NCBI GenBank assembly: GCA_965237985.1
Contig: OZ250161.1
Location: 1,771,913 to 1,835,912, forward strand
Length of the DNA stretch: 64,000 nucleotides
DNA from: Candidatus Oxydemutatoraceae bacterium
GTDB lineage: Bacteria; Pseudomonadota; Gammaproteobacteria; Poriferisulfidales; Oxydemutatoraceae
Direction: 5' to 3'
In this document: piece after piece, positions 1-64,000 of the stretch
How positions within the stretch are numbered: the stretch's first letter is position 1
Layout of the letters: each line of letters begins with the position of its first letter
Translations under genes and position numbers: made by a program
Notes under the pieces: generated by a model
The model's input: only the letters and a program-made list of their open reading frames with translations
What the model was told of the DNA's origin: nothing
Databases searched by the model: none

Positions 1-889
1 GGCGCAAGGGGAACCGCAGATGACTGTGTTGTTGGCGGAGAACGGGAGTTTGCCTGCTGATGATCCATATTGTGGGCGATACCCGGGAGCAGAAACAACG
101 ATACGCAGGAGCAAAGTGGGGGCAGAGTCGGGGAGAGGTGGCTGTGTGCCAATAAGCTTGGCAGCGGCACCGAACTTTACAGGGGTTGCAGATGGCAAGA
201 CAGTGGGCGTGGTGGATTGGATTTTGGTGGAGATAAGGGCTTCGGACGCGACTGAGGCAGAGGAGTTTGTAGGCGACACTGTGACGGTGCAAATACCGGC
301 ATTGTTGTTGAGCAACGGTCTCGTGGTTGATGCCGAGCGATTTGCCGGGAGTAGTTCCGTATTGAGCGATGCTGACAGAACTCTATGTGCCACCGTGGGG
401 AATGGATGCGATGCTGCAGATGTTGAAGTGCCGAGTGAGGCGTTCCCCGTTGCCGTTGGTACCAATGTTCGCGTGGTTATCAGACATAGAAACCATTTGG
501 ATGTCATGTCTGCGGTGCCTGTGGTTGAAACAGACGGTGTTCGCATGTTTGACTTCACAACGGTGACAAATGTTTACACGCCATTAGCTGACATACCTGC
601 TGTTTGGAGTTATAACAGTGAATTGAGAGGTGACTTGGAGAGAATTTTGTCCCCATACCCGGATTATGCATTCTTAGTCCCTGGTGATACGAATGGAAAT
701 GGAGTAGTGGAACCTGTTGATGTTACCGGCGCGACGGGTTTTACAGGTGCCTTTGTCAGTGGAGACACAACCGGGTACAACGATGCAGATACCAGCATGA
801 ACAATGTAGTGGCACCTGATGATGTGACGGAACGCGGCTTCACGACGGCATTCGTTTCGGGAGCAGCCAGTTCACTAGTTCCGAATTAA
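1..889 (+). CDS. 3' part of a secreted/surface protein gene (5' end outside the window) with dockerin/EF-hand-like Asp-Asn-Gly motifs
   Basis: The frame is open from position 2, with no stop before the first ATG at 20, and the stop is at 887-889. It contains VPGDTNGNGVVEPVDV (a dockerin-type Ca-binding-like loop) and DWILVEIR. No specific function can be assigned. Confidence 0.5.
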   Translation, partial: AQGEPQMTVLLAENGSLPADDPYCGRYPGAETTIRRSKVGAESGRGGCVPISLAAAPNFTGVADGKTVGVVDWILVEIRASDATEAEEFVGDTVTVQIPALLLSNGLVVDAERFAGSSSVLSDADRTLCATVGNGCDAADVEVPSEAFPVAVGTNVRVVIRHRNHLDVMSAVPVVETDGVRMFDFTTVTNVYTPLADIPAVWSYNSELRGDLERILSPYPDYAFLVPGDTNGNGVVEPVDVTGATGFTGAFVSGDTTGYNDADTSMNNVVAPDDVTERGFTTAFVSGAASSLVPN

Positions 890-973
890 TATCAGGTGCC
901 ATTCGCAGAAATTTTTGAATTGGGCAGAATTGACGGTTCTGCTTGTTTCTCTTAGTCAAGAGGGAGTATACAG

Positions 974-3900
974 ATGTTTTCATTGAACTTTAGTCCACAA
1001 GGTGAAGCAGCAAAGAAGTGTTTGACTAGAGGCGGTTTGCTCGTTTTGTTCTTGGCAATGGGAAATGCCGGTGCACAGGAGTTCGATTTTAACAGAGAAA
1101 ACTTTCTGGTGCCGCCTGTGCCGATAGTGGCAACGTGTTCGGACTGTGTGGGGGAGTTATTTCTCAGAATGAGCGAGCCTGAAATCGCCGATGGCAGAGC
1201 ATCAATCGGTGTTTTGCTGAGGGCCAGCCTTTCCAGTAGTTTTACGGCAACCCCCTACTTGGGCAACTACGTATTTCATGTTGCTGTTGGCGGTGTTGGT
1301 ATAGAACTTGTTAGAACGTCTTGCAATTTTACTGTGGCGAGTGGTGTGCAGAGCACTTACAACCCGGTTCCTTTGGCTGTGGGCTCAGCGAGTCCGCTGT
1401 CACTTACGGTGAACCAAGTGGCCCCGGGTTTCGGTTTGAGTTCACCGTCGACTGATACACACTACAGGCTGAGCACGGATGGGTTTAGCCAGTTCGGTAC
1501 ATTCAGTTGTCCGATCAGCGATACGAGTGGTGTAAATGCATACATTCTGGCTCCGGTTAACGTCTATGGATTTACTGTTCAGGTGGGGGTGGGTAACCAA
1601 CAGAAATTGTTGCTGAGGGCTGATAATTCGTACCGGTACTATCCTCTTGATGGTGACGCACCATTTGTAGCTGCAACAGGTGATCCTGTTGACTCCAGTA
1701 CCGTCACAGTGAGCCTAACGAGCAATTTGGTTGGTGTGCCGTCAACTGCAAGGAACTTTACCTTTAGCCCTGGGTGTGGCGTCGCTCCCGACAGTAGCGT
1801 CGCTCCCGTCGTTCCTGAAGTGCCAATTACCACCACTGTTACAGATATAAAAATATCTTTTGGAGAATCGCAGATATACAACGATTGTGTGGTGACTTAT
1901 GACGTGGTGGTTCCAGGTAATAGCTACAGCCTCACACAACGTCTGGGGGAAACGCCCATTCCGCCTGGTGGGGATGTTGTCAGCACAGTAGTGGTGTCCC
2001 TGAATGTTGGTTCTTCGAGTCCAATACAAGTTATTGACTTGGAAGACCCAAACTTGGTGTATTCGGCTTATGCCAATGTGAGGACAACCAGCGGTGATCC
2101 TCTACCCGTTTCTGCGGCGTATAGCCTGGATGGTGAAGAAATCGACAATGCTGATATTGGCGACGAAGTTACTGTTCAATTTTCCGATCGGAACAAGGAA
2201 ATTAATTTGAACATCGCCTTTAATGCAGCGAGAGAAGCGGCCATAAGAAGCATGAGTGGCGCCAACCCGGTGCAGATTCTGACGCTTGAAGTAAGGGTTG
2301 GTGACAGTGAACCATGGAGCAAATCATACTTGGTGGTTAGTAAAACTGAGGTTGCTGCTGCTATGAATCTCTACAGAAATTTCTTGGGTACTGTAATTAC
2401 CAGCACAGAAGGAATTGTCGGCGAAGAGGTAGATGCTGGATTCTTTCTGGCTCAGCTTCTTAGCACCGGTGCTGCTGTGATTGTAGATAAAGACGTCATT
2501 CAAAACGTATTGAATGCCGCGGTTGGAGGCCTGATAAATCTTCCGGACAGTGGGTTTAGTTCCAGTATACAGAATGAAGTTTTGACTGATGCGTACAGTT
2601 TTTCTGGATCACTTGATAATCTGGGTGTCACAGAGGCGAGTTTCGTCATTGATCTCGGTTCCAGTCAATTGACGTCGCCAGCGAGACTGGCTAAGCAAAT
2701 CAGAACTGGTGTCGAGCAGTGGAGGGGGGTTGATAACGGTTCTGGTGGCAGCGTAAGTTACTCGACTAATAGATACTTGCTACCACCGTCACCGTGTCTG
2801 CCTGCAAATGCTGAATCGGGCTGGCTTGATACAGATAATGGTTATGGACTGTTGCCAGCAAGCAGCACTACTCCTATCAGGTGCATCAGGATAACCATAG
2901 CTGATAATGGTGTTTATGATGTTGACGGTGCTGATCCTGAACTTTTTGGTTTTATTTCTGACTCGATTGTAGGGGTTGCAGACAGTCCTGACATTGTGCT
3001 TGCGCATGCACCACAGGGTTGCAGCTACGAGCCAGGTTATTTTCTTGCAGGTCCCGGTGACCCGATGCCGAATCGCTCAACTTGTGTGGGTTCAGTTACG
3101 GCGCAGATGAGGAACTTCAGAGCCACCGAAAGTACGGGAGATAGCAATGGTAGAGCCGTGGTGGACATTTGGCTCGAGACGGATTTACCTTCCACCCATA
3201 GTCGTTTCCTCGGTGGCTTTGAGTTTGACATTGCAGTTGATGGGGCCAAATATGGCGGAAGAGATGGTGGCGCTCCTACGGACAGCGGCATCGATTTAAG
3301 GGATAATGTTTGTGCTTTTTCCTATGCAGAGGGCGTGCTTGGCGGGTCAATAAATATAGATACGCGCACTTTTGAACCCGTCTTGTCCTTGGCAGTTTCT
3401 GCGGGCGCGCCTGAAGGTGGTAACCAAGTGGGTCTTATGACCAACTACGTCCTAAAAAGGGATTTCGAGCACTTTGGGACGTTCACCTGTCCAATTCTAG
3501 ATCGCTCCCTTGATAGGGGTTATGTTTTCGGTGCTAATAAAGTCTTTGAGTTTCGTGTGCATGATGAGAAGACCAACAGCTCTGGTGACTTTGACCCTCT
3601 GGTGCTGAGGGCTGATAATTCGTACCGGTACTATCCTCTTGATGGTGACGCACCATTTGTAGCTGCAACAGGTGATCCTGTTGACTCCAGTACCGTCACA
3701 GTGAGTCTAACGAGCAATTTGGTTGGTGTGCCGTCAACTGCAAGGAACTTTACCTTTAGCAGTGGTATCAATGGGTGTGGCGTCGCTCCCGTCGTTCCTG
3801 AAGTGCCAATTACCACCACTGTTACAGATATAAAAATATCTTTTGGAGAATCGCAGATAGACAACGATTGTGTGGTGACTTATGACGTGGTGGTTCCAGG

Positions 3901-6900
3901 TAATAGCTACAGCCTCACACAACGTCTGGGGGAAACGCCCATTCCGCCTGGTGGGGATGTTGTCAGCACAGTAGTGGTGTCCCTGAATGTTGGTTCGGAT
4001 CCAATACAAGTTATTGACTTGGAAGACCCAAACTTGGTGTATTCGGCTTATGCCAATGTGAGGACAACCAGCGGTGATCCTCTATCCGTTTCTGCGGCGT
4101 ATAGCCTGGATGGTGAAAAAATCGACAATGCTGATATTGGCGACGAAACTGTTCAATTTTCCGATCGGAACAAGGAAATTAATTTGAACCTCGCCTTTAA
4201 TGCAGCGAGAGAAGCGGCCATAAGAAGCATGAGTGGCGCCAACCCGGTGCAGATTCTGACGCTTGAAGTAAGGGTTGGTGACAGTGAACCATGGAGCAAA
4301 TCATACTTGGTGGTTAGTAAAACTGAGGTTGCTGCTGCTATGAATCTCTACAGAAATTTCTTGGGTACTGTAATTACCAGCACAGAAGGAATTGTCGGCG
4401 AAGAGGTAGATGCTGGATTCTTTCTGGCTCAGCTTCTTAGCACCGGTGCTGCTGTGATTGTAGATAAAGACGTCATTCAAAACGTATTGAATGCCGCGGT
4501 TGGAGGCCTGATAAATCTTCCGGACAGTGGGTTTAGTTCCAGTATACAGAATGAAGTTTTGACTGATGCGTACAGTTTTTCTGGATCACTTGATAATCTG
4601 GGTGTCACAGAGGCGAGTTTCGTCATTGATCTCGGTTCCAGTCAATTGACGTCGCCAGCGAGACTGGCTAAGCAAATCAGAACTGGTGTCGAGCAGTGGA
4701 GGGGGGTTGATAACGGTTCTGGTGGCAGCGTAAGTTACTCGACTAATAGATACTTGCTACCACCGTCACCGTGTCTGCCTGCAAATGCTGAATCGGGCTG
4801 GCTTGATACAGATAATGGTTATGGACTGTTGCCAGCAAGCAGCACTACTCCTATCAGGTGCATCAGGATAACCATAGCTGATAATGGTGTTTATGATGTT
4901 GACGGTGCTGATCCTGAACTTTTTGGTTTTATTTCTGACTCGATTGTAGGGGTTGCAGACAGTCCTGACATTGTGCTTGCGCATGCACCACAGGGTTGCA
5001 GCTACGAGCCAGGTTATTTTCTTGCAGGTCCCGGTGACCCGATGCCGAATCGCTCAACTTGTGTGGGTTCAGTTACGGCGCAGATGAGGAACTTCAGAGC
5101 CACCGATCAAAGTACGGAAGATAGCATGGGTAGAGCCGTGGTGGACATTTGGCTCAAGACGGATTTACCTTCCACCCATAGTCGTTTCCTCGGTGACTTT
5201 GAGTTTGACATTGCAGTTGATGGGGCCAAATATGGCGGAGGAGATGGTGGCGCTCCTACGGACAGCGGCATCGATTTAAGGGATAATAATGTTTGTGCTT
5301 TTTCCTATGCAGAGGGCGTGCTTGGCGGGTCAATAGATATAGCTACGCGCACTTTTGATCCCGTCTTGTCCTTGGCAGTTTCTGCGCGCGCGCCTGGAGA
5401 TGGTAACCGAGTGGGTCCTATGACCAACTACGTCCTAAAAAGGGATTTCGAGCGCTTTGGGACGTTCACCTGTCCAATTCTAGATCGCTCCCTTGATAGG
5501 GGTTATGTTTTCGGTGCTAATAAAGTCTTTGAGTTTCGTGTGCATGATGAGAAGACCAACAGCGTTGGTGACTTTGACCCTCTGGTGCTGAGGGCTGATA
5601 ATTCGTACCGGTACTATCCTCTTGATGGTGACGCACCATTTGTAGCTGCAACAGGTGATCCTGTTGACTCCAGTACCGTCACAGTGAGTCTAACGAGCAA
5701 TTTGGTTGGTGTGCCGTCAACTGCAAGGAACTTTACCTTTAGCCCTGGGTGTGGCGTCGCTCCCGACAGTAGCGTCGCTCCCGTCGTTCCTGATGTGCCA
5801 ATTACCCTCCTTGATACAGAAATACCTATAGTTTTTGCAAAATCGCAGATAGACAACGATTGTGTGGTGACTTATGACGTGGTGGTTCCAGGTAATAGCT
5901 ACAGCCTCACACAACGTCTGGGGGAAACGCCCATTCCGCCTGGTGGGGATGTTGTCAGCACAGTAGTGGTGTCCCTGAATGTTGGTTCGGATCCAATACA
6001 AGTTGTTGACTTGGAAGACCCAAACTTGGTGTATTCGGCTTATGCCAATGTGAGGACAACCAGCGGTGATCCTCTACCCGTTTCTGCGGCGTATAGCCTG
6101 GATGGTGAAGAAATCGACAATGCTGATATTGGCGACGAAGTTACTGTTCAATTTTCCGATCGGAACAAGGAAATTAATTTGAACATCGCCTTTAATGCAG
6201 CGAGAGAAGCGGCCATAAGAAGCATGAGTGGCGCCAACCCGGTGCAGATTCTGACGCTTGAAGTAAGGGTTGGTGACAGTGAACCATGGAGCAAATCATA
6301 CTTGGTGGTTAGTAAAACTGAGGTTGCTGCTGCTATGAATCTCTACAGAAATTTCTTGGGTACTGTAATTACCAGCACAGAAGGAATTGTCGGCGAAGAG
6401 GTAGATGCTGGATTCTTTCTGGCTCAGCTTCTTAGCACCGGTGCTGCTGTGATTGTAGATAAAGACGTCATTCAAAACGTATTGAATGCCGCGGTTGGAG
6501 GCCTGATAAATCTTCCGGACAGTGGGTTTAGTTCCAGTATACAGAATGAAGTTTTGACTGATGCGTACAGTTTTTCTGGATCACTTGATAATCTGGGTGT
6601 CACAGAGGCGAGTTTCGTCATTGATCTCGGTTCCAGTCAATTGACGTCGCCAGCGAGACTGGCTAAGCAAATCAGAACTGGTGTCGAGCAGTGGAGGGGG
6701 GTTGATAACGGTTCTGGTGGCAGCGTAAGTTACTCGACTAATAGATACTTGCTACCACCGTCACCGTGTCTGCCTGCAAATGCTGAATCGGGCTGGCTTG
6801 ATACAGATAATGGTTATGGACTGTTGCCAGCAAGCAGCACTACTCCTATCAGGTGCATCAGGATAACCATAGCTGATAATGGTGTTTATGATGTTGACGG

Positions 6901-9181
6901 TGCTGATCCTGAACTTTTTGGTTTTATTTCTGACTCGATTGTAGGGGTTGCAGACAGTCCTGACATTGTGCTTGCGCATGCACCACAGGGTTGCAGCTAC
7001 GAGCCAGGTTATTTTCTTGCAGGTCCCGGTGACCCGATGCCGAATCGCTCAACTTGTGTGGGTTCAGTTACGGCGCAGATGAGGAACTTCAGAGCCACCG
7101 ATCAAAGTACGGAAGATAGCATGGGTAGAGCCGTGGTGGACATTTGGCTCAAGACGGATTTACCTTCCACCCATAGTCGTTTCCTCGGTGACTTTGAGTT
7201 TGACATTGCAGTTGATGGGGCCAAATATGGCGGAGGAGATGGTGGCGCTCCTACGGACAGCGGCATCGATTTAAGGGATAATAATGTTTGTGCTTTTTCC
7301 TATGCAGAGGGCGTGCTTGGCGGGTCAATAGATATAGCTACGCGCACTTTTGATCCCGTCTTGTCCTTGGCAGTTTCTGCGCGCGCGCCTGGAGATGGTA
7401 ACCGAGTGGGTCCTATGACCAACTACGTCCTAAAAAGGGATTTCGAGCGCTTTGGGACGTTCACCTGTCCAATTCTAGATCGCTCCCTTGATAGGGGTTA
7501 TGTTTTCGGTGCTAATAAAGTCTTTGAGTTTCGTGTGCATGATGAGAAGACCAACAGCGTTGGTGACTTTGACCCTCTGGTGCTGAGGGCTGATAATTCG
7601 TACCGGTACTATCCTCTTGATGGTGACGCACCATTTGTAGCTGCAACAGGTGATCCTGTTGACTCCAGTACCGTCACAGTGAGTCTAACGAGCAATTTGG
7701 TTGGTGTGCCGTCAACTGCAAGGAACTTTACCTTTAGCCCTGGGTGTGGCGTCGCTCCCGACAGTAGCGTCGCTCCCGTCGTTCCTGATGTGCCAATTAC
7801 CACCACTGTTACAGATATAAAAATATCTTTTGGAGAATCGCAGATAGACAACGATTGTGTGGTGACTTATGACGTGGTGGTTCCAGGTAATAGCTACAGC
7901 CTCACACAACGTCTGGGGGAAACGCCCATTCCGCCTGGTGGGGATGTTGTCAGCACAGTAGTGGTGTCCCTGAATGTTGGTTCTTCGAGTCCAATACAAG
8001 TTATTGACTTGGAAGACCCAAACTTGGTGTATTCGGCTTATGCCAATGTGAGGACAACCAGCAGTGAGCGTCTATCCATTTTTGCGGCGTATAGCCTGGA
8101 TGGTGAAAAAATCGGCGGTGCTTCTCTCGGCGACGAAGTTACTGTTCAATTTTCCGATCAAAACAAGAAAATTGATTTGACCGAAGTCTTTATTGCAGCG
8201 AGAGAAGCGGCCATAAGAAGCATGAGTGGCGCCAACCCGGTGCAGATTCTGACGCTTGAAGTAAGGGTTGGTGACAGTGAACTATGGAGCAAATCATACT
8301 TGGTGGTTAGTAAAACTGCGGTTGCTTATGGCATGGCTGCCTACAGAGATCTCTTGAACACTGTAATTACCAGCACAGAAGGAATTGTCGGCGAAGAGGT
8401 AGATGCTGGATTCTTTCTGGCTGAACTTCTTAGTCGTAGCACCGGTGCTGCTGTGATTGTAGGTCAAGAGGTCATTCAAGGCGAATTGAATGACGCGGTT
8501 GGACGCCTGATAAATCTTCCGGAGAGTGGGTTTAGTAGTACGCAGAATAAAGTTTTGATAACTGATGCGTACACTTTTTCTGGATCACTTGATAATCTGG
8601 GTGTCACAGAGGCGAGTTTCGTCATTGATCTCGGAGACAGGCAATTGACGTCGCCAACGAGACTGGCTAAGCAAATCAGAACTGGTGGGGAGTACGAGCA
8701 GTGGAGAGGGGTTGATAACGGTTCTGGTGGCAGCGTAAGTTACTCGACTGTGGTCAACTTGCTAGGTGCTGGAGCGCAACCTCCCTGTCCCGAGGCTGCT
8801 GATGCTGTCGGCTGGATGAATACAGATAATGGAGTGTTACCGGCAGCTAGTCCTCTTGCTGATCAAATCAGGTGCATCAGGATAACCATAGCTGATGATG
8901 GTGTTTATGATGTTGACGGTGCTGATCTTGGACAACCTGGACTTTCTGGTTTTATTTCTGACCCGATTGCAGGGGTTGAAGACAGTCCTGACATTGTGCT
9001 TGCGCACGCTGGTGGCGGCGGTGGTAGCGATGGTTGGATTGTCGCACTCGCAGTTTTGGGAGGCTTGCTCTTTGCTGGCTCTGCTGGACTGTGGATGATC
9101 TTTGCTCTGCTTGCGATACTCGCCTTGTCCCTGTGGAGGAGGCGAAGCGAAGTTGTTGCTCATCATCGCAGTGAGTTCTAA
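974..9181 (+). CDS. Giant cell-surface repeat protein (2,735 aa) with an N-terminal signal peptide and a C-terminal Gly-rich/hydrophobic/Arg-rich sorting-signal-like tail
   Basis: Uninterrupted 8.2-kb ORF. An SD-like GAGGGAG (960-966) sits 7 nt upstream of ATG 974. The N-terminus KKCLTRGGLLVLFLAMGNAGA/QE looks like a Sec signal. It holds four roughly 660-aa near-identical units. The tail reads LAHAGGGGGSDGWIVALAVLGGLLFAGSAGLWMIFALLAILALSLWRRRS. A hairpin plus T-run terminator follows. Confidence 0.85.
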   Translation: MFSLNFSPQGEAAKKCLTRGGLLVLFLAMGNAGAQEFDFNRENFLVPPVPIVATCSDCVGELFLRMSEPEIADGRASIGVLLRASLSSSFTATPYLGNYVFHVAVGGVGIELVRTSCNFTVASGVQSTYNPVPLAVGSASPLSLTVNQVAPGFGLSSPSTDTHYRLSTDGFSQFGTFSCPISDTSGVNAYILAPVNVYGFTVQVGVGNQQKLLLRADNSYRYYPLDGDAPFVAATGDPVDSSTVTVSLTSNLVGVPSTARNFTFSPGCGVAPDSSVAPVVPEVPITTTVTDIKISFGESQIYNDCVVTYDVVVPGNSYSLTQRLGETPIPPGGDVVSTVVVSLNVGSSSPIQVIDLEDPNLVYSAYANVRTTSGDPLPVSAAYSLDGEEIDNADIGDEVTVQFSDRNKEINLNIAFNAAREAAIRSMSGANPVQILTLEVRVGDSEPWSKSYLVVSKTEVAAAMNLYRNFLGTVITSTEGIVGEEVDAGFFLAQLLSTGAAVIVDKDVIQNVLNAAVGGLINLPDSGFSSSIQNEVLTDAYSFSGSLDNLGVTEASFVIDLGSSQLTSPARLAKQIRTGVEQWRGVDNGSGGSVSYSTNRYLLPPSPCLPANAESGWLDTDNGYGLLPASSTTPIRCIRITIADNGVYDVDGADPELFGFISDSIVGVADSPDIVLAHAPQGCSYEPGYFLAGPGDPMPNRSTCVGSVTAQMRNFRATESTGDSNGRAVVDIWLETDLPSTHSRFLGGFEFDIAVDGAKYGGRDGGAPTDSGIDLRDNVCAFSYAEGVLGGSINIDTRTFEPVLSLAVSAGAPEGGNQVGLMTNYVLKRDFEHFGTFTCPILDRSLDRGYVFGANKVFEFRVHDEKTNSSGDFDPLVLRADNSYRYYPLDGDAPFVAATGDPVDSSTVTVSLTSNLVGVPSTARNFTFSSGINGCGVAPVVPEVPITTTVTDIKISFGESQIDNDCVVTYDVVVPGNSYSLTQRLGETPIPPGGDVVSTVVVSLNVGSDPIQVIDLEDPNLVYSAYANVRTTSGDPLSVSAAYSLDGEKIDNADIGDETVQFSDRNKEINLNLAFNAAREAAIRSMSGANPVQILTLEVRVGDSEPWSKSYLVVSKTEVAAAMNLYRNFLGTVITSTEGIVGEEVDAGFFLAQLLSTGAAVIVDKDVIQNVLNAAVGGLINLPDSGFSSSIQNEVLTDAYSFSGSLDNLGVTEASFVIDLGSSQLTSPARLAKQIRTGVEQWRGVDNGSGGSVSYSTNRYLLPPSPCLPANAESGWLDTDNGYGLLPASSTTPIRCIRITIADNGVYDVDGADPELFGFISDSIVGVADSPDIVLAHAPQGCSYEPGYFLAGPGDPMPNRSTCVGSVTAQMRNFRATDQSTEDSMGRAVVDIWLKTDLPSTHSRFLGDFEFDIAVDGAKYGGGDGGAPTDSGIDLRDNNVCAFSYAEGVLGGSIDIATRTFDPVLSLAVSARAPGDGNRVGPMTNYVLKRDFERFGTFTCPILDRSLDRGYVFGANKVFEFRVHDEKTNSVGDFDPLVLRADNSYRYYPLDGDAPFVAATGDPVDSSTVTVSLTSNLVGVPSTARNFTFSPGCGVAPDSSVAPVVPDVPITLLDTEIPIVFAKSQIDNDCVVTYDVVVPGNSYSLTQRLGETPIPPGGDVVSTVVVSLNVGSDPIQVVDLEDPNLVYSAYANVRTTSGDPLPVSAAYSLDGEEIDNADIGDEVTVQFSDRNKEINLNIAFNAAREAAIRSMSGANPVQILTLEVRVGDSEPWSKSYLVVSKTEVAAAMNLYRNFLGTVITSTEGIVGEEVDAGFFLAQLLSTGAAVIVDKDVIQNVLNAAVGGLINLPDSGFSSSIQNEVLTDAYSFSGSLDNLGVTEASFVIDLGSSQLTSPARLAKQIRTGVEQWRGVDNGSGGSVSYSTNRYLLPPSPCLPANAESGWLDTDNGYGLLPASSTTPIRCIRITIADNGVYDVDGADPELFGFISDSIVGVADSPDIVLAHAPQGCSYEPGYFLAGPGDPMPNRSTCVGSVTAQMRNFRATDQSTEDSMGRAVVDIWLKTDLPSTHSRFLGDFEFDIAVDGAKYGGGDGGAPTDSGIDLRDNNVCAFSYAEGVLGGSIDIATRTFDPVLSLAVSARAPGDGNRVGPMTNYVLKRDFERFGTFTCPILDRSLDRGYVFGANKVFEFRVHDEKTNSVGDFDPLVLRADNSYRYYPLDGDAPFVAATGDPVDSSTVTVSLTSNLVGVPSTARNFTFSPGCGVAPDSSVAPVVPDVPITTTVTDIKISFGESQIDNDCVVTYDVVVPGNSYSLTQRLGETPIPPGGDVVSTVVVSLNVGSSSPIQVIDLEDPNLVYSAYANVRTTSSERLSIFAAYSLDGEKIGGASLGDEVTVQFSDQNKKIDLTEVFIAAREAAIRSMSGANPVQILTLEVRVGDSELWSKSYLVVSKTAVAYGMAAYRDLLNTVITSTEGIVGEEVDAGFFLAELLSRSTGAAVIVGQEVIQGELNDAVGRLINLPESGFSSTQNKVLITDAYTFSGSLDNLGVTEASFVIDLGDRQLTSPTRLAKQIRTGGEYEQWRGVDNGSGGSVSYSTVVNLLGAGAQPPCPEAADAVGWMNTDNGVLPAASPLADQIRCIRITIADDGVYDVDGADLGQPGLSGFISDPIAGVEDSPDIVLAHAGGGGGSDGWIVALAVLGGLLFAGSAGLWMIFALLAILALSLWRRRSEVVAHHRSEF
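1611..9000 (+). repeat. Four in-frame tandem copies (about 1.99 kb each) inside the giant gene
   Basis: TGCTGAGGGCTGATAATTCGTACCGG recurs at 1611, 3603, 5586 and 7581. The periods are 1992, 1983 and 1995 nt, all multiples of 3. Antisense track ORFs 2789..3007, 4766..4984 and 6761..6979 translate identically (72 aa), so those 219-nt stretches are identical in three copies. The fourth copy diverges after about 8050. Confidence 0.95.
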
Positions 9182-9203
9182 GTAAACCAGCTTCATGAAT
9201 GAA

Positions 9204-9234
9204 AAGGCGGGCGCTTCGGTGCCCGCCTTTTTTT
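9204..9234 (+). terminator. Rho-independent terminator after the giant gene
   Basis: AAGGCGGGC-gcttcggt-GCCCGCCTT followed by a T-run, 23 nt after the stop. A second hairpin, ACGGCTGT-ttcaga-ACAGCCGT, lies at about 9241-9262. Confidence 0.8.
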
Positions 9235-9459
9235 GTCTTGACGGCTGTTTCAGAACAGCCGTAATCGAAAGTCTGCTTCAGATGATCGATTGAAGCCACT
9301 TTTGCCTGCTGTCACAGTTATGGAACCGTGAAGCTTTTTTTTAACAGATGCCTGATGTCAAAAAAGTTATGCTGAGAGGCTGGGGCTGGTTCGTGTTGTG
9401 GTGTTGAAGCGGTAATGGGTATGCGGGTTTGTTTTTAACAACCATGCGGTGGTTGCCAA

Positions 9460-10473
9460 GTGAAGTTCAAGAATCCAGTGACTCAAACAGAGAGGCAAAA
9501 CCAAATACAGCGGTGGCTCCAGGATAGGTTGGGTGAAAGACCCGGGCTTGTTGAATTGGCGGGTGATGCCAGCTTCAGAAGGTACTACAGGGTAAAGGCA
9601 TCAAGGCAGAGTTTTGTGCTCATGGATGCTCAGCTGGATGATGAAAACGTCAAACAATTTGTGTTTGTCACAAAATTGTTACAGCGTTCCGGACTGCATG
9701 TTCCCACCATTGAACATGCCGACTTGCAGAATGATCTGTTGCTTCTGGAAGATCTGGGTGATCGTCTCCTGCTCAATTGCCTGAACAAGGGCAATGCAAA
9801 GGGTTTCTATTTCCAGGCTGTGAAAGACCTTCTGCTGATTCAGCATGCAAATACGGACGGACTTTCACTTTATAGCGAAGCTAAGCTGCGAAAAGAAATG
9901 GAAATATTCAAAGATTGGTTGTGTGGTCAATACTTGGGTTATCGGTTTTCTCAAGCAGAAGAAAATACTTTTGAAAGCGCCAAACAATTCCTGGTACACC
10001 ACGCGCTGGATCAGCCTCAGGTTTTTGTTCATGGCGATTACCATTCACGAAATATTCTGGTTGTAGCCGATGGTTTGGCGCATATCGATTACCAGGATGC
10101 TGTTCTGGGCCCGCTCAGCTATGATTTGGTTTCCCTTCTAAGGGATTGCTACATTGAATGGCCGGATGGTGATGTTGAGGTTTGGATTGAATACTATTTG
10201 AGTCTCAGTGCTGATGTTGTCTATAGTTCAGGTTTTACAATGAAACAGTTCAAACGGTGGTTTGACTTGATGGGACTGCAGCGGCATTTGAAGGCGTCCG
10301 GCATATTTTGCCGTCTGCTGAAACGTGACGGAAAAATCGGCTACCTGAATGATGTCCAGAGGATATTTGGCTACACGCTTAACTGTTGTGATCAATACCC
10401 TGAATTACGCGAGTTTCGGAAATTACTGAAGCGATTGTATGATTTGTTCATCATGGCGTCCGTTCCGAGATGA
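9460..10473 (+). CDS. amgK: N-acetylmuramate/N-acetylglucosamine kinase (APH-fold kinase, AmgK-like)
   Basis: GTG start. Has the kinase catalytic loop VFVHGDYHSRNILV and HIDYQDAVLGPLSYDLVSLLRD, typical of AmgK-type aminoglycoside-phosphotransferase-fold kinases. It overlaps the next gene, a MurU-like nucleotidyltransferase, by 4 nt (ATGA); that is the classic amgK-murU pair. Confidence 0.75.
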   Translation: MKFKNPVTQTERQNQIQRWLQDRLGERPGLVELAGDASFRRYYRVKASRQSFVLMDAQLDDENVKQFVFVTKLLQRSGLHVPTIEHADLQNDLLLLEDLGDRLLLNCLNKGNAKGFYFQAVKDLLLIQHANTDGLSLYSEAKLRKEMEIFKDWLCGQYLGYRFSQAEENTFESAKQFLVHHALDQPQVFVHGDYHSRNILVVADGLAHIDYQDAVLGPLSYDLVSLLRDCYIEWPDGDVEVWIEYYLSLSADVVYSSGFTMKQFKRWFDLMGLQRHLKASGIFCRLLKRDGKIGYLNDVQRIFGYTLNCCDQYPELREFRKLLKRLYDLFIMASVPR

Positions 10474-11150
10474 AGGCCATGATTTTGGCGGCTGGACATG
10501 GCAAGCGCTTGCGTCCCTTGACTGAACATATCCCGAAGCCGCTTATTTCGGTGGGCGGCAAGATGCTGATTGACAGGCATTTATGTGGTCTTGCGCAGGC
10601 TGGATTCAGCAAGGTGGTAATCAATACTTCGTACATGGGCGATGTCATCAAAGAAAAAGTGGGTTTTGGAGATCGCTATGGAATACCCATTGTTTATTCG
10701 GAAGAAGGTGACAGCCGACTGAATACAGGTGGAGGCGTGAAAAATGCCTTGAAAATTTTGGGCACCCGCCCTTTTCTTCTGGTAAGTGCTGACGTGTTTA
10801 CGGATTGGAGTTTTTCACAGTTTTGTTTGCCGGAAGATGCTGCGGCGCACTTGTTGATGGTCAGGCGTAGTGGTGAACCACGGGAAAGCTACTTTTCATT
10901 GGATCATGGCGGAGTGTCCAGAATTTCAGCGCCAGAACTGGTCTATTCGGGGATCGGGTTTTTTTGGCCGAAAGTTTTTGCAGATATTGAGAAGCGTATT
11001 TTTTCATTGCGGGATGCCCTGGATGCTGCTGTCGTGAAAAACACCATAACCACGGATGTTTATGATGGTTGCATGGTAAATGTCGGCACTGCAGACGGTC
11101 TGAGGGACGCCAGAAGACGCTCGGTTTTTGGTGCACAAGAGCTGTCATGA
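10470..11150 (+). CDS. murU: N-acetylmuramate alpha-1-phosphate uridylyltransferase (MurU-like nucleotidyltransferase)
   Basis: The N-terminal MKAMILAAGHGKRLRPLTEHIPKPL matches the sugar-phosphate nucleotidyltransferase G-x-G-x-R-L-x-P-L-T signature. About 226 aa. Translationally coupled to amgK. Confidence 0.75.
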   Translation: MKAMILAAGHGKRLRPLTEHIPKPLISVGGKMLIDRHLCGLAQAGFSKVVINTSYMGDVIKEKVGFGDRYGIPIVYSEEGDSRLNTGGGVKNALKILGTRPFLLVSADVFTDWSFSQFCLPEDAAAHLLMVRRSGEPRESYFSLDHGGVSRISAPELVYSGIGFFWPKVFADIEKRIFSLRDALDAAVVKNTITTDVYDGCMVNVGTADGLRDARRRSVFGAQELS

Positions 11151-12115
11151 GGTTGTTGTTGTCTACTTTTACAAATAAATTGTCCAACAAAGGAGGAACT
11201 GTTCACTCTTAAAGAAAAGGGGTGGATATGCGATTCATGGATTTTTCTTTGTTTGGGCTTTTGGCTATGGTTTTCAGGAGAGTCGACCGCGGTTTCCCAT
11301 CGCCTGCGTAGCGCGTCAGGATCTCCTCGTTTCTCAGCATGGGAGAATTGTTTTCAACTGCCCGCATAACGGGGTTGTCCGAAGTCACCATCATGAAAAA
11401 AAATGGCTGGTCGTTATCGGTGACAGGCATTTCCCCACCGCTAATCCGGAAAATTAAGCTCCCTTTCTACCGTGACCAACCGGCCGCTTGCATGGGCTTA
11501 GGTCTTTTATGGAAGAAGCAGGGGGGGGTTCTGTGCATAAGAAAGTCAGACCGTCTACGCTAGATCGCTGACGGTGGCACAGTCAGGGCGGCAATGCGCC
11601 TGAATTTTGCGCCCCCGGCAAAGACCAGGATTTTTTGTTGCCATGGGGTCTGCCTGCGGCAGCACGAGGCGCCCCTTGTAGCGTCTCAGACTGTCTTGCA
11701 GAAAGCGACTGACAATGATTGTTTTCTCTTTGCCTGGCCTGCCTTTGGGCTGGCAATCCTTTGCTTATTTTTTTCTGAGTAGGTCTGGTGCCTGCCTGGG
11801 TGCGGCCATCATGCTATATGCCAGTGCTGTAGTCGTGGGCATGGAACCGAGATGTCATGAGCCTGAGCGAAGAGAGTGAAGACCTGTGCCTTGAGCCGTC
11901 CTAGCACCATGGAAGCAACCCGAAAGTGTGTGGCGGTCCAGGATGTGCAGCTTTGCTGCGCTTGCCAAGTTTGTCTCCGTGTTCTTGACTGGTTCTGCCG
12001 GACTTGCCGGACTTGCTGACGACACAGTCCCCACGAAGGACCTCGGGGCTGGCATTGTCAGGGAAGCTCAGCAGCATTGGCGTTCTCCAGCACCCTTTGT
12101 GTTGCTCGACTGATG

Positions 12116-13339
12116 TGTAGAAGTTTAGACCCAATCTGACACATCACTCAATCAAGCTGAGCGCAGCGAAGCTTGATTTAGTGAGAGTTACCCGTTTAGA
12201 TGTCATTGCAATATTAATATCCAAACAAAGAGGTAGCTCTCATGATCCATACTAACGATAAAGTCATTAAATATAAAGTCGGCCTACTCAATCTGGCTGA
12301 AGAACTCGGAAACGTCTCAAAAGCCTGCAAGATGATGGGCTTATCCAGAGATACTTTCTATCGATACAAAGCCGCTGCTGATGAAGGTGGCATTGAAGCA
12401 CTTTTTGATCAAAACAGGCGTATCGCGAACCTCAAAAATAGAGTTGATCCTGCGATTGAATCCATCGTCGTTGAACACGCTCTGGAAGAACCTGCCCATG
12501 GGCAGACCCGAACCAGCAATGAGCTACGCAAAATGGGGACATTTGTTTCGCCGACGGGCGTACGAAGTATTTGGTTACGCCATAACCTGGCTTGCCTTAA
12601 AGATCGACTCAAAGCACTATCCGATAAAGTGGCCACTGAAGGCCTGATTCTTACTGAGCCTCAAGTCGCTGCCATGGAACGCAAACAAGATGACGATCAG
12701 GCCTGTGGTGAGATAGAAACAGCCCACCCTGGCTATTTGGGCTCGCAAGACACTCACTATGTGGGTACATTCAAGGGTATTGGCCGAGTCTATCAGCAGA
12801 CGTTTATTGATACTTACAGTAAAGTCGCTCATGCCAAGCTCTACACCACCAAAACGCCGATTACCGCCGCTGATATGCTCAATGATCGTGTGTTGCCGTT
12901 CTATGAGGAACAAGCACTTCCCATGCTGCGGATTCTCACCGACCGTGGTACAGAATATTGTGGTCGAGCTGACCAACATGATTACCAGCTCTACCTGGCT
13001 TTGAATGATATTGAGCACACCAAAACCAAAGTCAGGTCACCGCAAACCAATGGCATTTGTGAACGCTTCCACAAGACCCTTCTCAATGAGTTTTACCAAG
13101 TGACCTTGCGTAAGAAAATCTATCAATCGATAGAAGAGTTACAAATTGATCTTGACAAATGGCTCATCAAATACAATACTCAACGAACTCACCAAGGCAA
13201 AATGTGCTGTGGGAGAACGCCGATGGAAACTCTCATCGACGGCAAATCGATCTGGAAGGAAAAGTTTTTGAACTAAACTTAACCTGACAGTCGGTTGCTG
13301 ATAAACGGGTAACTGTCAGATCAAGTCTAAACTTCTACA
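12116..13339 (+). mobile_element. Intact IS481-family insertion sequence (1,224 bp) with a 7-bp target-site duplication
   Basis: IRL TGTAGAAGTTTAGAC (12116-12130) is the exact reverse complement of IRR GTCTAAACTTCTACA (13325-13339). Similarity extends to about 26 bp with 3 mismatches. The direct repeat ACTGATG flanks both ends (12109-12115 and 13340-13346). It carries a single transposase ORF. Confidence 0.85.
12242..13276 (+). CDS. IS481-family DDE transposase (HTH plus rve integrase core)
   Basis: 344 aa. N-terminal HTH region LGNVSKACKMMGLSRDTFYRYK. C-terminal integrase-core signature KTKVRSPQTNGICERFHKTLLNEF. A single unframeshifted ORF between TGT...ACA inverted repeats. Confidence 0.9.
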   Translation: MIHTNDKVIKYKVGLLNLAEELGNVSKACKMMGLSRDTFYRYKAAADEGGIEALFDQNRRIANLKNRVDPAIESIVVEHALEEPAHGQTRTSNELRKMGTFVSPTGVRSIWLRHNLACLKDRLKALSDKVATEGLILTEPQVAAMERKQDDDQACGEIETAHPGYLGSQDTHYVGTFKGIGRVYQQTFIDTYSKVAHAKLYTTKTPITAADMLNDRVLPFYEEQALPMLRILTDRGTEYCGRADQHDYQLYLALNDIEHTKTKVRSPQTNGICERFHKTLLNEFYQVTLRKKIYQSIEELQIDLDKWLIKYNTQRTHQGKMCCGRTPMETLIDGKSIWKEKFLN

Positions 13340-13994
13340 ACTGATGAGACAAACTGCAGCATCTTGACGTGCAGCTGGCGACACTTTTGCCTGCCGCAGT
13401 TCAGCAACGTTCAGTCACTGTCGGCTCCCCACCGTCGAGATTGCCATTTGCTTTGCCTGGCAGGCTTTTTGCCGTGCTGGTCACACTTGTAGCTTTATGC
13501 CTGGGGAGTTCAAGTCTTGACATCAGGCCGGTCGCGCGTTTTTTTCGCGTTTTTTGTTTACCAAGGCCTTATCCGCCTTGCCAGCGCTACTTTGTAAAGC
13601 TACGCGCCTGCCGTTCGTTGAGATGCACATTGTGTTCCACCTCTGCCAGGGGGGGCAGATGTTCTTGGTGGATGGTCGCAATCCTCCGTAGCAGGTTTGT
13701 TCCCCGCCGCACAAGAGCAAGCTCTTGGATCTTGGTTGACTTTTGTGCCACTTGCTTTTTCTTGGCCAAAGCTTCCAGCGGGGAAGTCGTGTGATGAAAA
13801 AGAGAACACTCACTATCATGCGGGTTGTGCCTAGACATGGAGTCTACATGCAGCGGTGAAAAGTAAGCTAGACTCAAACGCCGTTTAAGCGCTGTGGCAA
13901 TTTCTGTTTTATGAATGCTTTGCAGGCTGCTTGAGCGTCGCGGTAGAGGTTCACCTCTGTCTGCGGAATTTGGCTGTTTTTGGAGCGGTGGAGA

Positions 13995-16900
13995 ATGTCC
14001 TCGATTAGAAAATTTTCATCTGTAAAGATGTTTTCAATCTGTGGGTTGCAGTTATTCTGCTCCGCGATTGCCCTGATGTGCTTTCCTCCGACCGTCTTCG
14101 GGCAAGATGTGGTTACGATCGTTACTGGGCTGGCAAGCGGTACGACATTATTCAATATCACAATGGACACTGGTGATATTCTGGGGACTGGTGCTGTGTC
14201 GGATTCCTTTATTCCCGTCGCGGTAACCAAGATTGTTCCGACTGTTGACTGTCCTACCGTTAGAGATGATTGTCTGCTGTTAAGTGATGATATTAGAAAA
14301 TTCTTTCCTGATAAGGGAAAAGATCTTAAGGAAACAAGGAACTTTCTGAATCAATTGAGCGTGCGGTCCGCTGATTATCTGCCTGTTACTGCAACGCTTG
14401 CTTTAACGGTCACCTATTATTCTAGACTTGAACGTGGTTTACCAGTGGAAATTACGGCTACCACCAGATTAAGTTTAGTTCTGGTGGAGGACCCGCCACC
14501 TGTGTTGAAGGATGAAAATGCCGTAAGCACCATTTTTGTTTCTAATTCGCCCTTCATGACCGCGGTTTTTGGAACAATAACCGTTAGGGATGTGCAATCT
14601 ACTGAATTTGTCGTTGAGGTAGTCAGTAGTATACGAATAACGCATATTTGTGGGGGTGGCAGTGTGGATGGCCGCACAGACTGCCTCCTTTTTGAATCTG
14701 AACCGACAATCGCGGAATTTTTAGGAGGTTCCAGTCAGCAGAGATCAGTTGCTCTTGCCCAGGGTTTTCTGCGCAGCATCCCGATGAAAATTTCCGGGGT
14801 CCCACCAATTCGGGCGACGGTGACGGTGTCACTGGAGTCGCGACTCAACGACAGTTCAATACCGCGGAAATCCACCCCGCTTACCTACGCCCTGGATTTT
14901 GATATCTCCGCTCTGGTGCCGCAGTTGAGTGATAAGTCCAATCTTAAAAAAGAGGGCTCCACAGGCGGCTTTATGCCTTTCAGTTCGCTGAGAGTTACGG
15001 ATGTTGGGGGCGAGGAGGAGGTTTTTACCAGCGTAAGGCTTACACAGGATTGTGGGGAGCTGGGAGAAAATTGCCTGCGGCTGAGTCCTCAACCGAGTAG
15101 CTTTGGAAGTTCTGTATTCGGCGATGACCCCCAAGATTTTTTGCGGAGCGTGATCGTGGTCCCGATAGGCGGCAGTTCCTTGTCTGCAACCGTAACTGTG
15201 ACGGTTAGTTCTATGTTACGTGGCTTAGCGCGAGTTTCCAATGAACTGGTTTACCGCCTGACTTTCGTCAGCAGGGCACCATTCCTGTCTGATAGTCCCA
15301 GCGAAAAAAGTGGCGATGTGTTGGGGTTCAGCCCATTCAGCTCCATCACTGTGACAGCAAGAGAAGCGGACACGATTACCAGTGTGGTGGTTGGGGCTTC
15401 CGGATGTTCCAGAGACCGTTCTACCTGCCTGGACATCATTGGCGTGGATCCGATAGCAGGAACAGCGATGCAGGTTCAGAGCTCCCTGCGGGATCTGGTG
15501 GTGAAATGGAGTGCGGACTATCGGGAGACGCGTGAGGCGACGGTGACGGTTTCCCTGGAAAGCAGTGTGAGGAACGCCTTTGGAGAGTTCGTGTCCCGGA
15601 AGTCAACCCCCCTGACGTATCGTCTGACTTTCACTGTTTCAGATCCACTGCCGCAGTTGAGTGATGATAAGTCCAATCTTAAAAAAGAGGGCTCCACAGG
15701 CGGCTTTATGCCTTTCAGTTCGCTGAGAGTTACGGATGTTAGGGGCGATGAGGAGGTTTTTACCAGCGTAAGGCTTATACAGGATTGTGGGGAGCTGGGA
15801 GAAAATTGTCTGCGGCTGAGTCCTCAACCGAGTAGCTTTGGAAGTCCTGTATTTGGCGATGACCCCCAAGATTTTTTGCGGAGCGTGATCGTGGGCACCA
15901 CAGACGGCCGTTCCTTGTCTGCAACCGTAACTGTGACGGTTAGTTCTATGTTACGTGGCTTAGCGCGAGTTTCCAATAAACTGGTTTACCGCCTGACTTT
16001 CGTCAGCAGGGCACCATTCCTGTCTGATAGTCCCAGCGAAAAAAGTGGCGATGTGTTGGGGTTCAGCCCATTCAGTTCCATCACTGTGACAGCAAGAGAA
16101 GCGGACACGATTACCAGTGTGGTGGTTGGGGCTTCCGGATGTTCCAGAGACCGTTCTACCTGCCTGGACATCATTGGCGTGGATCCGATAGCAGGAACAG
16201 CGATGCAGGTTCAGAGCTCCCTGCGGGATCTGGTGGTGAAATGGAGTGCGGACTATCGGGAGACGCGTGAGGCGACGGTGACGGTTTCCCTGGAAAGCAG
16301 TGTGAGGAACGCCTTTGGAGAGTTCGTGTCCCGGAAGTCAACCCCCCTGACGTATCGTCTGACTTTCACTGTTTCAGATCCACTGCCGCAGTTGAGTGAT
16401 GATAAGTCCAATCTTAAAAAAGAGGGCTCCACAGGCGGCTTTATGCCTTTCAGTTCGCTGAGAGTTACGGATGTTAGGGGCGATGAGGAGGTTTTTACCA
16501 GCGTAAGGCTTATACAGGATTGTGGGGAGCTGGGAGAAAATTGTCTGCGGCTGAGTCCTCAACCGAGTAGCTTTGGAAGTCCTGTATTTGGCGATGACCC
16601 CCAAGATTTTTTGCGGAGCGTGATCGTGGGCACCACAGACGGCCGTTCCTTGTCTGCAACCGTAACTGTGACGGTTAGTTCTATGTTACGTGGCTTAGCG
16701 CGAGTTTCCAATAAACTGGTTTACCGCCTGACTTTCGTCAGCAGGGCACCATTCCTGTCTGATAGTCCCAGCGAAAAAAGTGGCGATGTGTTGGGGTTCA
16801 GCCCATTCAGTTCCATCACTGTGACAGCAAGAGAAGCGGACACGATTACCAGTGTGGTGGTTGGGTCTTCCGGATGTTCCAGAGACCGTTCTACCTGCCT

Positions 16901-19900
16901 GGACATCATTGGCGTGGATCCGATAGCAGGAACAGCGATGCAGGTTCAGAGCTCCCTGCGGGATCTGGTGGTGAAATGGAGTGCGAACTATCGGAATCCG
17001 CGTGAGGCGACGGTGACGGTTTCCCTGGAAAGCAGTGTGAGGAACGCCTTTGGAGAGCTCGTGTCCCGGAAGTCAACCCCCCTGACGTATTGTCTGTCTT
17101 TCACTGTTTCAGATCCACTGCCGCAGTTGAGTGATGATAAGTCCAATCTTAAAAAAGAGGGCTCCACAGGCGGCTTTACGCCTTTCAGTTCGCTGAGAGT
17201 TACGGATGTTAGGGGCGATGAGGAGGTTTTTACCAGCGTAAGGCTTATACAGGATTGTGGGGAGCTGGGAGAAAATTGCCTGCGGCTGAGTCCTGAACCG
17301 AGTAGCTTTGGAAGTCCTGCATTTGGCGATGACCCCGACCCCCAAGATTTTTTGCGGAGCGTGATCGTGGTCCCGATAGGCGGCCGTTCCTTGTCTGCAA
17401 CCGTAACTGTGACGGTTAGTTCTATGTTACGTGGCTTAGCGCGAGTTTCCAATGAACTGGTTTACCGCCTGACTTTCGTCAGCAGGGCACCATTCCTGTC
17501 TGATAGTCCCAGCGAAAAAAGTGGCGATGTGTTGGGGTTCAGCCCATTCAGCTCCATCACTGTGACAGCAAGAGAAGCGGACACGATTACCAGTGTGGTG
17601 GTTGGGGCTTCCGGATGTTCCAGAGACCGTTCTACCTGCCTGGACATCATTGGCGTGGATCCGATAGCAGGAACAGCGATGCAGGTTCAGAGCTCCCTGC
17701 GGGATCTGGTGGTGAAATGGAGTGCGGACTATCGGGAGACGCGTGAGGCGACGGTGACGGTTTCCCTGGAAAGCAGTGTGAGGAACGCCTTTGGAGAGCT
17801 CTTGTCCCGGAAGTCAACCCCCCTGACGTATCGTCTGACTTTCACTGTTTCAGATCCACTGCCGCAGTTGAGTGATGATAAGTCCAATCTTAAAAAAGAG
17901 GGCTCCACAGGCGGCTTTATGCCTTTCAGTTCGCTGAGAGTTACGGATGTTGGGGGCGAGGAGGAGGTTTTTACCAGCGTAAGGCTTATACAGGATTGTG
18001 GGGATCTGGGAGAAAATTGCCTGCGGCTGAGTCCTGAACCGAGTAGCTTTGGAAGTCCTGCATTTGGCGATGACCCCGACCCCCAAGATTTTTTGCGGAG
18101 CATGACCGTGGGCACCACAGACGACCGTTCCTTGTCTGCAACCGTAACTGTGACGGTTAGTTCTATGTTACGTGGCTTAGCGCGAGTTTCCAATAAACTG
18201 GTTTACCGCCTGACTTTCGTCAGCAGGGCACCATTCCTGTCTGATAGTTCCAGCGAAAAAAGTGGCGATGTGTTGGGGTTCAGCCCATTCAGCTCCGTCA
18301 CTGTGACAGCAAGAGAAGCGGACACGATTACCAGTGTGGTGGTTGGGGCTTCCGGATGTTCCAGAGACCGTTCTACCTGCCTGGACATCATTGGCGTGGA
18401 TCCGATAGCAGGAACAGCGATGCAGGTTCAGAGCTCCCTGCGGGATCTGGTGGTGAAATGGAGTGCGAACTATCGGAATCCGCGTGAGGCGACGGTGACG
18501 GTTTCCCTGGAAAGCAGTGTGAGGACCGCCTTTGGAGAGCTCGTGTCCCGGAAGTCAACCCCCCTGACGTATCGTCTGACTTTCACTGTTTCAGACTTGC
18601 CGCCAATGTTGGATGATGCCTCAGGTCTTGATAAAACGGGTTTTGTCGGCGGCTTCGAGCCTTTCGCTGAAATAACATTAAGTGATGATGACAGCAGGGG
18701 AGGGACGGAGTCAATTACCGGCATTCGAATCGCCGTAGACTGCGTTGGCGGCGCTACGACCTGCACAGCTTATGTGGGCGACGGGCCGGGTGATTTCGCT
18801 GGAGGAACTCTTTCGGAAGCTCAGAACTTTCTGCGAAAACTACAGGTTCGTTCCCGGTTCGCGTCTTATTCGGCAAGGTTGTCTGTAACAGTCCGTACGG
18901 TGCTACGGGAACTGCCGCGTCAGTCTAATACGCTTGTTTATACTTTGACATTCCCCACACTTGGCCGTCTTCGTGATGACCGACCCAAGAGCAGGTTTGT
19001 CGTCCCGGAATTTGCTGTTGACCTGGGGGTTAACCCTTATGACTTGGATGAGGTGCGCAATGCAGTTAAAGAACATTGCGGTGGTGATTATTTCGAAGAT
19101 TCTGATGGTGATGGCGTGCCAAATAATGTTGAAGCACAGTTGGGCACAGACTGTCGGAATGACGATCCAGACAATGTAGCGGGTGGCGAGGAGAGACCTT
19201 TGGTGACTGTTGATACTTCCGAGGCTCAGATGTTGGACAAATTGCCCTTTACAGGCAGTCTGTCGGAACTTGAAATTCAATGCCGGGGTTGTGTGGAGAT
19301 TTTCTTCCTTGAAAAACAGGCTGTCTGCACTTCCGCATCGGCTGACTCCGTACTCGGGAACGGCAGCATTGCATTCCCGGGCGTAAACCAGTCATCTTGT
19401 TACCAGGCGGGCTATTACTCAAGCTCTGCAACTGCTGCTCCTTCCCCCTTGACAGGAACGATTTTCCCTGTGCCAACCTGGTCGGAGCTATATGTGTTGG
19501 GCATAGACAAGTATGGGAACTGGTCTGTCAGCAATAGTGGGGCACTGGATACGAAGGTGGTGTACACGTTAGCCGTTTTGAGTCTCGGTCCGGATCTATA
19601 TGCCCTTGGGGATATGGCAAACGTCACGGTGGAATTTCGCGGGCGATGGACTCAGGCATCTCCGGACTTGTCGCTTCCTGCGGTTGCCCTGGCTTTTACT
19701 CTTGACGTCAACGGCACGAAATTCCCGGGATCATTTCCCAATCCCGTGCACAGGGGTACGATGACCATTCCTGTTGATGTGTCCGATATTGATGCAGGAA
19801 GCATGCTGATTGTGAGCCTGGATGACTCCAATTTTTTTGCCGTGGGAAGAAGTGTTCTTACTATCCTAAAAGGAGAAGCGCCGCCATTCATAACGATTGG

Positions 19901-21017
19901 CCTGATGGAGGAGGGAAATCCCGATCCCGTCTCTGTCGTCAGCCTTGATGATGGAGGTGCAGGCTACAGTCTCAACGTGGGTCCGGCAGGGACGGCAAGC
20001 ACACTGGCGATTACGACTGGAGAGGGTATGGTTCTGGTTTCCGGGCAAACGGATAACCTGAGTGATCTGTTGGCGCGGCTAAGTGATCTGCCTGACGGCT
20101 ATGCAATCCTGAAAGTTCGCGCCAGCCTTGCCGACAACACGAGGGAAGCGGAGTTTCCTGTTTTCTGGTCTTTGAAAAATGCTGAGAGTGGTGCTGAGTG
20201 GACTAGGGGAGTCGTCGATCGAGGCATTGTGATTGCGGGTTGCTCGCCGTTTCCTTGTGACGATGGGAACCTTGCAGCATCGGTGAATTTGGGGCAAGAA
20301 TCTTATTTGTCGCAGGTTGTTGTGGCATCCAGCATTCGCGACTTTGCAGCCTCCTTCGACAAGGTGCGTGAGATTCTGAATGCCTATGTATCCGGACAAC
20401 TTCTGGACTCAGATCTCAGCAGTACCAGGTTGCTCACTGATGTGATTTCCTACTCTGGTTTCGCCAGCAATGTTACCCAGGATCGAGCCAGCTTTGTTTT
20501 GGACTTGCGTCACAAACCATTTTGGGTGCCCGGTCGCCTGGTGAAGCGCATCCTGGTTGATAATGACTACAAATGGCGGGGTGTTGACAACTTTGCAGCG
20601 GATGGTTCAGTCTCGTATACGACCAGGAGAGACTCGACATGTCCTGATCCGGACGCCGAGGCAGCGTGGTCTGATACGGATAATGGCTTGATCCCGGCCA
20701 GCGAAAGCACGCCAATCCGTTGTGTCCGTTTAACCATTGTAGATGGCGGCCTGTATGATGTCGACGGCGATGTCGACGGCTATTACACTGACCCAACTTT
20801 TGGAGTCAGTGATGCAGACTTTGATCCCTCGCAACTGGCACATGCCGGCGTCGGTGGTGGTGGTGACGACATCACCTGGGTTATTGTTTTGGCAGCGCTG
20901 TCCGGTTTCCTTTACGGTGGGTCTTCCGGAGTCTGGATGTTGCTTGCTCTGGTGCTGGTATTGGCTTTGTCGTTACGAAGAAGATGTGTTCCTAGGGTTC
21001 AGACTCGCTTGAAGTAA
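13995..21017 (+). CDS. Second giant cell-surface repeat protein (about 2,340 aa) with a signal peptide, about 13 Cys-pair modules and the same C-terminal module and tail as the first giant gene
   Basis: The track ORF starts at TTG 13980; ATG 13995 gives MSSIRKFSSVKMFSICGLQLFCSAIALMCFPPTVFG/QD, which is signal-peptide-like. Modules end in a recurring L(T/V)Y.L(T/S)F. It has a thrombospondin-type-3-like Ca-binding stretch, DSDGDGVPNNVEAQLGTDCRNDDPDN. The tail reads LAHAGVGGGGDDITWVIVLAALSGFLYGGSSGVWMLLALVLVLALSLRRRC. Confidence 0.85.
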   Translation: MSSIRKFSSVKMFSICGLQLFCSAIALMCFPPTVFGQDVVTIVTGLASGTTLFNITMDTGDILGTGAVSDSFIPVAVTKIVPTVDCPTVRDDCLLLSDDIRKFFPDKGKDLKETRNFLNQLSVRSADYLPVTATLALTVTYYSRLERGLPVEITATTRLSLVLVEDPPPVLKDENAVSTIFVSNSPFMTAVFGTITVRDVQSTEFVVEVVSSIRITHICGGGSVDGRTDCLLFESEPTIAEFLGGSSQQRSVALAQGFLRSIPMKISGVPPIRATVTVSLESRLNDSSIPRKSTPLTYALDFDISALVPQLSDKSNLKKEGSTGGFMPFSSLRVTDVGGEEEVFTSVRLTQDCGELGENCLRLSPQPSSFGSSVFGDDPQDFLRSVIVVPIGGSSLSATVTVTVSSMLRGLARVSNELVYRLTFVSRAPFLSDSPSEKSGDVLGFSPFSSITVTAREADTITSVVVGASGCSRDRSTCLDIIGVDPIAGTAMQVQSSLRDLVVKWSADYRETREATVTVSLESSVRNAFGEFVSRKSTPLTYRLTFTVSDPLPQLSDDKSNLKKEGSTGGFMPFSSLRVTDVRGDEEVFTSVRLIQDCGELGENCLRLSPQPSSFGSPVFGDDPQDFLRSVIVGTTDGRSLSATVTVTVSSMLRGLARVSNKLVYRLTFVSRAPFLSDSPSEKSGDVLGFSPFSSITVTAREADTITSVVVGASGCSRDRSTCLDIIGVDPIAGTAMQVQSSLRDLVVKWSADYRETREATVTVSLESSVRNAFGEFVSRKSTPLTYRLTFTVSDPLPQLSDDKSNLKKEGSTGGFMPFSSLRVTDVRGDEEVFTSVRLIQDCGELGENCLRLSPQPSSFGSPVFGDDPQDFLRSVIVGTTDGRSLSATVTVTVSSMLRGLARVSNKLVYRLTFVSRAPFLSDSPSEKSGDVLGFSPFSSITVTAREADTITSVVVGSSGCSRDRSTCLDIIGVDPIAGTAMQVQSSLRDLVVKWSANYRNPREATVTVSLESSVRNAFGELVSRKSTPLTYCLSFTVSDPLPQLSDDKSNLKKEGSTGGFTPFSSLRVTDVRGDEEVFTSVRLIQDCGELGENCLRLSPEPSSFGSPAFGDDPDPQDFLRSVIVVPIGGRSLSATVTVTVSSMLRGLARVSNELVYRLTFVSRAPFLSDSPSEKSGDVLGFSPFSSITVTAREADTITSVVVGASGCSRDRSTCLDIIGVDPIAGTAMQVQSSLRDLVVKWSADYRETREATVTVSLESSVRNAFGELLSRKSTPLTYRLTFTVSDPLPQLSDDKSNLKKEGSTGGFMPFSSLRVTDVGGEEEVFTSVRLIQDCGDLGENCLRLSPEPSSFGSPAFGDDPDPQDFLRSMTVGTTDDRSLSATVTVTVSSMLRGLARVSNKLVYRLTFVSRAPFLSDSSSEKSGDVLGFSPFSSVTVTAREADTITSVVVGASGCSRDRSTCLDIIGVDPIAGTAMQVQSSLRDLVVKWSANYRNPREATVTVSLESSVRTAFGELVSRKSTPLTYRLTFTVSDLPPMLDDASGLDKTGFVGGFEPFAEITLSDDDSRGGTESITGIRIAVDCVGGATTCTAYVGDGPGDFAGGTLSEAQNFLRKLQVRSRFASYSARLSVTVRTVLRELPRQSNTLVYTLTFPTLGRLRDDRPKSRFVVPEFAVDLGVNPYDLDEVRNAVKEHCGGDYFEDSDGDGVPNNVEAQLGTDCRNDDPDNVAGGEERPLVTVDTSEAQMLDKLPFTGSLSELEIQCRGCVEIFFLEKQAVCTSASADSVLGNGSIAFPGVNQSSCYQAGYYSSSATAAPSPLTGTIFPVPTWSELYVLGIDKYGNWSVSNSGALDTKVVYTLAVLSLGPDLYALGDMANVTVEFRGRWTQASPDLSLPAVALAFTLDVNGTKFPGSFPNPVHRGTMTIPVDVSDIDAGSMLIVSLDDSNFFAVGRSVLTILKGEAPPFITIGLMEEGNPDPVSVVSLDDGGAGYSLNVGPAGTASTLAITTGEGMVLVSGQTDNLSDLLARLSDLPDGYAILKVRASLADNTREAEFPVFWSLKNAESGAEWTRGVVDRGIVIAGCSPFPCDDGNLAASVNLGQESYLSQVVVASSIRDFAASFDKVREILNAYVSGQLLDSDLSSTRLLTDVISYSGFASNVTQDRASFVLDLRHKPFWVPGRLVKRILVDNDYKWRGVDNFAADGSVSYTTRRDSTCPDPDAEAAWSDTDNGLIPASESTPIRCVRLTIVDGGLYDVDGDVDGYYTDPTFGVSDADFDPSQLAHAGVGGGGDDITWVIVLAALSGFLYGGSSGVWMLLALVLVLALSLRRRCVPRVQTRLK
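14919..18600 (+). repeat. Five in-frame tandem copies of a 732-741-bp double module
   Basis: CCGCAGTTGAGTGAT recurs at 14919, 15651, 16386, 17121 and 17862. The periods are 732, 735, 735 and 741 nt, all multiples of 3. Antisense track ORFs 15251..15439, 15986..16174 and 17462..17650 translate identically. Confidence 0.95.
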
Positions 21018-21283
21018 TAGAAATATCTATGTAGACAGTGTCACAGGCTGTCGCCTGTCACTTTCCCCGCTGTTGTGAGTCTTCAAATCGGGGGTGACAG
21101 AAAGCACACGGTGGCAGCGTGTGCTGCCGAAAAGGTTCTGACACGATGCAGGCTGTCTTTTCCCGGTCGCCTGTTGATTGGAGAAGTACCGGTCGGGCGC
21201 CAGGCACGGCGACGCGTGTCGCATCGTTTTTATTTCCCGGCTTCCCGGGGAGTAGTTCATTCGGAATGGTATACGAGCTGCGC

Positions 21284-22117
21284 CTAGTTTCTGGTCGCTA
21301 AAATCCAGGCTGAGAACCGTTTCCACAAAGGCCCCGGTTTGCCTTCTCCTATTGGGTGCTGGTCAATAGTGGTCACAGGACTGATGTTGCAGGTGGAGCT
21401 CGTCAGCCAGACTTCGTCGCTGGTATATAGTAAATCGGCCGGCATGCGTTGCGTGTGGGCTGTGATGCCGTATTTTTTGGCAAGGCGAAGCACTACAGAG
21501 CGGGTGATCCCGGGCAGTATCAAATTGTCGGCGGGGGCGGTATGCAACTCGCCGTCTCTGACTAAAAAGACGTTGCTTGACGCGCCTTCGGTTACCTGGT
21601 TGTTCCGCAACAGGATCACTTCAGCCACTGTTGCCTTTTTCGCGAGTTTTCTCAACAGGGTATTTGCGATGAGGCTGGTGGTTTTTATATTGCAACGGGT
21701 CCAGCGGAAGTCTTCGTGGGTAATTACGGAAATACCTTCGTCAAAGGGTGGTGGCAGCGTGGTCAGCATGGAGAAAATGGTTGGCGGAGTCACAGCATCG
21801 GCAGCGTGATCTCGTGGAGAAGTGCCACCGGTAATTTGCAGGTAAATGGAATAGTGCTGGTAATCATTTCTCGCGCCCAGTTCATGGAAAACTGTGCGCA
21901 GATATTCGTCTGAATAGACGTCGGGAATTTTCAAAGCGCCCAGATTTTTATGCAGGCGGTCGAGATGCGCCTGACATTCAAAAATCTTTCCGCTATAGGC
22001 GGGGAGCACTTCGTAAACGGATTCGCCAAATGTAAAGCCGCGATCAAGCACTGATACCTTGCACGCTTCAATGGGCAGATATTCTCCGTTCAGGAAAGCC
22101 GTTGTCATTTGATCCAC
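21284..22117 (-). CDS. dat: D-amino-acid aminotransferase (PLP fold type IV)
   Basis: Collinear motifs with Bacillus-type Dat as I recall it: DRGFTFGESVYEV, IYLQITGGTSPRDH, EDFRWTRCNIKTTSL and QVTEGASSNVFLVRDGELHTAPADNLILPGITR. Its start overlaps the dacA stop region by 13 nt. Confidence 0.8.
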   Translation of the reverse strand: MDQMTTAFLNGEYLPIEACKVSVLDRGFTFGESVYEVLPAYSGKIFECQAHLDRLHKNLGALKIPDVYSDEYLRTVFHELGARNDYQHYSIYLQITGGTSPRDHAADAVTPPTIFSMLTTLPPPFDEGISVITHEDFRWTRCNIKTTSLIANTLLRKLAKKATVAEVILLRNNQVTEGASSNVFLVRDGELHTAPADNLILPGITRSVVLRLAKKYGITAHTQRMPADLLYTSDEVWLTSSTCNISPVTTIDQHPIGEGKPGPLWKRFSAWILATRN

Positions 22118-23322
22118 CTGATGAAGTAATCTTGAATCCGGCGAAAAAAACTTCCTTCTTCTATCCCGGAAAGTGCTACCAAGGGGGTTTCTTTTATCGT
22201 TTCCTTTGCCAGCGAGACGCGGATGGTTCCAGCCGTTTGGAACAAGGCTATGGGGGCGTACAGGTCCTCAGGAACAAGCACTCGGACTTTGAGTTTGTCT
22301 TGGTGAGAGCGGGGTACGGTCACGTATAAATCCTCGAGAGGCCCGAGATCGACGTATTGTTTGCTTCCTCCCTGGATGCGGATTTTATGGACTTCCTGTC
22401 CCTGTCCGTACAGTTTTATAGTTTTGAAAAAGCGAAACCCGTAATTCAGTAAATTAGTGGTGTCCGTCAATCGTGACTCTTGGCTTTTCCCTCCGAGCAC
22501 GACTGAAATCAATCTCATATCGTCTCGAACTGCAGATGCCGCAAGGCACCAGCCGGCTTTTTTCGTGTAACCGGTTTTTATGCCATCGACGCTGTCATCC
22601 CGCAGCAAGAGGTTGTTGCGGTTGTATTGCTTTATGTTGTTGAAAGTAAATTCTCTCAGGTCATACAAGGCATACTGTTCAGGAAATTCAGCGATGACTG
22701 CACGCGCCGCCAGCATGATGTCCCACGCTGACATGTAGTGGTCGGGGTGTGGCAGGCCAGATGGATTGGTGAAATGCGAATTTCGCATTCCCAGCCGTTT
22801 GGCTTCCTGGTTCATCAAGGTGGCGAAAGTTTCTACTGATCCCGCCACGTGTTCCGCCAGCGCAATGGTTGCATCGTTACCGGATTGCACGACCATTCCG
22901 GCAATCAAATCCTCTACCGACACATGACTGCCTTGTTCAAGAAACATTCTTGAACCTTCGGCAGCTCGTGCCCTGGCGCTGATGCGCACTTGATCGTCAA
23001 GGGAAATAAAACCATTTTCCAGTGCACGGTAGACAACCAGGGCGGTGACCAGCTTGGTCAGGCTGGCCGCTTCGCTTCGTGCGTTTACTTTTTTCTCAGC
23101 CAGCACTTTGCCGCTTTGGAAATCCACGAGCAGGTAGTGCCCGGCGGAAGCTGATGGGGGCTTGGCAACAAATGTTCTAAAAAATGCCCTGTCGTTTGCG
23201 GCAGTGAAGGTGCTCCACGTCAATGTAATGGCAAGAATGGCAAGCATCAGGCACGGCTTTCTGGTTCGGAAAAAGTGTTCCGGCACAACAGTTGCGGTCA
23301 ATTCCCGCATGCAAAAGTCCAC
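22105..23322 (-). CDS. dacA: D-alanyl-D-alanine carboxypeptidase (PBP5/6 class)
   Basis: Carries SxxK (ASLTKLV), SxN (VQSGNDA) and KTG (GIKTGYT) in the correct order, plus an N-terminal hydrophobic signal. Located in the canonical mrdA-rodA-rlpA-dacA neighbourhood. The true start may be an internal Met. Confidence 0.85.
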   Translation of the reverse strand: MDFCMRELTATVVPEHFFRTRKPCLMLAILAITLTWSTFTAANDRAFFRTFVAKPPSASAGHYLLVDFQSGKVLAEKKVNARSEAASLTKLVTALVVYRALENGFISLDDQVRISARARAAEGSRMFLEQGSHVSVEDLIAGMVVQSGNDATIALAEHVAGSVETFATLMNQEAKRLGMRNSHFTNPSGLPHPDHYMSAWDIMLAARAVIAEFPEQYALYDLREFTFNNIKQYNRNNLLLRDDSVDGIKTGYTKKAGWCLAASAVRDDMRLISVVLGGKSQESRLTDTTNLLNYGFRFFKTIKLYGQGQEVHKIRIQGGSKQYVDLGPLEDLYVTVPRSHQDKLKVRVLVPEDLYAPIALFQTAGTIRVSLAKETIKETPLVALSGIEEGSFFRRIQDYFIRWIK

Positions 23323-23354
23323 AGCTGCCTACAAAAAGAGATTTTCAGGAAAAC

Positions 23355-23936
23355 TCATCTGGCAACAGCAATCTGGTCTGTTGCAAACAGGCTGGGTGGC
23401 CCCTCCAGCCTGTTACGGTAGGGGACTTGCTCAACAATGATTTTTACCGGGGCCAGGCCACTTTTTACCATAGCGATTTCTTTGGCCGCCGCGTAAGACA
23501 AGTCAATAATTCGGTTTTCAAGAAAAGGTCCGCGGTCGTTGATCCTGACTAAAACATTTTTTCTGTTGTTCAAATTAATGACCCTGACCATAACCCCCAA
23601 GGGAAGCGTTTTGTGTGCGGCAGTCAGCCCAAACATATTGTATCTTTCCTCGTTCGCTGTCAGACGACCGTGAAATTTCTTGCCATACCAAGATGCAATT
23701 CCTCGTTCGGTATACCCTTGTGGAACTGTTTTTACCCAATACAACTTTCCTCGTTCCCGGTAGAAAACCGTGTTTCCGTAACAACTTCCGGAGGACGATT
23801 TTTCTTTAAGAATCACTTGCTGCTCGGAAATGGCGGTTTCCGGTTTTTCCGGGGGCAGGTATTGAGTTACCAGTGGGTAAGTCTTTGTGCAGGCGGCAAG
23901 CATGGCAATCATGACTGCCAGAAAAATCCACTCCAA
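23355..23936 (-). CDS. rlpA: Septal lytic transglycosylase / rare lipoprotein A (DPBB domain)
   Basis: DPBB signature [44 protein letters not shown]...INDRGPF. A lipobox-like MLAAC follows a TTG (23936) or ATG (23912) start. The track ORF runs on to 24299 only because it reads through a decayed duplicate of the mltB 3' end. Confidence 0.8.
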
Positions 23937-23937
23937 G

Positions 23938-24877
23938 CTCGTATTTCTTGCATCGTTCCGGTTCAAAGCCCATCGGGAAAAGGGCTTGTCGACTGTGAAT
24001 GTCCTTTGTTGAACCGTGGATTCTCGCCTTTTAGAAAGCTTGGTTGTGAATAAAGCCACTGCCTGCCGGATCTCAGCCATGACGGCAGCACTCTTGCTCC
24101 GCCCACCGTGCACCTGGCATTTTACTAAGCTGACAGACAGCCATGGCGTACAGTGAACTGGGGTTGTAGCTTTTGATGGTGTAAAAATTTTGAAAGGCAA
24201 GCCAGTATTCCGGATGCTGGTTTCCTGATCAAGAGCAAGCAATGAAAACTGCTTCTGATCCGAGCCGGTATTTTCCACGGAAATACCATTTCTGGTCAAG
24301 TCTCTTTGGTCAAGCCAAGGGGGCTTTTTTCCGTCTAGCCAGCGCTCGTCCAGATTAGCCGGTTGTTTTGTTTTGGTGGTCTAGGCGACGGGCGAGCCAC
24401 TTTTTCAACCTCGTATTTCTTGCATCGTTCCGGTTCAAAGCCCATCGGGAAAAGGGCTTGTCGACTGTGAATGTCCTTTGTTGAACTGTGGGTTCTTGCT
24501 CACTAGAAAGCCTGGTTGTGAATGAAGCCACTGCCTGCCGGACCTCAGCCATGACGGCAGGAATCTTGTTCCGCCCACCGTGCACCCAGCATTTGACTAA
24601 GCTGATAGACAGCCATGGCGTACAGTGAACTGGGGTTGTAGCTTTTGATTGTGTGAAAGTTTTGAAAGGCAAGCCAGTATTCCGGATGCTGGTTTCCTAC
24701 ATCAAGAGCAAGCAATGAAAACTGCTTTTGATTCAAGTCGGCGTTTTCCACGGAAACACCGTTTTTGGTCAAGTCTCTTTGGTCAAGCCAAGGGGGCTTT
24801 TTTCTGTCCAGCCAGCGCTTGTCCAGCTTAGCTGGCTGTTTTGTTTTGAGTGGCCAGGCGATGGGCGAGCCACTTTT
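23938..24877. repeat. Direct tandem duplication (2 x about 468 bp, period 472) of the mltB 3' end plus the mltB-rlpA spacer
   Basis: CTCGTATTTCTTGCATCGTTCCGGTTCAAAGCCCATCGGG starts at 23938 and again at 24410. Homology runs to about 24405 and about 24877. The promoter-distal copy (23938-24405) carries a 1-nt deletion after the LALD codons relative to the intact mltB copy. Confidence 0.9.
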
Positions 24878-25624
24878 CCAGCCATTCATTTTCAGATAAA
24901 GGGCAATGCTTGCCAGCGCGTCCGGTTTGCTTTCAAACAGGTCTCGCTTTCCGTCTTCGTCAAAGTCAACCGCGTAAGATTGGAAACTGCTGGGAATAAA
25001 CTGGCCGATGCCCATGGCGCCTGCGTATGAACCGGCGAGCATGCTGAGGTCGAGTTCACCGTTTTTCACCAGTGTCAGCAACGCCTTCAGTTCGCCGCGA
25101 AAGAATGTGGAACGGCGTGGATAATCAAAGCTCAGAGTCACGAGTGTGTCAAATACCGGGAAGCCTCCCATATTGTGCCCGTAATTGGTTTCTATACCGG
25201 CAATTGCCACCACGACTGAACTGGGAACGCCGTATTCGCCTTCAATATGATTCAGTAACTTTGCGTGTTGCTGCCAGTATCTCAGTCCTTGGCATTCGCG
25301 TTCTCTGGTTAAAAAGATTTTTCTGTACTCGTGCCACGGTTTTTTTTCAGAGGGGCGCTGAATCAGTTTCAGCACTTTTTCCTGGTGCCTGGCGTCGCGG
25401 AACAATCCTTCAAGCCATGTGCGTTCCATACCCTGTTCTGTCACCATCTTCTGTACAAAAACTTTTACGTCTTGGCGGTCTAGGTAATCGTCAGCCAGCG
25501 ACACGCCACAGAACATCAATCCTGGCAAGACCAGAAGCAAACGGTGCAAAGCCAGAACCGTTGTTTTTTTCCTGGAGAGTGTAGAAATGCGTGTGGTTTC
25601 TCTGGTGTGAAAGTTTTTCATCAA
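24545..25624 (-). CDS. mltB: Lytic murein transglycosylase B
   Basis: Catalytic-Glu region VVAIAGIETNYG and SYAGAMGIGQFIPSSF, both typical of MltB/Slt35. It overlaps the rodA stop by 4 nt. Confidence 0.85.
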   Translation of the reverse strand: MMKNFHTRETTRISTLSRKKTTVLALHRLLLVLPGLMFCGVSLADDYLDRQDVKVFVQKMVTEQGMERTWLEGLFRDARHQEKVLKLIQRPSEKKPWHEYRKIFLTRERECQGLRYWQQHAKLLNHIEGEYGVPSSVVVAIAGIETNYGHNMGGFPVFDTLVTLSFDYPRRSTFFRGELKALLTLVKNGELDLSMLAGSYAGAMGIGQFIPSSFQSYAVDFDEDGKRDLFESKPDALASIALYLKMNGWKSGSPIAWPLKTKQPAKLDKRWLDRKKPPWLDQRDLTKNGVSVENADLNQKQFSLLALDVGNQHPEYWLAFQNFHTIKSYNPSSLYAMAVYQLSQMLGARWAEQDSCRHG

Positions 25625-26772
25625 TCCATGCTTTTCAGGCGTTCGTGTCGCTCTATTCCCAGCAAAATGCCAAATGATGCAAGCAGTACTACGGCTGACG
25701 AACCGCCATAGCTGACCAACGGCAAAGGCACACCGACAATGGGTAAAAAACCGCTCACCATCCCGACGTTCACCAGGAAGTAGCAGAAAAACGAGAGACT
25801 GATGGTGGCTGCCATCAGTCGGTTAAAACTCTCGCTGGCGCGCGCCGCCACCATCATGCCGCGCAACACTATTGTGAAATAGAGCAGCAGCAACAACACG
25901 TAGCCCGTGAAGCCAAACTCCTCAGCCAAAACGGAAAAAGCAAAATCCGTGGAGGTTTCGGGGATGAAGTTCAATTGCGATTGTGTCCCTTTCAGCCACC
26001 CCTTCCCTGTCAGTCCTCCAGAACCGATGGCCACCCGTGACTGGTCAGCATGGTAAGTATCGTTTTGTGAAACATTTTCCTGGTCAAAAAAAGACCTGAG
26101 CCGTTCTCGCTGGTAATCCTGCAAAGAGTTCCACGCAAGGGGTGTGCACAGCACTGTCAACACAATCCCGATGAGCAGCCACCGCCAGGGGCACCCGGCG
26201 AGAAAAAACACGATGAGACCAGAGGCCATAATCAAAAGCGCAGTGCCCAGGTCAGGTTGTGCAGTTACCAGTGCCACAGGCAGGGCGATTAACGCCAGGG
26301 CGATCAGGAAACACCACTTGGACGAGGAAAAGCGTGAAAAAGTGAATAGCGAGGATAGGATCATTGGGGTGGTCAATTTGAGCAGTTCGGATGGCTGTAT
26401 GTTGAAAAAATGAAAATCAAGCCAACGTTGTGAGCCGTTAATTTCCGCCCCGAAATAAAACACCGCACAAGTCAACGACAGGCTGATGAGGTAAAACCAC
26501 GAGGCATAGCGCTTGAAAAAATGTGGCGATACCTGTGCCAGGAGAAAAAGCATGAAAAAGCCGACCAAAAGATGAGTTACCTGTCGCAATGCATAGTCTG
26601 GGTTTTGTCCGCTGGCGCTGTATAGCACGGCAACACCCACGATGGACAAAAACAAAAGCAACAGGACCATCGTGAAATCGATCGACAGGAAGCGGCGGCC
26701 GGTCAAGGTAATGAGGTCGGCAAACCGGCCCCATGCGGGTTTTCTCAGCGCCTGCCTGTTGCTTAAAAGCAC
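25621..26772 (-). CDS. rodA: Rod shape-determining SEDS glycosyltransferase RodA
   Basis: A polytopic membrane protein of the FtsW/RodA family, with VAIGSGGLTGKGW and a C-terminal PLPLVSYGGSS. Lies directly downstream of mrdA. Confidence 0.9.
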   Translation of the reverse strand: MLLSNRQALRKPAWGRFADLITLTGRRFLSIDFTMVLLLLFLSIVGVAVLYSASGQNPDYALRQVTHLLVGFFMLFLLAQVSPHFFKRYASWFYLISLSLTCAVFYFGAEINGSQRWLDFHFFNIQPSELLKLTTPMILSSLFTFSRFSSSKWCFLIALALIALPVALVTAQPDLGTALLIMASGLIVFFLAGCPWRWLLIGIVLTVLCTPLAWNSLQDYQRERLRSFFDQENVSQNDTYHADQSRVAIGSGGLTGKGWLKGTQSQLNFIPETSTDFAFSVLAEEFGFTGYVLLLLLYFTIVLRGMMVAARASESFNRLMAATISLSFFCYFLVNVGMVSGFLPIVGVPLPLVSYGGSSAVVLLASFGILLGIERHERLKSMD

Positions 26773-26782
26773 TGTTGGCGGT

Positions 26783-28630
26783 TCAGATCGGTTGCTTTAC
26801 AGGAGAGGCCGGTTTTTTATTCAGCCAGGCATCCATAATTTTCCGTGCGGCGGGTGCCGCGTGGCGGGCGCCGCTGCCAGCGTGTTCCATGATGACCGCC
26901 ACAACGATACGAGGGTCATATGCCGGTGCGAAAGTGATAAACAGGGAATGGTTGCGTCGATGCTTGGGTATCTCTTTTTCTTTGTGGTCCTTGTCCCGAT
27001 CAATCCTGGTGGTTTGAGACGTCCCGGTTTTGCTGGCCACCAAGTAAGTGATGCCGTTGCGCAAAGCACGGGCCGTTCCTTGCCGGTCATGCACGGTATT
27101 GACCATCGCCTTTATGACGGCAGACCAATTTTCCGGTTTTAGGGAAATATTTCGGAAAATCTCGGGCTTGATTGGTGACCAGTCGTGCCGGTTGCTACGG
27201 ATACCTTTGAGCAGATGGAGTTTGTAAACTACACCACGGTTGGCAAGTGCCATGGTCATTTGTGCCAATTGCAAGGGGGTTGCGGAAAGAAAAGACTGAC
27301 CTATTCCTATCAACAGAGTTTCTCCCGGCATCCACGTCACCCCGTACGTTTTCAGCTTCCATTCCGCGGAGGGAACAAGCCCGGCGCTTTCGCCAGGAAG
27401 ATCAATGCCGGTCTTTGTTCCCAGCCCAAAATTTTTCAGTGCTGGGTGAATATTTTTCATTCCCAAGCGGTTTGCCAGTTCGTAGAAATAGTAATCACAG
27501 GACCGGCTGATCGCTTCATTCAGGCTGACAAGCCCGTGCCCACCTGGTTTCCAGTCGTAAAAGACCTGGCCGCTGCTTCCGGCGATGGTGTATACCTCTG
27601 CGGCGTACATGAATTCATCCACCTTGATCACCTCCGTCTCCAACCCCTGTAACGCAATAACCGGTTTGACAACGGAAGCCGGTGGGTAGGTCCCAGATAT
27701 CGCACGGTTGAACAGAGGACCTCGAGAATCAGATTTGAGCAGATCGTAGCTATGTTTGTCCATGCCGCGGGAAAACCAGTTGGGATCGAAAGAAGGTTTG
27801 CTGACGAGAGCCAGGATTTCTCCGTTACGAGGGTCCAACGCGACCACTGCTCCCTCATAATCGCCAAGGGCAGCGTAAGCCACACTTTGCAGTTCAATGT
27901 CTATGGTGAGTTGCAAGTCGTTGCCTGGCAGCGGATTCTGTCCTCCAATCTGACGAATGACACGGCCGTGCGCATTGATTTCCACCTGTTGCATTCCGGG
28001 AAACCCGTGAAGCAATTTTTCGTATTGTTTTTCGATGCCGGTTTTCCCGGTCCGTCTGGTGGCAAGGTAAGTTGCCTTGTCGATTTTCTTGGCTTCGCTT
28101 CCGTTTATGTCGCCCATGTGTCCGGTGACATGTGCCAAAATCTCGGCATGGGGATAAAACCGCCCTTGGACACCCGCCATGTTGGCTCCGGCAAGCCGAT
28201 GGGACCGGGCAGCAAGAGCCGCGACCTCCTCCTCCTGCAAAACATCTTTTAATACGAACGGTCTGTGGCTTCCGGGGCGAGAAAGATGCCTCCGTAACTT
28301 TGCGGTCTTCTTTTCATCCACAGTGATGATTTTTTGGATCCTGGTTAGTAGATCGTCCATGTTGTCAACCAGGGCAGGATGGATTTCCAATTGATACACC
28401 AGGCGGTTTTCGGCGATGCTTTTCCCATTTCGGTCATAGACTTTTCCGCGTGCCGGTGCCACGGATACATCGTGTATCCGGTTATTTTCAGACCACTTCT
28501 GATAATGTTCGTGATCGAAAAACTGGAGTTGCAGCAGGTAGGCGGAAAGCCCTGCGCAAACGGTAAACAGCAGCCCGAACAACAGCCACAGCCGACGCAT
28601 GAAAGTGAGATCAGGGGGAGGGCTGAACAT
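26783..28630 (-). CDS. mrdA: Penicillin-binding protein 2 (elongasome transpeptidase)
   Basis: N-terminal TM anchor. SxxK (ASVVKP), SxD (SRSCDYYF) and KTGTSQ appear in order. The mrdA-rodA arrangement is present. Confidence 0.9.
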   Translation of the reverse strand: MFSPPPDLTFMRRLWLLFGLLFTVCAGLSAYLLQLQFFDHEHYQKWSENNRIHDVSVAPARGKVYDRNGKSIAENRLVYQLEIHPALVDNMDDLLTRIQKIITVDEKKTAKLRRHLSRPGSHRPFVLKDVLQEEEVAALAARSHRLAGANMAGVQGRFYPHAEILAHVTGHMGDINGSEAKKIDKATYLATRRTGKTGIEKQYEKLLHGFPGMQQVEINAHGRVIRQIGGQNPLPGNDLQLTIDIELQSVAYAALGDYEGAVVALDPRNGEILALVSKPSFDPNWFSRGMDKHSYDLLKSDSRGPLFNRAISGTYPPASVVKPVIALQGLETEVIKVDEFMYAAEVYTIAGSSGQVFYDWKPGGHGLVSLNEAISRSCDYYFYELANRLGMKNIHPALKNFGLGTKTGIDLPGESAGLVPSAEWKLKTYGVTWMPGETLLIGIGQSFLSATPLQLAQMTMALANRGVVYKLHLLKGIRSNRHDWSPIKPEIFRNISLKPENWSAVIKAMVNTVHDRQGTARALRNGITYLVASKTGTSQTTRIDRDKDHKEKEIPKHRRNHSLFITFAPAYDPRIVVAVIMEHAGSGARHAAPAARKIMDAWLNKKPASPVKQPI

Positions 28631-28633
28631 GCT

Positions 28634-29170
28634 TCAGTTTGGCGAACCGGAAGCACGTTCGCGGCATTCATTCAGAGCCTGGCAAATCTCCTCTACCCCC
28701 ATCCAATTTTTGATCTTGACCCACTTTCCCGGTTCCAGTGCCTTGTAGTTCTGAAAAAAATGAACGATCTGGTCGAGTATTCCCTTGGGCAGTTCCTCGT
28801 AAGTGGCGACCTGGTCGTAACCGCTGTGCAGTCCCAGTGCCGGCACCGCCAGCACTTTTAGATCACGTCCTGCTTCATCGCTCATTTCCAGCCCGCCGAC
28901 GGGTCGACCTGGCACTACTGACCCGATTTGAACGGGTGTGGGAGTCAGGATCAAAGCATCAAGGGGATCGCCATCCTCGGACAGAGTATCCGGAATGAAG
29001 CCGTAATTGCAGGGATAAAACATCGGAACGTTGATAAAGCGGTCAACAAAAACCATGCCGCTGTTTTGTTCAATTTCATATTTTACCGGCGGCGAGAGTG
29101 CCGGAATTTCCACGACCACATTCAATCCATGAGGGTAATTCTTGCCCGGGCCAATTTTTTTTATATCCAT
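28634..29170 (-). CDS. ppa: Inorganic pyrophosphatase (family I)
   Basis: 178 aa. VVVEIP..SPPVKYE and YPCNYGFIPDTLSEDGDPLDALIL are family I PPase signatures. Confidence 0.9.
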   Translation of the reverse strand: MDIKKIGPGKNYPHGLNVVVEIPALSPPVKYEIEQNSGMVFVDRFINVPMFYPCNYGFIPDTLSEDGDPLDALILTPTPVQIGSVVPGRPVGGLEMSDEAGRDLKVLAVPALGLHSGYDQVATYEELPKGILDQIVHFFQNYKALEPGKWVKIKNWMGVEEICQALNECRERASGSPN

Positions 29171-29269
29171 TCAGTTACTCCTGGCACGCTTGTGTCGGGC
29201 TGTGGGCGTTCCGGGGCAGTCACCTTGAAACCTCACAATTCGGGGCACTGTTTTCTGAACAGGAGACGG

Positions 29270-29602
29270 CTATTGTGTTTTTTTGGACCGGGATGCCACA
29301 CCATCGACGAGTTTCTGCAACTCACCACTGTCAGACATTTCCAGCACGATGTCACAACCCCCGATCAATTTTCCGTCTATGAAAAGCTGTGGGAAAGTCG
29401 GCCAGTCGGAAAAGCCCGGGAGGTTCTGGCGCACATCATTGTCCAGAAAGATATTCACATAGGCAAAGGGCTGGCCACACTGCTGGAGTGCCTGCACGGT
29501 ACGGCTGGAAAACCCGCATTGCGGCAACTGCGGCGTGCCTTTCATATAAACAATGATCGGGTTGCTGCCGACCTGCTCCTTGATTCTGTCCATTACATCC
29601 AT
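29270..29602 (-). CDS. grxD: Monothiol glutaredoxin (Grx4 family)
   Basis: 110 aa with the CGFS active site (PQCGFSSRTVQAL) and WPTFPQLFIDGKLIGGCDI. Confidence 0.85.
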   Translation of the reverse strand: MDVMDRIKEQVGSNPIIVYMKGTPQLPQCGFSSRTVQALQQCGQPFAYVNIFLDNDVRQNLPGFSDWPTFPQLFIDGKLIGGCDIVLEMSDSGELQKLVDGVASRSKKTQ

Positions 29603-29795
29603 AGTTAAACATTATCTCCTTTCAAGCTAAAACCGCGAGTGCCGCGGGGAACCGCAAGCCACGCGCCAGGTCCGCTTCATAAAGGCAACATGTTAACCCG
29701 GTTTTGCTGTTGTTTCCCTAAGCTGCCGCATCACCCCCGGGTTCTGTGCAGACAGGAAGCAAGCGGTGCCACTGTTCATGGTGCCTCGTTTTCCT

Positions 29796-31493
29796 TTACT
29801 TTTGTGACGAGGTCGCGTCTTTGTGTGTTGTGTGCGGCGGGTGACCTTGTGTCGATGGTTCCGTTTCGCCGTAACCACCGCCACCGGGTGTTGAAATACG
29901 CAAGACATCCCCAGCGCATGCTGAAAAAGTTACTTTTCCAGGAAGTGGTTTTTCGTTGTGGCGGTTTTCGCCCTTTGCACCTGCTTTACCTCCCGCCAGG
30001 CCCCATGGGGAGAGTCTGCGACGCTCGCTGAGTACAGTGACCGTGGTTGGGGAAAGGAACCCATATTCCCGAATGATGCCGTCGCCGCCGCGGAAGCGCC
30101 CACTACCACCAGAACCTGGGCGCAGAGCGTAGCGCAAAATGCGCAAGGGGTATTTCATTTCCAGCTCTTCAATGGGGGTGTTCAACGTATTGGTCATGTG
30201 CGATTGCGTGCCTGCTCTCCCGTGGATGCCGTTTTTCGCTCCGCAGCCACCGGCGATGGTTTCGTAAATCGCCCAAGGGTTTTTTGCTGTTGCATTGCCC
30301 ATCGCAATATTGTTCATGGTACCCTGGCTGGCTGCTACCTGCGAGTCGGGGATCGCCTGCCCCATTGCTCCGAGCATGCAGTCCACAATGCGTGAGCTGG
30401 TTTCCACGTTTCCCGCCGCCACAGCAGCCGGGTAGCGGGCGTTGACTAAAGTTCCCTGGGGAGCTTTGATGGTGATTCCTGAAAATAATCCGTGGCAGGT
30501 GGGTGCGTAATCAGGCATCAGGCAACGAAAAACATAATGCACTGCGGCTGTGGTGACCGGCAGAGGACAGTTCACGTTTCCGGCCACCTGTTTCGCAGTT
30601 CCCGCAAAGTCCACGACGAGGCGGGAATTGGCGTTTTTCAGCGTCACTTTGATGGGGATGTTTCGGTTTCCACTGCCATCATCATCGAGGTAATCCGTAA
30701 ATTGCCAGCGACCTGCGGGTAATCGGGACAGTGTAGCGGCCGACAACCGTTCTCCGTAGGCGTAGAGCTTCTCAAGTGCCAGAAAATATTTGTCAATGCC
30801 GAGAGTCTCTATCAAGGTGCGAAGTCTTTCCAGGCCATAAAGATTGGCACTGAATTGTGCGGCATAATCCCCGATTTCATTTTCCGGGTTACACGATCCC
30901 GCTGAGAAAACCGCGATTTTTTGTTTGTCCAGTTTGTTTCCCCGGGTAATCCATTGAGGTTTTATAAATACGCCTTCCTGTTCAATGTGGGAAGAAAGCG
31001 GCATGCCACCCGGGACAATGGCCCCAATATCGGCATGATGTGCGCGATTCACAACAAAGCCGAGCAGCTGACCGGAAATAAAAAGCGGCGCGACCAAAGT
31101 CACGTCCGGTAAATGGGTGCCGCCCCGGTATGGATCATTGAACACCAGCATCTTTCCGCTTTTCCATTCGAACTGCGAAACCAGTCCCAGTAATGCACAT
31201 GCCATGCTTCCCAGGTGCACCGGGATGTGTGCTGCCTGCCCGGCAAGTTTGCCCTCGCTGTCAAAAACTGCACATGAATAATCGAGCCGGTCACGAATGT
31301 TGGCTGAAAAAGCAGTGCGTTTCAAGCGGCTGCCCATTTCATCACTGATCGCTGCCAGGCGCTGACTGAACAAACTTTGTTCGATTACATCCAGGGGTTT
31401 TTTCTCGTCTGTCGAGTGACTGGTCTGGTATCGACAACCTGGTTGTTCATGGTGTTTGCCCGGCGGGTGTTCGTTGCGGGGAGACGCATTCAT
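29796..31493 (-). CDS. Hydantoinase B / 5-oxoprolinase B-type subunit family protein
   Basis: ISDEMGSRLKRTAFSANIRDRLDYSCAVFDSEGKLAGQAAHIPVHLGSM is typical of the hydantoinase_B family. No A-type partner lies on either side within the window. Confidence 0.8.
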   Translation of the reverse strand: MNASPRNEHPPGKHHEQPGCRYQTSHSTDEKKPLDVIEQSLFSQRLAAISDEMGSRLKRTAFSANIRDRLDYSCAVFDSEGKLAGQAAHIPVHLGSMACALLGLVSQFEWKSGKMLVFNDPYRGGTHLPDVTLVAPLFISGQLLGFVVNRAHHADIGAIVPGGMPLSSHIEQEGVFIKPQWITRGNKLDKQKIAVFSAGSCNPENEIGDYAAQFSANLYGLERLRTLIETLGIDKYFLALEKLYAYGERLSAATLSRLPAGRWQFTDYLDDDGSGNRNIPIKVTLKNANSRLVVDFAGTAKQVAGNVNCPLPVTTAAVHYVFRCLMPDYAPTCHGLFSGITIKAPQGTLVNARYPAAVAAGNVETSSRIVDCMLGAMGQAIPDSQVAASQGTMNNIAMGNATAKNPWAIYETIAGGCGAKNGIHGRAGTQSHMTNTLNTPIEELEMKYPLRILRYALRPGSGGSGRFRGGDGIIREYGFLSPTTVTVLSERRRLSPWGLAGGKAGAKGENRHNEKPLPGKVTFSACAGDVLRISTPGGGGYGETEPSTQGHPPHTTHKDATSSQK

Positions 31494-31955
31494 GGTGTCT
31501 GTGAGCGGTTTGCGGACACAGGCATAAACAGCTGAAGCCGATGCTCAGGGTTCCTTCTTCATGGTCTACGGTCCACATGATCCTGTTTACTTTTTCAGCC
31601 CATTGCTTCCCTGCTGGAATCTTTATTTCAGCCAAGAGGAATAAACTCCCAAAAAGCATAACACGAACGCCGCGGTCGGATCATCATTGTTGTTCCGGCA
31701 GCCAAGTGGTGTCTGAGCCGTGGCGGTTCGGAGTGTTTGCGCCCGTGCTGTTCGCCCACAGAAACATGGGATGACAGGTGCTGTTTGTAGCACTATAATC
31801 CAGTGGGTTGGAATTCGAAGCAACACAGGAACGCAACACAGGGAGGTGCACAGTGAATCCGTTAGACTCTATTTTGGGAACCATTTGCAGTGGTTTTGTT
31901 TTGGCGGTTGTCATCGCCCTCATACTTTAAGTGGTAACTTTCCGGAGGTACGACC

Positions 31956-32480
31956 ATGGAATTTAATTTAGCTCCACTCGTTGTCTGGCTGCATGTTCTG
32001 TTCGGTATCACTTGGATAGGACTGCTTTATTACTTCAATTTCGTGCAGGTACCTGCGGTTGGTGCGGCACTTGCCGACGAAGGAGGCCCGGGACCGGCGG
32101 GAATCAATAAATATGTAGCCCCACGGGCGCTGGCGTGGTTCAGATATTCGGCTTTGTTGACCTGGCTTAGTGGTGCAGTAGCGCTGGAGGCGTTGTGGCC
32201 GGGTCAAGGCTTTTTGCAGGCTTTTACTTTTTCCGGACCGCCTGGTGCGGTGTTGGGATTGGGTGCCTGGCTTGGGACGATTATGCTTTTCAATGTCTGG
32301 GGATTGATCTGGCCAAACCAGAAAAAGATTTTGGGGCTTGGAGGCACCAATGCCACGGCTGATGAAAAAGCCAAAGCCAAAAGAATCGCCCTGATGGCAT
32401 CGCGCGCGAACACCCTGCTTTCCATTCCCATGATCATGTGCATGATTGGAGGGGGTGCGGGTCACGGGTTGCCTTTCTAG
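31956..32480 (+). CDS. Small integral membrane protein (about 4 TM helices), possibly related to the PuuD-type N-terminal membrane domain (uncertain)
   Basis: GGAGG sits 6-7 nt upstream of the ATG. Hydrophobic segments carry WLHVLFGITWIGLLYYFNFVQVP. The family assignment is from memory only. Confidence 0.6.
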   Translation: MEFNLAPLVVWLHVLFGITWIGLLYYFNFVQVPAVGAALADEGGPGPAGINKYVAPRALAWFRYSALLTWLSGAVALEALWPGQGFLQAFTFSGPPGAVLGLGAWLGTIMLFNVWGLIWPNQKKILGLGGTNATADEKAKAKRIALMASRANTLLSIPMIMCMIGGGAGHGLPF

Positions 32481-32571
32481 CCGGTCCATCTTTTAAGCGG
32501 AAGCTTCTTTTTCCCAGTCAGCCGCGGGCTGATTCTCTGGTCCGGTGTTTTGCTCCGTTTAGCGCAAGACC

Positions 32572-33756
32572 ATGCAATGTACGAGTCTTTTTCAAAATTA
32601 CCGGAGACTGCCTGTCGCTTTTGTTGAAGGTGAAGGTGCCTGGCTGTGGGATGAGGCTGGCAGAAAATATCTTGATGCACTGTCCGGTGTTGCCGTGTGT
32701 TCTTTGGGCCATGGTCACCCGGCGGTCAGCGCTGCGTTGTGTGCACAGTCCAAGAAACTAATTCACACATCCAATCTGTACGAGGTATCTGCACAGGAAA
32801 AACTTGCGCAACAGTTGACTGCCATTGCCGGGATGGAAGTTGCGTTTTTCTGCAATTCAGGGACTGAAGCGAACGAAGCGGCGATTAAGCTGTCCAGGTT
32901 GGCTGCGCTGGAATTCGGCAATGAAGCTCCGGTCATCATCACCATGAATGGTGCTTTTCATGGCAGAACTTTCGGTGCTTTCAGTGCCGCCAACCCGAAT
33001 AATTCCGAATACGGCCCCCTGTTGCCAGGCTTTTACGCAGTGCCTTTTCATGACACCGTGGCCCTGAGAGAGGCTGGTGAAAAAATCCCCAAGGTCTGTG
33101 CGGTGATGCTGGAGCCTGTGCAGGGTGAAGGGGGAGTGAGGCTGGCATCCGATGATTATTTGCGTGAGGTCCGTTCGCTTTGTGATGAGCGAGGCTGGCT
33201 GATGATATTGGATGAAGTGCAAACCGGCATTGGCAGAACCGGTGCTTGGTACTGCTTTCAGCACAGTGGCATCAAGCCGGATATATTGTGCACTGCCAAA
33301 GCGTTGGGTAATGGGGTTCCCATCGGCGCCTGCTTGGCGAGCCGTGAGCTTGCCAAGTTTTTGTCTCCAGGAAAGCACGGTTCAACTTTTGGTGGCAACC
33401 CGTTGTGTTGCGCCGCCGCGACTGTCGTATTGCAAACTATCGCGGACACCAACCTGGTTGTGCGGGCAGGTGAAGTCGGCAAAAAAATCCTTGATCGTCT
33501 GGTGCAACTGCAAAAAGAATTCCAATGTATCGTGGATGTTCGCGGGCGTGGTTTGATGATTGGTATAGAGCTTTCCCGCCCATGTGGGGCACTGGTTCAG
33601 GCGGCCTTGGACGAGGATCTTTTGATCAATGTCACTGCAGGCAATGTCATACGTCTGTTGCCGCCTTTGATCATCAGTGATGCACAGGTGGATTTGCTTC
33701 TGGACAAACTACGGTTTCTGTTGAAAAAATTTGATGACCAGGAGGCCATGGCATGA
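32572..33756 (+). CDS. argD: Acetylornithine aminotransferase (class III PLP aminotransferase)
   Basis: YRRLPVAFVEGEGAWLWD, LDEVQTGIGRTG and the PLP-Lys region CTAKALGNGVPIGA. A 4-nt overlap (ATGA) with argF. Confidence 0.85.
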   Translation: MQCTSLFQNYRRLPVAFVEGEGAWLWDEAGRKYLDALSGVAVCSLGHGHPAVSAALCAQSKKLIHTSNLYEVSAQEKLAQQLTAIAGMEVAFFCNSGTEANEAAIKLSRLAALEFGNEAPVIITMNGAFHGRTFGAFSAANPNNSEYGPLLPGFYAVPFHDTVALREAGEKIPKVCAVMLEPVQGEGGVRLASDDYLREVRSLCDERGWLMILDEVQTGIGRTGAWYCFQHSGIKPDILCTAKALGNGVPIGACLASRELAKFLSPGKHGSTFGGNPLCCAAATVVLQTIADTNLVVRAGEVGKKILDRLVQLQKEFQCIVDVRGRGLMIGIELSRPCGALVQAALDEDLLINVTAGNVIRLLPPLIISDAQVDLLLDKLRFLLKKFDDQEAMA

Positions 33757-34661
33757 CCCCACCTCGACATTTTCTCACTTTGAGTGATTTGCATCCCGAT
33801 GAACTGGATGCTCTTTTTGTTTCTGTGAAAGCATTAAAAAGCCTTCCTTCCGGCACTCAGCAACAGTCTCTTGCCGGTCGGCATCTGGTGATGTTGTTTG
33901 AAAAATCTTCAACCAGGACGCGAGTTGCTTTTGAAATTGCCATGCATGCGCTGGGCGGGCACACGACTTTCCTGAAAGGGGAAGACAGTCAGATCGGACA
34001 AGGCGAAACCTTGGCGGACACGGCACGTGTTCTTTCCCAAATGGCAGATGTCCTGGTAATCCGGACTTCAAGCCACGACCGGGTTGAGCAACTGGCGGCA
34101 CACGCAGACATCCCAATCATCAACGGTCTCAGCGAATGCCATCATCCATGTCAGATTCTGGCTGATGTGTTTACTTATCAGGAATTGCGTGGTTCGATCC
34201 GAAATCGCAAAGTGGCATGGTTTGGCGATGGGAATAACGTCTGTAATTCGTACGTGGAAGCCGCGCGGGTTTTTGGTTTCCATTTGCACATAGCCTGTCC
34301 GGAAAGCCATGAACCCTCCCTGGGACCTTTTGGAGATGGGAACGGTCAGGTAAAAATTACTCGTGACCCCGTTGTGGCGGCTCGCGATGCCGACTTGGTG
34401 GTAACGGATACCTGGATGAGTATGGGAGACGAAGGGGAGAAAGAAGCGCGCATGAAAGTTTTTACACCCTATCAGGTGAACGAAGCGCTCATGAAACACG
34501 CCAAAGCGGATGCCTTTTTTATGCACTGTTTGCCGGCGCACCGAGGTTTTGAAGTCAGCGATGCAGTGCTCGATGGTCCGCAAAGTGTTGTCTGGCAGGA
34601 AGCGGGAAACCGCTTGCATACCCAGAAAGCGTTGCTGAAGTTTTTGTTGTCAGGTCAGTAG
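33753..34661 (+). CDS. argF: Ornithine carbamoyltransferase
   Basis: STRTR (FEKSSTRTRVAFE), HPCQ (ECHHPCQILAD) and HCLP (FMHCLPAHRG) motifs. Confidence 0.9.
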   Translation: MTPPRHFLTLSDLHPDELDALFVSVKALKSLPSGTQQQSLAGRHLVMLFEKSSTRTRVAFEIAMHALGGHTTFLKGEDSQIGQGETLADTARVLSQMADVLVIRTSSHDRVEQLAAHADIPIINGLSECHHPCQILADVFTYQELRGSIRNRKVAWFGDGNNVCNSYVEAARVFGFHLHIACPESHEPSLGPFGDGNGQVKITRDPVVAARDADLVVTDTWMSMGDEGEKEARMKVFTPYQVNEALMKHAKADAFFMHCLPAHRGFEVSDAVLDGPQSVVWQEAGNRLHTQKALLKFLLSGQ

Positions 34662-34699
34662 ACGGGGGGCAAGTTCTTTCGGCATTTCATAAACGGATC

Positions 34700-35975
34700 C
34701 TGTGAGTGGTCTGCTTTCCCACCCAATCCACTGTTGCAGTCTGGTTTTTCCAGATCCGATTTTGATGACGGCTAAGCATGAAACGCAAACGGTTTGCAGA
34801 AGAACCAATGATTTCCATACTGTAAGCGGAGTGAAGCGAGGATTGCTGACTTGGAGTTGCCAAGATCTTTGTTATGGTGATCGGGTGTCATACCTGTCCC
34901 TGAAGCAAGAGCGACGTCTGCCGTGGTGCACGTACGACACCAAGTGATACGGTCTGATCTTGTTCTGCCAGTGTGACTGTTTTTTTGCCCGCAGGTTCTC
35001 GAGTGTTGCTTTTTTCAGTGCCATTCCAGCCAACAATTTTTTCAGTTTGGCATTCCATCAGACAGCGTTATTTTTGGTTGCCTGAGCAGTGAGATTTCCG
35101 TGCCGCCCTGACTGACCAAGATGTTCCTGGTTTTTTGGACAGTTTGGCGGCTTTGTTCAAGGTGTATTGCGATTGCCAGGTCACACCGCCAGGTTCACCT
35201 GCAATGTTTTCATCCAGCTTGATTACAGATTGTCTTTTTCGCTAAACACCATGGTGGAGCTACCACGTCAAACACCGAGTGTGGTTTTTTGTTGTTGCGG
35301 GAATTGACCCAATCATCAGTGGCTTGCGCAGTCGTCCTCCGTTGTTGGCGGTAGATTTTCTCGTATTGAAAGGGGCGTCAAAATCTTGCCACCATGTTCT
35401 TGTCCATCAACTTCTCGGCCAGCTATGGAAATCTTGCTGCCAGCTACTGGTAATCGTTCAGTGCAGGTCAGTCTGTAAATTGGTCACCTTGTCTGGTGTC
35501 GAAAATTCCTGGCTTGTCGTTGTGTCTTGGTGTCCCATTACCGGATTCAGCGGCGATTGTCCGAGGATGGTGTTCGACAGTCGTCATGTCAGAACCTTGC
35601 GCTTAGCCCAGTCCAGGATGGTAATCAGGTAGAACAATCCATGCGTATCGCTATGTATGTGATGTCAAGTGCAGCCATATCAGGTCTGGTCGCTTGATTG
35701 CCATGTACGTTAAGCAGATAAGTCCAGAACAGATACTGGAAGGTCTGGCGTGTGTGGGGGGGGGTAGCTTGTTGGCGTAGGTGTTGTGTCAAAGTTGGAT
35801 GCCAGCAGGCAAAGTAATGGTACTGAAGGCCGGTTCCCATGCGTATGCGAAACCGGAGAAGAGATTGTGAGTGGTTATGAAGCATGGTGGTCAGTTGGGG
35901 CGAGTGAACAGAGATTCCAGACAGCTCGATGGGTGAGATACCAGCATAAGCGGACAAAAAGGCCGGTTTCAAGAG
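34700..35975 (-). pseudogene. Degraded IS3-family (IS407-group-like) transposase fragments
   Basis: The minus strand of 34981-35055 reads NAKLKKLLAGMALKKATLENLRAKK, an OrfA leucine-zipper end. The minus strand near 35640-35700 reads RPDMAALDITYIAI, the region of the first catalytic Asp in OrfB. The minus strand of about 35590-35640 reads ILDWAKRKVL. Multiple stops and frameshifts are present, and the fragment order suggests two remnants or a rearrangement. Confidence 0.45.
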
Positions 35976-36198
35976 CTGAGCTTTGCGAAGCGACTCCGTA
36001 CCTGAGTGGAGTGACTAAAGAAACAGTATAAGTTGGCGGGCGCTGGAAGTAGTACGCATCAGCATAGCTAAGGCAGACAAATGCCATGAGTTTGTCTGTA
36101 GAGTGAGTATGGAGATCCCAAATCAGCGTGGTCAGATGGAGCCGAACAGGGAGTATCACGGGAACAGCATGACTGTCATCGTTTTGCCGGGGACATAA

Positions 36199-37660
36199 AG
36201 CAGCACAGAGGTAAGTGGTTCCGCAGCGAAACTGATTGTTGTTCGCAGTAAGGAACTGATTGCGGGGGCGAGCTTTGATGTTGTTCTCATGAGCAATGTT
36301 CTAGTCGCTGGTGAGTGGGTAAGGGTTCGGATTGTGGAAGCCTCGCCACCGGTTATTGTTGGTGGCAATGTTCAGAATCGGTTGGTAATGGAGAGTGTGG
36401 ATTCCAGCTTGTTGACTTTTATCGCTACTGATATTGAACCCGGTGATGAGATGGACCCGGAGTGGGAGTTCCTTGTCGCCGGTGAGCCGGTGCTGGCGGT
36501 TGGAGAAGTTGCACGGTTTGAGGGTTTGACAACAGGTGCCAGAATCACAGTTCGGTTGACGCGGTCAGCTGCTAATGGTGATTTTGGTAGTTTTGTGTTG
36601 CGGGTTTCAGATTCTGATGGAGCGATTGTCCTGGTGACTGTAAACATTGTTCCGGGGTGTGTCTTGGTGGCGGTCAAGATCTGATGACCAGGCAGACCGG
36701 CACTGGCAGATTCGTCAGTCCCTATCGGATCAGGACGCTGTGCCAGTTGCAGGACATGAGATCAAGCCCGAGTGTCCACTATGTATTAGCTACCGAGATT
36801 GATGCACGCTGGGCAAGTACGTTTAACGATGAAGCTGGTTTTGAACCCATTGCACTCGGTACAGAGAATGGATTTTCGGGTTCTTTTGTGAACAGTGCAA
36901 AGCATGTGATTACTGGCTTGACTATAGATCGTCCCAGCACGGATAACGTTGGACTGTTTTCCCATTTGGCAAGTGGGGAGACGATACGTGGCGTGATACT
37001 GCAGGACTCGCGCACGACCGGACGCAACAAGGTTGGTGCTTTAGTCGGTGCCGGCTCCGGAGTGATTGAGGATAGTCGTTCTATCGGTTCTGTTTACGGG
37101 GAAGATGGTGTTGGTGGTCTGGTTGGATACAGCAGTGGCAGGATTGGCAACAGCTATGCGACTGGTTCAGTAACGGGGTCTGATGGTGTTGGTGGTCTGG
37201 TTGGATATAGCAGTGGCAGGATTGGCAACAGCTATGCGACTGGTTCAGTAACGGGGTCTGATGGTGTTGGTGGCTTGGTGGGAATTCTCATTGGCAGCTC
37301 GACCATCAGTAACAGTTACTCTTTAAGCACGGTGACAGGAACTAACAACAGCAGCAATTCGGTGGCCTGGTGGGAAGCAGCGCTAATGGTGCGAGCATTG
37401 TCGCCAGCTACTATACGGGGCCGAACAATGCTTTGGGTGCCCAGCGCAATTTTTTGCAGTTACGCTGTCCGACAGCGGCTGGCGCAACCTGTCCGCAGGA
37501 CGATCCGGCCACCAGCTACGAGAATTGGGACCCGCGTGTTTGGGGCTTTGGCAGTGCTGATGATTTTCCGAAATTGCGAGTTTCTTTCATCCCGCGTGTG
37601 CGGGAGCAATGGCGTGTCAGAGTATATCTTGGTGGTGCAATGAGGTGGGAAGATCAGTAG
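36199..37660 (+). pseudogene. 5'-truncated, twice-frameshifted GLUG-motif adhesin fragment
   Basis: Three consecutive frames: 36199-36684, 36657-37643 and 37370-37660. It contains GTGRFVSPYRIRTLCQLQDM...YVLATEIDA...GFEPIA..FSGSF and repeated VGGLVGYSSGRIGNSYATGSVTGSDG (GLUG motif). After NSSN the sense continues in another frame as GGLVGSSANGASIVASYYTG...YENWDPRVWGFGSADDFPKL. The frame opens only at 36199, with no start or signal peptide. Confidence 0.65.
37107..37262 (+). repeat. 2 x 78-bp near-identical tandem repeat encoding GLUG units
   Basis: GGTGTTGGTGGTCTGGTTGGATA(C/T)AGCAGTGGCAGGATTGGCAACAGCTATGCGACTGGTTCAGTAACGGGGTCTGAT occurs at 37107 and 37185. Confidence 0.9.
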
Positions 37661-38859
37661 CTGCTTGGAGCATACAGAAAATGGGTTTGGAGTCAGGATG
37701 GCAGGAATGATGGAAAAAGATTGCCGGGGGAGTGGCAGGCCACCGATTTGGCCGATGCTTGTTATCTGTTACGGTGTAATCTCGGAATGACTTTGAATGG
37801 CAGCAGAGGGTAGTTCATGCAGGTTGGTGACAAAAGTTTGGCAGTGTCGCCCAGCGCCAGATTTTCGTTGCTTGTTGATGAAGAAACCTGGAAGTGTGGT
37901 ACTGTCGGACCGGCTCGAGCAGGAACGTCCAAAGCTCATGAATCCTCTTGGCATGTTGCAGGTCTCAGCTACTGTTTTGCCTTGCCACGAACTATACTTG
38001 ACCCGCTACTTTCTGTAGCCGTGAAGTATTCCGTAGTACGGTTTTGACTTTGCGGTGCTCCATTAGTCGGGGGTTCCACAACTGCTTGTCAGTAAAACGC
38101 AAACTGATTCATGGGCGCCTTGCAAGGTGCTGGCAGTTGGACCATATTTTTCCCGAAATTGCACATGGCAAGGCAAATACTCTTTGTTGTTGGGGGAGTG
38201 CCCACTGTTTTTAATTACTTTTGTGAGCGTTACTGTTCAGACGCTGTAGCGCATCGCTTGCGCAAATAATTTTCTACACAGCAGGGCAAGTAAAAAAAGG
38301 AATTCATAACAGGCTGGTTTTTGTCTGGCAAGTCCACGTAGAGGTAAATGAGTTGCCATCTTCTTGCCAGCCAAGTCATAAAAGTGGTGTCAGACGAAGC
38401 TTATTGAATTTGACAATGGGGCGGTAGCCACCAGCAAAGTCCTGCCGCCGCGATCGCAGCAAAGCGGCGTGCCGGGAGATCTTTCATTCCAGCTGACAAA
38501 TCGGAGAACATGCTTTCAGCGAAAATTTCAATGGTGGTTACAGGATTTTTGTTTGAACCAATGCTGATTTTGCGGTTGTCTTGACACACGCTTGATCATT
38601 AGCCGTAACACACGGTCATGAAGTATGACCACCCCGTATACTTGTTGATGTACTACCACTGAACCGGTGTCGGGAAGCCGGTAGGATGGTTGGGAAATTG
38701 GATATTGTTGCAGTGTCCCTGATTTTGGGGGTACGGTGAAACGGTAGCGACGAAAGCATAATCTGTGGTTTTGCAACGGCGATCAGTGTGTTGTCCCGGG
38801 TGCGGATTACGTTTTTTCCGGGAATGTCCGGGCTGGTGTAGATCAGGCTACATCTGTGA

Positions 38860-39831
38860 TCAGTGTGTGTCTGTTGTTCGGATCAGCGCAACAACATCAG
38901 CGGTGCGCTTTGCTGTGTCGGGTATATGCGACAGGCAGGTCATTTTTTTCAGCCAGAGCATTTGGCGTTTCACAAGTTGCATGGTGGCTGTGACGACTTT
39001 TTCGCACATGGTTTCGTAGCAGTATTCTCCGCACAGATATTTCCAGACTTGCCGATAGCCGACGGCACGAATCGCAGGGGTTTCATGATTTAGATCGCCG
39101 CGCAATAACAGGCGGCATACTTCGTCAATCAATCCATTTTGTAACATTTGCTCAAAGCGCGTACTCAGTATTGTGCGTTGTGTATCTTGGTCGGAAAATT
39201 CCAGTGCGATTTTTAGTTTTGGAGATATTGTTTCGTATCCTTTTTTGCCGTGCCCTTTGAATTTGCTCATGGGGATGCCGCATTGAAAATACACTTCCAG
39301 TGCACGTTTGATTCTTTGGCTGTCGTTTTGGTGCAGAGTGGCAGCTGTTTTCGGGTCTTTTCTGGCTAAAATCCGGTACAGGGCACAGGAGTCGTGTTGA
39401 ACGGACAGTGCTTGAATTTTTTTTCTGATTTCTTTGTTGATCGAAGGCATTTCGTCAAGGCCATATTCCAGTGCGCGAAAATAAAACATGGTTCCACCAA
39501 CCAGCAATGGGAGTTTCGCTTTTTGTTGTATCTGACGTATGAAACGAATAGCGTCCATGCAGAAATTACCTGCCGAGTAACAGCGTGCCGGATCGATAAA
39601 GTTGATCAAGTGGTACGGTACAGCCCCGTATTGTTCGGGCAATGGGGCGGCAGTGCCGATTTTCATGTCCCGGTAGACCATGGCGGAATCGACGCTGATG
39701 ATTTCGCATGGCAATTGTCTGGCAATTTCCAATGCCAGTTCAGTTTTGCCGACACCGGTGGGGCCAAGTATGAAAACCGGTTGGTAGACGCGATCAGCAG
39801 GCATACATTGCTGGTAGCTGGCATAAATCAC
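38860..39831 (-). CDS. miaA: tRNA dimethylallyltransferase
   Basis: P-loop [18 protein letters not shown], then SVDSAMVYRDMKIGTAAP. The track start is GTG 39831. ATG 39804 (MPADRVYQPVFILGPTG) is the more likely start. Confidence 0.9.
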   Translation of the reverse strand: MIYASYQQCMPADRVYQPVFILGPTGVGKTELALEIARQLPCEIISVDSAMVYRDMKIGTAAPLPEQYGAVPYHLINFIDPARCYSAGNFCMDAIRFIRQIQQKAKLPLLVGGTMFYFRALEYGLDEMPSINKEIRKKIQALSVQHDSCALYRILARKDPKTAATLHQNDSQRIKRALEVYFQCGIPMSKFKGHGKKGYETISPKLKIALEFSDQDTQRTILSTRFEQMLQNGLIDEVCRLLLRGDLNHETPAIRAVGYRQVWKYLCGEYCYETMCEKVVTATMQLVKRQMLWLKKMTCLSHIPDTAKRTADVVALIRTTDTH

Positions 39832-40798
39832 GGTTAGCTGGCATAACGCTCAGGTCGTTCCGTTGATCAAGTGGTACGGTACAGTCCTGCATGGTTTGGG
39901 CAACGAGGCGGCAGTGCTGATTTTCATGTCCCGGTAGACCATGGCGGAAGCGCCGCTGATGATTTCGCATGGTAATTGTCTGGCAATTTCCAATGCCAGT
40001 TCAGTTTTGCCGACACCAGCAGGTCGTGTCTAAAAACGGGTTGGAAGTTGCGATCAGCTGGCATAAATTACGGTTAGCCGGCATAACGCTCAGGTCGTTC
40101 CGTTGATCAAGTGGTACAGGTACAGTCCTGTACGGTTCAGGCGTTGAGGCGGCAGTGCCGATTTTCATGTTCCGGTAGACCATGGCGGAAGCGCCGCTGA
40201 TGATTTCGCATGGCAATTGTCTGGCAATTTTCAAGGCCGGTTCAGTTTTGCCGACACCAGCAGGTCGTGTCTAAAAACGGGTTGGAAGTTGCGATCAGCT
40301 GGCATAAATTACGGTTAGCCGGCATAACGCTCAGGTCGTTCCGTTGATCAAGTGGTACAGGTACAGTCCTGTACGGTTCAGGCGTTGAGGCGGCAGTGCC
40401 GATTTTCATGTTCCGGTAGACCATGGCGGAAGCGCCGCTGATGATTTCGCATGGTAATTGTCTGGCAATTTCCAATGCCAGTTCAGTTTTGCCGACTCCG
40501 GCAAGTGCCAGGATGAACGCCGGTTGGTAGACGCGATCAGCAGGCATACATTGCCGGTAGCTGGCATAAATCACGGTTAGCTGGCATAACGCTCAGGTCG
40601 TTCCGTTGATCAAGTGGTACGGTACAGTCCTGTATGGTTCAGGCGTTGAGGCGGCAGTGCCGATTTTCATGTTCCGGTAGACCATGGCGGAAGCACCGCT
40701 GATGATTCCGCATGGTTTTATCTGTCAATTTTCAAGGCCGGTTCAGTTTTGCCGACACCGGCAGGTTGTGTCTAAAAACAGGTTGTGAAGTTGCGATT
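39601..40798 (-). repeat. Tandem array: the authentic miaA 5' end plus four decayed copies (periods 241, 241, 262 nt)
   Basis: CATAACGCTCAGGTCGTTCCGTTGATCAAGTGGTAC begins at 39841, 40082, 40323 and 40585. Each unit repeats roughly the first 77 codons of miaA plus about 35 nt of leader. Track ORFs 40001..40234 and 40242..40574 are translations of these copies ([24 protein letters not shown]). Confidence 0.9.
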
Positions 40799-41055
40799 TG
40801 TAAAAGTATATCCTGTTTTTTCTGGCACTTTCGGATGCTGGATGAGGAAAAGTCACAGTGAACGATGAAAAGCCGCCAGGTCATGAATTTCTTGCAAAGC
40901 GTCCGAACAAGCTACGTTTCGTGCCGCCGTTCTCTCCCGACACGCGAGTCCGAAAAATCCATCTGCATCACTCGGTGAAAGCGACAGCATTTCCGCACCC
41001 CTGGCCTGACAAGGTGTCAGTGTGTTCTGAATATGCAATAGCGGGTTTTGGCATG

Positions 41056-42879
41056 TCAGCGCCCCCTGAGGAACAGCTTGTTCAATTCCGCAATATCGAT
41101 CTGTGTCCAGGTTGGTCTGCCATGATTGCACTGGCCGCTTCGCTCAGTGTTTTCTATTTCACGCAACAGGGTGTTCATTTCGTCATGGTTCAGGTTGTGG
41201 TTGGCACGAACGGCACCGTGGCAAGCCATGGTAGAGAGTATCCGGTCTTTTCGTGCCGCGACCCCGGTGCTCCCATCGTTGGCTGAATAGTCGCTGAGCA
41301 CATCCCGAAACAGTTGTTCGGAGTCATCGTGTGCGGAAAGCAAGGCCGGTACTTCTTTTATGGTGACCGTAGCTTCACCAGTGCGGTCGACTCGCAGGCC
41401 GAGTGTTTGGAGATCTTCCCGTTTGTTTTCGCAAAGCTCAGCTTCCGGTTCGCTTAACTGGACATGGATGGGCATGAGTAAAGTCTGCGACATTATCCCT
41501 GCACTGCGGTGAGCACACTTGAGTTTTTCGTACACGATGCGCTCGTGGGCAGCGTGCATATCCACCAGGATCATGCCGTTTTTATTTTCTGCCACGATAA
41601 AAATTCCGTGGAGCTGGCAGAGTGCAAAGCCCAGTGGCAATTCCGCGGAATTTTTGCTGCTTGCGTGTGTCAGGGAATCCTGTGGCGAAGGGGAGTCTTC
41701 GGTTGCGTATGTCAGCGGCAAACGGCTGGTTCCAGGCGACCGTTGCGCCAGCGATTCAGCAAACGGTGTCCTGTTGGGCAGCTGCGGCTTGGTTTGCCAC
41801 GCTGTTTGTGGATGTCTGGCTGGTGCGAAAGGGCTTTTCTTTAAGTTGATCAATTGCTCGGGCGAAGTGCGGGCAATGGCATTTGCCAAAGTATGTTGCA
41901 CGAAATTAAAAATAGATTTTTGATTATGGAAACGTACTTCCAGTTTTGCCGGGTGTACATTGACATCGACTTCACTGGTCGGAACTTCCAGGTACAGCAC
42001 ACAGCAGGGAAATCGACGTTGGTAGACCACGTCTTCAAAAGCGGTTTTCAACGCGTAGGAAAGCGTGCGACTTTGCACTGGGCGACGGTTGACCAGGAAA
42101 TATTGCATATCCCCCTGCGAGCGGGAAATGGTTGGCAAGCCCAGCCAGCCGCTCAGTTTCAAGTTGTGTGTCGTCCGCTCGAACCAGATGGATTGTTCTG
42201 CAAATCGTTTGCCCAGCACTTTTCCGGTCCGTGCACGTTGCTGTTTCCGGTCATGTGCCGGGCGCAGGCTTGTAAGCTTTTTGTCTTGGTGTACCAGGGA
42301 GAACGCTACGTCTGGGTGTGCCAATGCGAAGCGCTGGAACCATTTTTGCGTGTGGCCCAGTTCGGTGCGGGGAGATTTCAGAAATTTTCTTCTGCCGGGG
42401 ACACAATAAAACAAGTCACTCACCGTCACCGTGGTCCCTAAAGGGTGTGTGGTCGGTTGTGGACCGGCGGAAAGCCCGGCTTCCGTGGCATGCAGTTCCC
42501 AAGCTGTTTCTCCGGCAGCTGTCCGGGTGTTGATGGCAAAACGTGAAACCGCGGCAATGCTTGGCAGTGCTTCTCCGCGGAAGCCAAAACTGTTGACGCA
42601 TTCCAGGTCGCTGAGCCGGGAAATTTTGCTGGTGGCATGTCGGGCCAAGGCCAGCTGTAATTCTTCCCGAGCGATGCCCTGTCCGTCATCCTTTACCCGA
42701 ATCTCGTCCAGGCCGCCGTTGCGGATCGAGATCACGATGTCGCTGGCTCCGGCGTCCAGGCTGTTTTCCACCAGTTCTTTGACGACCAGTGCGGGTCTTT
42801 CGACGACTTCCCCTGCTGCAATCTGGTTGACCAGGGAGAGAGGAAGCCTGCGAATTTTCGTTGTCATCAATCTCGGCAC
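41056..42879 (-). CDS. mutL: DNA mismatch repair protein MutL
   Basis: N-terminal IRRLPLSLVNQIAAGEVVERPALVVKELVENSLDAGA (GHKL ATPase). C-terminal dimerisation/endonuclease-type region. Upstream of miaA, as in the mutL-miaA arrangement. Confidence 0.9.
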   Translation of the reverse strand: MPRLMTTKIRRLPLSLVNQIAAGEVVERPALVVKELVENSLDAGASDIVISIRNGGLDEIRVKDDGQGIAREELQLALARHATSKISRLSDLECVNSFGFRGEALPSIAAVSRFAINTRTAAGETAWELHATEAGLSAGPQPTTHPLGTTVTVSDLFYCVPGRRKFLKSPRTELGHTQKWFQRFALAHPDVAFSLVHQDKKLTSLRPAHDRKQQRARTGKVLGKRFAEQSIWFERTTHNLKLSGWLGLPTISRSQGDMQYFLVNRRPVQSRTLSYALKTAFEDVVYQRRFPCCVLYLEVPTSEVDVNVHPAKLEVRFHNQKSIFNFVQHTLANAIARTSPEQLINLKKSPFAPARHPQTAWQTKPQLPNRTPFAESLAQRSPGTSRLPLTYATEDSPSPQDSLTHASSKNSAELPLGFALCQLHGIFIVAENKNGMILVDMHAAHERIVYEKLKCAHRSAGIMSQTLLMPIHVQLSEPEAELCENKREDLQTLGLRVDRTGEATVTIKEVPALLSAHDDSEQLFRDVLSDYSANDGSTGVAARKDRILSTMACHGAVRANHNLNHDEMNTLLREIENTERSGQCNHGRPTWTQIDIAELNKLFLRGR

Positions 42880-42997
42880 TTAGACCTGTTGGCAGGGGAT
42901 GCGTCGGTTTTTCATCAAAGCAACCAAGGCATCGTCAAATTTCATGACCTCATAGCGTGGGTTATAGGATTATGATTGCCTGTTGCATAGTGAAGCC

Positions 42998-43807
42998 ATG
43001 AGCAATGTCCTGCAATTATATCCACAGCTACGTCAATGTGACGATGTCAGAGGGTTGTACCTGGAAGAAAATCTGCACTTGGCATCTCATTGCGTGTATG
43101 CAAATTTTTTGACGAGCCTTGATGGGCGCATTGCCGTGCGCGTCAACAATCGTTCTTTTGTTCCGGACGGTCTTGCCAACCACAATGATCTGCGTCTGTT
43201 TTTTGAGTTACAGGCGCAATGTGATTGTCTGATTACCCACGGTGGCTATTTGCGCTCCCTTGCCAGCGGAGAACTCGGTGATGTGTTACGTCTCGGGGGA
43301 GGCGTCAGCCACCAGGATTTATGCCGCTGGCGTAAAGGCGAGGGTCTTGACCCGGAACCACTGGTAGTGGCGTGTAGTGTCAGTCTGGATTTTCCGGTGC
43401 CTGATTTCGTGGAAAAAAAACTGTTTTGGGTGGCGACCACGGAAAACCACGACCGGGAGAAAGCGCAGGCGTTGCGCAGCAATGGCGTCAAAGTAATCGT
43501 GATGAATGACGGGCCGTGGGTAAAAGCTGGTTTATTGGTGAAGATGTTGCGTCGTGCCGGAAAGAGAACGATTTATCTGTCTGCCGGCCCGAAATTTTTT
43601 GAAGGGGCGGTAAACGATCGGGTTCTGGATCTGTTGTACATGACGGTTTCGCACCAGCTGCTCGGACACGCCAGTATCCATACTATGGTTGAAGGTCTTT
43701 TCCCTTCGCCACTGCGATGCCGGATGCTTCAGGAGCGCCTCATTTACGACCGGGACGAAAGTCTCAACCATGCCCAGTGGTATGCCAGGTTTGCCTGTCG
43801 CTATTGA
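42998..43807 (+). CDS. RibD C-terminal-domain-like (dihydrofolate-reductase-fold) pyrimidine reductase family protein
   Basis: VYANFLTSLDGRIAV matches the (T/M)SLDG(K/R)IA signature of RibD_C-type reductases. About 270 aa. ATG 42998 is preferred over the track's TTG 42983. Confidence 0.6.
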   Translation: MSNVLQLYPQLRQCDDVRGLYLEENLHLASHCVYANFLTSLDGRIAVRVNNRSFVPDGLANHNDLRLFFELQAQCDCLITHGGYLRSLASGELGDVLRLGGGVSHQDLCRWRKGEGLDPEPLVVACSVSLDFPVPDFVEKKLFWVATTENHDREKAQALRSNGVKVIVMNDGPWVKAGLLVKMLRRAGKRTIYLSAGPKFFEGAVNDRVLDLLYMTVSHQLLGHASIHTMVEGLFPSPLRCRMLQERLIYDRDESLNHAQWYARFACRY

Positions 43808-44371
43808 CGGCATCAAATGGCGACGGGCAGTTTTCGTTGAAACAAGTCATGCCGTGAAAATTCAGGCAGCAGCTCGACCAGAGATTTAACAGACACTCAG
43901 CGCTTCTGGCACTCGGTTATTGATCTGTCATTGGCTGAGGCGGTCTGATCGCGACTTTTTTATGAGCGTGAGGCCCAAACGCGCGTTTGACCACATTTAC
44001 CTGGTCGTCGGCCAGAGTTGCCGGCCATTAGTCGGGGAAAGTCAATTTTGTCCTCCTGTCAGGGCAAAAAGATTTGCAAGTTCTTTTTTAACCTCCTCAA
44101 CATAGCCTGCCTTCTCTGACTCGGGTGTGATGACATGGATTTCATTCAATTTTGGTAGCTTCCTGTTGACATCGGCGGGTCGCCATTCTGGCAAAGGCGC
44201 GTAGCCCGCCAATGGAGAGTCAAAAAACAAGACGCTTGTGAGAAAGACCGAAACAGTCGGGTTCTGTATACCTGAAGGAAGGTCTGTACAGATTAGCTCC
44301 GCGCTCAGTCGTTCCTGTGCGGCAGCGGGGAGGATTGGTCGGGGTTGGTCGAGCCTGATTGTGCAAGAGGT

Positions 44372-45559
44372 TCAGGTGGGGGGCGTTTTGGCAAGCGCGC
44401 GCTTGATTTGCTGGTCTGTGACCGTGTCGTTCAGCCTGGCACTGCCAATGGCTTTCATGAGCACAAAGCGGGGCCGGTTTTTTTTTGCTTTTTTGTCGTG
44501 TGTCATGAGTTGAAGTATCAGGTCTTCGTGCCAGTGTTCGGGGATGACAGTCGGCAGTTGTGCTGCCGTGAGCAGCGATTCAATTCGTGCAACATCCGCT
44601 ACGGGAAAATTTTCGATTTCCGACGACAGCCTGGCTGCCATGAGCAATCCGCATCCCACTGCCTCGCCGTGCAACCAGTGTTGATATTCTGAAATGGTTT
44701 CAAACGCATGCGCGAAGGTGTGTCCCAGATTCAGCAATGCTCGTTTGCCGCTTTGTTCTTTTTCGTCTTCAGCGACAATCCTGGCTTTGACGCCACAGGA
44801 GTGCCTGACAGCATGTCTTAAGGCCTCGGTCTCCAGCATCATCAACTGCCTGATGTTCTTTTCCAGCCAGGCAAAGGAGTCTGGTGAATCGATGAGAGCA
44901 TGTTTAATAATTTCCGCCAAGCCAGAGGAAACCTCGCGTCTTGGCAGCGTACCTAAGGTTTTCAGGTCGGAAAGGACTGCTGCAGGTTGGTGGAATGCGC
45001 CAACCATGTTTTTCCCGAGGGGCAGATTGACGCCGGTTTTACCACCAACGGAAGAATCCACCTGGGCCAGTAATGTACTTGGAATCTGTATAAAATCCAC
45101 ACCGCGCTGGTAGCTTGCTGCCACAAAACCGGCAATGTCCCCAACGACTCCGCCGCCAAGTGCAATGATCACGCTGTCGCGTCCGTGGCCTGCCTCAAGC
45201 AGTTGTGTGCAAATCTTTTCAATGGTGGCAAGCGACTTGCTTTTTTCGCCTGCGGGAATGGTAATCACGGTTACCGTCCTGGTATTCAGGCCCTTTCGCA
45301 AGCGTCCCAGAAAAAGTGGTCCGGTGTTGGTGTCGCAGATAATGGCAAGCGGTCGACCTCTGACCGCTTCGGGGAAAAAACTCTCCGCTTTTTCGAGCAG
45401 GTCGCTACCAATGATGATTGGGTAGGCACGCTCGCCCTTGCCCACACCAAGCTGTACAGTTAGCGTGTAGTTCTCCGGTTGCCGGTCTCGTTCTTGTGTT
45501 TGCCTGGAGGCATCCGACGTCGGGTTTCTCAGGGCCTTCCAGGTTTTGCTTGTATTCAT
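44372..45559 (-). CDS. aroB: 3-dehydroquinate synthase
   Basis: IIALGGGVVGDIAGFVAASYQRGVDFIQIPSTLLAQVDSSVGGKTGVN. A 4-nt overlap with aroK. Confidence 0.9.
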   Translation of the reverse strand: MNTSKTWKALRNPTSDASRQTQERDRQPENYTLTVQLGVGKGERAYPIIIGSDLLEKAESFFPEAVRGRPLAIICDTNTGPLFLGRLRKGLNTRTVTVITIPAGEKSKSLATIEKICTQLLEAGHGRDSVIIALGGGVVGDIAGFVAASYQRGVDFIQIPSTLLAQVDSSVGGKTGVNLPLGKNMVGAFHQPAAVLSDLKTLGTLPRREVSSGLAEIIKHALIDSPDSFAWLEKNIRQLMMLETEALRHAVRHSCGVKARIVAEDEKEQSGKRALLNLGHTFAHAFETISEYQHWLHGEAVGCGLLMAARLSSEIENFPVADVARIESLLTAAQLPTVIPEHWHEDLILQLMTHDKKAKKNRPRFVLMKAIGSARLNDTVTDQQIKRALAKTPPT

Positions 45560-46122
45560 GGCTGCTCCCCCTGAGTACTCAAAAAGTCGGTTACTTCCTG
45601 GACAATCGTTGTGGGACTTTTATGGTCTGTCAGCAAAACAAGGTCTGCGAGTTCGTGATAATGATGATTGCGCTCACGGGCAAGACGTGACAAGACTTCC
45701 CGTTTGTTTTTGCCGGCAATGAGCGGGCGGTCGTTCTGTCCCGCCAGCCGTTTCAGCTGGGCTGCTATGGAGGTTTTTAAATAAATCACTATGCGTTGTG
45801 GTTTTTCATCTTGAGAGTTCATGCTACCGTTTGCGATGATTTTCCGGCTTGCTTTCAGGGTGACTGCCCCGCCCCCCGCTGCTACCACCGCTCCTGGCGG
45901 GTCAATGCACTCAGATAATATTTTCTTTTCGCACAGACGAAATGATCGCTCGCCTTTGCTGGCAAATATTTCCGACACCGTCATACCAAAATGTCGGCAA
46001 ACCATGAGATCGGTGTCTAAAAAACTGGTTTTGAGTTGTTTGGCGAGCAAGGGCCCCACCGTGGTTTTTCCAGATGCCATGGGGCCAATCAGGAAAATGG
46101 TTTTTTTTGTGCTGCGGCTCAT
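45556..46122 (-). CDS. aroK: Shikimate kinase
   Basis: P-loop IFLIGPMASGKTTVG. About 188 aa. Directly upstream of aroB. Confidence 0.9.
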   Translation of the reverse strand: MSRSTKKTIFLIGPMASGKTTVGPLLAKQLKTSFLDTDLMVCRHFGMTVSEIFASKGERSFRLCEKKILSECIDPPGAVVAAGGGAVTLKASRKIIANGSMNSQDEKPQRIVIYLKTSIAAQLKRLAGQNDRPLIAGKNKREVLSRLARERNHHYHELADLVLLTDHKSPTTIVQEVTDFLSTQGEQP

Positions 46123-46272
46123 AGACCCATGCTAGAATAACGCAGTTCTGAACCAAAGGCGCACTAATGTTTTCTGGTGCCGGCAGGTAGATGATTCTCC
46201 GAACCGCGCTTCCTCGTTGCCTCCAAACCAGAGCGCGTTCCCAAGTTCGCCTGTTTCCAGAGGGTTTTTTGT

Positions 46273-48648
46273 GTGAGGATCTGGTCCCTTCTGCGTACTT
46301 TTCTCGGCATCGTCGTCGTGGTTTCCGCTGTGGTTGTGGGTGTCGTGTACTCGGCGTATCTGTATGTGCGACAGGACCTTCCGAGCGCTTCCGAGATTCG
46401 CAATATCAAGTTGCAAACCCCGCTCAGGGTTTTCAGTAGTGATGGGACTTTAATCGCGGTTTTTGGCGATATGAAACGGACTCCTTTGGGTCTTGAAGAC
46501 ATCCCGGAGCAGATGATCGATGCGTTTATATCTGCCGAAGACGATGATTTTTTTCATCATTACGGAGTGGATTTCTTCGGTCTGGCCCGGGCAGCCTGGT
46601 TGTTGCTGTGGAGTGGCGAGAAGCGACAGGGTGGCAGCACGATCACCATGCAATTCGCGAGAAATTTTTTTCTCAGCAGTGAGCGGACCTATGAAAGAAA
46701 AATCAAAGAAATTTTTCTTGCTTTGTTGATCGAAAGGCAATTCGACAAGGAAAAAATACTTTCCCTGTATTTGAACAAAATCTTTTTTGGGCATCGTGCC
46801 TATGGGGTTGGTGCCGCCGCTGTAACTTACTATGGAGTCTCTCCTTCCGAACTGACTCTGGCACAAACTGCCATGATCGCAGGGTTGCCGAAAACCCCGA
46901 GCCGCTATAACCCGCTTACTTCACCTGAACACGCGTTGCAACGCCGCAATTACGTGTTGGGGCGCATGCTGGAGCTCGGAAAAATTGGCGAAGACGAATA
47001 TCAGGAGGCAGTGAGTAGTCCGATCACAGCAAAGAAACACGCCACTCCTGTGGGACTGAATGCGCCGTTTGTCGCCGAATCCATTCGCAAAGAAATGTTG
47101 TCTCGTTATGGGCGAGGCACATATACCGACGGCTACGAAGTGCGCGCCACGATACGGGATGACTTGCAGCTTCAGGCGCAACGCAGCTTAAGGAAGGCAT
47201 TGTTGCAATACGATATGCGCCATGGTTATCGGGGTCCGGAAAACAGAATCCCGGGCTGGCAATCGCAGCAAGAACACCCAAATGATCTGCTGAAAGGAAC
47301 CAAGACGATTGGCGACCTTTTTCCGGCAATTGTTGTCAAGACCAGGAAAAGCACTGCTGATGTTGTGTTGAGTGGTGGCAGGGTTATTTCGTTGGGGAAA
47401 AAAGCCTGGGATTGGGCGAGGTCGCAAGAAAATACCGGGGTTGGCAAAGCGCCTCGGCGCGCCGCAGACGTGATGAAAACTGGTGACCTGGTGCGCGTTA
47501 TGCAGTCTGAAGAAGGCTGGGTATTGCGGCAGGTACCCGAGGTGGCAGGCGCTTTGATTTCAATGAAGGCGGATGATGGTTCGGTTTTGGCCATGGTGGG
47601 GGGGTTTGATTTCAGACGAAGTCAATTCAATCATGCCCTCCAGGCACGCCGCCAACCAGGTTCCGGTTTCAAACCCATTATTTATTCAGCCATTTTGAAC
47701 AAGGGATATACCCCGGCGACCATCGTGAAAGATTTGCCGATTGTTTATGGCGGCAAAGATTTGGAACCGGACTGGCGACCTGGAAACTACAGTCGGGAAT
47801 TTTCCGGGCCAATCCGCTTGCGCAAGGCATTAAGCCAGTCCCGCAATCTGGTGTCTGTTCGCTTGGGCAGAAAGCTAGGTGTGCCTGAGATCTTGGACAC
47901 TGCTAGAAACTTCGGGTTTTCGACGGCGATGTATCGCCAGGACCTGACCATCGCTTTGGGTTCTGGAGAGGTGTCGCTTTCGGAAATGGCCGCAGCTTAT
48001 GCGGTTTTTGCCAATGGTGGCAGCCGAGTGTTTCCTTACCTGGTCGAAGCTATCACTGCTTTTGGCAAGGTCATATATTCAGCTTCCGCTCCCGGTTTAT
48101 ACCTTCCTGATTGTTCGACTTCTCCTCTCGGGACAAGTGTTTCCCCAACCGAACAGTATGCACCACGGGTTCTGGACCCTGCCGTGGCGTATCAAATGGC
48201 GACCATGTTGCGTTCAGTGATTACAAGTGGAACCGGCAGAAGAGCCAGGGTATTGCAAAGAAGCGACATTGCCGGAAAAACCGGAACCACCAATGATTAC
48301 CGTGACGCCTGGTTTACCGGTTTTAATCGCGACCTTGTGACCTCAGTGTGGGTAGGATTTGATGATTACAGGACACTGGGAAAAAGAGAACCAGGCTCGC
48401 GTGTGGCACTTCCAATGTGGATTGACTATATGCGTTATGCACTGGCGGAATCTCCAGAGCGGCTGTTTTGCAGGCCGGAAGATATCGTGACCTTGAGAAT
48501 CAATGTGCACGATGGTCTACTGAGCGACACTGAAGATCCGGACTCGATTATGGAAAACTTCCGCAAAACGCTCGCTCCTCGGGAATTCTCAAAAAAACCG
48601 GGTGCGACCAGGAAAAGTTTGTCTCCGGGGAACGGGCAACTGTTTTAG
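46273..48648 (+). CDS. mrcA: Bifunctional penicillin-binding protein 1A (glycosyltransferase/transpeptidase)
   Basis: N-terminal TM anchor. GT51 motifs EDDDFFHHYGVD and GGSTITMQ. Transpeptidase motifs SGFKP (SxxK), SQSRN (SxN) and KTGTTN. Confidence 0.9.
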   Translation: MRIWSLLRTFLGIVVVVSAVVVGVVYSAYLYVRQDLPSASEIRNIKLQTPLRVFSSDGTLIAVFGDMKRTPLGLEDIPEQMIDAFISAEDDDFFHHYGVDFFGLARAAWLLLWSGEKRQGGSTITMQFARNFFLSSERTYERKIKEIFLALLIERQFDKEKILSLYLNKIFFGHRAYGVGAAAVTYYGVSPSELTLAQTAMIAGLPKTPSRYNPLTSPEHALQRRNYVLGRMLELGKIGEDEYQEAVSSPITAKKHATPVGLNAPFVAESIRKEMLSRYGRGTYTDGYEVRATIRDDLQLQAQRSLRKALLQYDMRHGYRGPENRIPGWQSQQEHPNDLLKGTKTIGDLFPAIVVKTRKSTADVVLSGGRVISLGKKAWDWARSQENTGVGKAPRRAADVMKTGDLVRVMQSEEGWVLRQVPEVAGALISMKADDGSVLAMVGGFDFRRSQFNHALQARRQPGSGFKPIIYSAILNKGYTPATIVKDLPIVYGGKDLEPDWRPGNYSREFSGPIRLRKALSQSRNLVSVRLGRKLGVPEILDTARNFGFSTAMYRQDLTIALGSGEVSLSEMAAAYAVFANGGSRVFPYLVEAITAFGKVIYSASAPGLYLPDCSTSPLGTSVSPTEQYAPRVLDPAVAYQMATMLRSVITSGTGRRARVLQRSDIAGKTGTTNDYRDAWFTGFNRDLVTSVWVGFDDYRTLGKREPGSRVALPMWIDYMRYALAESPERLFCRPEDIVTLRINVHDGLLSDTEDPDSIMENFRKTLAPREFSKKPGATRKSLSPGNGQLF

Positions 48649-48917
48649 TCCGCAACGAGTTTTGTGGTGTCCGAAACGATTCACCGCATCATTCACCATG
48701 TCCCGGAAAGACTATTGACTCCTTGTTCAGGCCTTGCCGCGGAGCAGTCGGGTATGGACCGCCTTCGGTCCAGGGGCAGTTCATGTGGAGTGAGGCCGAT
48801 AATCGTGTCCTGATCGGGAATGATTTTCCGTGGTATCTGGAAATCATCATGCTTGTGAACCTCGATCATTATTTCATCGTGTTGCGTCACAGATGGATTT
48901 ACGAGAGTCTGGATTTC

Positions 48918-50270
48918 GAATGTTTTCGTTCGCTGGATACTTTACTGACCGGCTGTGTGGTTGCTTCCGGTTGTGAACCGCAGGCGCATCAGCGTAATGA
49001 TCGGGTCGTCCCAGGGGATTAGACTTGATGGGTAACCGGCAATGCTTTTACGGTGGCAAGGGCGTCGTCTTTCCTGTCGTGCGCGACGAATGTTTTCGTT
49101 CGCTGGATACTTTACTGACCGGTTGTGTGGTTGCTTCCGGTTGTGAACCGCAGGCGCATCAGCGTAATGATCGGGTCGTCCCAGGGGATTAGACTTGATG
49201 GGTAACCGGTAATGCTTTTACGGTGGCAAGGGCGTCGTTTTTCCTGTCGTGCGCGACGAATGTTTTCGTTCGCTGGATACTTTACTGACCGGTTGTGTGG
49301 TTGCTTCCGGTTGTGAACCGCAGGCGCATCAGCGTAATGATCGGGTCGTCCCAGGGGATTAGACTTGATGGGTAGCCGGCAATGCTTTTACGGTGGCAAG
49401 GGCGTCGTTTTTCCTGTCGTGCGCGACGAATGTTTTCGTTCGCTGGATACTTTACTGACCGGTTGTGTGGTTGCTTCCGGTTGTGAACCGCAGGCGCATC
49501 AGCGTAATGATCGGGTCGTCCCAGGGGATTAGACTTGATGGGTAACCGGAATGCTTTTACGGTGGCAAGGGCGTCGTTTTTCCTGTCGTGCGCGACGAAT
49601 GTTTTCGTTCGCTGGATACTTTACTGACCGGCTGTGTGGTTGCTTCCGGTTGTGAACCGCAGGCGCATCAGCGTAATGATCGGGTCGTCCCAGGGGATTA
49701 GACTTGAACCGGCAATGCTTTTACGGTGGCAAGGGCGTCGTTTTTCCTGTCGTGCGCGACGAATGTTTTCGTTCGCTGGATACTTTACTGACCGGTTGTG
49801 TGGTTGCTTCCGGTTGTGAACCGCAGGCGCATCAGCGTAATGATCGGGTCGTCCCAGGGGATTAGACTTGATGGGTAACCGGCAATGCTTTTACGGTGGC
49901 AAGGGCGTCGTTTTTCCTGTCGTGCGCGACGAATGTTTTCGTTCGCCGGATACTTTACTGACCGGTTGTGTGGTTGCTTCCGGTTGTGAACCGCAGGCGC
50001 ATCAGTGTAATGATCGGGTCGTCCCAGGGGATTAGACTTGATGGGTAGCCGGCAATGCTTTTACGGTGGCAAGGGCGTCGTTTTTCCTGTCGTGCGCGAC
50101 GAATGTTTTCGTTCGCTGGATACTTTACTGACCGGCTGTGTGGTTGCTTCCGGTTGTGAACCGCAGGCGCATCAGCGTAATGATCGGGTCGTCCCAGGGG
50201 ATTAGACTTGATTGGTAGCCGGCAATGCTTTTACGGTGGCAAGGCCGTCGTCTTTCCTGTCGTGCGCGAC
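48918..50270 (+). repeat. Tandem array of eight units of about 170 bp
   Basis: GAATGTTTTCGTTCGC starts at 48918, 49088, 49258, 49428, 49597, 49761, 49931 and 50101. The periods are 170, 170, 170, 169, 164, 170 and 170 nt. The copies differ by a few substitutions and small indels, and there are no unique spacers between units. Confidence 0.95.
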
Positions 50271-50793
50271 GAAGAAAGGAGTTTCTGTTGCGCGCACTTG
50301 ACCGGTAAGGAATGTACCGGGTTTTGTGTTCCAACGCTGCGGTCAGTGGCGGGGTTCGCCAACGTGATTGGACAGCTCCTGTCTTGTCAAGGTGACATCG
50401 TTGTGTCGCATCAAGTGTTCAGTATGGCAGGATTTGTGACGACATGACCTGCAAACTGGTTGAAAACACTTGCTTTCTGAACTGGACTGGGAATGCGGTT
50501 TCAGTTATCGTCGCCTGCCAACAACCTCCGTATGGGTATGGGAGGTACTGTGTTTGTGAATATCTGGCTGAAAGTTTGCCTGGAGGTAGACAGCGTGAAA
50601 GTGCTGCCAGCCCTGCTTTTATTCGGGCATTGTTGGGTCGTTGAAATCTGCAATTTCCGGCCTGCAGTCATCGCGCTTTGATTGCAGCCGAAAGGCCTGT
50701 CCGCGATGGCTTGGAATACGAGGTATAGCAGCTGGACTTTGACATGGTTTCGTGTCACACGTTTTGAAAATTAAAAAAGCAGGGGCGAAAGTC

Positions 50794-51615
50794 ATGCCTG
50801 AGTATGTGGATATTTGTTTCAATTTTGGGCATGACTCTTTTCGTCGTGACCGGGAACTTGTGCTTGAAAGAGCGCGACAGGCTGGTGTGCGGAGAATGAT
50901 GATGAGTGGATTGTCCGTTGCCGACAGCGAAAAATCATTGCGCCTTGCTGAGCAGTATTCCGCTGTTGGCTGTGAGCTTTTTTCTGCTGTCGGCGTACAC
51001 CCGCATGCTGCGCGGTATTGGTGCGAGCAGGACCGCGAAAAACTGGTGCGTTTGAGTGCGCACCCGGTGGTGCTCGCCATTGGTGAGACCGGTCTGGATT
51101 ATTTTCGGAACTTTTCTCCGCGAGCTGAGCAGCTCAAAGCATTCTCGGCACAAATTCGTATTGCGCAGGATGTCAACATGCCTTTGTTTTTTCACCAAAG
51201 GGATGCGCACGATGATTTCATGTCGACACTCAAAACGCATGGCAAGTTGCCCAACGCTGTAGTGCATTGCTTCAGTTCCGATCGCAGGTGCTTAGAAGCG
51301 TACCTGGAGCTGGATTTTTATATTGGCATCACTGGCTGGATCTGCGACGAGCGTCGCGGACTTCATTTGCGTGAACTTGTCAAAATCATTCCGCCCAATC
51401 GGTTGATGATAGAGACTGATGCCCCGTATCTGGTCCCGAAAGACCTGAGCTTAAAACACCGTGGGGCGCGCAATGAACCTGCCTATTTACCGCATATTGC
51501 TCAGGTCATCGCGAAATGTCTGGAGATGCCCGCGGCGCAGCTTGCCGCACAAACCTGCGAAAATGCAGGGCGGTTTTTTAATTTTCCAAAAGCACGTCTT
51601 CTGAGCGACGCTTGA
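50794..51615 (+). CDS. tatD: TatD-family metal-dependent hydrolase/DNase
   Basis: VGVHPH, AIGETGLDYF, FFHQRDAH, VVHCFS and MIETDAPYL motifs appear in order. ATG 50794 with AGGGG upstream is preferred over the track's GTG 50752. Confidence 0.8.
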   Translation: MPEYVDICFNFGHDSFRRDRELVLERARQAGVRRMMMSGLSVADSEKSLRLAEQYSAVGCELFSAVGVHPHAARYWCEQDREKLVRLSAHPVVLAIGETGLDYFRNFSPRAEQLKAFSAQIRIAQDVNMPLFFHQRDAHDDFMSTLKTHGKLPNAVVHCFSSDRRCLEAYLELDFYIGITGWICDERRGLHLRELVKIIPPNRLMIETDAPYLVPKDLSLKHRGARNEPAYLPHIAQVIAKCLEMPAAQLAAQTCENAGRFFNFPKARLLSDA

Positions 51616-51702
51616 ACGGAGAGTACAGGCGTTTTCCTTGTATCACTTGAAGGGTTCCGGATGAGGGTGGGGTAGCTGCCAGTGGTCTCCTGACAGCAGA
51701 CG

Positions 51703-51733
51703 CCAAAACGGGGGCATGAAGCCCCCGTTTTGG
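51703..51733. terminator. Bidirectional hairpin terminator between convergent tatD and the BCCT transporter gene
   Basis: CCAAAACGGGGGC-atgaa-GCCCCCGTTTTGG, a perfect 13-bp stem flanked by A/T runs, lies between the two stop codons. Confidence 0.8.
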
Positions 51734-51750
51734 CTATTCCAGGCTTTCAG

Positions 51751-53403
51751 TCAGCTTGCTGCTTCAGGCACGGCTCCTCTGCCGTATTGTGGGCCAAGGT
51801 CTTCCTCCTTCAAGGCTTTCACGAAGCCCCACATCATCATCAGGATGATGATGGAGAAGGGTAGCGCGGTGGCGATAGCTGCAGTTTGCAGCGCACCCAG
51901 ACCACCAGCCAGGATCAGCACGGCTGCAACCGCCGCCTCAGTCATGCCCCAGAACACCCGATGCTTTATCGGCGGTTGCTCGCTTCCGTCAGACAGGATT
52001 GTGGTGATCACCAATGTTCCGGAGTCCGATGAAGTCACAAAAAACGTGGCGATCAGTACTGTGGCCACCACTGTGAAAATCGAACCGACCACACCGGCAT
52101 CCATCAGGTTGAATGTGGTATACAGAGCTTGCGTCACGTCCGCCTTGACCGCGCTGACAATTCCCGCCTGGCCTACTGCTGAAACAACTTCTCCAGCCTC
52201 ATTAGTGACGGTATGGAACAACTCTATATAGAGTGCGGTCCCACCAAAGGCGGTCAACCAGATCATGCCCAGTACGCTAGGAATGATCAATACGCCGACA
52301 ATGAACTCTCGTATGGTGCGTCCGCGCGATATGCGTGCGATAAACATGCTTACGAAAGGTGCCCAGGAAATCCACCATGCCCAGTAGAAAGCAGTCCACC
52401 CGCCCTGCCAACCTCCTGCTTCTGTAGAGTCGTTCCACAGGCTCAACGGAATGATCTTGGCCAGGTAGTCGCCAACGCTCTCCAGGAAAAATCCGAGCAG
52501 GAACAAGGTGGGACCAAAAATAAACATGAAGGAAATAACGGACAGCGCCATCCACATGTTGAGCTCACTCAGGATACGAATTCCCTTGTCGACGCCGGAA
52601 ACCACCGACCACACAGCGACCAAAGAAATGATCAATATGAGCGACATAATCGCCGGAGTAGCCGGACCGGTAATTTCACCGTCTGCACCCCTGGAAACAA
52701 AGAAGTCAATGGCAGTTATTTCATGCAGGCCGGTTGCCAGTTGTTGAACCCCAAACCCCAAGGAAGTCGCAACCCCAAAAACTGTGGCAAACACGGCAAG
52801 GATGTTGACGGCATTTCCTATCGGCCCGCGCACTCTGTCGCCAATGATGGGATACAAGGCCGACGAAATTGTGAGCGGGAGATTTTTTCGATACGCGAAA
52901 TAGCATAGACACAAAGCTACGATTACGTAAATTGCCCACGGGTGCAGCGCCCAGTGGAAAAACGTAATCCGCATGGCCGTGGTAGCCGCTTCGCTGGTCA
53001 ATCCCACGGGTGAGAAGGGGTTGCTGTCAAAGTGATAGATCGGCTCGGCGATGCTCCAGAACACCAGCCCGATGCCCATACCGGCACCAAAGAGCATGGA
53101 GAGCCAGGCAAAGTTGCTGAATGCCGGCCGGTCGGTGTCTGCGCCCAGTCGGATACTTCCGTAGCGCCCTGTCGCCAGCCAAATCGTAAAGAAAAGGAAA
53201 AAAGCAACTACCGCAATGTAGTACCACTTCAGTGTAGCCTTGATCCAATCCGATACCTCATTGAAGAGCAGATTGGCAGTGTCGACGTACAGAAAAGTCC
53301 AGACTACGAACACAATCACCAGCGCTGCCGCGATCATGGTGGTTGCGGCGTTCATATCCTTGAACAATCCGGATGGGGCCCTATTCGGTTCAATTATTGC
53401 CAT
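51751..53403 (-). CDS. BCCT-family (betaine/carnitine/choline) transporter
   Basis: The BCCT signature GGWTAFYWAWWISWAPFVSMFIARISRGRTIREF in a 12-TM-like profile. 550 aa. Confidence 0.9.
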   Translation of the reverse strand: MAIIEPNRAPSGLFKDMNAATTMIAAALVIVFVVWTFLYVDTANLLFNEVSDWIKATLKWYYIAVVAFFLFFTIWLATGRYGSIRLGADTDRPAFSNFAWLSMLFGAGMGIGLVFWSIAEPIYHFDSNPFSPVGLTSEAATTAMRITFFHWALHPWAIYVIVALCLCYFAYRKNLPLTISSALYPIIGDRVRGPIGNAVNILAVFATVFGVATSLGFGVQQLATGLHEITAIDFFVSRGADGEITGPATPAIMSLILIISLVAVWSVVSGVDKGIRILSELNMWMALSVISFMFIFGPTLFLLGFFLESVGDYLAKIIPLSLWNDSTEAGGWQGGWTAFYWAWWISWAPFVSMFIARISRGRTIREFIVGVLIIPSVLGMIWLTAFGGTALYIELFHTVTNEAGEVVSAVGQAGIVSAVKADVTQALYTTFNLMDAGVVGSIFTVVATVLIATFFVTSSDSGTLVITTILSDGSEQPPIKHRVFWGMTEAAVAAVLILAGGLGALQTAAIATALPFSIIILMMMWGFVKALKEEDLGPQYGRGAVPEAAS

Positions 53404-53469
53404 AGCAAATTACCTCCTGTTCATAGTTCCGCCTGCGCCGGACACAGGCAGAACTGTGATGATTAAAGA

Positions 53470-54936
53470 TTAAAAAGTTTGTTGTATCAAAACGTAAAGT
53501 GAATTGAAATCTTTATCGCTTTTAAGGTCAACCCGACCAGCGGAGCCAAGATCAGCGTGAGCAAAAACTCCGGCAATGTAAAATCCTGAATCATTCGAGT
53601 ATTCAGCAATCAAATTTACTTCATTGGCAAACGTTGCACCAGCTTCATACCCTGGTAAGCCACCAGAAGGGGCCTTTGCCACGTCACGTTCGTGGTGAAA
53701 CCCCAGTAGCTGGACGCTGGACAACCAGGAAACCGGCGGAGATACAACGAGTTTGACCATTTGCGTCCTTTGGTTCTTGTTGTTATGCCACCACTCGCCG
53801 GCAAATTCTCCCTGGAACCAGGTTCCCCAACCTCTGTAAACGGTGTAGAACAGGGAGTCAAATTCCTCGTTCTTATTGAGTGTATTGGGATCGTTTCCAC
53901 TGCCACGATAGTATCGGTACCCCACCTGTGGACTCCAGGGTAATCCTTGGAGGTTGTGTTCTATTTCTGCGTAGTAGGCGTAAGCATCGCATAGTCTTGT
54001 CTAGCATCACCTTGGAGCCCGTTGCGCCACCATTCAAAATGATATTCTCCATAGAAAGTTGTATCCGGCAAAGCCGCAAATTTTAGGGCTTCCAGGCGAA
54101 AGTCGTAAAAACGACGACCATCGCCTATCGACGATATTCGCACTATCAGTAACAGCAATGTACATAATTCCCAGCGTGCCTGCCGTCAAAATTCCCAGTC
54201 CTTCTTCCGGCACCTTGTATTCCAGGTTTGCTCCCCACACCTGGGTGTCCTGTCCTTTGTAGACATCACTACCTGCCTGCAGCCAGAAAATGTCGGCGCG
54301 TACGTCTTCAAACTGTGGAAGCTGGTTGATGCGAACCAGAAATGAATTGCGAAAAGCTTTGTGTGCGCCGATGAAAAATTCGCCGGAGTCCCGGCCACAA
54401 TAAGTATTGCCGCAATCCAGTGAACCATCACCAATCAACAGTGCATCGCCGACGATGAAGTCCTGTGCACCAAAGGAAACATCCAGCCAGTCATTGCGCC
54501 AGCCCAGGTTCCCCCACTCGTTGATGATTCTTTGGTCGCCATTCTCGTTGACAGAGTCATATAGAGCAGGATCGTTACCAAAAGTCCACGATGCGGCGGC
54601 GACATAAGACCACCTGCTGTAGATGGTACCGGAATCCTCCAGGTCGTAAGTCAGATCCAGTTGCGGCTCAAAGGCCAGTTCGCCTTGGTTGGTTCTGTCG
54701 TCCGGAGACCCACCACCACCCGTATTAGAGCCAGCACCGGAGGCGGTGACGGCAAAGCCAGTGACTTTCGCGCTGACGGCCGCTTTGAATTTTTCTCCGG
54801 AGTACAACTCCGTTCCAGAGTAGGCGACAGAGGAAAACACCAGACCAGTGACAGCTGCCGCCAGCAGCGACTGCGCCTTCCAGCCTGGGGCGAAGCTGCC
54901 TCTGGGGCAAGCTCTTAAAACAGGTATTTCTAGCAT
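53470..54936 (-). pseudogene. Porin-like outer-membrane beta-barrel gene interrupted by two frameshifts
   Basis: Three minus-strand frames join into one sensible protein: 54936->about 54140, 54158->53961 and about 53990->53470. The sequence has alternating beta-strand-like character and a signal-like N-terminus, and it ends ...NSLYVLIQQTF, an OMP-type C-terminal Phe. The frame-c reading is open upstream of its Met as DAYAYYAEIEHNLQGLPWSPQVGYRYY. Confidence 0.6.
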
Positions 54937-56640
54937 CGTATTGGTTCCTCACATAGGGGGGGCACGACCGGTTATTGTTTGGACTGGAACGAAAGTGCGC
55001 CAGCCCGCAACGCCAAGCTTGGCCAGATTGTGCGTGGACCAAGGCAGAAAAGACCACACATCCTTTCCGCCCAGCTTGCCGTGTACGCAATCCTAGACAA
55101 ACAAAATGGCGATTGCAAGTACCTTGTGCAGGGCAAAACGTTTTCGGTAAAAGCGGTCTTTGGCTTTCAGTTTATGCGTAGTCATAAACAAATGGTTTTG
55201 CCATTTTTAATGTTGCCAAAAGTTTCTGCAGGCGGGTGCCGCAGAACGCTGTGCATGACTTTTGCAGTTTCATTTTGTGCCACTGCACAGCTAATCAAGA
55301 TACGCCGGCGTTCATTGGGGTTTTCCATGTTTTTGAATCAGCAGTTTTGTTCCAGTTTCTGCGCTCTTTGTTGCTCGACCCGTGTGGACAGGTGTGCTCA
55401 TATTCGATCTGAGGTCTTGCCTGCATCGTTTAACGGACACAACAGTCAGTGTGCGACTGGAATTGGGGAACCATTTTTCGCCACGATGAACGCTTTAGGG
55501 GGGGTAGATCTCGACGCCAGTACCGGAACCTGAGCTGCACCCTGCTGCGGCCCCTCGGTTTTTCGCGCTTTTTGTTCACCAAGACCGTATTGTTTGGCTA
55601 CCGTCAGATTTAATAATCATGCTGTTCGCCGAAACGCAGATCGCCTGCCCTCTCCCGGCGTCTCAGGTGTTCTTGGCGGGATGGTCTCGAGCACCCCGTG
55701 GTGCCTTCGCTCCAGCTTTGTTTCATTGCAGAATGAAAATCATCTGTTCTTCTGAAAACCGTTGGCGTTTCATTTGGTGAGTTCTCCTTGGGATCTGGAT
55801 TTAGAAGAATCCGGGCAGGTCCTTGGCCGTACAAATTTGTCTGTGGGCGGTGTTTTTTGTATAATTTCCTTGGTATGGGTGGTTATCGTGGGATGGATGT
55901 TGACGAAATGGCAGGACTGAGCGTTGTTGAGGATTGCTCCGGCTTTTTGGGCGGGAGTTCGGGTGTACGAGATCCAAGCGTAATGACTGGTATCAGGCAG
56001 GAAGATTTTGCAGTTTGCCGGAATGGTCATGGCTGGGGTATCCGACCGGCCTGTTGGATGCAGACGGAATCCTTCCGCCGTCGAGACGAAAAAGCAAAGA
56101 ACTTCTGCCGACATAGACAGAACACCCATAGAGGTGTTCATGGGAAATGCGCGTGGTGACCCGTCAAAATAAGGACCCGATGGAATCGGTCATTGCCAAA
56201 GTTACGAAGCTGCAGAAAAAAGGTCTGCCTTTCTGTGTGAAACAGTTTGTATGGTTGATTGGACGAGCTGAAATTATTTTTGCACTGTCAGTCAAAGTTG
56301 CTGGAGAAACCGTGGGTGGCGGTGGCAGCAACGACAACAAAAGGCGCAATGCTGGTCAACAGCCAATCGTAAAAGATGGGGAAATTTTGCAGATTTCCTC
56401 CACTTTGCTTTTTTACGCCCAAGGGACAGGAGGCGTCTTCTTTTTTTCTGTCGGATTCGGGTATTTCTATTTTGGTTTGGCAGACTTGCGCCATCGTCTT
56501 GGTTGTCAGTCTGGAGGGCAGGAACAGTCCCGGTTTGGTTTACTGGGGTTGGCGAGTCCATTTGACCGGTGTGACATCGGGATGGGAACCAGTTTTTAGC
56601 AAAACGGGGTTCGCGCAGCTTTAGCAGGGAGGAGAAAACA

Positions 56641-57390
56641 ATGGACATCAGTCAATTATTTTCACATAGTCAAAACCATGTGAATCTGGGGGATGCTTTG
56701 TGGGAGGCAGGAACAACTGGTGAAGTGCTGGTCAGCGAGCCTGCAGGCCACACGGTGGTCACTGTCATTCCCGGTTCTGAGACAGGGGCAGAAGGCGGCA
56801 CTTTCAGGCGGATTACTGTTACCAAAGGTTGGGCTGGGAGAATTGTACACACCTTCAAGTACTACTTCGGCACGAGCTACAGAGCAAAAGTCAAATATTC
56901 CAGGCAGACGGTTTTGGAAGAAATATTGAAAGCATGTCGTACGCTTGAGGCACACGTTAAACAGCCGAGTGAAGGGGGAAACGACGCCCAAACCGGTGAT
57001 CTTGGTGCCCTGGAGGGTATTTGTCGGGAAATCAATAAAGTGGTCGGTGACGAAAGGAATTTCAGCAGAGGGTCGCTTTGCCGTAGACGGGTGGGCTTGT
57101 ATATGGCGACCATCCACGGGATAAGCAGCCGTGTCGAGGGTCACTCCAGCACTGTACGGGGCAAGTTGAGCCTGTCCAAGCCCGTAACCCCTACTAACGA
57201 AATCTACTCGGTCATTGACTGTCCCAAAACAGTTGACGGTCAGAAAGTTCAGAGCTCGACGCCAGTTCCAGGTCAGCTTCTTGGTTCCGGTAATTCGGAG
57301 ACTGGTGGGAAAGTTGAAACTTTGGGGGCACAAGTTCCCGACAAGTCCGAGCCAGATGCAGAAAAATCTGTGGATACGACAAAAAACTGA
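56641..57390 (+). CDS. Hypothetical protein (249 aa, no recognisable domain)
   Basis: A strong SD (GGGAGGAG) sits 6 nt upstream of the ATG, and the composition is protein-like. I see no TM segment, signal peptide or familiar motif. It lies in an otherwise non-coding stretch. Confidence 0.45.
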   Translation: MDISQLFSHSQNHVNLGDALWEAGTTGEVLVSEPAGHTVVTVIPGSETGAEGGTFRRITVTKGWAGRIVHTFKYYFGTSYRAKVKYSRQTVLEEILKACRTLEAHVKQPSEGGNDAQTGDLGALEGICREINKVVGDERNFSRGSLCRRRVGLYMATIHGISSRVEGHSSTVRGKLSLSKPVTPTNEIYSVIDCPKTVDGQKVQSSTPVPGQLLGSGNSETGGKVETLGAQVPDKSEPDAEKSVDTTKN

Positions 57391-57778
57391 AGCCGTTATT
57401 TCTCTGCAAGAGTGCCACCATGCCCGCGTGAGCGGAAACGCCGTGTGGTTGAAAAAGCGGGAATCTGCTGCTGCCCGGTTCCATTTCTGTTTCCAGAAAG
57501 CATGGCTGGCAGTGGGATACCAGGCAACATGGCCTAAAGCAGGTTTCTTTCCGATCGTCCGGCACTTCTTTCCTGTACTGGAAAGCGGGTGTGACGATCT
57601 GAAATTCGGACATTGTCGAGCGTCTCTGGTTTTGGGTTACAGTCATTCACTCTGACCTCCGGACTCTCCACGGGAATAATTGACTTTTTTTCAGCACCGT
57701 TCGTCAACGGCATAAGCCGCTGATGTCGATAAATGATATTCCGCCTGTTGTCGGGAGTTTTGTTTTTCCGGTGTCTGT

Positions 57779-59267
57779 GCTGACTGCCGACCGCTGACTG
57801 TCGAGCGCTGACTGCTGAGCACTGACTGCTGGGTACTGACTGCTGGGTACTGACTGCTGGGTACTGACTGCTGGGTTACTGACTGCTGGGTACCGACTGC
57901 TGAGTACTGACTGCTGGGTACTGGCTGAGTACTGACTACTGGGTACTGACTATTGGGTACTGACTGCTGGGTACTGACTGCTGAGTACTGACTGCTGGGT
58001 ACTGACTATTGGGTACTGACTGCTGGGTACTGACTGCTGGGTACTGACTGCTGGGTACTGACTGCTGGATACTGACTGCTGGATACTGACTGCTGGGTAC
58101 TGACTGCTGAGTGTTGACCGCTGGGTTACTGACTGCTGGGTTACTGACTGCTGAGTACTGACTGCTGGGTACTGACTGCTGGGTACTGACTGTTGAGTAC
58201 TGACTGCTGGATACTGACTGCTGGATACTGACTGCTGGATACTGACTGCTGGATACTGACTGCTGGATACTGACTGCTGGATACTGACTGCTGGATACTG
58301 ACTGCTGGGTACTGACTGCTGGATACTGACTGCTGGATACTGACTGCTGGATACTGACTGCTGGATACTGACTGCTGGATACTGACTGCTGGATACTGAC
58401 TGCTGCTGGTACTGACTGCTGGATACTGACTGCTGGGTACTGACTGTTGAGTACTGACTGTTGAGTACTGACTGCTGACTACTGACTACTGACTACTGAC
58501 TGCTGGGTACTGACTATTGGGTACTGACTGTTGAGTACTGACTATTGGGTACTGACTGTTGGGTAGTGACTACTGGGTACTGACTGCTGGGTAGTGACTA
58601 CTGGGTACTGACTATTGGGTACTGACTGTTGGGTAGTGACTATTGGGTACTGACTATTGGGTACTGACTGCTGGGTACTGACTGGGTACTGACTGCTGGG
58701 TAGTGACTACTGGGTACTGACTGCTGACTACTGGGTACTGACTATTGGGTACTGACTGCTGGGTACTGACTATTGGGTACTGACTGTTGGGTACTGACTA
58801 TTGGGTACTGACTGTTGGGTAGTGACTACTGGGTACTGACTGCTGGGTACTGACTGCTGTACTGACTGCTGGGTACTGACTGCTGAGTACTGACTGCTGA
58901 GTACTGACTGCTGTACTGACTATTGGGTACTGACTGCTGGGTACTGACTGCTGGGTACTGACTGGGTACTGACTGGGTACTGACTGCTGGGTACTGACTA
59001 TTGGGTACTGACTGCTGGGTACTGACTATTGGGTACTGACTGCTGGGTACTGACTGCTGGGTACTGTACTGACTATTGGGTACTGACTGCTGAGCACTGA
59101 CTGCTGGGTACTGACTGCTGGGTACTGACTGCTGGGTACTGACTGCTGGGTACTGACTATTGGGTACTGACTGCTGGGTAGTGATTGCTGGGTACTGACT
59201 GCTGGGTAGTGACTACTGGGTACTGACTGCTGGGTACTGACTGCTGGGTACTGACTGCTGAGTACTG
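57779..59267 (+). repeat. 1.49-kb array of a 14-nt unit (CTGACTGCTGGGTA and variants), roughly 100 units
   Basis: Read directly from the sequence. Units occur in blocks of variants: ...GCTGGGTA, ...GCTGGATA, ...GCTGAGTA, ...CTATTGGGTA and GTGACTACTGGGTA. A short pure heptamer run, CTGACTA x3, lies at about 58476-58500. The ORF track shows no ORF of 60 aa or more anywhere in 57656-59461. Confidence 0.95.
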
Positions 59268-60507
59268 TGCTATCAGGTGACTGTCTCCTGAATGCTCGGT
59301 TCTGGTCACATCTCCCACCATACTGGAATGTGTTGGCTTTTTCGTGGTGTGACGGGCTGGGGTTATTGTTCTTGAGTGTGGCTGTTGTTTTCAGGGAACT
59401 CTGATTTTATGGTCAAGATGCGGGGCATGGAATGTACATCCCCATTTGAGGGGGGGGACGGTTGATGTTCCAGAACCCTTTTTTTGAAGCGGGATGCGTT
59501 GTCACAAGCGGATTGGCTGTGTACGGTTTCTTGGTGAGATGGAGCGTATGCTTCCAGTGCAAAAGCGGGGTGAGCCTCTGTTGCTCATCTGTCCCCGAGG
59601 GCTTTGATCGTTGTTCCCGGTTGGCTGGGCAGTTGCGGACAGGCGTTCGCCATCATCGGTTCAATAGTTCTGATCCGGAGCCTGGTGCGGCACGATTCCC
59701 GAGTGTTGCGCCGGCTGGTGGGTATTGGCAGTGAAGTGGCAATGGGTAAGACCGTGCCGGTGTTTCGCTGCCTTTTACGGGCAAGCCTGCGCCGGCTACA
59801 TGATTTGAAGGCGGATGGGGGTACGATAGTGGCCACGGAGCTTGCATCAGATGTCGAGGACAACGAAGAACCAGGCAGCAGTCGAGACCGACAGATGCAG
59901 TAAACGGAGAAATGACGACAATGGTCTTTTGGAATGATCAGCACATAATCAGGGTGGAACGGCACCCGCAGCTTATTTATTCGCCGATAGCCACGCTGGC
60001 GAACGCCCGATGCAGAGATTCTTTTCGGACGGCTTCCTGGTCGGGAGACCGGGGGCTGGAGCGACTCGGCCTGCCGGAGAAAGCACGGACAGAACACCCC
60101 GCATGCTCGGGAATCCGCTGAGGAAAAGAGGGTACACTATCATTCACTGTACGAGAGAACAGAGGGTAGGCAAGCGAAAACAGTTCCGAGCGCGTGCGAA
60201 AGTAGAACGTGGTGAAGTGGGTGATTGGTTTCATGGATGTCCCTTGTCGGGGGCTTTGCAGGCATGCCTGTTGCCTCGTTTTTTAGAGGTAGGGACCTTG
60301 GTGAAGCGGTTCCTGACCGGGAAGTAATGGTTGAGGTTTGGGTGGGGATTGGTGGGTGCCATGAAAGAGAATAACCACGAAAGGACCAGCATTGAGGCGA
60401 AAAGTGTTGGTTTTGTGTCTGATGCCTGTTTTGGGATGGCGCCCCGACAAAAATAACCAAAAATTAGAGACCATTCAGGATCATCAATTCAATCAGATGG
60501 TCCTTAC

Positions 60508-61295
60508 GAGGACATCAGGGGGGCGTAGAGTTTGGTTTGTGTTCGACACGACTTGGCAGTCGTCTTCTGGCAGTGGCAGGCTGACTGTGTCACTTTGTCG
60601 GGAGATGGGGAAGCACTGTTTCCATGCCGCCAGGACGCATGAGTTCAAAGGGCACTTTGTTCGAAGACATCGGGGGGGCGTAGCGTTTGGTTTGTGTTCG
60701 ACACGACTTGACGGTCGGCGTCTGGCAGTGGCAGGCTGACTGTGTCACTTTGTCGGGAGATGGGGAAGCACTGTTTCCATGTCGCCAGGACGCATGAGCT
60801 CAAAGGGCACTTTGTTCGAAGACGTCAGGGGGGCGTAGCGTTTGGTTTGTGTTCGACACGACTTGACGGTCTGCGTCAGGCAGTGGCAGGCTGACTGTGT
60901 CACTTTGTCGGGAGATGGGGAAACGCTGTTTCCATGCCGCCAGGACGCATGAGTTCAAAGGGCACTTTGTTTGAAGACATCGGGGGGGCGTAGCGTTTGG
61001 TTTGTGTTCGACACGACTTGACGGTCGGCGTCTGGAAGTGGTGGGTTGACTGTGCCACTTTGTCGGGAGATGGGGAAGCGCTGTTTCCATGTCGCCAGGA
61101 CGCATGAGTTCAAAGGGCACTTTGTTTGAAGACATCAGGGGGGCGTAGCGTTTGATTTGTGTTCGACACGACTTGACGGTCGGCGTCTGAAAGTGGTGGG
61201 TTGACTGTGCCACTTTGTCGGGAGATGGGGAAGCGCTGTTTCCATGCCGCCAGGACGCATGAGTTCAAAGGGCACCTTGTTGAAAGACATCAGGG
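60508..61295 (+). repeat. Tandem array of about five 155-bp units ending about 25 nt before the trpF ORF
   Basis: CATGAG(T/C)TCAAAGGGCAC starts at 60638, 60793, 60948, 61103 and 61258, an exact 155-nt period. A partial first unit begins at about 60508 and a partial last unit ends at about 61295. Confidence 0.95.
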
Positions 61296-61318
61296 AAGTG
61301 CAGTCCTTTTGATGACGG

Positions 61319-61996
61319 TTGTGTGCGTGTAACCGGTCTGCCGTGGCATTTCCTCATTTCAGAACGCGCATAAAAATGTGTGGTATCCGTAATTCTGCAA
61401 CTGTCCGGCAGGCGATGATGCTGGGGGTAGACGCAATCGGCTTGAATTTTGTGGCTTCCAGTCCGCGTTGTATTCTCTTGGGCGATGCCGTGGAAATACT
61501 CCAGGTGCGCCCGATTTTTCTCAGCGTGGTAGCCTTGTTCATGGATGCGGACGCCGGTTTTGTGCGCCAAGTGCTGTCCGCATTGCGTCCCGATTTTTTA
61601 CAATTCCACGGTTCTGAAAGTCCTGATTATTGTGCTGGTTTCCGTGTTCCCTACATCAAGGCTGTTCCTATGGCGAATCTGGAACAGGCAGAAATTTTCG
61701 CTCATCAGCACCATGAACAGGCCGTGGCATTATTGTACGATTCGCACGCACCGGGAACAGCGGGTGGGAGTGGACGTTCGTTTGTCTGGCAAAAGTTGCC
61801 GAAGTGGGTAAGCTGTCCAGTCATTCTGGCAGGAGGGCTGACTGCTGCCAACGTTCATGAAGCCATTTCAGTCACCCGGCCTTACGGGGTGGATGTGTCC
61901 AGTGGGATTGAAAAAACAAAAGGAGTCAAGGATTTATCGCTGATGAAAGAGTTTGTGGAATGCGTGCGTCGCGCTGATCGGGAAGCGCCAGATTGA
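61319..61996 (+). CDS. trpF: Phosphoribosylanthranilate isomerase
   Basis: [33 protein letters not shown] and [16 protein letters not shown]. The exact start is uncertain; the conserved K-x-C-G motif lies at about 61373. Confidence 0.85.
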
Positions 61997-61997
61997 T

Positions 61998-63203
61998 ATG
62001 ACTGAGGCATTGCGTTTCAGCGGGCAGGATCTTCCCGATAGAGGGTATTTTGGCCCTTACGGTGGGCGGTTTGTGGCAGAAACCTTAGTCCATCCTTTGG
62101 AGGAACTGGAAAAGGCCTGGCGGGACTGCCAGAAAGACCCGGTTTTTCAAAAAGAGCTTGATGAGCTCCTGACAAACTATGTTGGCCGGCCCAGTCCCCT
62201 GTATTTTGCGAAAAATCTGAGCGCCGAGCTTGGCGGTGGTGCGGTGTACTTGAAACGCGAAGATTTGAATCATACCGGAGCACACAAAATCAACAGCGCC
62301 TTAGGTCAGGCTTTGCTTGCGAAACACATGGGAAAAACGCGTGTAATTGCGGAGACCGGTGCCGGCCAGCACGGTGTGGCGACCGCGACCGTTGCAACTC
62401 TGTTCGGACTGAAATGTACGGTTTTCATGGGTGCAGAAGATATGGTCAGGCAGAAAACCAACGTTTACCGCATGCGGCTTTTGGGAGCGGAGGTGGTGAG
62501 CGTTTCCGCTGGCACGCGTACTTTGAAAGATGCGATGAACGAAGCGATGCGTGAATGGGTGGGTAGTGTCGAAGATACTTTTTATATCATCGGAACCGTC
62601 GCCGGTCCCCATCCCTACCCGGCTATTGTGCGTGATTTTCAGGCGATAATCGGGCACGAAACTGCTTTGCAACTGCGTGAAATGACTGGGCAGGAACCTG
62701 TTGCTCTGGTTGCCTGCATTGGTGGAGGGTCCAATGCACTCGGCCTCTTTGCGCCTTTCATTTCGAGGAGAGAAGTCAAGCTGTATGGCGTAGAAGCGGC
62801 GGGCAAAGGGATTGCCAGTGGTTGCCATGCCGCATCGCTTACCGAGGGGAAACCCGGTGTGTTGCACGGTAACCGTACTTACCTGCTGGCCGATGATAAC
62901 GGGCAGATCCTGCCCACGCATTCTATATCGGCTGGTCTCGATTATCCCGGTGTCGGCCCAGAACATGCCTGGCTAAAAGATACCGGCAGGGCGGAATACG
63001 TGACTGCCACGGATGCCCAAGCCTTGCAAAGCTTTCATCGGCTGTGCCGGTGCGAGGGAATTATCCCGGCACTTGAAAGTAGCCATGCGCTGGCTTACGT
63101 AGAAAAAATCGCGCCGCAGTTCAGCGAGCGGCAAAATATTGTCGTCAACCTCTCCGGGCGCGGCGACAAGGATTTGGAAATCGTTGCAAGACTTGGTAGC
63201 TGA
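61998..63203 (+). CDS. trpB: Tryptophan synthase beta chain
   Basis: [14 protein letters not shown], the PLP-Lys motif [15 protein letters not shown], and [11 protein letters not shown] 61998 lies 1 nt after the trpF stop; the track start at 61953 is an upstream in-frame Met. Confidence 0.95.
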
Positions 63204-64000
63204 ACCCCATTCCGGGCGCATTGCCGATTGTTTCAACAGCTTGCGCAACAGGCGGCGTGTGGCTCTGGTGGCGTACATCGTGGCCGGAGATCCGTCGCCC
63301 GAACGCACGGTGCCACTGATGGAAACATTGGTGGCAAGCGGTGTCGATATCATTGAATTAGGCGTGCCGTTTTCTGACCCCATGGCGGATGGGCCAGCGA
63401 TACAAAGGGCGTGCGAAAGGGCACTTTCCCATAAGACCAGTTATGCTGAAACTGTCGGTTTTGTGGCGGATTTTCGCACATCCAATGCCCGGACTCCGGT
63501 GGTGCTTATGGGCTATCTCAACCCGCTGGAAGCAATGGGATATGAATCGGCGGTGGGTCTGGCAAAAAAGGCCGAAGCAGACGGTTTTTTGATTGTCGAC
63601 ATGCCCCCCGAAGAAGGGGTTTCTCTGGTGGAGGAAATGTTGCGCAATCATCTTGATCCGATTTTTTTGTTGGCGCCGACGACTCCCGAAACACGAATCC
63701 GCACCATCTGTAAATCTGCGCGAGGTTTTATTTATTATGTTTCCCTCAGGGGAGTCACAGGGGCTGGCAATTTGAGTTGTCCTGAAATAGTGCAACGACT
63801 TGCTGAAATTAAACGTCACACCCATTTGCCTGTCGGAGTTGGGTTTGGCATCAAGAACGCTGCTGTGGCCGCCGAAATTTCGGTGCATTGTGATGCGATT
63901 GTTGTGGGTAGCGCCATCGTGCAATGCATCGAGCGCCATCCTGATGACTGGCCACGATGCCAGGCGGAGATCAGTACGCTTTTGCGGTCTATGCGCCAAG
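63193..64000 (+). CDS. trpA: Tryptophan synthase alpha chain (3' end outside the window)
   Basis: It is absent from the ORF track because no stop is reached. My translation reads ...[65 protein letters not shown]...[12 protein letters not shown]...VGFGI. The probable TTG start at 63193 overlaps the trpB stop. Confidence 0.9.

Follow-up and report, generated by a model that had tools for sequence, protein, structure and literature searches.

A candidate surface protein of a gammaproteobacterium with its whole ectodomain repeated in frame and its copy number differing between close strains

The window, a stretch of DNA of 64,000 nucleotides (64 kb), harbours a gene encoding a 2,735-aa protein in which four units of 659-679 aa are repeated in frame between a signal peptide and a C-terminal tail, a count that rests on the assembly, in which a 1.6-kb exact repeat is hard to resolve without long reads. 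Genes with fewer units occupy the same locus in closely related strains. The best explanation, regarded as probable, is that the gene encodes a Sec-exported, C-terminally anchored protein of which the entire ectodomain is repeated in frame, recombining and diversifying.

Architecture of the gene and its product

The preliminary description of this DNA had read the open reading frame (ORF) as a signal peptide, four in-frame units and a Gly-run/hydrophobic/RRR tail, and this reading was borne out (Table 1). The order of modules in the whole protein is SP-[N1-M-C]-[N2-M-C]x3-tail, with unit limits at residues 1-679, 680-1338, 1339-2003 and 2004-2679. The tail follows the pre-anchor module in unit 4 only, and the internal junctions read LAHA-PQGCSYEPG, both as described before. 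The spacings of 1992, 1983 and 1995 nt are indeed divisible by 3, as are those in another register (1977, 1995 and 1998 nt). Long nucleotide-identical stretches between the copies were found again as exact repeats of 916, 1,096 and 1,616 nt, the longest spanning both the unit 2/3 and the unit 3/4 junction; units 1, 2 and 3 of the window (W1, W2 and W3) are the same over more than 900 nt. Three identical antisense ORFs are present as well, and were rejected as genes of their own, being by-products of the repeat. Tandem Repeats Finder reported no repeat for the array because the longest period allowed was 500 nt. An Rfam search of positions 1-22000 gave no match. The gene has its own terminator-like hairpin, which is strong.

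Table 1 Features of the repeat gene and its surroundings (positions in the window)
Feature	Position	Strand	Remarks
Shine-Dalgarno-like GAGGGAG	960..966	+	8 nt upstream of the ATG at 974; read from the sequence
Surface-protein ORF (putative)	974..9181	+	2,735 aa, ATG start
Sec-type signal peptide, aa 1-34	974..1075	+	KK n-region, LLVLFLAMG h-region, predicted cleavage between NAGA and QE; read from the sequence
N1, N-terminal form of the N-module, beta-rich	1076..1615	+	
Unit 1, middle region and pre-anchor C-module	1616..3010	+	haplotype A; LAHA at end
Unit 2	3011..4987	+	PQG linker, N2 3011-3607; middle and C-module 3608-4987, haplotype A
Unit 3	4988..6982	+	N2 4988-5590; middle and C-module 5591-6982, haplotype A
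Unit 4	6983..9010	+	N2 6983-7585; middle and C-module 7586-9010, haplotype B
Pre-anchor C-module of unit 3	6455..6982	+	modelled beta-sandwich
Equivalent C-module copies	about 2483-3010, 4460-4987, 8453-9010	+	
Ends of LAHA motifs	3010, 4987, 6982, 9010	+	
C-terminal sorting-signal-like tail	9011..9181	+	aa 2680-2735
Intrinsic-terminator-like hairpin	9201..9232	+	14 pairs, 8 G-C, then T-run; 20 nt past stop
Exact repeat, 1,616 nt	4191-5806 = 6186-7801	+	longest
Exact repeat, 1,096 nt	2034-3129 = 6006-7101	+	
Exact repeat, 916 nt	2214-3129 = 4191-5106	+	
Identical antisense ORFs	2789..3007, 4766..4984, 6761..6979	-	72 aa each

The edges of the units coincide with domain edges. An internal unit begins at the same point as N1, immediately behind the predicted signal-peptidase site, the LAHA-PQG junction placing N2 in alignment with the N-terminal residues of mature N1, and each unit ends at LAHA, directly before the point where the Gly run begins. 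Together with the single-unit homologues described below, this agreement with the edges of the mature protein largely supports the earlier suggestion that a complete anchored protein was joined head to tail. Each later unit has marks of its own: unit 2 carries private indels (an SGIN insertion, a 6-codon deletion and a 1-codon deletion), unit 3 the patch TLLDTEIPIVFAK, also found in unit 2 of a three-unit allele, and unit 4 haplotype B, in which about 11-13% of nucleotides differ from units 1-3. The N2 module of unit 4 is identical to that of unit 3.

An AlphaFold2 model of the C-module, based on a 17-sequence alignment, predicts a compact beta-sandwich with strands up to LAHA (pLDDT 73.9, pTM 0.72). 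The first ~23 residues of the following unit were modelled, at low confidence, as a disordered linker, and the model of a whole unit was poor (pLDDT 48). Foldseek with the whole-unit model returned only generic tandem Ig-like proteins (TM <0.3). Comparison of the C-module model with the PDB yielded no significant neighbour; the best matches, discoidin/CBM32-type jelly rolls (E = 0.008, TM <=0.37), give a weak hint that its fold may be lectin-like. Searches of Pfam, NCBIfam and PDB sequences with one unit revealed no significant domain. With no recognised domain and no significant structural match, the term adhesin is a guess from the architecture.

Alleles at one locus, mosaicism and array history

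Stand-alone homologues of ~700 aa that share the signal peptide and the tail, anticipated in the preliminary description, were found as P0001 (742 aa) and P0002 (760 aa). P0001 is encoded at the orthologous locus, with the same upstream ORF and with amgK and murU downstream. The flanking genes on its contig are about 99% identical to those of the window, and the window is collinear with L001 save for 5.97 kb of extra units. A gene with three units, encoding P0003 (2,116 aa, contig L004), occupies the same locus, also with amgK and murU downstream. Copy number was expected to differ between strains, and it does: one unit in L001, three in L004 and four in the window. Among these strains amgK differs at 10-11 of 1,011 nt and the ectodomain by 4-12%; the gene is changing fast in both length and sequence. 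The one- and three-unit alleles come from one shared metagenome sample. As at least three variants of the locus occur in one metagenome sample, strain mixtures are present.

The signal peptide is kept in the single-unit and three-unit homologues, and the linker at the internal junction is variable, being PQ in the window and PQPQ in L004. N1 of the window and N1 of the allelic genes share 89-93% identity. Haplotype B of unit 4 shares 95-96% identity with units 1-2 of the three-unit allele, and W4 matches D1=D2 of the three-unit strain over 400 nt. The recurrence of the same variant patches in units of other strains argues for exchange of pre-existing haplotypes. These comparisons indicate that units are homogenised inside arrays and that haplotype blocks are shuffled between arrays. 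Of the earlier account of the low divergence, homogenisation thus stands, with block exchange between arrays added to it, and youth alone does not.

The N-module following the signal peptide was described as a diverged form of the internal one. It is, at 36-38% identity with the listed motifs kept; synonymous sites are saturated between N1 and N2, and N2 forms a long separate branch. N-modules of distant family members share 55-65% identity with N1 and 28-41% with N2, and a search of 1.84 billion representatives turned up no N2-type module in a stand-alone gene. In-frame amplification of whole units stands, but the array did not simply arise by recent amplification of the present single-unit gene; a recent one-step event of that kind is excluded because N2 is old and divergent from N1. 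Since N2 is also found in L004, a multi-unit form with N2 predates the divergence of these strains. Secondary collapse could just as well account for the single-unit alleles of this species.

The family is tiny, with 20 representatives among 1.84 billion protein clusters, and it matches neither Pfam nor the PDB. Its distant relatives are single-unit proteins of 600-660 aa with the same tail type, the exception being P0004 (1,281 aa), a distant relative in which C-modules are repeated internally. A family-profile search for homologous proteins returned only the same two proteins as the first search, a scan of JGI metagenomes with the family profile and with junction DNA gave no match, and a scan of GTDB genomes gave one distant match, 40% identical in the C-module, from a MAG of Ca. 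Oxydemutatoraceae. In L005 family genes stand in tandem, which makes fusion of neighbouring genes plausible. A second giant gene in the window (13980..21017), a paralogue otherwise unrelated, carries the same tail. The host genome is roughly 2 Mb in size, and more than 15 kb of it is spent on these two genes.

Counting of synonymous and non-synonymous differences between the units, proposed in the preliminary description, showed that near-identical units differ almost wholly at non-synonymous sites. Units 2 and 3 differ by 37.5 non-synonymous and 0.5 synonymous changes (Fisher p = 5.5e-5), N2 of W2, W3 and D2 by 16-18 versus 0-1, and the other comparisons have dN/dS values of 1.1-1.5, not significantly above 1, all being pairwise counts that can be inflated by recombination between old alleles. 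The protein sequence of the tail is the same in the window, P0001, P0002 and P0003 (dN = 0). The ectodomain appears to be under diversifying selection and the sorting tail to be strictly conserved. With a frozen tail next to an ectodomain whose dN/dS is at least 1, the protein is a likely point of contact with a host, phage or adjacent cells.

Origin of the array

The ancestral form would have been a single unit consisting of a signal peptide, an N-module, a middle region (Ig-like, mixed alpha/beta), a beta-sandwich pre-anchor domain and a Gly-run/TM/Arg tail. Its whole mature ectodomain, from the signal-peptidase site to the Gly run, may have been joined head to tail via a short P-Q linker, and an old duplication, or fusion with an adjacent paralogue, would have given rise to the N2-type internal unit. 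The 1.4-kb M-C regions could then undergo RecA-type unequal crossing-over and gene conversion, which would expand, contract and homogenise the array, and the same processes would swap haplotype blocks between arrays, with one-, three- and four-unit alleles among roughly 99%-identical strains as the outcome. Additional units would let the protein reach further and raise its valency, and a return to one unit would always be possible. A diversifying ectodomain combined with a conserved tail suggests that the locus encodes a length- and antigen-variable surface adhesin or shield.

It could be argued that this is an ordinary ancient repeat protein, multi-unit from its ancestor on, with the single-unit genes as deletion derivatives and no whole protein ever amplified. 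Recombination between unit 1 and the last unit would give exactly the SP-N1-M-C-tail arrangement of P0001 and P0002, N2 is older than the strain split, and P0004 has internally repeated C-modules. However, all other distant relatives with both ends present consist of one unit (604-640 aa), their N-modules are much nearer to N1 than to N2, and the phase of the repeat follows the limits of the mature protein, so that an ancient multi-unit origin is considered unlikely. It bears on the direction of change within the species; the architecture and the copy-number variation are unaffected by it. Still less credit is given to an assembly artefact, in which the true gene has one unit or some other number and reads of co-existing strain variants were mis-joined. 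The exact repeats of 0.9-1.6 kb within the array, the strain mixtures with at least three locus variants in one metagenome sample and the lack of a record elsewhere of the exact 2,735-aa product are in its favour, but it is difficult to reconcile with the private markers of units 2, 3 and 4 and with junctions that are all in frame. Furthermore, an independent contig resolves a three-unit array with the same N2 junction type, which is beyond a short-read assembler, and contig names patterned as ctgN_18x_l may point to a metagenome assembler for long reads. The locus does carry a practical warning, as metagenome assemblies collapse at such loci or split into strain-specific contigs.

Targeted hypermutation, for instance by a diversity-generating retroelement (DGR), instead of selection on recombining alleles, might produce clustered and almost exclusively non-synonymous differences as seen between the near-identical units. 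The substitutions include G>A, A>G, G>C, T>C and others, in every direction, and are not limited to template-copy adenines, the same variant patches recur in units of other strains, and no reverse transcriptase was found in the 41 sequences scanned from a list of 54 ORFs (>=150 aa), many of which are overlapping antisense ORFs. DGR-type mutagenesis was rejected because the substitutions are not adenine-specific, and hypermutation in general is viewed as highly improbable.

Comparison with known sorting signals and repeat surface proteins

GlyGly-CTERM proteins, such as VesB of Vibrio cholerae, are processed by rhombosortase (PMC3237569, PMC6219818). The GlyGly-CTERM region is defined by a Gly/Ser-rich motif, a TM helix and a basic cluster, followed by 0-5 residues (PMC3237569). 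The tail of the window protein can be read as tripartite (GGGGGSD...SAGLWMIFALLAILALSLW-RRR), with all three of these parts, and fits the general design of such sorting signals (PMC3237569, PMC6219818). As in GlyGly-CTERM proteins, an N-terminal signal peptide is combined with a Gly/Ser-rich motif, a hydrophobic helix and an Arg cluster, and the tail is shared with an unrelated paralogue in the same genome. Its order is GGGGGSD, an extra hydrophobic segment WIVALAVLGGLLFAG, SAGLW, the hydrophobic helix, RRR, SEVVAHHRSEF and the stop codon. Unlike in GlyGly-CTERM, the extra hydrophobic segment separates the Gly run from the GSAG motif, and 11 residues (SEVVAHHRSEF) follow RRR; the family consensus after the helix is RRR(S/R)xVxVRSEL. 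The hydrophobic stretch is unusually long. Against the TIGR03501 cut-off of 15.5 bits, the window tail scored 7.4 and the tails of relatives 7.8-9.5; two other model scans gave no match to TIGR03501. The 41 sequences scanned, out of 54 ORFs (>=150 aa) in the 64-kb window, contained no match to rhombosortase or rhomboid and no sorting enzyme.

MYXO-CTERM proteins are processed by myxosortase, and an invariant cysteine defines their motif (PMC11980579). Of the known CTERM models, theirs scores highest with this type of tail, at 13.3-15.8 bits for the window tail against a TIGR03901 cut-off of 20; the P0013 tail reached 22.1 bits when isolated and 16.8 in the full protein. In contrast to MYXO-CTERM, the window tail and most tails of relatives have no Cys between LAHA and the hydrophobic helix, and the host belongs to the gammaproteobacteria rather than to the Myxococcota. 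The window tail stayed below every cut-off of all curated CTERM models. With choice-of-anchor U (NF041766) the whole protein scored 34.3 bits (cut-off 32), which passes only because four weak copies are summed; no single stretch of the whole protein is significant, and a single unit or a single C-module gave no match. The C-terminus of the paralogue scored 19.5 bits and relatives 12.6-17.4, about half of the 92-position profile being matched. The protein shares with choice-of-anchor U a D-x-G-x-YD-x-DG...G-x-ISDP motif. The region stands directly before the sorting-signal-like tail in unit 4, in the second giant gene and in all single-unit relatives, and three of its four copies in the window protein are internal.

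The protein is probably anchored C-terminally at the cell surface, and the tail may be processed by a dedicated intramembrane protease. A tail that resembles a sorting signal yet fits no curated model could point to an unrecognised sorting enzyme-substrate pair. That the locus represents both an undescribed C-terminal sorting system and a mechanism of variation with the whole ectodomain as repeat unit is put forward only tentatively. Such a sorting system would have as its signature LAHA, a Gly run, an optional extra helix, GSAGxW, a TM helix, RRR and VxVRSEL, would be preceded by a dedicated beta-sandwich domain, and would apparently be confined to a rare small-genome lineage of gammaproteobacteria that may be sponge-associated. 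In the mechanism of variation, recombination would alter valency and length, from one to four units or more, and reshuffle old haplotype cassettes under diversifying selection from host or phages.

Copy-number-variable tandem-repeat surface proteins are familiar from Gram-positive cocci (alpha C/Rib family, Bap, Esp, Aap/SasG). These have a signal peptide, near-identical in-frame repeats and a C-terminal tripartite sorting signal; homologous recombination changes the repeat number, concerted evolution keeps the repeats identical, and each repeat is a single small domain of 80-130 aa. The window protein likewise has near-identical in-frame repeats between a signal peptide and an anchor-like signal, in numbers that differ at the same locus between close strains (1, 3 and 4 units). 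Rib and other known repeat domains are absent from it, RibLong giving only E = 0.04 in 2 of 11 members. In view of its signal peptide and tail, which suggest surface exposure, the protein appears to belong to this class as a new variant, a case of surface-protein length variation caught in a natural population. In contrast to the proteins of the cocci, its host is Gram-negative and its unit of ~660 aa (2 kb) is the entire multi-domain mature protein, pre-anchor domain included, which makes it a clean natural case of an in-frame tandem array built from whole mature proteins and not from small domains.

Layout and limits of the units

The preliminary description of a signal peptide, four in-frame units (U1-U4) and a tail was confirmed in every detail. 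A direct-repeat search detected four direct copies within the gene, spaced by 1992/1983/1995 or 1977/1995/1998 nt depending on the register, every spacing being a multiple of 3, as had been stated for the first of these sets. TRF missed this ~2-kb array because of its period limit of 500 nt. Nucleotide-identical stretches between copies had also been noted and extend to an exact repeat of 1,616 nt; the three antisense ORFs with identical translations are present (72 aa each) and are by-products of the repeat. The main remaining risk for the four-unit feature is the assembly itself. Unit limits follow from the ends of the LAHA motif.

Features of the surface-protein locus and other features of the window
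Feature	Position (nt)	Protein	Remarks
Upstream ORF	20..889 (+)	289 aa	319 aa in contig L001
Gene under study	974..9181 (+)	2,735 aa	GAGGGAG ribosome-binding site 8 nt 5' of ATG
U1	LAHA ends at 3010	aa 1-679	includes 34-aa signal peptide
U2	LAHA ends at 4987	aa 680-1338	
U3	LAHA ends at 6982	aa 1339-2003	
U4	LAHA ends at 9010	aa 2004-2679	
Tail	9011-9178	56 aa	GGGGGSD-hydrophobic-RRR-SEVVAHHRSEF
Longest exact repeat	4191-5806 = 6186-7801		1,616 nt
Hairpin	9201-9232		strong, terminator-like
~250-nt element	11852-12102		non-coding, 3' of murU
Putative transposase ORF	12242..13276 (+)	344 aa	IS481-type DDE, from sequence reading
Second giant gene	13980..21017 (+)	2,345 aa	by longest ORF
GLUG-motif ORF	36657..37643 (+)	328 aa	PF07581

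Each unit opens with an N-module of ~200 aa, of type N1 in U1 and type N2 in U2-U4. The region following the signal peptide had been recognized as a diverged version of the internal N-module, and indeed N1 and N2 share only 36-38 % identity, with saturated synonymous sites. N2 is identical in U3 and U4, while that of U2 differs at 18 codons. The middle region and pre-anchor C-module (together M-C) begin at LRADNSYRYYPLDGD and are near-identical in U1, U2 and U3, with zero differences across the last ~900 nt; the M-C of U4 differs from these at ~11-13 % of nucleotides. These comparisons give the array N1-MC(A) / N2-MC(A) / N2-MC(A) / N2-MC(B)-tail. Divergence is highest in its outermost segments, as would follow if unequal exchange homogenises the array interior.

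The edges of the units match those of the mature protein, as had been proposed. N2 aligns to N1 from the first residues past the predicted signal-peptidase site (NAGA/QEFDF... versus LAHA/PQGCSYEP...), and units stop at LAHA, the exact point at which the tail's Gly run starts in U4 and in the genes with one unit. The inter-unit linker varies, being PQ in the window and PQPQ in the three-unit contig L004. Structure prediction had been suggested for a unit. For the C-module, an AlphaFold2 model from a 17-sequence alignment (pLDDT 73.9, pTM 0.72) predicts a compact beta-sandwich whose last strands reach LAHA. The whole-unit model was poor (pLDDT 48); it depicts the first ~23 residues as a low-confidence linker and shows an N part rich in beta structure as well as Ig-like parts. 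The models are consistent with the proposed unit edges.

Alleles, exchange and selection

A stand-alone homologue of ~700 aa with matching signal peptide and tail had been anticipated. A search with U3 yielded two such proteins, P0001 (742 aa) and P0002 (760 aa), with signal peptide, N1 and M-C as in the four-unit gene and an identical tail. Contig L001 (ENA ERZ25766962), encoding P0001, is collinear with the window (1-3009 with L001 9028-12045; 7578-12100 with L001 10635-15158) and shares the upstream ORF and the downstream genes amgK and murU. An exhaustive HMMER search revealed P0003, a three-unit protein of 2,116 aa containing N2 modules; its contig, L004, which stems from the L001 sample, again has amgK and murU downstream. 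Among window, L001 and L004 only 10-11 of the 1,011 nt of amgK differ. The shared locus and near-identical amgK indicate that strains of essentially one species carry 1, 3 or 4 units, the copy-number variation that had been foreseen. Judged by their names and the resolved three-unit array, L001 and L004 appear to be alternative contigs, each specific to a strain, from a metagenome assembled with long reads. On L002 (2601-3467), a more divergent single-unit contig, similarity to the window ends ~485 nt into amgK (window 9944) and other genes follow (reprolysin-like, GMC oxidoreductase); either this locus is rearranged or the contig is chimeric. Immediately upstream of the locus, beyond the window, L001 (1927-8400) carries a 2,157-aa SpvB/TcdB-midN/RHS (YD-shell) toxin-like gene.

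The single-unit alleles of the species are either the ancestral form or secondary collapses of an array; recombination of the first M-C with the last would leave exactly the single-unit form. The amplification of a whole anchored protein, as first described, is largely right; as a refinement, N2 is no recent derivative of N1. N-modules of distant members are 55-65 % identical to N1 and only 28-41 % to N2, which forms a long separate branch, and HMMER found no stand-alone protein with N2 among 1.84 billion representatives. The N2-type internal unit must have come from an old duplication or from fusion with a neighbouring paralogue. The M-C parts have been homogenised since that unit arose; N1 and N2 have diverged too far to recombine. 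Units also move between arrays: in M-C nt 1001-1400 the U4 haplotype is that of L004 units 1 and 2, a TLLDTEIPIVFAK patch is common to U3 and L004 unit 2, and the A and B variants are combined as mosaics in P0001 and P0002.

The proposed count of substitutions between units gave 37.5 non-synonymous and 0.5 synonymous differences for U2 versus U3 (Fisher p = 5.5e-5). Between any two of the three N2 lineages there are 16-18 non-synonymous changes against 0-1 synonymous ones. Remaining comparisons gave dN/dS of 1.1-1.5, not significantly >1; values for amgK were 0.2-0.5, and in the tail dN = 0. This pattern indicates that the ectodomain is at least unconstrained, and positively selected in parts, while the sorting tail is frozen.

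Tail, family and neighbourhood

In its tripartite design the tail is like C-terminal sorting signals (PMC3237569, PMC6219818). It misses the GlyGly-CTERM cut-off (tail types 7.4-9.5 bits versus 15.5) and has 11 residues past the basic cluster, against 0-5 in GlyGly-CTERM. It also misses that of MYXO-CTERM (13-16 bits versus 20) and lacks the Cys invariant in the latter (PMC11980579). The whole protein matches choice-of-anchor U (34.3 bits, cut-off 32), with a score that sums four weak copies; a single unit gives no match. The paralogue scored 19.5 bits. Pfam, PDB sequence and Foldseek searches returned no significant match, and the window ORFs that were scanned include none for a sorting enzyme. 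The tail has an extra hydrophobic segment missing from shorter-tailed relatives. It seems internally duplicated (S-D-G-W plus hydrophobic segment, then S-A-G-L-W, hydrophobic segment and RRR), those relatives having the second element alone; a VxVRSEL/F extension after the Arg cluster is conserved across the family.

The family is tiny, with 20 representatives (E <= 0.001) among 1.84 billion, zero members in the JGI metagenomes searched and, among GTDB genomes, one distant match to a Candidatus Oxydemutatoraceae MAG (Gammaproteobacteria). Those distant members that have both ends (P0005, P0007, P0008, P0009) consist of one unit of 604-640 aa and carry a shorter form of the tail; in P0004 (1,281 aa) the C-module region alone is repeated. 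Contig L005, from another sample, has family genes in tandem on one strand. The upstream ORF, with dockerin-like D-x-N/D-G-N-G motifs, has homology to P0006-type proteins (657 aa) in their C-terminal half; their N-terminal half consists of the N-module and Ig-like part that the four-unit gene also has. This gene order, a P0006-like gene and then an anchored family gene, is kept in a distant relative (L005 3-1979).

The second giant gene (P0011, 2,340 aa) has the same pre-anchor module and LAHA-G-run-TM-RRR tail at its end. It contains at least five in-frame copies, mutually 96-100 % identical, of a 735/741-nt (245/247-aa) unit (~14930-18400); L001 seems to have fewer, three window copies corresponding to one L001 segment. 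The ~250-nt element, without Rfam match, is single in the window and in tandem in L001 (6 copies, 15162-16685) and L004 (~9 copies, 9568-11699). The putative transposase ORF sits where related strains have this array, so that an insertion may have replaced or truncated it. The neighbourhood is otherwise ordinary housekeeping (mrdA, rodA, mltB, rlpA, dacA, mutL, aroB/K). One further ORF contains a GLUG motif, which typifies large surface or adhesin-like proteins.

Proposed mode of action

The feature is real, its family is uncharacterised, and the initial interpretation was largely right. The protein would be exported by Sec, retained via its C-terminal helix and probably processed by a dedicated intramembrane protease, presenting between one and four complete ectodomains in a row. 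Homologous recombination between the 1.4-2-kb repeats would expand, contract and homogenise the array, which would swap cassettes with other alleles; its exposed parts would be under diversifying selection. Structure comparison gave a weak jelly-roll hint for the C-module; the protein may act as an adhesin, lectin or shield. In operation the gene may be likened to the copy-number-variable repeat proteins of Gram-positive cocci. Unlike in those proteins, however, the unit here is a whole multi-domain mature protein of ~660 aa.

Follow-up and report, generated by a model that had tools for sequence, protein, structure and literature searches.

C-terminal sorting signals are the means by which many bacteria fix proteins at their surface, and a new processing enzyme (sortase, exosortase, rhombosortase, myxosortase) has come to light through each new class of signal. 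The 64,000-nucleotide stretch of DNA analyzed here (the window) encodes two giant proteins with a common C-terminal region, which raises the question of whether this region is such a signal.

The common end of the two giant proteins

A sequence-only reading had described the last ~190 amino acids of the two giants as collinear (8558-9181 and 20430-21017), the proteins as otherwise unrelated, and the tail as two consecutive hydrophobic segments with an Arg cluster on the second alone. We confirmed each of these descriptions. The translations agreed exactly, and BLASTP with the last 249 amino acids of each protein gave 83 identical residues out of 200 (42%, E = 1e-41). Given that a BLASTP comparison of the full-length proteins detected the C-terminal module as their sole similarity, the designation "otherwise unrelated" stands. 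In both translations, the tail runs in the order LAHA, Gly-run, W plus 13 hydrophobic residues, G-S-x-G-x-W, 13-14 hydrophobic residues, and RRR, with the Arg cluster following only the second hydrophobic segment and with a Trp-to-Trp distance of exactly 19 residues. Aligned in register, the two segments were identical at 1-2 of 13 positions and otherwise resembled each other in composition alone; "doubled" is therefore a term of architecture, with duplication not demonstrated. The two giants are the only tail-bearing reading frames of the window.

Table 1 Features of the two giant genes, with positions in the window; a slash marks the predicted signal peptide cleavage site.
Feature	Position	Strand	Basis
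Giant 1 gene	974-9181	+	
Giant 1 predicted Sec signal peptide, aa 1-34 (...GNAGA/QEF)	974..1075	+	translation: basic n-region, hydrophobic core, AGA-Q
Giant 1 internal module copy 1, aa 507-682, ends LAHA, tail-less	2492..3019	+	BLASTP vs giant 2 module: 45% identity, E = 4e-30
Giant 1 internal module copy 2, aa 1166-1341, tail-less	4469..4996	+	BLASTP
Giant 1 internal module copy 3, aa 1831-2006, tail-less	6464..6991	+	BLASTP
Giant 1 terminal module, aa 2514-2679, beta-sandwich, two invariant Cys, ends ...ISDPIAGVEDSPDIVLAHA	8513..9010	+	BLASTP, alignment, AlphaFold2
Giant 1 Gly-run GGGGGSDG, flexible linker or motif	9011..9034	+	pLDDT <50
Giant 1 first hydrophobic segment WIVALAVLGGLLFA, optional insert	9035..9076	+	predicted helix 202-215
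Giant 1 GSAG motif; G, S and last G invariant across family	9077..9088	+	tail alignment
Giant 1 second hydrophobic segment LWMIFALLAILALSLW, conserved Leu-rich membrane-spanning core	9089..9136	+	predicted helix, pLDDT ~84
Giant 1 RRR basic cluster	9137..9145	+	translation, tail alignment
Giant 1 C-terminal extension SEVVAHHRSEF and stop codon	9146..9181	+	
Rho-independent terminator hairpin 3' of giant 1	9201..9232	+	
Giant 2 gene	13980-21017	+	
Giant 2 predicted signal peptide (...PPTVFG/QDV)	13980..14102	+	translation; cleavage site inferred
Giant 2 terminal module, aa 2140-2289, ends ...SQLAHA	20397..20846	+	BLASTP
Giant 2 Gly-run GVGGGGDDIT	20847..20876	+	translation
Giant 2 first hydrophobic segment WVIVLAALSGFLYG	20877..20918	+	
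Giant 2 GSSG motif	20919..20930	+	tail alignment
Giant 2 second hydrophobic segment VWMLLALVLVLALSL	20931..20975	+	translation, tail alignment
Giant 2 RRR basic cluster	20976..20984	+	translation
Giant 2 C-terminal extension CVPRVQTRLK and stop codon, unlike giant 1 type	20985..21017	+	

Giant 1 is a head-to-tail fusion of four whole gene units, with the signal peptide present at the N-terminus only and the tail at the C-terminus only, each at one extremity as expected of a position-dependent signal. The signal peptide of giant 1 was called by eye from the translation, which also yielded the probable cleavage site, and the N-terminus of the protein is collinear with that of a 613-aa relative (P0008). 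For the database copy of giant 2 (P0003), the start is the ATG at 13995. Four copies of the ~150-aa module, an ordinary repeat domain, are present in giant 1; the three internal ones end in LAHA and pass straight into the next repeat without a tail. Long, near-identical tandem repeats were observed, and their copy number differs between strains.

The module possesses a conserved Cys pair and the end motif ISDPxxGV...LAHA. The protein family lacks domains listed in Pfam or NCBIfam, and no relative with a solved structure was detected. AlphaFold2 modeling with a 16-sequence alignment (mean pLDDT of 74.7) predicted strands over residues 51-184 of the 250-aa query and, in the tail, a helix, an interruption at GSA, and a second helix.

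A lineage-restricted family and the conservation of its tail

An exhaustive profile search detected 18 relatives among 1.84 billion representatives, 15 of them at E <= 1e-10, and all relatives that were traced derive from two ENA metagenome assemblies. Additional family members were read in the related loci that we fetched. Further proteins with this tail, which the earlier reading had proposed to look for, do exist, with the tail being seen on at least 20 additional genes in related genomes. The genes of the traced relatives cluster near amgK-murU, and the N-termini of full-length members are all signal peptide-like. Module and tail mark an uncharacterized family of proteins confined to a few uncultured bacteria with genomes of ~2 Mb, in which the family forms a variable gene cluster where whole genes have been fused into giants.

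A hallmark of true sorting signals is the occurrence of unrelated passengers with only the tail in common. The upstream module was present in every tail carrier found, and the carriers therefore constitute one paralogous family rather than unrelated cargo sharing a signal alone. The suggestion that the giants define a cargo family of a sorting system is revised accordingly, and the many-to-one pattern of GlyGly-CTERM cargo, with homology in the tail alone, was not seen among the proteins found.

The signal had been suggested to be duplicated; doubling is not its defining trait. The first hydrophobic segment is present in the giants of the window, in most giant-2-type relatives (the giant 2 segment being retained in P0004, P0005, L001, and the 1919-aa protein of L007), and in the small paralogue P0013, and it is missing or vestigial ("NGFLGI") in many small paralogues, such that single, vestigial, and full-insert tails coexist in the family. 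The Trp-Trp spacing is constant, at 19 residues, in six doubled tails, and the length of the Gly-run differs among paralogues and strains, with that of P0002 being longer. The conserved unit consists of the Gly-run, GSxG-x-W, the Leu-rich helix, RRR(R), and 7-11 residues. The tail alignment shows invariance of G-S-x-G, one Ala, one Leu, and one Arg and near invariance of the Trp; an exception is a giant-2-type paralogue (L004, 6607-9519) that has VSAEVW in place of GSxGxW.

Values of pN were 0.14-0.23 for the tail core versus 0.28-0.40 for the module, with pS of the tail core being saturated at 0.6-0.9. As judged from these substitution values, purifying selection acts more strongly on the tail core than on the module, and the low pN of the tail core despite such pS indicates that the peptide itself is selected, beyond mere hydrophobicity. 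Between giant 1 and the small paralogues, for which pS was 0.6-0.8, amino acid identity in the tail core was 65-74%, higher than that in the module. Leu accounts for 39% of the tail core, Ala for 12%, and Val and Ile for 7% each. In the small paralogues, the tail, stop codon, terminator, and ~150 nt of 3' sequence are conserved as DNA, which indicates that the similarity is due in part to recent duplication or gene conversion. The terminator hairpin of giant 1 is near base-for-base identical to that located 3' of small paralogues in other genomes, and these paralogues end in ...V(A/T)VRSEL, a sequence related to the giant 1 extension.

Sorting-signal models and readings of the tail

A check against curated CTERM models had been proposed, and none of these models (GlyGly-CTERM, PEP-CTERM, and others) accepted the tails within their proteins. 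GlyGly-CTERM (TIGR03501) scored 7.4-9.5 bits with the giants' tails, single-type tails, and whole small proteins (cut-off, 15.5), and PEP-CTERM (TIGR02595) scored at best 13.2 bits (cut-off, 16), with the Pro-Glu-Pro motif being absent. For MYXO-CTERM (TIGR03901; cut-off, 20), isolated single-type tail peptides yielded 19.9 and 22.5 bits, with only one such peptide exceeding the cut-off, whereas the same tails in whole proteins yielded 13.9-16.8 bits and the giants' tails 13-16. The proximity of the single-type peptides to this cut-off suggests a shape like that of known sorting domains; Cys is absent between LAHA and the Arg cluster in all tails.

A choice-of-anchor element had also been placed before the tail. 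Choice-of-anchor U (NF041766) matched 6 of 16 members at E < 1 (best E = 1.3e-4), including a weak match across the final ~45 residues of the giant 2 terminal module, and these matches favor such an element; they are partial (positions 49-88 of 92 only) and below the cut-off (best score, 19.9 bits versus 32), which speaks against it.

The tail has the architecture of GlyGly-CTERM, namely a Cys-free Gly motif followed by a hydrophobic helix and basic residues at the C-terminus. Single-tail relatives have no hydrophobic helix between signal peptide and tail, and the giants have a 13-residue segment directly before GSxG. The idea of a dedicated signal is partly upheld, in that the tail is conserved, non-generic, and strictly C-terminal, but not with regard to the CTERM models or to doubling as its defining trait. 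No sorting enzyme, including a rhombosortase, is encoded in the 64-kb window or in ~100 kb of related loci, where the only multi-pass membrane proteins are RodA and, in the window, one transporter.

Beyond the observed anatomy, family, conservation, and strict C-terminal position of the tail, we see an even chance that the common ~190 aa serve as a constant, sorting signal-like anchor cassette for the secreted, probably surface, proteins of a lineage-restricted family and are acted on by a putative dedicated enzyme. The cassette would comprise a ~150-aa beta-sandwich with a Cys pair and the end ISDPxxGV...LAHA; a flexible Gly-run; and G-S-x-G-x-W followed by a Leu/Ala-rich membrane helix of 13-15 residues, RRR(R), and 7-11 residues. 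The N-terminal signal peptide would route the protein via Sec, and the last helix and Arg cluster would act as a stop transfer that keeps the protein in the inner membrane, such that the passenger lies outside and the Arg residues inside. A putative dedicated membrane enzyme may read Gly/GSxG together with the helix and free or re-anchor the passenger by cleavage, a step for which the action of rhombosortase on GlyGly-CTERM would be the closest analogy. The first hydrophobic segment is an optional insert with a fixed length of 13 residues between Gly-run and GSxG, not a second signal; it is too short to span the membrane alone and most likely makes the membrane helix longer, or introduces a kink in it, on the periplasmic side.

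The tail might instead be a plain, uncleaved stop-transfer anchor that tethers the proteins to the inner membrane, in which case its conservation would be due to shared ancestry together with gene conversion of a 3' cassette rather than to recognition by an enzyme. The lack of a sorting enzyme in any examined locus, the scores of the giants' tails below the cut-off of all CTERM models, the DNA-level conservation extending past the terminator in the small paralogues, and the fact that a tail without the module was never seen are consistent with such an anchor. We nevertheless consider it rather unlikely, given that tail core identity exceeds that of the module even at saturated pS, that an invariant G-S-x-G and a nearly invariant Trp are more than a simple anchor needs, and that confinement of repetitive, adhesin-like proteins of 2300-2700 aa to the periplasm would be unusual. 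Counted within the probability of the cassette reading is a special case of it, in which the tail would be a true but divergent GlyGly-CTERM domain cut by a canonical rhombosortase encoded elsewhere in the genome, with type II secretion to the surface. The Cys-free Gly-rich motif, aromatic column, Leu-skewed helix, basic cluster, and signal peptide fit the definition (PMC3237569, PMC13393428), and TIGR03501 is known to miss divergent sets, such that the family authors needed species-specific models (PMC3237569). The TIGR03501 scores, a post-Arg extension that exceeds the described length, and the additional hydrophobic segment before the motif in the giants, however, render this special case doubtful.

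The two segments might also form a helical hairpin or re-entrant loop with a GSxG turn and the Arg cluster on the passenger side, an arrangement in keeping with the predicted helix break exactly at G-S-A and with the constant Trp-Trp spacing. Arms of 13-16 hydrophobic residues are insufficient for the bilayer, however, and a periplasmic Arg cluster contradicts the positive-inside rule. Given that single-segment paralogues retain GSxG-W-helix-RRR, the second helix must be capable of functioning by itself in an orientation that places the passenger outside and the C-terminus inside. We consider a hairpin highly improbable. There is also a small chance that the two-helix tail is a distinct signal, with either an intramembrane cut at a buried GSxG that would keep the first helix as a peptide anchor or a choice between cuts at Gly-run and GSxG that would set release versus retention; single-tail paralogues would then be released or lipid-anchored instead. 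Such a signal would amount to a new mode of C-terminal anchoring, in a family without known relatives.

The tail has the right architecture and peptide-level conservation, yet it lies outside all curated models. If the enzyme partner of the anchor cassette exists, the tail would be a clean handle for tracing that enzyme by phylogenetic profiling, and the optional helix would test naturally what length of hydrophobic sequence the enzyme tolerates before the motif. If there is no partner, the tail would simply anchor the members of a lineage-specific adhesin family in the membrane in a conserved manner and be of modest interest.

Comparison with known systems

The tripartite C-terminus, with its Cys-free Gly/Ser motif, short Leu-rich helix led by an aromatic residue, and Arg cluster, resembles that of the GlyGly-CTERM/rhombosortase (RrtA/RssP) system, as do the flexible linker before the tail and the N-terminal signal peptide (PMC3237569, PMC13393428). 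GlyGly-CTERM helices are biased in favor of Leu and against Val and Ile (PMC3237569), and the tail core manifests the same skew. In contrast, the motif here is not GG but a Gly-run plus invariant G-S-x-G-x-W, an additional 13-residue hydrophobic helix lies between Gly-run and motif in the giants and several relatives, and all carriers possess a common upstream domain. Moreover, 7-11 residues follow the Arg cluster (SEVVAHHRSEF, CVPRVQTRLK, VTVRSEL), compared with zero to five past the helix and basic cluster of GlyGly-CTERM (PMC3237569).

MYXO-CTERM (TIGR03901 / TIGR03382), the substrate signal of myxosortase, is similar in its Gly-rich lead-in, helix, and RRR, and it was the top-scoring curated model for single-type tails. 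It is defined by an invariant Cys (PMC11980579). The gene neighborhood here (amgK-murU, mrdAB) has a proteobacterial rather than a myxobacterial appearance.

The last strands of the module, (I/V)RC(I/V)R(I/L)TIVDGGxYDxDG, correspond to the matched positions of choice-of-anchor U and, in keeping with the name of that family, lie directly before the anchor, whereas the module as a whole is ~150 aa long with a conserved Cys pair and the 92-position model is matched only in part. The giants also resemble RTX/LapA-type adhesins in their very large size and in their long, near-identical tandem repeats of strain-variable copy number. RTX/LapA-type adhesins undergo type I secretion with a C-terminal secretion signal and an N-terminal retention module and without a Sec signal peptide, whereas the proteins described here have a signal peptide for Sec as well as a membrane helix at the C-terminus.

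Two giant proteins with a common C-terminal module

Giant 1 and giant 2 are encoded by intact, very long reading frames (2735 and 2345 aa, respectively), and retranslation of their 3' ends gave tail sequences identical to those of the sequence-only reading. As that reading had claimed, the C-terminal ends are collinear, with 42% identity across 200 columns (BLASTP with the last 249 aa of each, E=1e-41), and full-length comparison confined the similarity to the module, a predicted beta-sandwich domain of ~150 aa ending in LAHA. In both tails, LAHA is followed by a Gly-run, Trp with 13 hydrophobic residues, G-S-x-G-x-Trp, 13-14 hydrophobic residues, RRR, and 10-11 further residues. No third reading frame within the 64-kb window carries a tail of this kind. 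The N-termini of both giants look like signal peptides, as judged by eye from the translation.

The module is not confined to the C-terminus, with four copies being present in giant 1. This protein consists of four in-frame units of ~660 aa arranged head to tail, with LAHA at aa 676, 1335, 2000, and 2676; in the three internal modules, LAHA leads directly into the next repeat (LAHAPQGCSYEPGY...) without a tail. Unit 1 is collinear with the complete 613-aa relative P0008 from the signal peptide through the module, and the internal units begin where, by homology, the mature N-terminus would lie. Given that one unit corresponds to a whole ~600-aa gene of the relatives, giant 1 is an in-frame fusion of whole genes, with the signal peptide retained solely at the N-terminal start and the tail solely at the C-terminal end. 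A database variant, P0002 (2116 aa, three module matches, longer Gly-run), has fewer units, indicating that unit copy number differs among strains. Giant 2 contains about six tandem ~245-aa repeats (aa ~231-1660), fewer of which are present in its relatives of 970-1919 aa. A weak match to the bacterial TSP3 (calcium-binding) repeat was seen near aa 1707 of giant 2. Tandem Repeats Finder reported no repeats, as the repeat periods exceed 500 nt.

A structure model of the last 250 aa obtained with AlphaFold2 from three sequences was poor (pLDDT 48), and one based on a 16-sequence family alignment (mean pLDDT 74.7) was used instead. The latter predicted a beta-sandwich across residues ~51-184, a disordered Gly-run, and helices at 202-215 and 219-247 separated by a break at G-S-A. 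A Foldseek search with this model against the PDB gave no match below E=1e-3 (best E=5.6e-3, with low TM-scores), the sub-threshold matches being vague jelly-roll or CBM-like shapes. The family profile matched no PDB sequence, Pfam yielded no convincing domain for the giants and eight relatives, and Rfam gave no match in the window. A PH_23 match to giant 2 (28.0 bits, gathering score 27) was rejected because it was the sum of fragments with no single significant stretch.

Distribution of the family and forms of the tail

A word-index protein search with the last 249 aa of giant 2 returned one fragment, P0001, whereas an exhaustive HMMER search found 18 proteins among 1.84 billion representatives, 15 of them at E<=1e-10; the word index thus covers this clade poorly. 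P0001 lies on a low-coverage contig, L001, with the gene order of the window (murU upstream), and the last reading frame of this contig reads GDWLIILAAFAGLLFAGSVGVWMLLALALLVVF, showing that an orthologue has retained the doubled tail. All HMMER matches with a traceable contig derive from two ENA assemblies, ERZ25069837 and ERZ25071281; the contigs of four matches are also in NCBI or of unknown sample. Giant 2 itself is represented by P0003, on a 2,000,500-bp contig, and its orthologue P0004 lies on a circular 1,918,571-bp contig; both have the order amgK-murU, family genes, dat-dacA-rlpA-mltB-rodA-mrdA-ppa. In the remaining genomes, small family genes (300-660 aa) lie in tandem clusters adjoining amgK-murU. 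The GTDB species-representative genomes yielded no relative, and two scans of JGI metagenomes, one based on module patterns and one on the terminator cassette, were empty. The sole genome-collection match (L002, Polaromonas) was attributed to chance, as it falls in another frame of a histidine-kinase gene. Exact-sequence look-ups of the proteins encoded in the window returned nothing.

Features of the window and of fetched related loci (L003-L006)
Feature	Locus	Coordinates	Remarks
Frame upstream of giant 1	window	20-889	289 aa
Giant 1	window	974-9181 (+)	2735 aa
Giant 1, collinear end	window	8558-9181
Terminator hairpin, giant-1 type	window	9201-9232	after giant 1; sole copy in window
Stretch flanking transposase-like frame	window	11150-12240	no convincing genes
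Transposase-like frame	window	12242-13276	344 aa; integrase-core type by sequence; between murU and giant 2
Stretch flanking transposase-like frame	window	13280-13980	no convincing genes
Giant 2	window	13980-21017 (+)	2345 aa
Giant 2, collinear end	window	20430-21017
Gene-poor stretches	window	34700-36290, 37650-38850, 48700-50700, 57400-59580	no frame >~115 aa
GLUG-motif frame	window	36657-37643	328 aa; PF07581, E=1.4e-12; in otherwise gene-poor stretch
Adjacent small frames	window	40001-40234, 40242-40574	identical C-terminal halves
Near-identical hairpin	L003	5808-5831
Near-identical hairpin	L004	1401-1424
Giant-2-type gene	L004	6607-9519	970 aa; degenerate tail
Near-identical hairpins	L005	6078-6101, 7989-8012
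Protein upstream of family cluster	L006	1-6346	>2100 aa
Near-identical hairpins	L006	11863-11886, 14625-14648, 17357-17380

The frame upstream of giant 1, whose start is perhaps cut by the window edge, showed no family match, membrane helix, or tail. In L003, L005, and L006, homologues with 54-62% identity to it immediately precede family genes; it is a conserved partner gene. The large protein directly upstream of the L006 cluster has SpvB, TcdB-mid, FG-GAP, and RHS/YD-shell matches and is of the insecticidal toxin-complex type by these domains. At the position orthologous to the putative transposase gene of the window, L004 has a second family gene. The gene-poor stretches and the two adjacent small frames, taken with an insertion sequence and a genome of ~2 Mb, hint at the kind of gene decay that is typical for host-associated bacteria. 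The GLUG motif occurs in large surface or adhesin proteins.

Tails from the HMMER matches and fetched loci were aligned and sorted into four forms. The single tail (LAHASAGGGGG-SAGAWTIMALLTVLGLSMLRRRRVTVRSEL) is present in P0007, P0009, P0011, P0014, and genes in L003, L004, and L006, and a tail with a vestigial insert (...GGGNGFLGI-GSAGAW...) in P0008, P0010, P0012, P0016, and one gene in L006. The full-insert, or doubled, tail of the window type is found in giant 1, P0002, giant 2, P0004, P0005, L001, and a 1919-aa protein of L007, and with a different insert in P0013. The degenerate form belongs to the 970-aa paralogue in L004, in which the first hydrophobic segment is shortened and VSAEVW replaces GSxGxW; either decay of this copy or a functional exception may explain the change. 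In the alignment, G, S, G, an Ala, a Leu, and an Arg never vary, and the Trp hardly does. Comparison of the four forms thus defines the conserved unit as G-S-x-G-x-W, a helix, and RRR(R), with the first hydrophobic segment, the Trp-led stretch before GSxG, being an optional insert. The doubled architecture described for the giants is real, and the paralogues with single or vestigial forms indicate that doubling is not the essence of the signal. Where present, the insert is of fixed length, with a Trp-Trp spacing of 19 residues in giant 1, giant 2, P0004, L001, and the L007 protein; P0005 shows this spacing too if the count starts at the leading Trp of its WW pair. Placed in register, the two segments agree at just 1-2 of 13 positions, and the idea that the first arose from the second by tandem duplication was rejected for lack of support. 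A tail-only profile search yielded 8000 low-complexity candidates, none of which scored, a result that is no evidence of absence.

Selection and copying of the 3' end

Conservation of the tail reflects both selection and recent copying. In the small paralogues, the tail, stop codon, rho-independent terminator (GAAAGGCGGGTGCTTCGGTACCCGCCTTTTTTT), and ~150 nt downstream are conserved at the DNA level; giant 2 and its orthologues are without the giant-1-type hairpin. Given that the terminator and ~150 nt are shared behind giant-1-type genes of several genomes, the 3' end seems to be a DNA cassette that spreads through duplication or gene conversion. Between giant 1 and the small paralogues, the tail core shows saturation at synonymous sites (pS 0.59-0.77) but a pN of 0.14-0.23, below the module pN of 0.28-0.40; the comparison of giant 2 with P0004 gives the same pattern. 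The peptide is thus under purifying selection stronger than that on the module. The core helix is composed of Leu (39%), Ala (12%), Val (7%), and Ile (7%), and the same residue skew in GlyGly-CTERM helices was reported by Haft and Varghese, for whom it was one argument for specific recognition (PMC3237569).

Processing and relation to known sorting signals

Membership in a known CTERM family was not borne out, with the giants' tails scoring below every CTERM cut-off of the NCBIfam models: 13-16 bits for MYXO-CTERM (cut-off 20) and 7-9 bits for GlyGly_CTERM (cut-off 15.5). Isolated single-type tails reached 19.9 and 22.5 bits with MYXO-CTERM, and a third 11.3 bits, whereas the same tails inside whole proteins scored 13.9-16.8 bits; the Cys that defines MYXO-CTERM is absent from all tails of the family. 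For the suggested choice-of-anchor element before the tail, choice_anch_U (NF041766) gave partial matches to the last strands of the module and DGGxYDxDG (positions 49-88/92), at no more than 19.9 bits against a cut-off of 32; such matches were seen in six of the 16 members, the best at E=1.3e-4.

What stands of the sorting-signal proposal, as judged from these sequence comparisons, is a sorting-signal-like C-terminal anchor that is specific to the family and under selection, preceded by a domain similar to choice-of-anchor domains. We put at about even the chance that this selected tail is a processed signal, for which a rhombosortase-like enzyme would be the most likely partner. Across the window and ~100 kb of related loci, the only multi-pass membrane proteins were RodA and, in the window, one transporter; sorting enzymes are frequently unlinked to their cargo genes, so that such an enzyme may be encoded elsewhere. 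That the tail serves as an uncleaved anchor is less likely. A hairpin of the two hydrophobic segments, both of which the giants possess and one of which is missing or vestigial in many paralogues, is very improbable, and the rest of the probability is given to no particular reading. In architecture, the closest system is GlyGly-CTERM with rhombosortase. That signal comprises a Gly-rich motif, a single helix, and a positive tail, and goes with a signal peptide and an unstructured linker; cleavage takes place after the di-glycine, possibly with glycerophosphoethanolamine modification, and its proteins reach the surface through the type II secretion system (PMC13393428; PMC6219818). The tail of the present family differs in that it fails the curated model, has an invariant GSxGxW instead of GG, continues for 7-11 residues behind the Arg cluster, and may include an optional extra helix. 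Relatedness in true cargo sets is usually limited to the tail, whereas all carriers of this tail have the upstream module in common.
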